Source: Candidatus Jordarchaeales archaeon (GTDB lineage Archaea > Asgardarchaeota > Jordiarchaeia > Jordiarchaeales > Freyrarchaeaceae). Taken from it: a stretch of 31,169 bases of DNA. The translations under genes and the position numbers were made by a program. Location of the stretch: assembly GCA_038889235.1 (NCBI GenBank), contig JAWAHN010000003.1, positions 22,437-53,605 of the forward strand. The letters run 5' to 3'. How positions within the stretch are numbered: the first letter of the stretch is position 1; every line of letters starts with the position of its first letter. This document shows positions 1 through 31,169 of this stretch, in pieces. Under the pieces are notes generated by a model that searched no databases, was not told the origin of the DNA, and saw nothing but the letters and a program-made list of their open reading frames with translations.

Positions 1-156
1 CGCTTTATGGAGGCTCAACGGTCCACTCACGCTCCCTCTAAGCTCCGCGACGCGAAGAAGCCACTTTTATCCACTCTGCCTTCAGAAATTTCGTCTTCAT
101 TGAGATGGGAAAACTATTTTTTATTTTTCTAGCTTTGGTCTCCACGTGGTGGTGAT

Positions 157-873
157 TTGCTGGGTATTTTTGTTGGGACGAGCGGTTGGGCTTACTTTTG
201 GAACCCTGAAGGAAGCTTCGACTGGTATCTTAAGAACAGCGGTTTCAACGCCGTCGAGCTCAACGCAAGCTACTACAGGTTTCCTTTTCCGAGCCAGGTT
301 AGAGGCTGGGCTAAGAAGACTCCTGAGTGGTTTAGGTGGGCTGTCAAGGTCTCTCGCTTTATAACACACGTGTTCAAATTCGGTGAGCGCGCATACCAAA
401 CCTGGCAAAAGTTTAGAAATCTTTTCGCCCCCCTCGACGAGAAAATCAGCTTTTACCTCTTCCAGCTTCCACCCAACATGAAGCCGACTGAGAAGAACGT
501 TGAGAAAATAGAGCGGTTCGCCGAGGAGTCGGAACTTGGGCCGCGCTTCGCACTGGAGTGGAGGAACGAGGAGTGGTTTAGCGAGAAGTGGGTTAACTGG
601 GCGCGCAGATTAAACATAACTATAGTCTCAGTTGACGCCCCCGAACTGCCACGCGACATCATGGTGTCTAATGGAAGAGTCTACCTTAGAATGCATGGCA
701 GGACGGCGTGGTACTCCCACGTCTATAGCAGGGAGGAGCTTGAAGAGGTCGCTGAGAGAATAGTTGCCGAGGGACCCGAGCTCGTCTACGTCTTCTTCAA
801 CAACGACACGGGAATGCTTCCAAACGGAAGGGAGATGCTGCAAATACTGAAGCTTAAGCTTGCACCACAATAA
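157..873 (+). CDS. DUF72 (UPF0759) family protein
   Basis: 238-aa ORF. It has N-terminal GTSGWAY..W, then VELNASYYRFP and FRWAVKVSRFITH blocks typical of DUF72. The TTG start is preceded by GGTGGTGAT (148-156), which is complementary to an archaeal 16S 3' end. Confidence 0.88.
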   Translation: MLGIFVGTSGWAYFWNPEGSFDWYLKNSGFNAVELNASYYRFPFPSQVRGWAKKTPEWFRWAVKVSRFITHVFKFGERAYQTWQKFRNLFAPLDEKISFYLFQLPPNMKPTEKNVEKIERFAEESELGPRFALEWRNEEWFSEKWVNWARRLNITIVSVDAPELPRDIMVSNGRVYLRMHGRTAWYSHVYSREELEEVAERIVAEGPELVYVFFNNDTGMLPNGREMLQILKLKLAPQ

Positions 874-995
874 ACCCTTGAGCACCCTCCAGCGACTGGT
901 AGCATGCTGACCCCGGGGGGGAGACTTTTCTACCGTAATTTTTAAGATGACTCTTCGATAAGAATAGTTTCAAGGGGTTATCGGAGGGGAGGGCT

Positions 996-1493
996 TTGTC
1001 GGAGTATGTTGAGGTTATTGTAGACCACGATTTGAAGGACGTGACTCCAGAGATGATCGATTGGTGGTGGGACAACATAAATGAGGAAAGGTACAAGCTC
1101 TGGCACCCGAAAGACCACAAGGGGTTCAAGTGGGAGGTTCACCCAAAGGAGAAAGGCCACGTTGGCGCTATACACGTGGCGGAAGAAGACATCGGCGATA
1201 TGACCGTGACGCTGCGCATACGCTGGGAGGACCCGAAAAACGTACCTATACCTGTAACTATGAGCCACGCTGTCGCGGCAAGCATAATCGACGAGAACGG
1301 AGAACCGATGGCTTGGCTGGTACACCAGTACGAGGCAACGCCGAATGGGACCAGAATGCGTTCAACGTTCAAGATACCCGCGATACTTTCAGAGTACATC
1401 GCTAAAGGGCTCTACAGGCACTGCAAAGAAGAGATGGGAAACCTGCCAAAATTCCTCCCAAAGTTGTACAAGGAGGAAAAGAAGGAACAGTGA
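996..1493 (+). CDS. Hypothetical protein (possibly DAPG/phloretin-hydrolase-like domain; weak recall only)
   Basis: 165-aa ORF with normal amino-acid composition. The TTG start lies 6 nt after GGAGGGGAGGG (983-993). The WWW-x9-Y-x2-WHPKDH block resembles the PhlG-type domain from memory, but this is not verifiable here. Confidence 0.7.
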   Translation: MSEYVEVIVDHDLKDVTPEMIDWWWDNINEERYKLWHPKDHKGFKWEVHPKEKGHVGAIHVAEEDIGDMTVTLRIRWEDPKNVPIPVTMSHAVAASIIDENGEPMAWLVHQYEATPNGTRMRSTFKIPAILSEYIAKGLYRHCKEEMGNLPKFLPKLYKEEKKEQ

Positions 1494-1566
1494 GTGAGAC
1501 CTTACCCTTCACCGTCCAACTAATCTAAACCCAACATTCCCCCTTTAACCATTTTTTGCGTTTCAC

Positions 1567-2775
1567 TCATTTAATTGTCACCAATTGTGTTTTCAACACT
1601 CTCGAAACTGCCGGGTCGACTCTCTTCTCCAGCTTTGTCCTACTAATTTTTTCGAGTAAAGGAATGCTGGCTAGGGTGAGCGCGGCTGCCAATATGAACA
1701 GTACCGGGTAGCCGAGGTTTTCCGCCACAATACCGCTCAGGAAAGACCCAATTATCGACGATAGAAAGATTGCCGCGTTGTAGACGCCCATCACCCTCCC
1801 CCTTCTCCCTTGAGCTAGCTTCATGGCTGCTGTTGGCCCTGTTACGTTCAGTATGGCCCACGTGAACCCTGAGAGCGCCATGACGACTACAACAAACAAA
1901 ATTCCGCTCCTATTTCTAACGAGTAGCGATAAGAGGGTGAACGCCACCATTATGAGCACTCTCCCAGCTGAAGCCCAGGATTGCGCGCGGACGTCATCAC
2001 CCTTAGAAAGCCGCTCAATCTTGGGGTATGTTAGAATAGAGGCGATGGTGCTTGTGACGTAAGCTAAAAAGACCTCGCTGCTCGTACCCCTTATACTCAC
2101 TATGAAGGATGGGAGGAGAGAGTAGCCGAGGGCTGTAGAGGTGAATATCAGGAACGTCGAAGCCATGTAGAGAGATATTAACTTCTTGTCTTGCGCGCTG
2201 CTTTCTGTAACCGCTTCAACATGCTTCACACCTCCCAACTCTACGGGTCGCTGCCTGAGCACGGCGAAAGCGTAGGCGAAGCTCACTATCGAGAGCATTG
2301 CTGACGTCACGAAAAGCTCCCTCCCCTTAGAAAGGAGGGACCAGAACGCGCCTACAATTAATCCCATAAGCCAACCTAGGTCGCTAATCCTGTTGAACGA
2401 GCTAATCTCTTTGCTCCACGACGAGTGTTTGTTTGTCTCAGCTATCAACAGGGGGGCTGCTATGGCGCATATCGCCGTTGCGAAGCCTGCTATGGCGCTG
2501 GCAAGGAAAATGTGGACGACGCGGGAGGTTGTGTAGAACACCACGCTTGACAGAGCGACCCCAAAGAACCCTACGAGGATGTAGCTCCCTAGAATTCTCG
2601 CATTCGAAAACCTACCGGAAACTATGGATGTGAGGGCGGCAGCAGAGTTGAAGATGGCTACAGCTAAGCCAGCATCTACCAGGCTTCCACCTAGCATGCC
2701 TACGTAGACGGGTATCAGTGGAATCGTGACCGCGCTCGCCACTCTAAACGGGAAATAAGCCTTGTACCACTTCAC
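1567..2775 (-). CDS. Major facilitator superfamily (MFS) transporter
   Basis: 402-aa ORF with about 12 hydrophobic segments in two halves separated by a polar loop (EAVTESSAQDKK). A basic loop (GRFSNAR) follows TM2, like the MFS motif A position. GTG start. Confidence 0.82.
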   Translation of the reverse strand: MKWYKAYFPFRVASAVTIPLIPVYVGMLGGSLVDAGLAVAIFNSAAALTSIVSGRFSNARILGSYILVGFFGVALSSVVFYTTSRVVHIFLASAIAGFATAICAIAAPLLIAETNKHSSWSKEISSFNRISDLGWLMGLIVGAFWSLLSKGRELFVTSAMLSIVSFAYAFAVLRQRPVELGGVKHVEAVTESSAQDKKLISLYMASTFLIFTSTALGYSLLPSFIVSIRGTSSEVFLAYVTSTIASILTYPKIERLSKGDDVRAQSWASAGRVLIMVAFTLLSLLVRNRSGILFVVVVMALSGFTWAILNVTGPTAAMKLAQGRRGRVMGVYNAAIFLSSIIGSFLSGIVAENLGYPVLFILAAALTLASIPLLEKISRTKLEKRVDPAVSRVLKTQLVTIK

Positions 2776-3014
2776 GCTTCATGCCAGCTTACACACCTTC
2801 TGTAGCTTTCCGTTAAACTCAGGGAAACTATTTAAAGTTAACTCAGCGAGCAATAATGCTTCCAGTAACCCTCCTTCTCAAGCTGGAGACTGCGACTTGG
2901 CGAGTGCACTCTTTCCTCTATCACCCCTTCTGAGGAGCGCGCCGAGAAATACCAGCATGTGCCTCGCTACCCCCTTGGTAACACTTAAATCTCTTCACCT
3001 TCGATGTTGGCTGG

Positions 3015-3803
3015 GTGAGCGGCTTGCACGACTGCGACCTGTCATTCCTAGACATACCTGAGGTTTTGAGGTTCGTCTTTTACCCCCGAAAGGACTTCTC
3101 CACATGGCTTGGATCCGTGTGCTTCGTTGATGTCGGTGGAGGGGTACGCTTAGCGTGCAAGTTCTACTCGTGCGACGAGGGGAGGCCTGCGCTCTTGTAC
3201 TTTCACGGTAACGGTGAGACTGCGGGAGACTACGACGAGTTCTCGTGGTTTTTCACAAAGAGGGGCCTGAACCTCTTCGTCGCAGAGTATAGGGGGTACG
3301 GGCTGAGCGGGGGGAGCCCCACTATAACAAGCCTGCTTCGCGACGCGCACATCGTTTTTGGGAGGTTTAAGAGTGTGGCTTTCGAGGAAAAGTGGGGTGG
3401 CATGTTCATCATGGGTCGCTCACTCGGAAGTATTCCGGCAATCGAGCTGGCATACCACTACCAAGATGAGATAAAAGGGTTGATTGTCGAAAGCGGGATA
3501 GCTAACACTTTTACCCTTTTCCTAGACTTTTTTGGGATTAAAATTAGTGATGAGCTGAGAGAGCAGCTTGAATCCGTGTCGAACAAGGCGAAAATAAGGA
3601 AGATAAAGGCTCCGACACTAATAATACACGCCGAAAACGACACATTGATACCAGTAAGCGAAGCCATAGAGCTGTACGAAAACTCCGGCGCGGAAGACAA
3701 AGAACTCTTCATAATTCCAGGAGCAGACCACAACGACCTGTGGTTCGTTGCAGGTGAAAAGTATTATGATAAAATAAAGGCCTTCGTCGAAGAACACTCC
3801 TAA
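3015..3803 (+). CDS. Alpha/beta hydrolase, Bem46/ABHD13-like serine hydrolase
   Basis: 262-aa ORF. Motifs present: LYFHGNGET, YRGYGLSGGSPT, nucleophile elbow GRSLGS, late acidic ENDTLIP and GADHND (Ser-Asp-His triad order). Confidence 0.85.
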   Translation: MSGLHDCDLSFLDIPEVLRFVFYPRKDFSTWLGSVCFVDVGGGVRLACKFYSCDEGRPALLYFHGNGETAGDYDEFSWFFTKRGLNLFVAEYRGYGLSGGSPTITSLLRDAHIVFGRFKSVAFEEKWGGMFIMGRSLGSIPAIELAYHYQDEIKGLIVESGIANTFTLFLDFFGIKISDELREQLESVSNKAKIRKIKAPTLIIHAENDTLIPVSEAIELYENSGAEDKELFIIPGADHNDLWFVAGEKYYDKIKAFVEEHS

Positions 3804-4326
3804 AACTTTTCCGCCGTCGTTTGGCCTCCAGTTCCTCTTTCACGCTTTTTGCACCGCTTTTCCGAGCTAAAGCCCGGTTTTTCTGAGCATAGTCTTGGAC
3901 TATCACAAGCGCCACGCTTTACGTTGAAGCTGTTAGAGTTACGCTTAGCATAGCTGTTTTAATGAAAAAGTCAAAGTGGTCGACGCACCGACTGATATTG
4001 GTCTTCTCCCCGCACAATGCCCCGATAAACTAGCTATTAATTAACTCTATGTGGCAGTGCGCTCTGACGTGGCGCCTGAGGATATAGAGCTCTAACGTTT
4101 AATGTAATGGTAGAGCTTGGCGGGTACCATTCTAGCTTTTGTCCCCCTCAACGCGATCGGCAAAATGTTCGTTGACGTGGCGGCTTCCAGAGGTCTCGGG
4201 GTTACCGGGTCACAAGCTAACCGGAAAACTAAAGAAACACGCTTCCCCTATTCCATTATTTTAAAGACAAAGCCCCCTTTGAACTTCTTAAACTTTCTCG
4301 TGGAGATTGTAGCGGCGGGTGGTGTT

Positions 4327-4866
4327 ATGAAAAAATTTAAGCTCACGATAGAGCTTGTCCCCACCCCACTCTGGTTTTCATCTCTGTACAACCTTTACAG
4401 GAATGCTGGGATTCCTGAAGAGTGGCGTAGGATTAAAGCCGAACTTTTCAGAAAGGAGGGGAGAAAGTGTTGGATCTGTGGCAGGGAGGATAGGCGCTTG
4501 GAGGCTCACGAGTTCTGGGAGTACGATGACGAGAGACATGTTCAGAGACTTGTCGCTATACACCATCTGTGTGACCTCTGCCACAAGGTTAAGCACATAG
4601 GGTTCTGGTGTTACACTGAGGAGGGCAGGAGGAGGCTGAGGAGTGAGGGATTAAGCGAGGAGCATCTGATCGAGCACTTCTGTAGGGTTAACAACTGTTC
4701 CAGGGAAGAATTTGAGAAACACAAAAATGAGGCTTTCAGAGTTTGGATGGAGAGGAACATGCACTCGTGGACACAGGACCTCGGAGAATACGACCCTGAA
4801 AAGAGGAGGGCGAGGCTGCGGGGGCGTGAACCCAGCTCAAAAACGCCTACTAAGATGCCTTTATAA
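4327..4866 (+). CDS. HNH-like zinc-finger nuclease-family protein
   Basis: The ORF is open from 4117. However, ATG 4327 (MKKFKLTIELVPTPLWF...) follows GGCGGGTGGTG and an upstream TATA-like ATTATTTTAAAG (4255-4266). Motifs are CWICG...HEFWEYD...HHLCDLCHKVKH, i.e. CxxC/H/CxxCH..H as in small HNH proteins. Confidence 0.75.
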   Translation: MKKFKLTIELVPTPLWFSSLYNLYRNAGIPEEWRRIKAELFRKEGRKCWICGREDRRLEAHEFWEYDDERHVQRLVAIHHLCDLCHKVKHIGFWCYTEEGRRRLRSEGLSEEHLIEHFCRVNNCSREEFEKHKNEAFRVWMERNMHSWTQDLGEYDPEKRRARLRGREPSSKTPTKMPL

Positions 4867-6319
4867 GTGGGATTTCCTCCTCACCCTCACGATGAGCCGC
4901 CTTCCTCCTCGCCAGGAAGTCGTAGTATGTCTTGGCGTTTCTCAGTGCGTCGCACAGCCTCCTCATGTCCGGGTAAACAGGTATCCTCTCCTTGGCTAGT
5001 ATGTCCCTCAATTTAACCCATAGTGCCTCGTCACCTATGGGTGAGAGAACCACTGCGAACGGCTTCCCTTCTTTTATGGCTTTCTTGCCTGAACTCACCA
5101 GCGCATCGGTGAACTCTCCTTTGAACGCGTCACTCTGCCTCCAGTTGTAAGCCAGGTACATTACAGGAAGATCGAAGACTATCAAGTCTATGTTTGGGTC
5201 GCTTGCAATAGCATCTATGACGGTTGAAACAACTACCGGGTTGTAGTATGCACCCGACACGTCGACCGGGTTCGTGGCACTTATCCCCTCCGGGTAAACT
5301 CGTCTAACTTCCTCCTCTATCACTCTGACAGTTTCCTCGCTTAATGGGGGAACCTTGAACCCAGCCTCGGATAGGAGGTCGCTTATCGTAACGCTTGCTC
5401 CGCCACTAATGGACACGCTGCCAACCCTGTTCCCCCTCAACGGTGGAAGGAACGAGAATGTGAGCGCTGTGTCAACAAGCTCTTCAAGCGTCTTAACTTC
5501 GACAACACCCGTCTGCCTGAAAACCGCGCTCCATATCCTGTAGCTCCCAGCTAGAGACCCTGTGTGAGAGGCGCATGCCCGTGCCCCGTCCTCACTCCTC
5601 CCTCCTTTCCACACTACCAGAGGCTTCTTTAAGGAGACTTCTAGGAAAGCTTCTGCAAGCCTCTCAGCGCTCTTAACTCCCTCAATGTAGGCAGTCACAA
5701 CACGCGTCTCCTCGTCATCCTTAAAGTACGACAGCAGTTCTTCAAGCCCTATATCGCAAGCGTTGCCGTAGCTCACAACCTTGCTAAACCTCAACCCCCT
5801 AGTATAGCCGTAAAGTATCACAAGGTTAGCCAAGCCTCCACTTTGGCTCACGAAGGCGACGTCTCCGGGTTCAAGGGGGAGGTTTATCCTCCAGGCGAGA
5901 CCCACCCTGGGGTTGTAAAGGCCGAGGCAGTTCGGTCCAAGCACACGCGTGCGGGTCCCTTTAATGGTCTCCTTAATCTTTTCCTCCAGTTCTATGCCCT
6001 CCCTGCGCCCCGTTTCGCTGAAACCCGCCGTGAATATGGCGACGAGTTTTGCTCCTTTCTCGACGCAGTCCTTAACTATCTCTGGAACCGTGTGCGCCGG
6101 GGTTTCTATGAAGACGTAGTCGACTTTGTCCGGGATATCCGTCACTCGGGGGTAGACCTTTAACCCCAACTCCGGTATCTCGCTCCTACTGGGATTAACC
6201 ACGTACACTCTTCCCTTGAACCTTAGGAAAGACCTAAGGAAGAAATAGCCTCTTTTGCTTGAAGCCCCAACGTCAACTACTGTTTCAGGGTTAAAGGCTT
6301 CGTCTAACTCGCTCTTCAA
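4850..6319 (-). CDS. NDP-forming acyl-CoA synthetase alpha-subunit-like protein (CoA-binding + CoA-ligase domains, COG1042 type)
   Basis: Motifs: VDVGASSKRGYF (CoA-binding Rossmann), GPNCLGL, SQSGGL, and phospho-His loop ASHTGSLAG. No ATP-grasp (beta) part is present. The ORF is open to 6352. TTG at 6319 with GGAGG 9 nt upstream gives the usual N-terminus (MKSELDEAFNPETVV..). Confidence 0.85.
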   Translation of the reverse strand: MKSELDEAFNPETVVDVGASSKRGYFFLRSFLRFKGRVYVVNPSRSEIPELGLKVYPRVTDIPDKVDYVFIETPAHTVPEIVKDCVEKGAKLVAIFTAGFSETGRREGIELEEKIKETIKGTRTRVLGPNCLGLYNPRVGLAWRINLPLEPGDVAFVSQSGGLANLVILYGYTRGLRFSKVVSYGNACDIGLEELLSYFKDDEETRVVTAYIEGVKSAERLAEAFLEVSLKKPLVVWKGGRSEDGARACASHTGSLAGSYRIWSAVFRQTGVVEVKTLEELVDTALTFSFLPPLRGNRVGSVSISGGASVTISDLLSEAGFKVPPLSEETVRVIEEEVRRVYPEGISATNPVDVSGAYYNPVVVSTVIDAIASDPNIDLIVFDLPVMYLAYNWRQSDAFKGEFTDALVSSGKKAIKEGKPFAVVLSPIGDEALWVKLRDILAKERIPVYPDMRRLCDALRNAKTYYDFLARRKAAHREGEEEIPLIKAS

Positions 6320-6492
6320 GTTGCATAGCCTCCGACCGGAAGTCCATTGCAAAAATTCACTTGCCCGCCTGTAAGTCCGGGCGGGTTATGAACACTATCC
6401 TCTCACCTTTGTTTTTTAAGTTTTCCCTTTTTCGTTTCAAAGAGCATTACGGTAGGAGAAAAATAAATAACGCTTCCTTCCCTATTTTCTTT

Positions 6493-6852
6493 TTGCTAAA
6501 ATGGGGGTCGAGTGCCTTGGAGGAGCCTAGTTCTGAGGACAGCAGTTTTAGCAGCGGGCTCCTTCCCGTTTTAGCTGAAATAAAGAGGCGTCTCGAAAAC
6601 GTCTGTAGGGATAAGATCGTCGACATAATACCATTCGGGATCGAACGGTCTAAGAACCTAGAAGGCGTTGACGCGGCAATAGTGTTGAAAGAGGAAGAAG
6701 AACTTAACAATAGTGCGAAGAGGATAAGCAAGGTTCTAGAAGAGGTTCTTAAAGAGAAGAAGATAAGGGTGCGCTTCATATCACAGGAGAAGCTCGAAAA
6801 AACCATGTGGCCCCTGTACATTCAGAGGAAGTCTGTTAGGAGGGCGCAGTGA
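6493..6852 (+). CDS. Small hypothetical protein with degenerate minimal-nucleotidyltransferase-like pattern
   Basis: The ORF is open from 6361, but its first ~45 codons lie in the A/T-rich divergent promoter region. TTG 6493 lies ~25 nt after AAAATAAATAA (6461-6471). LAEIKRRLENV..IVDIIPFGIERS..GVDAAIVL resembles the MNT layout but lacks the GS and DxD residues. Its stop overlaps GTG 6849 of the next ORF. The start is uncertain. Confidence 0.4.
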   Translation: MLKWGSSALEEPSSEDSSFSSGLLPVLAEIKRRLENVCRDKIVDIIPFGIERSKNLEGVDAAIVLKEEEELNNSAKRISKVLEEVLKEKKIRVRFISQEKLEKTMWPLYIQRKSVRRAQ

Positions 6853-6926
6853 CCCCGCCAGCTCGGGGTGTTAATCATCCAGTGTCCTCCTGGGGGAGGG
6901 GTTCGTTTCTGGGCGTTAGTCGTGAA

Positions 6927-7667
6927 ATGCTGGCTAAGCTCGTAGACATACCTGTGAGTAAGCGTTTACGCGTCGTAGCGTTAACTGGAGCCGGTGTTTC
7001 AGCCGAGAGTGGTGTCCCCATTTTCCGGGGCCCGGGATCCATGTGGGAGATTCCAGAGGTTAGAGAGCTTGCCCGTAGGGCTGGTCCACCGTGGAATAAC
7101 AGGGAGACATGGGAGTTCTACGAGTGGAGGAGGGGGCTTGTGGCGCGCTGCAAGCCTAACGCCGCCCACCTAACGCTTGCGGAGATGGAGCGTTACTTTG
7201 AAGACTTCTGCCTCATAACGCAGAACGTCGACGGGCTCCACTGGAGGGCTGGAAGCAAGCACGTCCTCGAGCTTCACGGCAGTATGTGGAAGGGACGGTG
7301 CCCCAAGGATGGAGCCGTAGTAGATCTTCCCGAAACGCCTCTCAAGAGCATTCCGCCAGTGCACGAGTGTGGAACCCCAATGCGCCCCCACGTCGTGCAG
7401 TTCGGAGAGCCAATAGACCCCGACGTTTTGAGGAAGGCTGTGGCCGCGAGCAGAAAGGCTGACCTATTCCTCGTCATCGGCACTTCCGGCGTTGTGGCAC
7501 CTGCATCCCACCTTCCTCTCATAGCCCTCGAAAGAGGGGCGAAGCTCATAGAAGTTAACCCCAGAACCACAGTCCTGACTCCATACATGCACCTCTCCGT
7601 CAGGGGTAAAGCTGCAGAAGTTTTACCAAGAATTTGGAAGATACTTGTCGGCGAAGAAAAATATTAA
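6927..7667 (+). CDS. cobB: NAD-dependent protein deacylase (Sir2/CobB sirtuin)
   Basis: Canonical motifs: GAGVSAESGVPIFRG, TQNVDGLH, ELHGS (catalytic His), VVQFGE, VIGTSGVV. The ORF is open from GTG 6849, but ATG 6927 gives the usual short N-terminus before GAG. Confidence 0.9.
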   Translation: MLAKLVDIPVSKRLRVVALTGAGVSAESGVPIFRGPGSMWEIPEVRELARRAGPPWNNRETWEFYEWRRGLVARCKPNAAHLTLAEMERYFEDFCLITQNVDGLHWRAGSKHVLELHGSMWKGRCPKDGAVVDLPETPLKSIPPVHECGTPMRPHVVQFGEPIDPDVLRKAVAASRKADLFLVIGTSGVVAPASHLPLIALERGAKLIEVNPRTTVLTPYMHLSVRGKAAEVLPRIWKILVGEEKY

Positions 7668-7735
7668 TCCGCGTACCGCACCTGTTTCTTTAGTGTTGTT
7701 TTGAGCAATAAGTCAGAGGTGGGGGTGGTGGAGGG

Positions 7736-8536
7736 TTGCCTTACGCTAAAGTTAGAGACATAAACATGTACTACGAGGTTTACGGCAGCGGTTTCCCGTT
7801 GGTCATGATCATGGGACTTGGAGCAAACACTTACTGGTGGGACCCGTACCTGATAGACGAGTTTTCAAAGCACTTCAAGGTTGTGGTTTTCGACAACAGG
7901 GGCGCCGGAAGAACAGATAAGCCCGCCGTGGACTACACCATGAAAATGTTCGCCGACGACACTGTTGGGCTAATGGACTACCTGGGAATAAAGAAGGCGC
8001 ACATTCTAGGCGTTTCGATGGGTGGAATGATAGCCCAAGAGATCGCACTAAACTACCCTGAGCGCGTCGAAAAACTTGTCCTGTGCGTCACAGCTCCAGG
8101 TGGACGTGTAACAGTTCCACCCAAACCTGAAGCGATGGCCCTGCTGACAATGGATAGGAGTAAGCTCACCGACGAGCAAATAGCGATGGAAACCATCAAG
8201 GTCCTCTACCCCAAAGAATTCATCGAGAAACACCCAGAAATAGTCAAAGTCTCCTTGGAGAGACTCTCGAAGTACGTGATCCCGACGGACGCTTTCATGA
8301 GACAGATTAACGCCATATTAAAGTTCGACGCCTACGATAGGCTGAGCCACATCAATAAGCCAACGCTGGTCGTCTCGGGAGGAAAAGACATACTGGTCCC
8401 ACCGGAAAACGGAAAGCTTATCGCAGAGAAGATACCGAATGCCAAGCTGGTAATATTCGAAGAGTCAGGCCACGGACTTATAACGCAGGAAAGGGAGAGG
8501 TTCGCCAGCCTAGTAATAGACTTCCTCAAGAAATAG
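7736..8536 (+). CDS. Alpha/beta hydrolase (MhpC/3-oxoadipate enol-lactonase-like fold)
   Basis: 266-aa ORF. Motifs: oxyanion-region MGLGAN, DNRGAGRTD, nucleophile elbow GVSMGG, late D (GGKDILVP) and H (SGHGL). The TTG start directly follows GAGGTGGGGGTGGTGGAGGG. Confidence 0.9.
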   Translation: MPYAKVRDINMYYEVYGSGFPLVMIMGLGANTYWWDPYLIDEFSKHFKVVVFDNRGAGRTDKPAVDYTMKMFADDTVGLMDYLGIKKAHILGVSMGGMIAQEIALNYPERVEKLVLCVTAPGGRVTVPPKPEAMALLTMDRSKLTDEQIAMETIKVLYPKEFIEKHPEIVKVSLERLSKYVIPTDAFMRQINAILKFDAYDRLSHINKPTLVVSGGKDILVPPENGKLIAEKIPNAKLVIFEESGHGLITQERERFASLVIDFLKK

Positions 8537-8835
8537 CAGTATCCCCTTGTTTCCCACGAGCAGACAGGAAATTCCGGAAGGACCGGGGCTCCCGATTTAT
8601 TAATTTTTGTGGAGTTGAAAATAGCTGGTGCTATATGCCTCTCAACACGCACTAAATAACTTTTTTGTAGCGTGTAAAACCCTACTTGTCCGGCGTGCGG
8701 CGTGAAGGTTGAAGTTCCTGGAATATTCCTGTGAATGGTATATTCGAAGCTCAACTTATTGAGAGGTTCACGCTTTGTGATGGTTGAAAGTCTCTCGTTC
8801 GTCTCGCCTATGCAGCATAAGGCTGTTTTCACCAC
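8332..8835 (-). CDS. Doubtful hypothetical ORF
   Basis: This is the only ORF covering the otherwise empty 8537-8828 gap. Its GTG start overlaps the TGA of the upstream membrane-protein gene (tGGTGGTGAaa). Its last ~205 nt run antisense through the hydrolase gene, and no family was recognised. Confidence 0.25.
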   Translation of the reverse strand: MVKTALCCIGETNERLSTITKREPLNKLSFEYTIHRNIPGTSTFTPHAGQVGFYTLQKSYLVRVERHIAPAIFNSTKINKSGAPVLPEFPVCSWETRGYCYFLRKSITRLANLSLSCVISPWPDSSNITSLAFGIFSAISFPFSGGTSMSFPPETTSVGLLMWLSLS

Positions 8836-9269
8836 CAGAACAGAAGTTTAACTCTCGGCTTTGAAAGGTACCAAACTGCTGCCAGTCCGAGGAAGATGAC
8901 TGCTACTCCGCTTACGACGTTAAAGTAAGGGAATTTCTGTGAAAGCAAGGCGATGAAAGTGCTTCTCGAGGAAAGCTGGTCGGGGGAGACGAAAATTCCA
9001 ACCAAGCCGGCAAGTACCATGAACGAGGAAAACACTATGATGATTAACCTCCCCCAGTTTTTGAGCTGGAAAAGAGCTACGGCGGAAACGCCAAACGTCA
9101 GTCCTACCGCGAGAAACATTGCGAGTAAAGCTGCGTCCAAAGGCTGGAGGAGACCCCAGCTAATCAGGTTTTCTAAGCCCCAAATAGAAACGGCGACCAA
9201 GAGAGCGCCAAAAGCGCAATATGCCAGGCTGAAAAAAGTGATCCCCTTAGTGCGCTCCATGCCAATCAC
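8829..9269 (-). CDS. Hypothetical integral membrane protein (about 4 TM segments)
   Basis: 146-aa ORF with four clear hydrophobic stretches and a polar basic N-terminus (MIGMERTKG). No family recognised. Confidence 0.7.
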   Translation of the reverse strand: MIGMERTKGITFFSLAYCAFGALLVAVSIWGLENLISWGLLQPLDAALLAMFLAVGLTFGVSAVALFQLKNWGRLIIIVFSSFMVLAGLVGIFVSPDQLSSRSTFIALLSQKFPYFNVVSGVAVIFLGLAAVWYLSKPRVKLLFWW

Positions 9270-9519
9270 CCTTTTAAATCAGAGTATACCACCCCGCTCA
9301 GGAACCTATTCTACTTAACTCCTCCGAAGCAAATGTAGCACCGGGCAACGTCCATTAAACATGAAATAGATGGGCGGCTCTTCCTCTTTTTTATTTCTGT
9401 CGAACCTCCTCTCAGTCGGCAGTTTTCCACGTGAACATCTTTCTCGCTACGGGCAGCCCCCTAAAGGAGGAAATCTTAAAAAGGGTTTTTAATTCTTATA
9501 CGGGTTGGGGGGGTTTGTA

Positions 9520-10566
9520 ATGTCATTTCTTAAGCCTCCATCTCCCGATGAGGTCTTCTCGATATGGGTTAGCGGGATGAGAGATGACGAGGTCGAGGAG
9601 CTTTTCGCCCGAAAGGATATGCCGTTCGATAGGTCAAGCGTGTCTGCCGCGGAATTTGTTAAGGAAGTTGACAGGAAGATCGCAGTATTTTTCATGTCAA
9701 AGGTTGAAACCGAAAGTTTAGAGTCTGAAAAGAAGGAGAGCAACTACGAAGGACTGCTAAAAGTTAAATTCTACGAGTTCCCTAAGGGGAAGGTTTCACC
9801 CGAACTCAAGCTAGACTCTAGGCTCCCCATGTTCAACTCGCTAGAGAAAGTTGAGTGCTCTGAATGTGCCGGTAAAGGCTATCTCGAGTGCGATAAGTGC
9901 GGTGGAAAAGGAACTTTACCTTGCAGTGAATGTGGCGAGAGCGGAGAGGTTTCTTGCGATGAGTGTGATGGATCCAAAGAGATTACGCTAACCCTGAGCG
10001 TTATTTCGAATGGAGAGGAAGTGGAGAAGGAGCTGAAAATCCAGTGCCCCACGTGCTTCGGCTCCGGAAAAGTGGTGTGTGGCAAGTGTGGCGGGCTCAC
10101 CAAGCTCGTCTGCAACGAGTGCGAAGGAGACGGCAAGTTCCCCTGCAAGAAGTGTAAAGGCGCCGGCATTGTTTTCTCATACAGCATCTCGCCCCCGCCT
10201 GTTTCAGGGAAAAAAGCTTACCTCATATACTCTAAGCCCGAGATAGATGAAGCTTTATCAGAAATGCTGGTGGATAAGATAAGCCAGCTTGAAGCCGTAA
10301 AGGTGAACGACTACAAACAACTTAACAAAGACGACCTAGAAGCCCTGCTCGGCTTCTACAACAAGGACGTAGACAGTAAAGCCAGCAGGGCGAGGAAACT
10401 TTTCGCTGAACTCGAAAAGAAAGCCGACAAGACTGGTGAAACACCACTCTACCCAATATACATATTCCCGATAGTAAGGCTGGACGTAGAAACAGTCAAA
10501 GGGAAAAGAATACAAGTGTTTGCGGTGGGGGGCGAGAAAAACTACACCACAATCACACTGCGATGA
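9520..10566 (+). CDS. Orphan protein with eight DnaJ-type CxxCxGxG zinc-finger units flanked by unknown N- and C-terminal domains
   Basis: The ORF is open from 9505. ATG 9520 follows GGTTGGGGGGG and a TATA-like TTTTTAATTCTTATA (9487-9501). The central region carries CSECAGKG, CDKCGGKG, CSECGESG, CDECDGS, then CPTCFGSG, CGKCGG, CNECEGDG, CKKCKGAG. Confidence 0.85.
   Translation: MSFLKPPSPDEVFSIWVSGMRDDEVEELFARKDMPFDRSSVSAAEFVKEVDRKIAVFFMSKVETESLESEKKESNYEGLLKVKFYEFPKGKVSPELKLDSRLPMFNSLEKVECSECAGKGYLECDKCGGKGTLPCSECGESGEVSCDECDGSKEITLTLSVISNGEEVEKELKIQCPTCFGSGKVVCGKCGGLTKLVCNECEGDGKFPCKKCKGAGIVFSYSISPPPVSGKKAYLIYSKPEIDEALSEMLVDKISQLEAVKVNDYKQLNKDDLEALLGFYNKDVDSKASRARKLFAELEKKADKTGETPLYPIYIFPIVRLDVETVKGKRIQVFAVGGEKNYTTITLR
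9856..10167 (+). repeat. Intragenic tandem 11-codon (33-nt) CxxCxGxG units, two blocks of four separated by a 23-codon spacer
   Basis: Read from the translation. Units start at residues 118, 129, 140 and 151, then 181, 192, 203 and 214, using ORF numbering from 9505. The 11-residue period within each block is exact. Confidence 0.85.
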
Positions 10567-10786
10567 AATCAACCTCCCCTTTTTCGACTACGAACAGCCC
10601 CCCACAAAAAGGGGACAACATCTTTCCCTCCCTTAGGAAAAGCAAGTTGGACCATCAAAGGAAATGGCGAAAGGAATAACGCTTTTAAGATAGACGCTAG
10701 GCAGCTTTCAGCAGAGTTTTTATATATCTTAAAGGTGAGGTTTCTTGAAAAAGGTAATCAGTTAAACCTCCGTTGGAGGATTAGGC

Positions 10787-11182
10787 GTGGATTTAGACAA
10801 AGCAATCGTGGTAGTCGCTAGGCGCATGAATAAACGCGCAGAGGAGCTGAGAGGGAGAACTCCAATTGTCGAGGTAATCGATCATGTTATGAGCGAAACT
10901 AAGTGTAAGAATTATGAAGAATTCTTTAGAATTCTTCTTGAGAATCCAAGGGTGCTTTATGATCTGGCTTCACTAAGAGTGAAAAACGCGATAGTTGACT
11001 CGTTTTTAAGCATGTTGTTCACGGAAATTTTCTCGAGGTTTGGCTTAGGAGAGTTGGGCCCCCTCCTCCTCGAAGCTATAAAAGCCGGGGACAAGGCAGA
11101 AGTCAAAAAGATTTTTCTGAAAGTTGCTGAAGCCGTGAAGGAAGCAGAAGAGAAAGAAAGTAAAACCTCTATCGAAACATAA
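10787..11182 (+). CDS. Hypothetical helical protein
   Basis: 131-aa ORF with a GTG start 8 nt after GGAGG (10775-10779). A TATA-like TTTTTATATATC lies at 10717-10728 and an oligo-T tract follows the stop. No family recognised. Confidence 0.7.
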   Translation: MDLDKAIVVVARRMNKRAEELRGRTPIVEVIDHVMSETKCKNYEEFFRILLENPRVLYDLASLRVKNAIVDSFLSMLFTEIFSRFGLGELGPLLLEAIKAGDKAEVKKIFLKVAEAVKEAEEKESKTSIET

Positions 11183-11728
11183 TTTTTCTCTTACCTTTTG
11201 CTCATTACGAAAAAGGGAAGGGGGCTTGAATGCTCCTCAGCTCGCCGGGCTAGAAAGTGGCCACCAAGCTTTGGTGTAAGTGAAGCTTAAATTAGTCGAC
11301 TTCGTTGTCATGTTGCTTACATGGGAAGCTTTGTCCGCGAATGTAATTTTAGAAAAACAGGAAACATTCTCTTGCCTGCTTAAGGCTTAACTTGGCATTG
11401 CTGAGATTTTCTTGAGGCAAGCGTTCTTCTGTCGGAGCTGTGTCACTCAACCCGGCGCTTGTTCTTTCAACCATACGAGCTTTAACGAGCGAAAACTTGC
11501 TTCCAAGTACATTTCCGTCTCTCTCACAATTCCTCGTATTGCAGCGACTTATAGGCGTCCCGGCGTTTGCTGTTTTTCCAGAAGTGCTACTGAAGTTTCA
11601 CCTGTTTTAATTTCTTTTGCAGCCCTCATACGCTGCTTCCTGAGCTTGGGTCTTCTGAGGACATTTTCCAGCGCGCATGTGATACCGTTCGTTTGGAAAT
11701 GTCGTTTCACACTGTTCGAATTAAGACG

Positions 11729-11740
11729 TAAAATTTAAAA
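11729..11740 (+). promoter_or_regulatory. TATA-like box of the ECF module promoter
   Basis: TAAAATTTAAAA lies ~40 nt upstream of ATG 11778 and directly abuts the inverted repeat. Confidence 0.55.
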
Positions 11741-11742
11741 CT

Positions 11743-11776
11743 TTGGTAATACTTTTTTGTAAAACAGTAATATCAA
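11743..11776. promoter_or_regulatory. Operator-like inverted repeat TTGGTAATAC-N14-GTAATATCAA (NikR-box-like geometry)
   Basis: Each 10-mer half matches the corresponding half of the 17611-17644 site at 9/10 positions with identical 14-nt spacing. It lies between the TATA-like box and the start codon. Confidence 0.6.
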
Positions 11777-11777
11777 T

Positions 11778-12572
11778 ATGAGGGTGTGCACCGTGCGCGG
11801 CTACTTTACGACGCGAGACCTAGCATACGTGTCCGTCACAACCGTGATGGTCTACGTGGTTGCTTTTGTGGCCATAATGAGTGTTTCGGCGTTCACAGCA
11901 TTTCCGGGAGCTAAGTCCATCGCGTCAGCCTTCTTCACGGCGATAGTGCTCGCCTTGGGCGCCATGAGGGTCAGAAAAATCGGAGTGATGAGCTTCGTAA
12001 CACTCCTGTGGGGCCTAATAAGCGCCTTCCTCTTCCCAGCAGTCCCCATACTCCTCCCCGCTACGCTAAGTGGTGGAGTAGCCGCAGACATCCTAGTCTT
12101 CCTTCTCAGAAAGGACTACTCAAGTGAGAGCGCGACCACCATTGCTTGCGGCGTCAGAAGCGGCGTCTCAACGCTCGTTGTGCTGTTGCTGGTGCTGGTT
12201 TTCGGCTCAAGCTCGCTTAGAGGCGCACCGCTCATCTTCCAATTATATGGTGCCACGCTGAGAGTGCAGGCTTTCCTCATGTTCATCAGTTTGGCGGGTG
12301 TTCCACCAGATGTCGCGTCGCTCTTCGGAGTGATTCTTACCGTGGGTGTTCTAGGCGCCTTCATGCCGAACTTGGGTGTTCCGGGGGAAATTGTGGCGTT
12401 TGCCGCGCCACTCCTGAAATTGCTAGGTGTTCAGGCTGGTGGCGTTGAAGCAGTGTTAACCCCATCGCTGATCGTCGTTATTTCGGCTCTTTGCTTCGCT
12501 CTTGGAGCCGCTGGCGGGTATGTTGGGGCACGCATAGGCAGGGAGCTTAAACTCGCGGGGGTTTACAGGTGA
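11778..12572 (+). CDS. Polytopic membrane protein, putative substrate-capture (S) component of the adjacent ECF transporter
   Basis: 264-aa ORF, almost entirely hydrophobic (about 7-8 TM segments). It is the first gene of an operon, with a GTGA overlap into the T component. It is longer than typical S components and no family signature was recognised. Confidence 0.72.
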   Translation: MRVCTVRGYFTTRDLAYVSVTTVMVYVVAFVAIMSVSAFTAFPGAKSIASAFFTAIVLALGAMRVRKIGVMSFVTLLWGLISAFLFPAVPILLPATLSGGVAADILVFLLRKDYSSESATTIACGVRSGVSTLVVLLLVLVFGSSSLRGAPLIFQLYGATLRVQAFLMFISLAGVPPDVASLFGVILTVGVLGAFMPNLGVPGEIVAFAAPLLKLLGVQAGGVEAVLTPSLIVVISALCFALGAAGGYVGARIGRELKLAGVYR

Positions 12573-13339
12573 TGCTGAGAGGGCTTCAGCTGACTAGCAC
12601 TAACACGTTTCTTAACGGCGTCGATCCGAGAGTCAAACTAGTGTTCGTTGCGGCTGTGAGTGTACTAAGTCTCGCTTTGAGCTCCTTTACCTCCCTTCTT
12701 TTTCTAGCACTGCTTCCAACTCTCACTCTGTCACTCGCTAGGGCGCTTGGCAGGGCTAGATTCTTCATTGTTTCGTTTCTCGTATTTTCTGCTCTGAGCG
12801 TTTTCGTTGTCTACCTTTTGAGGTTTGGCAGCGCTCTGGAATTTGCCAAGTTCTTTGTTAGGGTCTTCGCAGTGATGAACGCCGGCTTGTTCTTCGCTTT
12901 TACCACCTCACCCAACAAGTTTTCTAGGGGGCTTGAAAAGCTAAAGGTTCCGCGTTCAGTCTCCTTCACACTCACATTAACTATCAGGTTTATCCCTGTC
13001 TTTTTAAAGGAGGCGGAAGAAGTGTTGTCATCGTTGAAGGTGAGGGGGGTGAAGCTTGGGATAAGGGGGTTCATCAAAAACCCGAAGGTAGTATTACGGT
13101 CCTTGACCATACCTCTTATTGTACGCATGGTAAAAACCTCGGACGACCTGGCATCCGCCCTGGAGTCTAGAGGGTTTGGAAGCCCAGCTAAGAAGACCAG
13201 CCTTCACGAGGTGAAGGTAGGGAAGGTTGACTTAGCCTTCCTGTCCATCACTATGGCTTTCCTCGTCTCCCTCCTCTTGTTGGACCCATCCTTCTTCAGC
13301 TTTCTCGACTTTACAGCTTTCTGGAGGTTTATGGTTTGA
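12569..13339 (+). CDS. ECF transporter transmembrane (T) component, EcfT/CbiQ family
   Basis: 256-aa ORF with N-terminal GVDPRVKL and two Arg-Gly coupling motifs (SSLKVRGV, ALESRGFG). Start and stop overlap both neighbours. Confidence 0.85.
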   Translation: MMLRGLQLTSTNTFLNGVDPRVKLVFVAAVSVLSLALSSFTSLLFLALLPTLTLSLARALGRARFFIVSFLVFSALSVFVVYLLRFGSALEFAKFFVRVFAVMNAGLFFAFTTSPNKFSRGLEKLKVPRSVSFTLTLTIRFIPVFLKEAEEVLSSLKVRGVKLGIRGFIKNPKVVLRSLTIPLIVRMVKTSDDLASALESRGFGSPAKKTSLHEVKVGKVDLAFLSITMAFLVSLLLLDPSFFSFLDFTAFWRFMV

Positions 13340-14991
13340 GCGTTGAGGTCGAGCGTTTAAGTTATCGCTATCCCAACGCGGAAAGTGACTCGCTCGTCAA
13401 CGTCGACTTGAAGGTTAGTAGAGGAGAGTTCGTTCTCCTCGTTGGTAGAAGCGGTTGCGGTAAGACGACGCTGGCTAGGTGCATCAACGGACTTATACCA
13501 CACGTGTTCAAGGGCGAACTCAGGGGGGTAGTTAGAGTTGACGGGGTCAACGTGGCTGAGACTCCCGTGTATGAGATGGCTAAACTCGTCGGCATGGTTT
13601 TTCAGAACCCTGACACTCAGCTCTGCACGTTAACTGTGGAAGACGAGGTTGCCTTCGGCCCTGAGAACATTGGAGTTGAGAGAAGCGAAATTGAGGAGAG
13701 GGTTAAGTGGTCTCTTTCAAGTTTAGGGTTGGAAGGTCTTAGGTGGCGGAGCACTTTCAGTTTGTCCGATGGAGAAAAACAAAGGGTGGCTGTGGCGGCC
13801 GCCCTATCCATGCTTCCAAAGGTTCTAGTGCTTGATGAGCCAACGGCGAACCTCGACCCGAAAGCCTCCGAGATGCTCGTCGACACACTGAGAAAGTTGA
13901 GAGACAAGTATGATACCACGATTATACTAGTTGAGCACAGAGTTGACAGGTTCATTGAAGCGGCTGACAGAGTTGTCGTGATGGATTCAGGGAGAATAGT
14001 CGAAGACGGGCCTCCAGAAGTTGTAGTCAGGAAGGCCGACGTATTGGAGAAGTTGGGAATTCGAGTGCCTGAAGTCGTCGAGCTGTGTAAAGCGGTTGGG
14101 ATACCCCTAAACGGGGGGTTAGACGAACTTAGGTTCCTGGCCTTAGAGAGGATGAGGGAGCTGAGAGAGGCGAGCTTCGTCAACGACTGTTCGAGTCGCG
14201 GCGAGGAAATCCTGAGAATGGAGGATGTTGTGCTCAGTTACGGCGGTGTGTTCAGCCTTAGAGTTGACTTCTTCTCATTGTGCAGGGGGGAAGTTGTTGC
14301 TGTTATAGGTGGTAACGGCTCAGGAAAGACGACTCTCGCCAAGCTCATAGCTGGGCTCGTGAAGCCGAAAAAGGGTAGCATAAAAAGAGCGAAGGGTCTT
14401 AGGGTTGGGATGGTTTTCCAGAACTTCGAGGTTCAACTTTTCAGAAGTTCTGTCTTCGACGAGGTTGCCTTTCAACTCACCGAGAAGCTAGACCCAAACC
14501 ACGTTAAACGTAGGGTGGAATCCGTCCTGGCGGAGATGGGGCTCCTAAGTCTAATCGGCAGACACCCTCACTCCTTGAGCCAGGGTGAGAAGCAGAGAGT
14601 AGTCATAGCGTCTTTGATCGTCGACCCGCCGGACATACTCATACTCGACGAGCCGACAACAGGACAGGACGGGCATCACCTCAAAATACTGGAGGAAGCG
14701 GTGAAGAAAATGAAGATGAGCGGCGTGGCCACCGTTGTCATAACACACGACTTGTCCTTCGCCGCAAGGGTGGCAGAGCGGGCGGCGGTGGTGAGCGGCG
14801 GGAGAATCGCGATGACAGGAGACATCAGAGACATTTTGTACAAAATAGACGAGCTTGCAGGCTTCACCCCTCCAGAAACCGTTAAACTAGCGAGGGAAGC
14901 GGGATTAAGAGGGATTATTAAGCCAGGGGACTTTCAGGGTGTGTTCTGCAGCAAAGATGTGAGGAGTAGTATCGTCCAATGGGGTTATTAA
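13336..14991 (+). CDS. Fused double ABC ATPase of an ECF transporter (EcfA1-EcfA2 / YkoD-like)
   Basis: 551-aa ORF with two full cassettes. Walker A: GRSGCGKTT and GGNGSGKTT. Q-loop: VFQNP and VFQNF. Signature: LSDGEKQRV and LSQGEKQRV. Walker B: VLVLDEPT and ILILDEPT. H-loops: VEHR and ITHD. Confidence 0.93.
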   Translation: MSVEVERLSYRYPNAESDSLVNVDLKVSRGEFVLLVGRSGCGKTTLARCINGLIPHVFKGELRGVVRVDGVNVAETPVYEMAKLVGMVFQNPDTQLCTLTVEDEVAFGPENIGVERSEIEERVKWSLSSLGLEGLRWRSTFSLSDGEKQRVAVAAALSMLPKVLVLDEPTANLDPKASEMLVDTLRKLRDKYDTTIILVEHRVDRFIEAADRVVVMDSGRIVEDGPPEVVVRKADVLEKLGIRVPEVVELCKAVGIPLNGGLDELRFLALERMRELREASFVNDCSSRGEEILRMEDVVLSYGGVFSLRVDFFSLCRGEVVAVIGGNGSGKTTLAKLIAGLVKPKKGSIKRAKGLRVGMVFQNFEVQLFRSSVFDEVAFQLTEKLDPNHVKRRVESVLAEMGLLSLIGRHPHSLSQGEKQRVVIASLIVDPPDILILDEPTTGQDGHHLKILEEAVKKMKMSGVATVVITHDLSFAARVAERAAVVSGGRIAMTGDIRDILYKIDELAGFTPPETVKLAREAGLRGIIKPGDFQGVFCSKDVRSSIVQWGY

Positions 14992-15315
14992 GAAAAGTTA
15001 CCCGCCTCCAAGCATGAAAGGGAAGAGCGCAAGGCGCTCCCCGTCATAGATTGACGAAAGCACCTATCCACCACAACCCCACCTTCGAATGCTGGGCGAA
15101 ACCCTTCCCAATTTTCTGGCTTCGACGCCATGAACAACTTTTAGTTGAGAAACAGCTGGGTTAAACAGCATTCACGTGCTCCTCTCTAGTTATGGCAGCA
15201 TTTCACCTTTTACATCGTTCATCCCGTTAGTTACGCCGTTTGTCGATTTCCTCTGAAGGAGCCCGGGGTGTTGGAAGGCGAAAGTAGCCGCTACCCGGGC
15301 GCTTACCCCTTTTTC

Positions 15316-16140
15316 CTAGCTGGAAAATATCATTCGTCCATTCACGAACACGAGGAGTTTTCCCGGCTCGACCGACCTCCACTTTTCGTTAGTGAGGTAT
15401 ACTGGTTTAGGTGAGTAGTTGAGGGAGAGAGTTGTCACCAGGACGCCTTGCAGGCCTTTTTCCTTCCCTTCTTGCAGGATGACTTCTTCCTCACTGTCTA
15501 TTAGTCGCGTAGTTGGGAACGGCGCCATCCTAAAGGTTAACGCCATGCCATTGTAGCCTTCACTGTCATGGTAGACGAAAAGGTGTTCCCCGTCGCTCAT
15601 GGCGCAGTTGAGGAAAAAGTATTCGTTGATCTCGGCGAGCTTGTCTGCGAGCCACGAGAAGCCGTCTTCATCCCACGTCTCCACTCCACTCTCCATGCAG
15701 GCGAGAAGGTGGCAGAAAATGTACTCAGAACCCGTCTCGCCGTACGGTTTAAAATTTCCCAGCGGAAACCTCCTCTTAAACTCCAACCTTCTAAAGTTCC
15801 GCTTGAGGGAGCCGTTGTGCGCGAAAACATAGGTTTTGCCCTTCAGCTCCCTGCGAAAAGGGTGGGTGTTCTCGCAAGATGGGGGAGATAAACGCATGTT
15901 TGACGCGCGGCGAACGTGTGCAACAAAAATTTTGGATCGCACTTGCACGTCGGTTATCAGTGAGGTAAAAAGCCTGCTTTCCAGCGCCGTAGCAGGCTCC
16001 TTAACCACCCGCGCGGCTCCATCCTGGTACCATGCAACACCCCACCCATGCCAGTTAAACTTGCCCTTCACTCTAAAACCCCTAAGAGAGAAAGAAGCTG
16101 TAACAGGCTTATTGAAGCACATCGCTAGGAGGTCACACAA
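15316..16140 (-). CDS. Class II (Ntn-type) glutamine amidotransferase domain protein, YafJ-like
   Basis: 274-aa ORF beginning MCDLLAM (catalytic Cys2 after Met). HGWGVAWY, AHVRRAS, NTHPF and FAHNGS blocks are typical of GATase_2/COG0121. Confidence 0.87.
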   Translation of the reverse strand: MCDLLAMCFNKPVTASFSLRGFRVKGKFNWHGWGVAWYQDGAARVVKEPATALESRLFTSLITDVQVRSKIFVAHVRRASNMRLSPPSCENTHPFRRELKGKTYVFAHNGSLKRNFRRLEFKRRFPLGNFKPYGETGSEYIFCHLLACMESGVETWDEDGFSWLADKLAEINEYFFLNCAMSDGEHLFVYHDSEGYNGMALTFRMAPFPTTRLIDSEEEVILQEGKEKGLQGVLVTTLSLNYSPKPVYLTNEKWRSVEPGKLLVFVNGRMIFSS

Positions 16141-16680
16141 GCCACGACCCCCTGAAAACTAACACTTTCAAGCTTCTCATTAAAGGCCTCTCTTAAATAG
16201 TTGTGCCCAACTATTTTCAAGGCTCCTCCTCTACCGTGTTTTGCCACATTTCGAGGTGTCATGTCCTAGTAAGAAAGTTTCTCGTTGACAGGAAGGCTGA
16301 GCTCAGCCGCGCCCCAAACCATAAAGGCTCAAACTTCTCAGCCTACCGCAGATAAAAGGCTTCTTCCCAGAGCTAGATAGGCATAGAAAAGTAGTAGACC
16401 TAGAAGCAATAAGCAGAGCGCACAACTAAAGTGAGGGTAGGCTGCATGTGAACCTCCTAATAACTGAGCCCCATTTTTTAAAGTGACCCTTTCAATCCTA
16501 CCGCTAGGTGCTTCGAAGACTCGACTTACACGCTGAAAGTCAAACTGGCGTTACGGAACAGTGGGCCCCTTGCCCAAAAGGTCAAAGGCGAGGGTGCCAC
16601 GTACCTCTGCTGAGCCCTCTCCAGGGGGCGTAAAGCTTGTATTCCTCGCCGCCGCCTTTCTTGGTGGCTGGTGGTGGCGT

Positions 16681-17385
16681 TTGCAGGGAGAAAACCTATC
16701 GTCGCTGAAGAGGATAATCGACGAACACATGAAAATGGTTTCAGGGTTAAAGGAGCACTGCGAAAGGTGCCTTAGGACTGAAAGGTGGGGTGGGAGCGTC
16801 GTGCTCATGGTTGTCGATGCAGCCTTCACCTCGATAGGGCTAAACTATTTCACAGCGGTTGTGCCAAAAGTCGAAGAGTTCAGTAGAAGGTTTGTTGAAA
16901 CGGGGCGTATAACCCGCTTAAGGGACCTCGCAGAATCCAGCTTAGAGGAGCTCACAGCCGTCTGGCGCAACAAGAGATCGCTAATGGTTGCCAAAGAAGT
17001 AGCAGCCTACCTTTCAACCTTGAGCGAGGACGACAGGGAGGCTTTAAGAAGCTGGGCTAGGAGTGCAAGAATAGAGGAGTGGAAGCGCGACCCCATAGGA
17101 AGAATAAAGGGGGTCGGCTTAGTCACATTCCAATACCTGAGGATGATGGGTGGAATAGACACGGTGATGCCCGACAAGATAGTCAAAAGAGTGATAAACG
17201 GGATACTTGCAGAAGCAGGGCTTAAACCTGTCGAAGACGACCTAGAATTCGTGAGAACAGTGGAGCGGCTGGCTGTTGTGTGCGGTTACAGGCCAATAGA
17301 GCTCTGCTGGATGACGTGGCTCATACAACCAGAAGGAAAAAAGATGAGGATGGAAAAATACGCCCCACTACTCCAAAAAATATGA
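16681..17385 (+). CDS. Hypothetical protein with helix-hairpin-helix (endonuclease III-like) motif
   Basis: The ORF is open from 16561. TTG 16681 follows GGTGGTGG, and ATG 16729 is an alternative start. IGRIKGVGLVTFQYLRMMGGIDTVMPDKIVKRV resembles the HhH followed by a 'PVDxHVxRV'-type segment. Function unknown. Confidence 0.65.
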   Translation: MQGENLSSLKRIIDEHMKMVSGLKEHCERCLRTERWGGSVVLMVVDAAFTSIGLNYFTAVVPKVEEFSRRFVETGRITRLRDLAESSLEELTAVWRNKRSLMVAKEVAAYLSTLSEDDREALRSWARSARIEEWKRDPIGRIKGVGLVTFQYLRMMGGIDTVMPDKIVKRVINGILAEAGLKPVEDDLEFVRTVERLAVVCGYRPIELCWMTWLIQPEGKKMRMEKYAPLLQKI

Positions 17386-17597
17386 CCGAGAACGGTGGAC
17401 CCCCTTAAAAGAAGCACCTCCAGCTCAATGGATGAAACACACCTTGAAACTCCACCTCAACCCCCCGTGCTTCCATAGGTTCATCGAAAGCTGCAAATAC
17501 GCTTGAAGCGCAACTCTTTCTGAGGGGTTATAGTGGCAGGCTGCCCGGCCCTCCGCCTGCTTGTTTAAAGAGGGCTCCGCGGGCCATGTGAGGAAAA

Positions 17598-17607
17598 GTT
17601 TATAAAA
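17598..17607 (+). promoter_or_regulatory. BRE/TATA box of the cbiM/nikM promoter
   Basis: GAAAAG followed by TTTATAAAA, ~55 nt upstream of GTG 17659. Confidence 0.65.
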
Positions 17608-17610
17608 CAT

Positions 17611-17644
17611 TTGGTATTACTTTAAGACAAAAAAGTAATACCAA
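17611..17644. promoter_or_regulatory. Perfect inverted repeat TTGGTATTACTTT-N8-AAAGTAATACCAA (NikR-box-like operator)
   Basis: 13-bp perfectly complementary arms, read directly. The core GTATTA-N16-TAATAC has the geometry of the E. coli NikR operator GTATGA-N16-TCATAC. It covers the expected transcription start. Confidence 0.7.
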
Positions 17645-17658
17645 GGTAGGGTGGTAGA

Positions 17659-18402
17659 GTGCACATACCCGATGGGTTCCTCGACCTGGGAGTAACTATG
17701 GTGTGCGCGGCGATCTCGGCGGCTTTCATCGTGATAGGGGTTATTCAGGCAAAGCGATACATGGACGAAAGACACGTCCCCTTAATGGCTGTATTGACGG
17801 CCGGAGTCTTCGCAGCCCAGCTGCTCAACTTCCCGATAATAGGCGGGACAAGCGGGCACCTGGTTGGAGGAACACTGCTAGCGGTCTTTCTAGGACCCCT
17901 CGGCGCTCTCCTTTCCATGACCGTCATCCTAGCAGTCCAAGCTCTCTTCTTCGGTGACGGTGGCATCACAGCCCTAGGGGCTAACATACTGAACATGGGC
18001 GTCATAGGAGGCATCATAGGCTACTACGTTTACATCTTAGTTAGAAGGCTGGTGGGCAAAGGTGGATGGGGTGTAAGGATCGGAGCAGCTGTAGGCTCAT
18101 ACATCTCGGTAGTCCTAGGAGCCATAGCCTGCGGGGTTGAACTAGGTGTCTCGTCGCTCTTCCCCTTCCCCACCTGGATCACGGTTCCAGTGATGACGGG
18201 GTGGCACATGGTGATAGGGATTGGAGAAGCGCTGATAACCTTAGTTGTCATCGAGTACGTCCTTAGGGCTAGGCCGGACATGCTAGCCCTCCCTAAGGTA
18301 GGCTTCCGCGGCCTGCTAAAAGGCGTTAAAAGTGAGGAGCTGGAGGCGATGGAGAAAAAGGAGCTTGAAACCGTGACCGGAAAAGTGGCTGGAGGGGGTT
18401 AA
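17659..18402 (+). CDS. cbiM: ECF-type Ni/Co transporter substrate component CbiM/NikM
   Basis: 247-aa ORF starting with the invariant MHIPDGFL (Met1-His2 metal-binding N-terminus), with 6-7 TM segments. The GTG start is preceded by GGGTGG. Confidence 0.94.
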   Translation: MHIPDGFLDLGVTMVCAAISAAFIVIGVIQAKRYMDERHVPLMAVLTAGVFAAQLLNFPIIGGTSGHLVGGTLLAVFLGPLGALLSMTVILAVQALFFGDGGITALGANILNMGVIGGIIGYYVYILVRRLVGKGGWGVRIGAAVGSYISVVLGAIACGVELGVSSLFPFPTWITVPVMTGWHMVIGIGEALITLVVIEYVLRARPDMLALPKVGFRGLLKGVKSEELEAMEKKELETVTGKVAGGG

Positions 18403-18403
18403 T

Positions 18404-18919
18404 GTGGCGTCGATAGTTGAAGCGATAAAGGCTACCTGGCGCCAGAGGTGGTTTAGGCTCAGCGTCCTAGCAGGGGTAATAGTGATAGGATTCTTCCTAC
18501 CGCTTGCATCAACAGCTCCCGACGGCCTGGAGCGAACCGTAGAGAGTTTGGTCCAACCGCTAGACATCACGTTGATGCTTATTTACTACGGCGAGGTGAC
18601 AGGGGAGACGGGGCCCCTGAGTGCTTGGCTAACCTTCCTGGGAATCAACTACCTGTTGCGGGCGCCGATGCCAGACTACGTGTTGCTTCAGCTAGCTCCG
18701 GGGGTTTATGTGAGCTACGTGCTTGAGATGATGAGTGCGCTCCAAGTGCTGGGACTAGCATCCTTCGAAATTCCAGAAGACGTCGTAGCGCTGCTGCTTA
18801 GCTCGGCTGGCGGACACGAGTATCTGGCATCTCTCACAGCGTCGCTAATAGGTTTCTTCGTGGTTCTCGGAGTAACCTGGCTGGTTGGCTTCGCCCTCAA
18901 GAAGAGGAAGGCGGCTTAA
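18404..18919 (+). CDS. PDGLE-domain membrane protein (CbiN/NikN-position accessory component)
   Basis: It starts 1 nt after the cbiM stop. The layout is an N-terminal TM, then the literal PDGLE motif (STAPDGLERT), a later APMPDY, and a C-terminal TM plus basic tail. At 171 aa it is longer than the ~100 aa I recall for this domain. Confidence 0.8.
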   Translation: MASIVEAIKATWRQRWFRLSVLAGVIVIGFFLPLASTAPDGLERTVESLVQPLDITLMLIYYGEVTGETGPLSAWLTFLGINYLLRAPMPDYVLLQLAPGVYVSYVLEMMSALQVLGLASFEIPEDVVALLLSSAGGHEYLASLTASLIGFFVVLGVTWLVGFALKKRKAA

Positions 18920-18945
18920 GCTCCGCCGGGACGCCATGGGCGTTT

Positions 18946-19021
18946 GAGGGGGCTGCCGGGGGGTTTACACAGTCCACCGCCCCCCACGTAACCCTCCCCC
19001 TCCCGGCACCCCCCTTTTTTT
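18946..19021 (+). terminator. G/C-run hairpin followed by T7 (intrinsic-terminator-like element)
   Basis: GGGGG(c)TGCCGGGGGG (18948-18963) can pair with CCCTCCCGGCACCCCC (18998-19014). The core is TGCCGGG/CCCGGCA plus G-run/C-run flanks. TTTTTTT (19015-19021) follows immediately. Oligo-T is the archaeal termination signal. Confidence 0.55.
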
Positions 19022-19053
19022 GGTATTATTTCGAACAAAAAGAATATTAACTC
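19020..19053. promoter_or_regulatory. Degenerate third copy of the operator-like repeat
   Basis: The left half TTGGTATTAT matches the 17611 site at 9/10 positions, and the A-rich centre (GAACAAAAAG) is similar. The right half GAATATTAA matches only loosely, needing a 1-nt gap. It lies 40 nt upstream of the cbiQ start. Confidence 0.4.
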
Positions 19054-19092
19054 TGGACTTCATGTTTCCTTCAAAACTCGGAGGAAGCAGCG

Positions 19093-20016
19093 GTGCGTGG
19101 AGCCGGTTTCAAGGAGTTTTTCGAGCTGTTCGAGCGTCTTCTCGACGCTGAAAGGTTTAACAGTATAAATTCACCTGTCCACAGGCTTGACCCCCGTGTC
19201 AAGATACTTGCTTCCACAGCCATCATACTGTCCGCCATAGCCGTGGACGGCTTCTTCTACCTGATACCGTTAGCGTTCGCAGTCCTGTTTTTGCTGTCCA
19301 TCTCTAGGCTGCCTAGGGCTGTGTTTCTCTCCCGCTCACTTCCCTTCACTCTTCTCAGCGCACTGGTCGTTCTACCGGCCCCATTTGTGACCCCCGGGGT
19401 TCCCGCTGCAACAATTCACCTCCCCCTGGTCACCGTCACCCCGACATTTGAGGGGGTTTACAGGGCTGTAACCTTCGTTTTTAGAGTTTGGATCTGCATA
19501 TCTTCGGCGCTGCTCCTAACTTTCACGACGAGATTCCCAGATATCGCCGCAGGGTTAAGGGGGATGGGGTTTCCATCCCTCCTTTCATTAATCCTGCTCC
19601 TAACATACAGGTACTCCTTCCTCTTCGCCGACGAGGCTTTGAAGATGCTTCAAGCAAAGGAGTCTAGGACGCTTAAAAAGGAGGGCTTCTTCGAGAGGGT
19701 TAGGTTAGTTGGAAAAATGACCGGCTGCCTTCTCTTGAGAGCCTACGAGAAGGGTGAAGAAGTTTACTACGCCATGAGCTTGAGAGGCTTCCATGGAGAG
19801 CTGGCTCCAACGGTCTCCAAGCTCAAGCTGAGGGCGTGTGACGTGGCGTTCGCCGTGGCGTTCACCGCGTTTTGCCTCACCGTTGCCCTGCTTGGGTGGG
19901 GTGGTCCATCTTTTGTGGCGTTCTGGCTTCCACTCGCCAAGATAATCGTGGTCAAAGCTTTGCTAAGGTGGGTCGTGTTAATAATACCTTTGTCGGGGGG
20001 CTTCGCTGTTGCGTAG
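19093..20016 (+). CDS. cbiQ: ECF transporter T component CbiQ/NikQ
   Basis: 307-aa ORF with HRLDPRVKIL near the N-terminus and Arg motifs QAKESRT and AMSLRGF. It is polytopic. The GTG start lies 8 nt after GGAGG. Confidence 0.87.
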   Translation: MRGAGFKEFFELFERLLDAERFNSINSPVHRLDPRVKILASTAIILSAIAVDGFFYLIPLAFAVLFLLSISRLPRAVFLSRSLPFTLLSALVVLPAPFVTPGVPAATIHLPLVTVTPTFEGVYRAVTFVFRVWICISSALLLTFTTRFPDIAAGLRGMGFPSLLSLILLLTYRYSFLFADEALKMLQAKESRTLKKEGFFERVRLVGKMTGCLLLRAYEKGEEVYYAMSLRGFHGELAPTVSKLKLRACDVAFAVAFTAFCLTVALLGWGGPSFVAFWLPLAKIIVVKALLRWVVLIIPLSGGFAVA

Positions 20017-20878
20017 TGTGGTTCTCGAAGCTGACGACGTCTGGTTCACCTACCCTGACGGCACACAGGCGTTGAAAGGAGTAAGCTTCAGGGTGTTTAG
20101 TGGGGAAACCGTGGTCCTGCTCGGGCCTAGTGGGGCTGGTAAGTCAACTCTGCTCCTCCACTTCGCGGGCATACTGTTTCCCACGTCTGGCAGCGTCTAC
20201 GTTTGCGGCGAAAGGGTTTCGAGAAGGAACGTCAGAGAGGTGAGGAGACGCGTGGGCTTCGTCTTCCAGAACCCTGAAAGCCAGCTCTTCTGCCCGACCC
20301 TCTGGGAGGATGTGGCCTTTGGCCCAATTAACATGGGACTTCCGCCGGACGAGGTTGAGAGAAGGGTTAGGATGGCGCTGGAAGCCGTCGGCCTCCTAGA
20401 CTACGCCCGTAAGCACCCTCACCACCTGAGTTTCGGGGAGAAGAGGAGAGCTGCCCTCGCCACAGTTCTATCCATGGACCCCGAGATATATCTCTTCGAC
20501 GAGCCGACAGCAAACCTTGACCCAAAAAACGCCTCGTATGTCGTCGGCAAGATAGTGCAGCTTTCAGAGGAGGGGAAAACCGTTCTAGTAGCAACACACG
20601 ACATCAACATGCTTCCACAAGTGGCTTCGAGAGTCGTCGTTATGAGCGGCGGCAGAGTTGTCTCAGACGGGAAGCCGGAGGAGGTCCTTTCAGACTTCAA
20701 GCTCATCGAGGAAGCCGGGTTACAGCCGCCAGTGGTCACAAGCCTCCTCCATGGCATTCACGAAGAAGGAATACTGAACGTAGATACGCCGTACCCGATC
20801 TCCCTGGAGGCTGCGAAGTGGAAGATAAGGGAGAGCGTGAAGAAACTGCTGGAGGGTGCACGAAGCCCTGCAAAGTAA
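20009..20878 (+). CDS. cbiO: ECF transporter ATPase CbiO/NikO
   Basis: Motifs: Walker A GPSGAGKST, Q-loop VFQNP, signature LSFGEKRR, Walker B IYLFDEPT, H-loop ATHD. The start is either TTG 20009 (overlapping the cbiQ stop) or GTG 20018. Confidence 0.93.
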   Translation: MRSVVLEADDVWFTYPDGTQALKGVSFRVFSGETVVLLGPSGAGKSTLLLHFAGILFPTSGSVYVCGERVSRRNVREVRRRVGFVFQNPESQLFCPTLWEDVAFGPINMGLPPDEVERRVRMALEAVGLLDYARKHPHHLSFGEKRRAALATVLSMDPEIYLFDEPTANLDPKNASYVVGKIVQLSEEGKTVLVATHDINMLPQVASRVVVMSGGRVVSDGKPEEVLSDFKLIEEAGLQPPVVTSLLHGIHEEGILNVDTPYPISLEAAKWKIRESVKKLLEGARSPAK

Positions 20879-21077
20879 ACTCGAGCTCCCTACGAGGAAG
20901 ACGTGTCGGCGAAGAGGTCTCCTGCCTTACCGGTCTCTACGAGCGCCGGTTGGTGGAGAACGCCACCCCCTGTGATGGCTTTTTTGAGCCCTCCACGGCG
21001 CCATTTAACCCCTTGCCGTCCTGCAGGATGCATGATGAGCTACTACACCTCCGTGGCGCTGTCCTCCATGTTTTAGT

Positions 21078-22034
21078 CTACAATAATCTTTTGGGGGTCA
21101 GTTTTTGACTTTCCAAGAAGCTTTTCACCTGGCTTAGCGTGGGGAGCCCATCTACTGCCCCGTGCGCCGTGCACTTCAAAGCCGCTGTTGCACTCGCTAT
21201 CATAATCGTCTCGCTTAGGGGGAGATGTTTGACGAGCCCGTATATCACGCCAGCGTTCCAAGCGTCCCCGGCTCCGACGGTATCTACTACTCTCACGGGA
21301 TATGCCTCCATAAACCAGAGAGATGACCGGTCGCCTAGCACCGAGCCCCGTTCGCCCATCTTCACACCGACAACCCTCGCCCCCATCCTCCTACACTCCT
21401 CAACTATTTCCTCGGGCTCTGTTTCGCCGAGGAGGAAGCGGTACTCCCCAACCGTAGCTAGAATCACGTCCGACCTTTTTGCCGCTTCAAGTGTAACCTC
21501 CCTTGCCTCCTCCTCGCTCTCCCAGGAGTCTGGCCTGTAGGTTGGGTCGAAGGAGACTATGACCCCCCTTTTTCTGAGCTCTTCAACCATCTTCAAAGCA
21601 TTCACCCTCAAGGGTTCATGTGACAGGGGGAGCCCTGTGAAGTGGAAGACCGCCGCCTTGAACGCTACGGCTAGGTCTTCCTCGCCCAGCTCGAGCTCGG
21701 TGTCTGCTGAAACCACCCACGGCCTTCTGTAAAAGAAGAAAACGTTTTCCCCTTTTAGGCGCGATACGAAGGCTAGCGTCGTCCTATGGCTTGTAACCCT
21801 CACCCTCTCGACGTTCACACGGTTAGCTTTTAGGGTGTCTAGCAAGAACTCGCCGAAAGGGTCACACCCGACTGCCGCTATGGCCGCCACGTTAAGGCCT
21901 AGACGGGAGCATGCTATAGCGGTATTCATTGGAGCGCCGCCAAAGCAGACCTTAAACAACCTATCCCCGACTGGGACAAAGTCGGCGATAATTTCCCCGA
22001 AACAGACGACGTCCAAGCGCCATACCCCCAACAA
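21078..22034 (-). CDS. PfkB-family carbohydrate kinase (fructokinase/KDG-kinase-like)
   Basis: Motifs: N-terminal VVCFGEIIADF, GGAPMN, and C-terminal PfkB signature DTVGAGDAWNAG. The in-frame TTG at 22016 would give the more usual MDVVCFGE N-terminus. Confidence 0.88.
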   Translation of the reverse strand: MLGVWRLDVVCFGEIIADFVPVGDRLFKVCFGGAPMNTAIACSRLGLNVAAIAAVGCDPFGEFLLDTLKANRVNVERVRVTSHRTTLAFVSRLKGENVFFFYRRPWVVSADTELELGEEDLAVAFKAAVFHFTGLPLSHEPLRVNALKMVEELRKRGVIVSFDPTYRPDSWESEEEAREVTLEAAKRSDVILATVGEYRFLLGETEPEEIVEECRRMGARVVGVKMGERGSVLGDRSSLWFMEAYPVRVVDTVGAGDAWNAGVIYGLVKHLPLSETIMIASATAALKCTAHGAVDGLPTLSQVKSFLESQKLTPKRLL

Positions 22035-22180
22035 GACGAAAGATTAGGGAAGACTCCTTAAATTTCTGCACGCAAGCTCCCATTCTCCTCGGAGAACTAG
22101 GATCCCTGGAAAACAGATATATAAAGGATGATTCTAGTGGTGAGTTAAGCTCTCCCCGGGGTGACAAAGATTGGTGGGGG

Positions 22181-23401
22181 ATGACTCTTTTGGGGTCAGA
22201 GCTTCTCTCGAGAGCCACGTTCAAGCGCCTACTCTTACAGGCGCTCTCCTCCCAGACATTCAACTTGTCCGGGGTTACTGCTGGAGTAATAGTGGCGACC
22301 CTGTCCGCTTACACCCAGATGAACCCCTGGATCCTCGTTCTACTCCCCCCCTTACTAACGATAAGAGGGAATATTGGTGGCATCCTATGTGGGAGGCTTA
22401 GCACCTCTCTATATACTGGTCTCATAAAACCGGTGTTTTGGAAAAACACACGCTACTACTACGCGACCATCGCAAGCACTTTTGTCATGAGCTTCTTATT
22501 CTCCATCGTGATAGGCGTTTTTTCATTCTTTATAGTGAATGCGATGTATGGGGGTAACCTCAGTTTAACGGACACTCTCTCCCTAGCAGTGCTCGTCATG
22601 ATGACCTGCTCCACAATGGCGCAGCTCTTCACGCCGATAATAGCGATCTCCTCCTACAGGAGGGGGCTTAACCCCGACATGATACTCTACCCCATCACGT
22701 CCACGGCTAACGACATAGCGATAAGCGCTACATACACGCTTCTCGTGCTCGTCAAACTTTTCTGGAGCGGGGTCTTCGCCGCCCTCTCCTTAATACTGCT
22801 GCCATCCTTCATCGCGGCTGCAGCCATATTAACGTTGAAGTACTGGAGGGAGGAAGGGTTCAGGGAGACGTTCAAAGAGGGCTTCCCGACAGCCCTTCTC
22901 CTCACCTTCATCAGCCAGATAACGGGCAGCTTCTTATCCCAGCTGGAAGACCAGATAGCGGTGTACCCTCAAATCCTAGCAGTCTACCCCATACTGATAG
23001 ACGGCGTCGGAGACGTGGGTGTGATCATTTCGTCGGCGACAACAGCTAGACTAGCCCTCGGTTACATAGAGCCGCGAATGCGCAGCATTAAAGGTGAGGA
23101 GGGAAGAAAAGTCGTGTTCAGCTCCCTAATAGCAGGTCTCACACTGATATTGAGCGTCACTTTCTTAGCGTCGTCAGTTTACACGCCGTCGCTTACTCAG
23201 ATCGTGCACTCCTTCTTGATAGTCGCGTGTGCCGTGCTCCTAGTAACGGTGCCCATAACCGTCGTCTCGTTCGGTATTACAATTCTGACGTTCAAGAGAG
23301 GTATAAACCCTGACAACGTGACAATCCCAATTATAACATCATTTGCAGACTTCTTCATCACGGCTTCACTCTTCACCGCATCCCAGCTCGTCGTATTCTA
23401 G
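22181..23401 (+). CDS. Divalent-cation permease with two tandem MgtE-like membrane domains (COG1824 type)
   Basis: 406-aa ORF. Two internal repeats each carry P-x-L-x3-G-N/D-x-G (PPLLTIRGNIGG; YPILIDGVGDVG) and a later PD..xxPIxxxxxD motif (PDMILYPITSTANDIA; PDNVTIPIITSFADFF). ATG follows GGTGGGGG, and a TATA-like GATATATAAAGG lies at 22116-22127. Confidence 0.83.
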   Translation: MTLLGSELLSRATFKRLLLQALSSQTFNLSGVTAGVIVATLSAYTQMNPWILVLLPPLLTIRGNIGGILCGRLSTSLYTGLIKPVFWKNTRYYYATIASTFVMSFLFSIVIGVFSFFIVNAMYGGNLSLTDTLSLAVLVMMTCSTMAQLFTPIIAISSYRRGLNPDMILYPITSTANDIAISATYTLLVLVKLFWSGVFAALSLILLPSFIAAAAILTLKYWREEGFRETFKEGFPTALLLTFISQITGSFLSQLEDQIAVYPQILAVYPILIDGVGDVGVIISSATTARLALGYIEPRMRSIKGEEGRKVVFSSLIAGLTLILSVTFLASSVYTPSLTQIVHSFLIVACAVLLVTVPITVVSFGITILTFKRGINPDNVTIPIITSFADFFITASLFTASQLVVF

Positions 23402-23580
23402 AAGTGAAAAGAGCTCTCAAACCCTTTCGAGACCTTAAACGTCTGAACTTCAACACTCACATCTCAGCTCTAGGAGACTCTGCCAGCAGGCAGCCGCCCC
23501 AGCAAGGGCCCCTCTTAAAGCGGAAGCCTTTTCTGAGACGCCACACATTCTTAATTTAAACTGTCTCGGGGTGCACAGGC

Positions 23581-24090
23581 TTGCCGAGAAGAGGAGCCAG
23601 ATGGGAGCTCGTTGGGATGCTTTTCGCAATACTGATGATGCTGGGCCTCTTGGTGCCTACGGTTACAATACAGACGACGCTTTTCGGCACCGTGGTTGAC
23701 ATGGATGCGTGGTTTGGCTCGTTAAACAGCATAGTGTGTTTAATCGGGGGAATAATATGCATAATAGGAGTCTTCCTTACGTTCGCAACGAAAGGCTACG
23801 CGATAAATGAGGGACTAGCGATTTTCGGGGGCAGCGTAGCATTAACGTCATCGTTCCTCTACTTAGCAGGTAGAGTAGGCGCATCGATAAACTACATGCT
23901 TCTCAAAGTCCCCTTCGCATACTATCTCTACATCTACCAAGGAGAGTGGCACTACGTCCTCCTGTACCGTGACATCCCAATATACTTGGCAACGCTCCAA
24001 ATCCCCCTAGGACCAATAGTTACGTGCGTTTCCGCATTCATAGTCATTGTACTATTTCTAGCACTACTAGGTGGATACTGGAGGAGATGA
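23581..24090 (+). CDS. Hypothetical integral membrane protein
   Basis: 169-aa ORF with about 5 hydrophobic segments. A TATA-like TTCTTAATTTAAAC lies at 23548-23561. The start is ambiguous (TTG 23581 or ATG 23617). Confidence 0.62.
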   Translation: MPRRGARWELVGMLFAILMMLGLLVPTVTIQTTLFGTVVDMDAWFGSLNSIVCLIGGIICIIGVFLTFATKGYAINEGLAIFGGSVALTSSFLYLAGRVGASINYMLLKVPFAYYLYIYQGEWHYVLLYRDIPIYLATLQIPLGPIVTCVSAFIVIVLFLALLGGYWRR

Positions 24091-24837
24091 AACAAAGGAT
24101 GTCTTTCTCCCTCTCAGCCCGGTAAACTCGGCAAACCCGTCTTTGAAATGATGGAGCACCAAGACCATACGCAAAACACCCGTTTTTTCTTTCCATTCAC
24201 TTTTAAAGGGCGAAGGAACGTAGAAAGATGAAGTAGCTGCACGGGTGTCGCGAAGAAATCGCAGCACATCACCTGGGATATCACCGATTTCTACTGGAAT
24301 TAGTAGCTTCCTCTGCTCTAGAAGCTAGTCGGTCATGAAACTTTTAAAGAAAAGGCTAAGAAAAATTGGCAGCTAAAATCAAAAGGCTGAATAAGCCAAG
24401 TCTTTTAAAAATCCCGCCTGCAGAACAGACACTCTTAGGAGATCGCTGGCCGAATTCATGCCGAGAAGATGCCCGGTCAACCCTCGTTTCGAAGGAGTCG
24501 AAAACGTGCTCCAGTTAGATTGACACCTACGGAACGGTGTATGAAACCGTAAGCGCCGCTCCCTTACTTTTTGAGGGACATGGTAGTTCTAGATGGCCGA
24601 CTTAAAGAGCCCTGAAGGTCAAAAAAAGTTGGCTGAATAGGTGAATCTTATCCTGACAACGGGGGGAACAAAAAATAGTTAGTTTCAAGGATTAATGGTG
24701 TGAAAAGCGTCTCATACAACGCTGAAGGAATACGTTGACAAGGAGGGTAAAGAAACCCTTCGGAGAAGAAATGTAAAAGTGTGAGGAAAGTTAAGAAAGT
24801 GTTTTGCTGGTTGTAAATCCTACCCGAGGTGTGATAA

Positions 24838-25302
24838 GTGAAGGCGAGAAACGTGCTCGCACTTGCGCTCATCTTCTCGCTATTCCTGTCAACTCTAGCG
24901 GTCTTATTCGCTCCGAAAACAATCTGGCTTACCATACCATACCGCGATGTTGAAACACGCGACCTCACCTTTACAGTAGAAGCAGGAAAGTATTATGACG
25001 TCAACTTCTACCTGCCCTCAGGATACTCTGTAAACTTTTCATTCAACCTTTCGGGACCAACTTTCATGAGAGTATACCTGATGGACTCGGAGAATTTTAA
25101 AAGATATGAGGAAGGAAAAGAAGACTATACCTCGATTCTCACCATAGACGCTATTCCAGGTGAAGTATATCAAGGGAATTACACTGCTGCGAGAAGCGAC
25201 AGGTACCACCTTGTTTTCGAGAATTCTATTTCTAATGCTAGTGTGAGCTTGGTGATTGACTTGGAGGTGCAGAGATTTCTGTTTGTGCCTTACAGAACTT
25301 AG
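24838..25302 (+). CDS. Hypothetical secreted or membrane-anchored beta-rich protein
   Basis: 154-aa ORF. The GTG start lies 5 nt after GAGGTGTGAT, a near-perfect anti-16S match. It has an N-terminal signal/anchor helix (ALALIFSLFLSTLAVLFA) followed by a region of alternating beta-strand-like pattern. Confidence 0.7.
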   Translation: MKARNVLALALIFSLFLSTLAVLFAPKTIWLTIPYRDVETRDLTFTVEAGKYYDVNFYLPSGYSVNFSFNLSGPTFMRVYLMDSENFKRYEEGKEDYTSILTIDAIPGEVYQGNYTAARSDRYHLVFENSISNASVSLVIDLEVQRFLFVPYRT

Positions 25303-25334
25303 CTTACATATTTTCCTAGTTGGGAGGGTTTGGT

Positions 25335-25753
25335 GTGCTGGATGAGGAGGAGTATTCGAGGTGGATTAGGTCTGCTTTGAGTTCTGCTAGGGGTGACTTA
25401 GAGAAGGGTGATTACAACTGGGCTTGTTTTAAGGCTCAGCAGGCGGCTGAGTTTGTTGTCAGGGGGCTATTTCACGGGCTCGGTTTTCCTGCCTATGGAC
25501 GTAGTGTGTCGAAGTTGTTTGAATGTCTCCCAGAGAGTTTAAGTGCTGAGTGCCCTATTTGGGAAGCTAGAGTTTTGGACAGGTATTATATTCCAATTAA
25601 GATATCCTAACGCTTGGGCGGAGGGGTTCCAGCCGACTACTATATGAGGGAAGACGCTGAAAAAATGCTATTAATTAATGCCGAAAAATCATTGAGTGGG
25701 TGGATGAAAAGTGGAGGTTGTTAAGGAGAGAAGGCGTGTTAGAGAAGAAGTGA
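25335..25753 (+). pseudogene. HEPN-domain toxin gene, disrupted (in-frame stop within a +1/-1 indel patch, plus a further -1 shift)
   Basis: Frame 0 gives MLDEEEYSRWI...DRYYIPIKIS*. The conserved continuation RYPNAWAEG is in frame +1 (25600-25626). VPADYYMREDAEKMLLINAEK is back in frame 0. IIEWVDEKWRLLRREGVLEKK* needs one more A in the A5 run at 25684-25688. Confidence 0.72.
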
Positions 25754-26101
25754 TCGGAAAGGTCTCGGAGTGGGCGCGCGGCTTGCCCTTCAAGTGTACC
25801 GTGGTGCTTATCGGGTCTTACGCGAGAGGTGACTTCAACCTTTGGAGTGACGTAGACCTCCTCCTTATTTCTGACGAGCTTAAGGGTAAACCCTTAGAGA
25901 GAATGAAAAAACATAGACGCGACCTCAGGGTTCCAAGTTATACCGTTAACTGTTGAGGAATACCGTTGGCAGGAAAGGAAAGGTAATCCTTTAGCCAGTG
26001 AGGCGAAAAGGAGTGGTGTCGTGGTAAGAGATGATGAAAAATATTCGAGTGACGGTGTTTCTCTCACTTTTCGTTTTAAAACCTGCCTGCACATTCTTTG
26101 A
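25711..26101 (+). pseudogene. Minimal nucleotidyltransferase (MNT) antitoxin gene, frameshifted at an A6 run
   Basis: The N-terminal part has the canonical GSYARGDFNLWSDVDLLLI motif. After ATGAAAAAAC (25903-25912) the frame yields junk and a stop at 25956. The +1 frame gives IDATSGFQVIPLTVEEYRWQERKGNPLASEAKRSGVVVRDD, which is typical of an MNT C-terminus. Confidence 0.72.
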
Positions 26102-26173
26102 ATGTTATAAATGTGAAGACAAGCGATAATGTTGCCGTGCTTTGTTCATGTGGCGAGTGGGAGTGAGGAGCAA

Positions 26174-28075
26174 ATGAAGTCCGATTTTTACGGCTATGCG
26201 GGAAAAGTGCTTTACGTTGACCTTTCGAGAGGGAAGGTTGTAGTTGAAGCGCTGGATTCAGGTTATGCTGAAGCGTTGATTGGGGGTTTCGGAGTTAACA
26301 ACATGATAGCCTATGAACATGCTCCCCCCATGGTTGACCCATTCGCGCCTGAAAGCGTAGTCGTCTTTGGGGCAGGCCCCCTCAATGGCACCATAGCGCC
26401 GGGTGCCGGGAAAGTTCACGTGACGGCGAAGATGCCGCTGACGGGCTTTTATGGGACGTCTGGTGGAGGCGGGGGCTTTGCCGCTCAACTTAAGTTTGCC
26501 GGCTACGACCACTTAGTGGTGGCTGGGAGGGCTAAGAGACCCGTAGTCCTCGTAGTGGAAGATGAAGAGGTAAGTTTTGAGGACGCTAAGGATCTTTGGG
26601 GTGGCTTGATTTATAATGTGACGGCGGAGCTCTGGGAGAGGTATTCTGGTTCAAGCGTCATCGCCATAGGTCCCGCGGGGGAAAACCTTGTGAAGTTTTC
26701 CATCGCGTTAGTGGACAACGTGGCTTCACTTGGCAGGGGAGGGCTGGGAGCTGTTCTTGGATCCAAGAACCTTAAAGCGATTGTCGTGAAAGGTAGCGGG
26801 GGAGTTAAGATCGCGGACGCTGAAAGGTTCTTCAACGCGGTTGAAGCGCTCCATAGGCGGATAAAGGAATACCCGTTTAGGTCTCTCGTGGCAGAGTACG
26901 GTATGATGGCGGGTTGGCTGGCTTGGGCCGAAATGTTCCAGGTTTCAAGGGAGGAAGCTGAAGCATACTTCAACCAGGAAGTGTTCTCCGGGAAAGTTAA
27001 GGTTGCGAGCATAGCGTGCCCCTCATGTCCTCTCTCCGACAAGTTCCTTTTCAGAATGCCGGAGGAAAATGTCTACGTTTGGGCTACAGACTACCTTACA
27101 CCCCTCATGGTTTTCGGCTACCTTTTTCAGATAAAAGACTACAGGAAAGTGCTCAAGTTGACGGCTGCAGTCAACCAGTACGGCATAGATATGCTTTCAC
27201 TTTCAAGCATAGTGAGGTTCTTACTGGCCGCGTACGGTGAGGGGTTAGTGACGCGGGAAGACCTTGGAGGGCTAGTTCCCAAGGCGGATGCCGAAACAGT
27301 CCTCGCGGTGGTAAACCTAATGGTTCAGAGGAAGGGCATAGGCAGCTTGCTCGCTGAAGGGTGGCGTGCAGTACTCAAAAAGTTTGGCGACTTCGCCGAG
27401 AGACACGTTGCACTAGTCAAGGGTTTAGATGTGCTTTACGACCCTCGTAGGACGTACTTTGGCTCACTGGAGTTCGAGCAGCTCGTCTGTCCGCGCGGGC
27501 CGACGTCTAACTCCGGTGGATCACCAACATATGTGCCCGGCAAAAGCATTGAAGACTTCAGGAAGCACTGTGATAGGATATGTGTTTCCAGTGAAGCCAT
27601 CGAAAGGATACTGGAAGGGGGAGAGTTGAACATCGGTAGGCTCGTGAGGCACTTTGAGGACTGGTATTCTGTCCTCAGCTCTCTCGGAATCTGTAATAGG
27701 GCTTACGTCAACAGGTTTTACAGCATGAAGATTTGCGCTGAGCTTTACTCTTCAGCCACCGGGATAGAAAAGACGCCTCAGGAGCTTAAGCTTGCGGGGG
27801 AGAGGGCGTGGAATGTTCAAAAGATGCTTAACGTAAGGGAAGGGCACACCAAGCATCACGACCTGCCTCCACGCCAATGGTTCCAGCCCCTTGTAGAAAG
27901 GGGGAGGAGGTATGTCGTGACAGACTACTTCAGGAGGCGTGAGCTAACCGAGAATGACTTAGAGAAGGCGCTGAGAGACTATTATGAGGAAAGAGGGTGG
28001 AATCCCGAAACAGGCACACCTACTGAAGAAAAACTTCGACAGCTTGGATTAATGGAGAACCGTCGGTCTAGATAA
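26174..28075 (+). CDS. Aldehyde:ferredoxin oxidoreductase (AOR) family tungstopterin enzyme, divergent paralogue
   Basis: The ORF is open from 26129. ATG 26174 follows GTGAGGAG and gives MKSDFYGYAGKVLYVDLS. Strong AOR N-domain blocks are present: GAGPLNGT, KMPLTGF, LKFAGYD, IGPAGENLVKF, GRGGLGAVLGSKNLKAIVV. The C-domain shows YDPR and LGIC. Confidence 0.9.
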   Translation: MKSDFYGYAGKVLYVDLSRGKVVVEALDSGYAEALIGGFGVNNMIAYEHAPPMVDPFAPESVVVFGAGPLNGTIAPGAGKVHVTAKMPLTGFYGTSGGGGGFAAQLKFAGYDHLVVAGRAKRPVVLVVEDEEVSFEDAKDLWGGLIYNVTAELWERYSGSSVIAIGPAGENLVKFSIALVDNVASLGRGGLGAVLGSKNLKAIVVKGSGGVKIADAERFFNAVEALHRRIKEYPFRSLVAEYGMMAGWLAWAEMFQVSREEAEAYFNQEVFSGKVKVASIACPSCPLSDKFLFRMPEENVYVWATDYLTPLMVFGYLFQIKDYRKVLKLTAAVNQYGIDMLSLSSIVRFLLAAYGEGLVTREDLGGLVPKADAETVLAVVNLMVQRKGIGSLLAEGWRAVLKKFGDFAERHVALVKGLDVLYDPRRTYFGSLEFEQLVCPRGPTSNSGGSPTYVPGKSIEDFRKHCDRICVSSEAIERILEGGELNIGRLVRHFEDWYSVLSSLGICNRAYVNRFYSMKICAELYSSATGIEKTPQELKLAGERAWNVQKMLNVREGHTKHHDLPPRQWFQPLVERGRRYVVTDYFRRRELTENDLEKALRDYYEERGWNPETGTPTEEKLRQLGLMENRRSR

Positions 28076-28310
28076 AAGGTACGCGTGCTTCAAGCTAGTA
28101 AACCAGGCTAGCCGGCTTCGACCCCCCTTTTAACCACACTTAGGTCTTTCCAGGTTTTTCGAAGCTCTCGGCCGCGAAAAAACCGCGTTTCACCTTCCAC
28201 TCAACACTTCTTCGCTCTAAGCCAACTTCCAGTGCTCTCTCGTTAAAGAAGCTAGAGGTTAAAAGGGTCCCACAAATACTTGAGGCTATTGGATGGCTGG
28301 GTGATGGCCC

Positions 28311-28739
28311 ATGATGGTTAAAGTCTTTGTGGATGGCGCTTCTAGGGGGAATCCGGGGCCAGCTGGGATAGGCTTCGTTATCATTGACTCTGGCGGGAGA
28401 ATCCTAGAGAGGAGGGGGCGCTACGTGGGGGTTGCCACGAACAACCAGGCGGAGTACCTTGCACTCATAGAGGCGTTGGAAGCCTGCATAAAAGCTGGTG
28501 CCAGCCGTGTTGAGGTTTTCTCCGACTCAGAGTTACTCGTGAAGCAAATGAAAGGTGAATATCGCGTCAGAAATCCACATCTCATAGCGCTTCATCGTAA
28601 GGCGAGGGAGCTCGAGAAGCTCTTCAACGACGTAACATACCATCACATTCCACGGGAAGCCAACCTTCAAGCGGACAAGCTGGCTAACGAAGCGATAGAC
28701 CGGGGGGCATTGGAATTCCGAAAAAGTAATATGGGATAA
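28311..28739 (+). CDS. rnhA: Ribonuclease HI (type 1 RNase H)
   Basis: 142-aa ORF with the DEDD pattern: VDGASRGNPGPAG (D), NNQAEYLALIEAL (E), VFSDSELLVKQ (D), ANLQADKLAN (D). Confidence 0.9.
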   Translation: MMVKVFVDGASRGNPGPAGIGFVIIDSGGRILERRGRYVGVATNNQAEYLALIEALEACIKAGASRVEVFSDSELLVKQMKGEYRVRNPHLIALHRKARELEKLFNDVTYHHIPREANLQADKLANEAIDRGALEFRKSNMG

Positions 28740-28779
28740 CGCGTCTTTACTTATTTTTCAGCATATGGGAGGGTGGTTT

Positions 28780-29067
28780 ATGGGGAGGTACGTCATCCTT
28801 TCGAGGCTAACGGACGAAGGGGCAAAAACTGTCAAGGACAATCCTGAAAGAATCAAGGAGGTTAACAAGGAGCTTGAAAAGATGGGCGTTAAGGTTCTAG
28901 AGCAGTACGTCGTCCTAGGACCATACGACTTCGTGAACATAGTTGAGGCACCCGACGCGCTCACGGTGGCTAAGGCTATGACGGAGCTGTCCTCGAGGGG
29001 AACTGTGAGAACGATGAGCATGCCCGCGATCCCCGTAGACGAGTACATTAAAAGTCTCAAGAAGTAG
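28780..29067 (+). CDS. GYD-domain protein
   Basis: YVILSRLTDEGAKTV...LGPYDFVNIVEAPD...GTVRTMSMPA is the GYD family pattern. ATG 28780 follows GGGAGGGTGG. The ORF is also open from ATG 28765. Confidence 0.87.
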   Translation: MGRYVILSRLTDEGAKTVKDNPERIKEVNKELEKMGVKVLEQYVVLGPYDFVNIVEAPDALTVAKAMTELSSRGTVRTMSMPAIPVDEYIKSLKK

Positions 29068-29185
29068 TTGTCAGCTGCCGTACACTTCTTTCAACAATCC
29101 TCCTTTTTCATTTCAGAGCATTAAAATATTTGCGATAGAATTTTAGCATGGCAGTCTCCTTGTTTTCAGCTGGGAGGATGGCGGC

Positions 29186-30709
29186 TTGCTGAACCTTGAG
29201 AAAATAATCAGTTTAATAGTGGAACAGAGGGGCATTCCAAGAGAGGAGGTTTTCAAGCTAATTGACAGGAAGAAAGAGGAGATGAAGGGGCTCGTCACGG
29301 ACGAAGGCGCGGCGTTGCTTGTAGCCATAGATTTAGGTGTCGACGTCCGGGAAGGGTTGTTTGAAGGAAGGACTTTCATAGGCGAGCTTAGCGACAGAAT
29401 GGAAGTGGTCCCAGTTGTGGAGGGCAGAGTTAAATCCATTCTAGGGGTTAAAAGGTTTGAAAGAACGGAGGGTAAAGAGGGGACTATGGCGAGCCTCGTC
29501 ATAGCTGACAGGACTGGCGAGGTTAGACTGGTGCTCTGGGGGGATAACAGCAGGCTTGTTGAGAAGGGGCTGTTGCACAAGGGAGACATAGTTAGGGTGG
29601 TCAAGGGGTATGTTCGGAGAGGAATTTTCGGCGACATAGAACTCCACGTGGGGAAGCTAGGCCGTATCGTAGTTAACCCGCCGGACGTCAACGTTGAAGA
29701 CTTTCCCGAAGTGGTCGAGGAAGCCATTCCATTAAGCCGGCTTGAGCCCGGAATGCCCGACGTGACTGTAGAGGGAGAGGTCATCGAAGTCGGACCCGCA
29801 ACGGTGTTTGAAAGGCCTGACGGATCGAAGGGGAAAATGATGGCTGCAATGATAGCTGACGAAGAGCGGTCTGTGAGGGTGGTTTTCTGGGACGAGCAAG
29901 CCATTAAAGCCGCGCAGCTTAGGGTCGGAGACAGGATACGCGTGGTCAGCGGTTATACTCGCGAAGGGATAAGAGGCGGAGTCGAGGTACACGTCAGCAG
30001 AGCTGGCAGAGTAGAGATAGTCTCGAAGGGCGATAAGTATACTGGAGAGTACACACCCCTCTCCCAGTTGCGCCCCGGAATGTCCTCCGTCAACGTTGTC
30101 GCCAGAGTTGTGGCTAAAACGCCAGTGAGGACTTTCACGCGTCCACAGGATGGGAAGGCGGGAGTCGTTGCAGATCTGTATCTCACTGATGGAACAGGAT
30201 GGGTGCGCATAAGCCTGTGGGATAACCACGTGAACCTTTTGCCAAAAATAAATGTCGGCGACCTGATAAAAGTGAAGAACGCCTACACGCGGGAGGACGT
30301 GTTCGGCCTTAACTTAAACGCCGGACGAAGGGCTGTAATCGAAGTTAATCCCGTCGACACTCCTAAAGACCTCCTCCCACCTTTGAAAGAGTACAGGGTC
30401 AAACTGGGAGAGCTTAAGCCCTACATGGCGAACATATCACTTGAAGCCACCGTGAAAAGCATAGGGGAAGTTAAATCTTTCCAGCGGCAGGATGGGACAT
30501 TCTCTAAGATGGTTACGCTGATCTTAGAAGACGAGACCGGTAGGGCTCCAGCAGTAGCATGGGGGGAAGCTGTAGCAAAACTAGAAAACATTCCCTTGAA
30601 CTCGAAAATCAAAATTAAGGGGTGCTACACAAAAATTAACGCTAAAGGAGAAACAGAAATACACATAGGGGAAGGAACGGCGATAGAAACAAAAACGGCA
30701 GACAGCTGA
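29186..30709 (+). CDS. Replication protein A-like ssDNA-binding protein with four tandem OB folds
   Basis: 507-aa ORF. It has an N-terminal helical module (IISLIVEQRGIPREEVFKLI...EGAALLVAIDLGVDV) like euryarchaeal RPA large subunits. Four repeats each carry a TG-x-[VI]R-x2-[LF]W-type strand: GEVRLVLWG, RSVRVVFWD, GWVRISLWD, GRAPAVAWG. There is no Cys-rich zinc finger. TTG start after GGGAGG. Confidence 0.87.
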   Translation: MLNLEKIISLIVEQRGIPREEVFKLIDRKKEEMKGLVTDEGAALLVAIDLGVDVREGLFEGRTFIGELSDRMEVVPVVEGRVKSILGVKRFERTEGKEGTMASLVIADRTGEVRLVLWGDNSRLVEKGLLHKGDIVRVVKGYVRRGIFGDIELHVGKLGRIVVNPPDVNVEDFPEVVEEAIPLSRLEPGMPDVTVEGEVIEVGPATVFERPDGSKGKMMAAMIADEERSVRVVFWDEQAIKAAQLRVGDRIRVVSGYTREGIRGGVEVHVSRAGRVEIVSKGDKYTGEYTPLSQLRPGMSSVNVVARVVAKTPVRTFTRPQDGKAGVVADLYLTDGTGWVRISLWDNHVNLLPKINVGDLIKVKNAYTREDVFGLNLNAGRRAVIEVNPVDTPKDLLPPLKEYRVKLGELKPYMANISLEATVKSIGEVKSFQRQDGTFSKMVTLILEDETGRAPAVAWGEAVAKLENIPLNSKIKIKGCYTKINAKGETEIHIGEGTAIETKTADS

Positions 30710-30766
30710 TACAGGAAAAACCAAGTAAGCCCCATTTGGAAGCAATGCTCCAACGATAGACAAGGG

Positions 30767-31169
30767 TCACGTTTTCAAGGCAAGCTCCCTAACACTGGTG
30801 TACACTTTCACGTTGTTCGCCTTAGCGTACTCCTCAGCCTTGGGATGCACGAAAGGAGAAACTATTACCAAGGAGGGCTTAACCTTCTCCACAGCCTCGT
30901 AAAGCTTCGCTTTGTCAAGGAACTTGTCTACGTCCTCCTTGCTCACGCTAGACTTAATCTCGACCAAAACATGCTCTCTGTCCCTAATTAACACATCAAC
31001 TTCTATCACGCTCGGCTTCTTGAATACCATGCACTCCGAGTCATAATACTCCCACTTGCTCACTTTAACACCATACCTTTCCAACAAACCACGGAGCCCT
31101 TCCCTAAAAGCCTCCTCACTAGCCAAACCCCACCTAGCACCCAAACCACCTAATATCTCCCCAACCTTC
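30767..31169 (-). CDS. PD-(D/E)xK-fold protein, DUF3782-like (5' end beyond the window)
   Basis: LGARWGLASEEAFREGLRGLLE, then IEVDVLIRD...LVEIKSS (D...ExK nuclease-fold motif). The reading frame stays open upstream of the listed TTG to the window edge, so the gene is probably 5'-partial. Confidence 0.75.
   Translation of the reverse strand, partial: KVGEILGGLGARWGLASEEAFREGLRGLLERYGVKVSKWEYYDSECMVFKKPSVIEVDVLIRDREHVLVEIKSSVSKEDVDKFLDKAKLYEAVEKVKPSLVIVSPFVHPKAEEYAKANNVKVYTSVRELALKT

Follow-up and report, generated by a model that had tools for sequence, protein, structure and literature searches.

Two ECF operons in the window

The window, i.e. the whole stretch of 31,169 nt that was analysed (contig JAWAHN010000003.1 of assembly GCA_038889235.1, Candidatus Jordarchaeales archaeon, positions 22,437-53,605, forward strand), contains two operons encoding energy-coupling factor (ECF) transporters that lie ~6 kb apart. 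Each is preceded by an operator located 3' of a TATA-like box and 5' of the first gene (Table 1). The first operon, here called S-T-AA', consists of three overlapping genes encoding, as the initial annotation had described, a capture subunit (S component), a CbiQ-type T component and a fused double ATPase. The T gene, with its probable start at ATG 12572, overlaps the stop codon of the S gene (GTGA or TGATG junction; a 1-nt overlap with the S gene is found in orthologs), and a 4-nt overlap (TTGA) joins the T gene to the double ATPase gene. The double ATPase scored above the cut-offs of TIGR04520 and TIGR04521 and possesses two full sets of Walker A, signature, Walker B and H-loop motifs, and two x-Arg-Gly coupling motifs were located in the T subunit by motif search only (VRG/IRG at 157/164 and SRG at 199). 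With S, T and two ABC ATPase domains encoded in one operon, the group I ECF architecture proposed initially was borne out, and S-T-AA' is, judged from its gene content, an ECF system of group I with a dedicated module.

The second operon (17659-20878) encodes a CbiM/NikM-type M subunit, a PDGLE-domain membrane protein, a T component and an ATPase. The M subunit gave its best NCBIfam matches with CbiM models of cobalt transporters, none of which reached its cut-off, and the PDGLE protein matched CbiN models only far below the cut-offs.

Table 1. Positions of genes and promoter elements of the two ECF operons in the window
Feature	Position	Strand	Description
TATA-like box, S-T-AA' promoter	11733-11740	+	ATTTAAAA; read from sequence
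Operator 1	11743-11776	.	TTGGTAATAC-N14-GTAATATCAA; NikR-box-type; before S-T-AA' operon
Shine-Dalgarno-like element for GTG 11793	11781-11787	+	GAGGGTG; read from sequence and alignment
S component	11793-12572	+	259 aa (264 aa from ATG 11778); divergent MptD/Trep_Strep member; start probable
T component, CbiQ/EcfT type	12569-13339	+	PF02361 93.9 bits; probable start ATG 12572
Fused EcfA-EcfA' double ATPase	13336-14991	+	551 aa; two ABC_tran domains
TATA box, cbiM/nikM promoter	17599-17607	+	TTTATAAAA
Operator 2	17611-17644	.	TTGGTATTAC-N14-GTAATACCAA; perfect inverted repeat; before cbiM/nikM operon
CbiM/NikM-type metal S component	17659-18402	+	PF01891 205 bits; MHIPDG N-terminus
PDGLE-domain membrane protein	18404-18919	+	PF13190 27.7 bits (cut-off 27); NikN/CbiN position
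CbiQ/NikQ T component	19093-20016	+	PF02361 138.6 bits; TIGR02454 141 (cut-off 111.8)
CbiO/NikO ATPase	20009-20878	+	cbiM/nikM operon

Operator sequences, their conservation and resemblance to NikR boxes

Both operators lie where the initial annotation had located them and show the near-identical halves and equal 14-nt spacing reported there, the cores GTAATAC-N14-GTAATAT (11746-11773) and GTATTAC-N14-GTAATAC (17614-17641) having identical spacing and the two operators differing by two mismatches. The 7+14+7 core occurs at these two places only in the window, as against 0.11 expected, and none of 100 dinucleotide shuffles produced any operator match; together with the conservation across loci described below, the shuffles ruled out a chance palindrome. 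Apart from its centre base, the half-site core GTAWTAC reads the same as its reverse complement, and judged by this base the palindrome claimed earlier is a perfect inverted repeat in operator 2 but a direct repeat in operator 1. Operator 1 overlies the position at which transcription is expected to begin, ~26 nt 3' of the centre of the TATA-like box. Its placement after a TATA-like box agrees with the initial annotation. The S gene probably begins at GTG 11793 and not, as was thought, at ATG 11778: the orthologous S proteins all begin MRGYF/MKGYF, and the Shine-Dalgarno-like element of this GTG recurs at the same position in orthologs as GAGGGTG, GAGGTG or GGTG. Control of the S-T-AA' operon by a riboswitch was rejected, as Rfam searches gave no match in the whole window at gathering thresholds, nor in 11150-11850 at E<=1.

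The palindrome proved to be conserved upstream of every orthologous operon fetched. It was present in all nine orthologous S-T-AA' loci (L001-L009; 52-81% protein identity), just past the TATA-like element, and upstream of cbiM in all six Jordarchaeia cbiM-ortholog loci (L010-L015), where it lies directly downstream of the TATA-like element in L010 and L011 and ~25 nt further in L012-L015; nowhere else in these S-T-AA' and cbiM loci was it found. The S-T-AA' gene order was the same in all orthologous loci and the TTTAAA element equivalent to the 11733-11740 box was kept in 7/7 aligned promoters, while the spacer sequence between the half-sites was variable, and one Jordarchaeia clade carries two operators in tandem, 9 nt apart. 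The S-T-AA' operon is absent from the close relative represented by L010/L011 and is therefore dispensable. No operator was found within 200 nt upstream of P0135/L139, a close relative outside the Jordarchaeia.

NikR is a nickel-responsive ribbon-helix-helix repressor, whose operator in Escherichia coli reads GTATGA-N16-TCATAC. The delta-proteobacterial NikR box, GTGTTAC-N13/14-GTAACAC (PMC545781), has the same architecture as the operators described here and differs from them by one base per half-site. As in published NikR boxes, genes for nickel uptake are preceded by two 7-bp half-sites separated by about two helical turns, so that spacing, resemblance and promoter position at an uptake operon are all those of a NikR operator; the differences are the half-site GTAWTAC, a centre-base orientation that varies between sites, the archaeal promoter context with its TATA box and the tandem sites of one Jordarchaeia clade.

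Scanning metagenomes with the exact operator motif returned at least 120 loci, which were retrieved by motif alone and whose counts describe a sample and not a census. Among the 120 listed, the motif was associated with nikR in 10, with cbiM/nikM in 13 and with an MptD-like membrane-protein gene in 11. It lies ~40-90 nt upstream of nikR in nine of the listed loci, and in the tenth (L112) nikR is found at the far end of a cbiMQO cluster adjoining the motif; likewise, it is directly 5' of cbiM homologs in 12 of those listed, and ~2.3 kb from cbiM in L118. Also among the 120, the motif is found at a bona fide PF09605 member (L040) and at nine small membrane proteins homologous to the MptD family (hhalign 97.7%, E=2e-12), for five of which the gene and nikR point away from each other on either side of the box. 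The identity of the metagenome NikR proteins was confirmed by model NF002169 (151.6 bits, cut-off 111), by their NCBI names and by the invariance of the H/H/H/C ligand residues. Further matches, namely a 21-bp satellite (L091), phage-like coding sequences (L051, L059, L062, L067 and L089), an AbrB/MazE-type gene (L044 group) and an intergenic site of a gut bacterium (L022 group), were taken as chance or unrelated. Given the NikR-box-type match and the metagenome loci in which the exact motif accompanies nikR or nikM, the common operator is predicted to act very probably with a metal sensor, in line with the initial proposal of a shared, probably metal-sensing site, and looks like a putative NikR operator.

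No nikR was detected with the NikR HMM in any ORF of the window or of 18 Jordarchaeia loci (L001-L015, L136-L138), corresponding to ~250 kb of Jordarchaeia sequence including 10 kb beyond the left end of the window, and a protein search with the NikR profile returned NikRs from Bathyarchaeia only and none from Jordarchaeia. Extension beyond the right end of the window yielded only a short contig. Two ORFs considered as local regulators, of 131 aa (10787-11182) and 108 aa (11412-11738), were rejected, neither having a Pfam match above the gathering cut-off or a match to the NikR profile; the latter is probably not a gene. A literature search combining NikR, energy-coupling factor and regulon retrieved no paper, and an earlier publication of the archaeal box or of a NikR-MptD link may still exist.

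The S component and its family

The S protein, initially said to carry no recognisable signature, scored above the gathering cut-off of Pfam PF09605 (Trep_Strep; 34.2 versus 28.7 bits), the match covering only the N-terminal 130 residues (12-142), and far below the cut-off of NCBIfam TIGR02185 (24.3 versus 76.45 bits); an identical NCBI protein is already named MptD family S component. Thus, the protein is not the undescribed capture component that had been suggested, but is most likely a divergent member of the already-named MptD/Trep_Strep family of putative ECF S components. This family is annotated in thousands of genomes and one of its members is required for the virulence of Mycobacterium avium subsp. 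paratuberculosis. As to the profile check for a vitamin-type family envisaged in the initial annotation, the family is a known one, but has no known substrate.

In the profile search, family members of ~180 aa matched the S protein in two stretches flanking an insertion of ~80 residues, which forms three helices between core helices 5 and 6 and is Jordarchaeia-specific; there was only one full-length cluster of the insertion-bearing form among 1.84 billion representative proteins. The AF2 model (pLDDT 87) contains nine helices and includes the six-helix S-component fold. The large size, rightly remarked upon earlier, is therefore due to a lineage-specific insertion, and the protein is a normal six-helix S-component core plus this insertion rather than a new architecture. 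The MptD/Trep_Strep family profile matched YkoE (5edl) over the full length with E=3e-4, and the same structure (5EDL) was the highest-probability Foldseek match.

Met1-His2 and His67 form a four-nitrogen planar metal site in NikM/CbiM (PMC3945884). The S protein contains no histidine, its two cysteines are not conserved and nothing in it resembles a nickel site; it starts with MRGYF and, as stated in the initial annotation, not with MHIPDG. Its invariant acidic and amide residues are D104, E117, N198 and E224, and the insertion carries an invariant MPNLG motif. Next to the closest shorter relatives lie genes for chelatases of CobN-like or ChlI/D-like type and for a TonB receptor, a neighbourhood that suggests bulky chelated substrates. 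Of the metal uptake proposed at the outset, a metal-related role is plausible, but NikM-style capture of free Ni/Co is unlikely because histidine and conserved cysteine are lacking.

Predicted regulation and substrate, and comparison with known systems

We infer that nickel-loaded NikR would occupy both half-sites, 21 bp apart and over the transcription start, when nickel is sufficient and would block RNA polymerase at both ECF operons, and that both importers would be made when nickel is scarce. The S-T-AA' importer would then bring in nickel under nickel limitation, presumably bound to an organic ligand, the chelate being favoured over the bare ion because of the same missing residues. On balance, we lean towards this reading, in which NikR-type operators govern both ECF operons and the MptD-type importer takes up nickel, more probably as a chelate, with a nickel complex as our preferred guess for the substrate.

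The substrate of a NikR-controlled S-T-AA' system might instead be another metal complex, or a cofactor, a tetrapyrrole or another metabolite required once nickel enzymes fail. Organic micronutrients are the usual ligands of S components, the family profile resembles YkoE (HMP/thiamine precursors) and relatives adjoin CobN-like chelatases; moreover, mptDEF of M. avium subsp. paratuberculosis, the operon from which the MptD family takes its name, is induced 4-13-fold by zinc starvation and responds to zinc, not nickel (PMC4298942), and NikR regulons elsewhere include non-transport genes, e.g. hydrogenase (PMC545781). We nevertheless regard a non-nickel substrate as unlikely, as the box directly serves an MptD-like gene in at least 11 independent metagenome loci, often paired with nikR and in a placement typical of a primary uptake target, and the window shows no co-transcribed genes for biosynthesis or nickel sparing. 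Somewhat more doubtful is a new capture subunit that binds free Ni2+/Co2+ directly like CbiM/NikM through another site: the family is not new, the Met1-His2/His67 motif is missing along with any histidine or conserved cysteine, and the relatives stand beside a TonB receptor and CobN-like chelatases, even if regulation is common with a CbiM-type operon, ECF metal S components exist (PMC3945884) and D104, E117, N198, E224 and MPNLG could in principle ligate metal. Binding of the Jordarchaeia operator by another regulator, or by a NikR paralog sensing another signal such as cobalt, would accord with the failure to find nikR in the ~250 kb examined and with cobalt CbiM models as the best, sub-threshold matches of the M subunit, but is quite improbable in view of the identical 7-14-7 motif that, among the matches listed, accompanies confirmed nikR genes of several further archaeal lineages, of half-sites two helical turns apart as is characteristic of published NikR boxes (PMC545781) and of a PDGLE protein, not CbiN, as the partner of CbiM.

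Extending the nickel-uptake reading, we put forward tentatively that MptD-like S components may be a widespread unrecognised class of NikR-controlled archaeal nickel, probably nickel-chelate, importers, which would comprise both the Jordarchaeia form with its insertion and the small Bathyarchaeia proteins encoded divergently from nikR. The NikR-type box before MptD-like genes in several archaeal lineages provides a testable hypothesis of uptake under nickel limitation for an orphan family. If this is true, PF09605, the family of the virulence factor MptD, would receive its first assignment to a substrate class, ECF transporters would be implicated in the uptake of metallophores or metal chelates, and Asgard and Bathyarchaeia archaea, which are expected to depend on nickel enzymes, would have a second nickel acquisition route. 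The described NikR box is also extended to an archaeal GTAWTAC-N14-GTAWTAC, usable to map nickel regulons in uncultured archaea.

With YkoEDC, the HMP/thiamine-precursor ECF transporter, S-T-AA' shares the dedicated S-T-ATPase architecture, and among solved structures YkoE alone shows a detectable relation to the MptD family profile, the similarity being very remote; YkoE systems have a thiamine riboswitch, whereas none was found here. The nickel/cobalt ECF transporters NikMNQO/CbiMNQO, reportedly placed under NikR by Rodionov et al. in 2004/2006, are likewise group I importers built on a T subunit of CbiQ type and ATPase domains of CbiO type, and the nearby cbiM operon has an operator of like type in a like promoter position. 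In contrast to these, the S subunit is unrelated to CbiM/NikM, lacking MHIPDG, a counterpart of His67 and any N/K/L accessory subunit, and the two ATPase domains reside in one fused polypeptide. Homology is found instead with the MptD family, as indicated by Pfam threshold and NCBI name, although the 259-aa protein exceeds the about 180-190 aa of the family by its three-helix insertion. The host here is an Asgard archaeon and the regulatory signal a NikR-type box, not Zur, but as in mptDEF a dedicated module combines the S gene with those for a CbiQ-type T subunit and ABC ATPase domains, and both systems are linked to metal limitation, through zinc starvation in mptDEF and through a NikR-type box, with predicted induction, in S-T-AA'.

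The two ECF operons and their S protein

NCBI proteins with 100% identity to the S protein and to CbiM are assigned to 'Candidatus Jordarchaeales archaeon', and by this identity the source of the window is an Asgard archaeon. The region of interest contains two ECF transporter operons, both on the + strand. The gene overlaps in operon 1 (GTGA/TGATG and TTGA) were confirmed, and motif search revealed a complete dedicated ECF module, with xRG motifs in the T component and two full ATPase motif sets. The S gene probably starts at GTG 11793, giving a product of 259 aa, since all 11 homologs share the N-terminus MRGYF/MKGYF and a Shine-Dalgarno-like GAGGGTG precedes this codon.

Coordinates of features in the window and in compared loci (L003, L004, Jordarchaeia loci with an orthologous S-T-AA' operon, AA' being the fused double ATPase; L010, L012, L013, Jordarchaeia cbiM loci; L137, further Jordarchaeia contig; L024 to L131, metagenome loci selected by box motif; L140 to L143, contigs of ~180-aa relatives)
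Feature	Sequence	Position	Strand
Operator 1	window	11743-11776	
Operon 1, S component	window	11778/11793-12572	+
Operon 1, T component	window	12569-13339	+
Operon 1, fused double ATPase	window	13336-14991	+
Operator 2	window	17611-17644	
Operon 2, cbiM	window	17659-18402	+
Operon 2, PDGLE-domain protein	window	18404-18919	+
Operon 2, cbiQ	window	19093-20016	+
Operon 2, cbiO	window	20009-20878	+
353-aa cysteine-rich protein, weak DnaJ-type CXXCXGXG zinc-finger matches	window	9505-10566	
131-aa protein, no family	window	10787-11182	
Region upstream of operon 1	window; L004	11183-11500; 1290-1700	
HEPN genes	window; L003; L137	25320-25610; 3704-5423; 3215-3929	
PD-(D/E)XK/DUF3782 gene (right end)	window	30767-31144	
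P-type cation ATPase, ~900 aa	L010; L012; L013	7124-9841; 12138-14951; 5063-7876	
~176-aa membrane proteins divergent from nikR	L024; L069; L109; L130; L131	687-1259; ~4475-5010; 5788-6315; ~7090-7615; 3134-3661	
Second related group, 178-192 aa	L084; L078; L113; L104	36-602; ~2071-2640; 886-1461; 448-984	
~180-190-aa relatives with chelatase-type neighbours	L141; L143; L140	1213-6584; 87-5458; 3307-5582	
FmdE-like genes directly behind NikR-type boxes	L052; L096; L113	551-1249; 830-1321; ~260-704	-;; -

The S protein had been described as a 264-aa protein without recognizable signature and as an unusually large membrane component, but a signature is present. Residues 12-142 match Pfam PF09605 (Trep_Strep) with 34.2 bits (gathering score 28.7), and the identical NCBI protein is named MptD family putative ECF transporter S component; the score against TIGR02185, the model of that same name, was 24 bits, below the cut-off of 76. 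When 1.84 billion representative proteins were searched exhaustively with a profile, only one full-length cluster was obtained; the other matches, 35 at E<1e-3, are mostly proteins of 175-218 aa, with a few short fragments among them, and nearly all align in two stretches. The alignment reveals an insertion of ~80 residues that separates core helix 5 from the last core helix. In the AlphaFold2 model (pLDDT 87, pTM 0.70) nine helices are present, six of the core and three of the insertion (147-167, 172-190 and 198-210), which carries an invariant MPNLG motif. The family profile matched YkoE (5edl), a solved group I S component, over its full length (E=3e-4), and YkoE was also the highest-probability Foldseek match, with poor E-values. 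Based on the alignment, the modelled helices and the two YkoE comparisons, the S protein is a normal S-component core with a lineage-specific insertion, to which its size is due.

Upstream of operon 1, the genes for the 353-aa and 131-aa proteins form a conserved pair also present in L003, L010 and L137. The region following them is not obviously coding, is partly conserved with L004 in blocks that include TTAAGGnTTAACTT and GGAnCTGTGTCACT, gave no Rfam match, and might represent a small RNA, the gene of a small protein or a gene in decay. A nucleotidyltransferase gene is paired with the HEPN gene in L137 and lies near it in L003.

A shared operator of the NikR type

The two 34-bp elements reported in the initial annotation were confirmed at their positions and differ from each other at 2 of 20 specified positions (GTAATAC...GTAATAT ahead of operon 1, GTATTAC...GTAATAC ahead of operon 2). 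No matches were obtained in any of 100 dinucleotide shuffles, and the 7-14-7 core with up to two mismatches occurs only at these two sites in 31 kb (0.11 expected). Both elements lie directly 3' of a TATA-like box and end 1-17 nt ahead of the first possible start codon. As the half-site GTAWTAC is palindromic except for its centre base, 'inverted' and 'direct' orientations differ by a single base.

A palindrome not conserved upstream of orthologous operons had been named as a refuting result; this was not the outcome, and the operator stands, since the site is present in all nine loci with orthologous S-T-AA' operons (S-protein identity 52-81%), just 3' of a TTTAAA-type TATA element, and upstream of cbiM in all six Jordarchaeia cbiM-ortholog loci (60-83% identity). 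The S-T-AA' loci of the closer clade carry one site and those of the more distant clade two in tandem, 9 nt apart; half-sites are kept while spacers and flanks vary. No further site was found elsewhere in the ~190 kb of Jordarchaeia loci compared. In the cbiM loci of the more distant clade (L012-L015) the order is cbiQ-cbiO, box, cbiM-PDGLE, with only M and N-like genes behind the operator. A P-type cation ATPase gene (E1-E2 ATPase, Cation_ATPase_N/C) adjoins the cbiM operon in L010, L012 and L013 and is not found at the corresponding position in the window.

Rodionov et al. (2006) are credited with the description of NikR sites ahead of nikMNQO in methanogens. As an independent test, JGI metagenomes were scanned with the exact pattern GTAATACTTTT-N10-GTAWTAC, which matched at least 120 loci. 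Among the matches listed, at least nine loci have a NikR homolog 40-90 nt downstream of the motif, and in a tenth (L112) nikR is situated at the far end of the adjoining cbiMQO cluster; at least 12 loci have a CbiM homolog directly downstream of the motif, and L118 adds one with cbiM at a distance of ~2.3 kb. The NikR homologs were first located with an E. coli NikR query; one was confirmed by NCBIfam (NF002169, 151.6 bits, cut-off 111; NF003381, 127.8 bits, cut-off 105), that of L069 has relatives 85-94% identical which carry the name NikR in Bathyarchaeia, and the H, H, H and C ligand residues are invariant in all homologs at motif loci. Adjacency to nikR in about one-twelfth of the motif-selected loci listed cannot be due to chance, and our conclusion is that the element is an operator of the NikR type. 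It resembles the delta-proteobacterial NikR box, GTGTTAC-[N13/14]-GTAACAC (PMC545781), in its 7-bp half-sites and two-turn spacing, and differs by one base per half-site. It lies between TATA box and start codon and covers the expected transcription start, a location consistent with repression through blocked polymerase recruitment, by analogy with archaeal repressors in general. No nikR gene was found in any Jordarchaeia sequence examined, comprising the window and the related loci. One scan match (L091, 313-610) was rejected as an operator, as it is a satellite, an array of ~14 tandem 21-bp repeats (GGGAGAAGTATTACTTTGAAT) that includes the half-site and whose periodicity matched the scan pattern.

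MptD-like and other genes behind NikR-type boxes

Among the motif-selected metagenome loci listed, the box also directly precedes MptD-like genes, including a bona fide PF09605 member (L040, 33.6 bits). At least nine further box-preceded genes encode small six-helix proteins without Pfam or NCBIfam family, and at least five of these, from Bathyarchaeia, are divergent from nikR with the box between both genes. Profile-profile comparison with the MptD-like set (hhalign probability 97.7%, E=2e-12, 172 columns) shows homology between the small proteins and MptD-like S components. A further link of the family to metals is that its namesake operon, mptDEF of M. avium paratuberculosis, responds to zinc starvation with 4-13-fold induction (PMC4298942). 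The ~176-aa nikR-divergent proteins, in which Cys-Asp, Asp and His residues are invariant, are candidates for an undescribed nickel-uptake family; no T or ATPase gene adjoins them on the five contigs. Proteins of the second group begin MPYFxTRD and contain FHLPFLCD, and a box lies 6-13 nt ahead of each start codon.

Three of the nearest relatives of ~180 aa could be placed on contigs. For two of them the operon partners are either a CobN-like chelatase together with a TonB-dependent receptor and CbiQ, or a ChlI/ChlD-like protein, and no NikR-type box occurs within 200 nt upstream of the third. In L141 and L143 the relative's gene overlaps the gene of a 1263-aa CobN-like chelatase at the latter's 3' end; the receptor gene lies upstream and CbiQ downstream, and in L140 a ChlI/ChlD-like AAA-VWA gene replaces the chelatase. 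These neighbours hint at a metal chelate or tetrapyrrole as substrate of this branch.

Three box-preceded genes encode proteins that we take by eye to be FmdE-like from the motifs FHGHLG...CFVDGVQ..TGCT; archaeal nickel regulons may include such proteins as well. The next gene after the one in L052 is S-component-like (PF09819 ABC_cobalt, 28 bits).

Proposed nickel regulation and substrate

From the shared operator we infer that Ni-NikR would repress both operons, that nickel limitation would induce them, and that the second importer, S-T-AA', would supply nickel. This operon is variably present, since it is missing from L010/L011, a close Jordarchaeales relative (CbiM 83% identical), in which positions 2532-5121, compared with window 10787-16140, hold a PIN/MazE toxin-antitoxin pair in its place, flanked by the 133-aa and GATase_4 genes. 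That the substrate of the second importer is not nickel is a serious alternative to its proposed role in nickel supply. If the importer does supply nickel, a nickel-ligand complex is the more likely substrate rather than the bare ion.

The observation made in the initial annotation was therefore confirmed, and its interpretation as an undescribed metal capture component is only partly supported. The function of an orphan S-component family becomes directly testable. In NikM/CbiM the metal is held in a planar Met1-His2-His67 site (PMC3945884), which is impossible in the S protein, as it lacks histidine and neither of its two cysteines is conserved; the polar residues that are invariant in it are R13, K67, D104, Y114, E117, R127, R148, N198 and E224. 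The transporter type and the orphan, already named S-component family are known, and, by the literature reached, the NikR-type regulatory context and the structural insertion are new.

Follow-up and report, generated by a model that had tools for sequence, protein, structure and literature searches.

The perfect palindrome upstream of the gene annotated as cbiM (17611-17644) is best explained as the operator of a NikR-family nickel repressor, placed ahead of a nickel importer, and we consider this reading quite probable. The palindrome lies in a stretch of 31,169 nucleotides (hereafter the window; C3:22437-53605) from a genome of Candidatus Jordarchaeales (Asgard), a MAG-like assembly of 2.14 Mb in 8 contigs that is estimated to be 95% complete. 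Positions without a contig or locus prefix refer to the window. The nikM locus comprised the following features.

17593-17607, plus strand: nikM promoter, with BRE-like GAAAAG (17593-17598) followed by the TATA box TTTATAAAA (17599-17607)
17611-17644, no strand assigned: operator B, TTGGTATTACTTT-N8-AAAGTAATACCAA, matrix score 45.3
17645-17658, plus strand: putative nikM leader of 14 nt with Shine-Dalgarno-like GGTGG, followed by the GTG start
17659-18402, plus strand: nikM/cbiM, substrate-capture component of 247 aa, N-terminus MHIPDGF, PF01891 (E 1.2e-60)
18404-18919, plus strand: NikN-like PDGLE partner, membrane protein of 171 aa with the motif APDGLE, PF13190
19021-19054, no strand assigned: operator C, TTGGTATTATTTC-N8-AGAATATTAACTC, score 35.6, 39 nt ahead of the nikQ GTG
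19093-20016, plus strand: nikQ/cbiQ, ECF T component, PF02361 (E 3e-40), TIGR02454 over its cut-off
20009-20878, plus strand: nikO/cbiO, ECF ATPase, PF00005, TIGR01166 over its cut-off

The palindrome is built of a left arm (17611-17623), the spacer aagacaaa (17624-17631) and a right arm (17632-17644). The inverted-repeat search returned 13-nt arms with 8 nt spacing and 100% complementarity, and of the perfect spaced inverted repeats in the window's listing this one is the longest. The core half-sites are GTATTAC (17614-17620) and GTAATAC (17635-17641), separated by N14 and with their centres 21 bp apart; the hexamer pattern GTATTA-N16-TAATAC is also matched exactly. The operator begins 4 nt past the TATA box and ends 14 nt before the GTG of nikM. 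As the TATA box at 17599-17607 is conserved, the transcription start is expected near 17627-17632, inside operator B. The first-pass annotation had described perfect 13-nt arms, a BRE/TATA element directly 5' of the palindrome and a GTG 14 nt behind it that opens a gene for a protein beginning MHIPDGF. The sequence and the inverted-repeat listing bore out all of this (GAAAAG-TTTATAAAA at 17593-17607; GTG at 17659 of a 247-aa ORF). The two further sites that it had alluded to were confirmed as well, at 11743-11776 and 19021-19054, and a window scan with up to two mismatches gave 4 matches against 0.4 expected.

The structure of a NikR-operator complex from E. coli has been deposited as PDB 2HZV. 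The operator of that system reads GTATGA-N16-TCATAC (PMC7055735), and the layout of the window's site agrees with it, as had been proposed from the sequence, with one base different per half. The likeness to the nikABCDE operator of E. coli thus covers the inverted hexamers, the 16-nt spacer, five of the six bases per half and the location at a nickel importer promoter, and it extends to the presence in this genome of the same regulator family with conserved Ni ligands. In contrast to E. coli, the half-site is better described here as GTAWTAC, which is nearly palindromic in itself and is accompanied by T/A-rich inner flanks. The regulator's DNA-reading strand is R-x-S-x-S, the promoter is of the archaeal BRE/TATA type, and the target is an ECF-type NikMNQO system rather than NikABCDE. 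Published NikR boxes include GTATGAT-N13/14-ATCATAC in enterobacteria and the predicted GTGTTAC-N13/14-GTAACAC before nikMNQO in delta-proteobacteria (PMC545781, Rodionov et al. 2004). The same source lists one predicted delta-proteobacterial site of the form GTaTTAC-N13-GTAACAC, and the occurrence of both half-site orientations among the published boxes agrees with a central position in the archaeal half-site that is free to be A or T. The Jordarchaeales box shares with the delta-proteobacterial ones the 7-N14-7 layout, six of the seven bases per half and a target made of nikM with a PDGLE/NikN partner. Unlike them, the archaeal boxes have A at position 3 throughout instead of G and a spacing fixed at N14, and the Jordarchaeales regulon adds cobN, chlID and an MptD-type ECF module.

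The genome-wide occurrence of the box was determined by a search with the half-site TTGGTATTAC (up to one mismatch), followed by a matrix scan of the whole genome. Exactly six full sites were obtained, with scores of 35.6-45.7 and the next candidate at 17.3, a gap that is partly circular as the matrix was built from the same six sites, whereas the initial half-site search is free of this circularity. All six sites were intergenic, located in promoter regions, co-oriented and 1-50 nt from the longest-ORF start, and the better half-site, TTGGTAWTAC, was the gene-distal one in every case. The first-pass annotation had looked to such a scan for enrichment at promoters, and six of six sites did occupy intergenic promoter positions. 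Five of them directly precede metal-related genes (nikM-PDGLE, nikQO, the MptD-type ECF module, cobN and chlID), and the sixth adjoins a SAM methyltransferase gene. The three sites outside the window are those at CobN (1232 aa, PF02514), at a fused ChlI/ChlD-type AAA+/VWA protein (642 aa) and at the SAM methyltransferase. The features beyond the nikM locus were as follows.

11743-11776, no strand assigned: operator A, TTGGTAATACTTT-N8-ACAGTAATATCAA, score 43.5, directly after TATA-like TAAAATTTAAAA (11729-11740)
11778-14991, plus strand: second ECF module, with an MptD/Trep_Strep-type S component, a T component and a fused double ATPase
C3:88687-94475 (L004:1509-8478): cobN and chlID locus, in which each gene carries its own box
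C2:208410-208443 (L003:4011-4044): methyltransferase-adjacent site, a perfect GTATTAC-N14-GTAATAC with TATAAAAA in the spacer

In the second ECF module, the S component starts at ATG 11778 or, more likely, at GTG 11794, and is followed by the T component (12569-13339) and the fused double ATPase (13336-14991). The transporter genes nikQ and nikO make up a second transcription unit headed by a box of its own, operator C, which has a good distal and a degenerate proximal half; similar sites were seen before cbiQ in loci L008 and L104. The PDGLE gene and nikQ are separated by 173 nt with G-runs, then C-runs and a T7 tract ahead of operator C (18920-19020), and this gap divides the usual MNQO operon into two units, each with a box. 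The box of cobN was conserved throughout the order, that of chlID at family level; the sister family has chlID behind cobN in one operon. The methyltransferase-adjacent site is flanked by a Methyltransf_11 gene and a Sybindin/longin-like gene, and the true start of the methyltransferase probably lies about 27 codons downstream of the longest-ORF start. This site was not found in the relatives, since their methyltransferase gene directly follows another gene. A NikR-regulated methyltransferase shared with Methanosarcina was considered and rejected, the resemblance being that of a generic domain (30% identity over 102 aa). Together with nikM, the genes nikQO, the MptD module, cobN and chlID, which carry boxes of matching geometry, would make up a small nickel-starvation regulon; the nickel role of the MptD-type module, cobN and chlID is itself a proposal.

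Perfect GTAWTAC-N14-GTAWTAC sites numbered 2 in the whole genome, in comparison to 0.05 in Markov shuffles. Perfect GTAWTAC pairs occurred in this genome at two spacings only, N14 (2 sites) and N16 (2 sites). The N16 pairs (C1:170276-170312, L005:3970-4010; C1:1088215-1088256, L007:4003-4057) were rejected as regulon members for their wrong spacing; they precede a 4Fe-4S ferredoxin-like gene and topoisomerase VI-B, and are probably chance occurrences or sites of another factor.

The genes behind operator B are named for cobalt in Pfam and NCBIfam, and so is CobN, which raises the question of the metal. A NikR-family protein could bind the box with cobalt or another metal as its effector and as the transported ion, so that the boxes would define a cobalt-starvation regulon of CbiMNQO with a CobN/ChlID cobaltochelatase. 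NikR homologues encoded beside zinc transporters have likewise been suspected of sensing another metal (PMC3087415). We nevertheless consider this unlikely. The N-terminus MHIPDGF conforms to the signature M-H-x-x-D/E-G shared by CbiM and NikM S components, but the protein scored under every NCBIfam cobalt CbiM equivalog cut-off. Its partner is of the PDGLE/NikN type and not CbiN. The partner's 171-aa ORF is longer than usual and its PF13190 score barely exceeds the cut-off (27.7 bits versus 27); a PDGLE partner was present in 40 of the 44 closest homologue loci, and the orthologous Methanosarcina protein matched PF13190 with E 2e-17. Neither CbiC nor ALAD was found in this genome, and it holds a single TP_methylase. 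There is consequently no evident corrin or tetrapyrrole synthesis, and a cobaltochelatase would be left without a substrate pathway, gene absences being provisional in a MAG-like assembly that is 95% complete. A [NiFe] hydrogenase large subunit is encoded. Moreover, NikR1, described below, retains the ligands H, HxH and C of square-planar Ni coordination, and a close homologue of the transporter is encoded in one operon with nikR, downstream of a classical NikR box. A regulator specific for B12 or cobalt had been suspected from the boxes before cobN, chlID and cbiMNQO, and was dropped in view of the missing CbiC and ALAD and of the box before nikR orthologues. Nickel is therefore favoured over cobalt as the substrate of a putative NikMN-QO system on the basis of the PDGLE partner, the NikR box, the [NiFe] hydrogenase and the lack of a corrin pathway among the genes found. 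The regulon of NikR-type boxes likewise points to the so-called cobalt transporter being a NikMN-QO nickel importer. The proposal that the 'cobalt' annotation should read nickel was thus supported, with the APDGLE motif of the partner among the grounds for it, and the annotation would be corrected from cobalt to nickel. The genome also carries a second CbiM-type ECF operon on the minus strand (C1:245830-246675, L144:1723-4197). It encodes a CbiM-like protein of 307 aa with the N-terminus MAHVHLPDG, followed by ORFs of 247 and 277 aa that stand in the CbiQ and CbiO positions, as judged by placement only. No box was found upstream of it, and it may be a cobalt system or serve another substrate.

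The regulator had been expected outside the window, and two genes coding for an RHH domain with NikR_C were indeed found elsewhere in the genome, NikR1 (C1:472774-473187, minus strand) and NikR2 (C1:186718-187110, plus strand). NikR1 (138 aa) aligned end to end with the NikR proteins of P. horikoshii (2bj1, E 2e-28) and E. coli (1q5v), and keeps all four high-affinity Ni ligands (His76, His87, His89 and Cys95 in E. coli numbering). In the DNA-reading strand it has R-I-S-V-S-L (R-x-S-x-S), as compared with R-V-T-I-T-L (R-x-T-x-T) in E. coli, and strands of the form R-I-S/G-V/I-S-L were also present in NikR of the box-bearing genomes that were checked. NikR1 is most likely the protein that would bind the box. 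NikR2 (146 aa; locus C1:185395-187110, L002) keeps the Ni ligands, has a different strand (VVSISL) and is encoded next to a P-type (E1-E2) ATPase. This paralogue may regulate metal efflux separately, through an operator of its own. A Verrucomicrobiota MAG (L014:1570-1600) carries a nikR-nikM-PDGLE operon behind a GTGTTAC-N14-GTAACAC box, which is a textbook type-2 NikR box; the nikM product of this operon is 47% identical to the window's NikM, and its NikR has the R-x-S-x-S strand.

The tie between NikR and the box was drawn from NikR1 orthologues of other Asgard genomes (30 loci, 98 kb). A perfect box lay within 250 nt upstream of nikR in 11 of the 30 loci, mostly at -82 to -127, and a one-mismatch box preceded nikR in 5 further loci. 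Over the 98 kb, perfect matches were confined to N14 (10), with none at N10-13 or N15-18, and one of the box-preceded nikR ORFs was confirmed as NikR by Pfam. The presence of the box upstream of nikR orthologues links it to NikR and not to another factor. Within the present genome, neither nikR gene had a box upstream, even with 3 mismatches, so that their autoregulation was rejected and the tie depends on the orthologues in other lineages. A NikR homologue was encoded in 23 of the 25 Asgard genomes that bear a perfect box, the exceptions being a genome with a 21-nt tandem repeat and one whose site is devoid of T/A-rich inner flanks. As NikR is widespread (in 86 of 121 Asgard genomes, and in 98% of methanogens according to PMC10617489) and the relatives are not independent, this co-occurrence is weakly supportive.

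The same data bear on the idea that an unrelated transcription factor uses the box as its operator, with the box-bearing nikR genes as targets of that factor instead of being autoregulated. The boxless nikR genes of this genome would agree with it, and the identity of the binding protein was deduced by sequence comparison. We regard it as quite improbable, given that the published NikR boxes share with it the 7-N14-7 geometry on one DNA face and six of seven bases per half-site, that 11 to 16 of the 30 loci have the box before nikR, and that no other regulator gene was seen beside the boxed operons in the loci inspected.

Conservation of the box was followed in other archaea around CbiM homologues, the closest relatives of the window's protein being those of Candidatus Jordarchaeum and Jordarchaeales MAGs. 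A box at the same position ahead of cbiM was present in three Jordarchaeales relatives and in one Bathyarchaeia MAG (L008-L011). In the three Jordarchaeales relatives, a block AAAG(T)TTTATAAA was kept 3-4 nt 5' of the box while the flanks diverged. The box likewise precedes cbiM/nikM at this position in Methanomicrobiales and Methanosarcina, and a TATA-like sequence falls within its spacer in the methanogens. A sample of 855 kb around 80 CbiM homologues, scanned with up to one mismatch, gave 30 matches at N14 and 2 (with one mismatch) at N13; N15 and N16 yielded nothing. The matches were all archaeal (Jordarchaeales, Bathyarchaeia, Methanomicrobiales and Methanosarcinales), and most were located either in the 300 nt or so upstream of cbiM or ahead of a gene next to it; no archaeal-type box was found in the bacterial CbiM loci of this sample. 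Among 121 Asgard genomes, 37 perfect boxes were counted, in comparison to 14 matches of the reversed-pattern control. The perfect-box search of five reference genomes returned cbiM sites only, which at this stringency suggests a small regulon outside Asgard.

The sequence comparisons also speak to a third reading, by which the palindrome acts as RNA, either as a hairpin in the 5' leader that controls translation or stability or as a terminator, and not as protein-binding DNA. The palindrome does fold as a 13-bp stem (-21.6 kcal/mol, z -4.5), and it was picked up on the minus strand by the terminator scan. Nevertheless, among 31 distinct perfect sites the central W of the half-sites was complementary in 18 and non-complementary in 13, which indicates that the sequence is conserved and not the pairing. 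At the sites designated C, E and F, the second arm is degenerate and no stem could form. With the start expected inside the palindrome, the left arm would remain untranscribed, and no minus-strand gene ends at the palindrome. Rfam covariance models, for the cobalamin riboswitch or any other RNA, gave no match at E up to 1 within 11400-19300. The RNA reading was rejected for want of covariation and in view of the degenerate sites, and we hold it to be hardly credible. A chance event in an AT-rich promoter, for which a perfect GTAWTAC-N14-GTAWTAC is expected about 0.05-0.1 times per genome (from the Markov shuffles and the 14 control matches in the 121 genomes), is effectively refuted by six co-oriented promoter sites in one genome, by conservation at the same position across archaeal phyla and by the strict N14 spacing.

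For the NikR operator, a mechanism can be proposed from the structure of the family and the position of the box. The NikR tetramer would place one ribbon-helix-helix dimer at each end, and each dimer would recognise one half-site, GTAWTAC, through the major groove. The half-sites are 21 bp apart, i.e., two helical turns, and hence both lie on the same DNA face. When nickel fills the C-terminal sites, NikR would clamp onto the box; TBP and TFB might still bind, recruitment of RNA polymerase would be blocked, and nikM-nikN would be turned off. When nickel is scarce, the box would be free and the importer made. Repression as the direction of regulation, the nickel dependence of binding and the blocked step are all parts of this proposed model. 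Several archaeal repressors bind at the TATA box or just past it, e.g., MDR1 of Archaeoglobus and Phr and LrpA of Pyrococcus. An operator placed just past the TATA box and over the start blocks the recruitment of RNA polymerase, not the binding of TBP and TFB. The nikM operator resembles these systems in spanning the region from a few nucleotides after the TATA box to the expected start, and it is from this position that the polymerase step is suggested for nikM. Unlike in those systems, the protein would be an RHH-ACT tetramer. In the methanogens, as at sites C, E and F, the box and the likely TATA box overlap, and binding of TBP and TFB would be prevented instead. As the overlap exists at some sites and not at others, the blocked step may differ among promoters.

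NikR repression of nikMNQO is not new as a principle and has been predicted by comparative genomics since 2004-2006, for bacteria from 2004 on (PMC545781). Rodionov et al. reportedly extended the predicted NikR boxes to other bacteria and archaea in 2006. According to the summary in PMC10617489, Rodionov et al. 2006 predicted NikR control of nikMNQO-type transporters for methanogens. Our literature search, with Rodionov et al. 2006 outside its scope, returned no paper linking NikR to GTATTAC/GTAATAC boxes in archaea and none on NikR regulation in Asgard archaea. The box is a sound regulatory annotation of an established type and involves no new mechanism. The putative NikR-box pair would be one of the few sequence-defined pairs of a transcription factor and its operator for an Asgard archaeon, and it provides a testable nickel context for the orphan CobN/ChlID chelatases, the MptD-family ECF capture proteins and the PDGLE partner.

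Of greater interest is a by-product of the analysis, the orphan CobN/ChlID chelatase, a conserved member of the putative regulon in a lineage in which genes for tetrapyrrole synthesis were not found. With no ALAD or CbiC found and one TP_methylase, the chelatase has no obvious tetrapyrrole pathway to serve. Tentatively, the class-I CobN and the fused ChlI/ChlD might perform a nickel-related task other than the synthesis of cobalamin, F430 or chlorophyll, with the MptD-type ECF module importing the substrate of the chelatase; we think of this as possible but rather doubtful. If true, the chelatase could, for example, work in reverse and strip nickel from scavenged metallo-tetrapyrroles, or deliver nickel to another acceptor in an ATP-driven manner.

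The consensus GTAWTAC-N14-GTAWTAC with T/A-rich inner flanks is usable for mapping nickel regulons across archaea, and the scans gave several observations beyond the importer genes. In Asgard genome G018 (L097:1440-1530), tandem 21-nt units, GTAATACTTTCTGTCTCAACT, imitate the box in a genome with no NikR homologue; this array is a false positive that is to be filtered in regulon scans. In Asgard genome G019 (L095:1501-1528), a perfect box lies 16 nt ahead of a gene for a ZnuA-family periplasmic metal-binding protein, and NikR seems to control a cluster-9 ABC importer in this lineage. The Methanosarcina loci contain a second perfect box about 2 kb upstream of nikM (L051:3531-3558 and L075:3973-4000, with equivalents in L057, L062 and L066). 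No nicotianamine-synthase gene was found in the Jordarchaeales genome. The second Methanosarcina box is bordered on one side by two nicotianamine-synthase-like genes and a methyltransferase, and on the other by an unannotated protein of 334-344 aa, an arrangement that suggests a nickel-regulated opine-type metallophore system.
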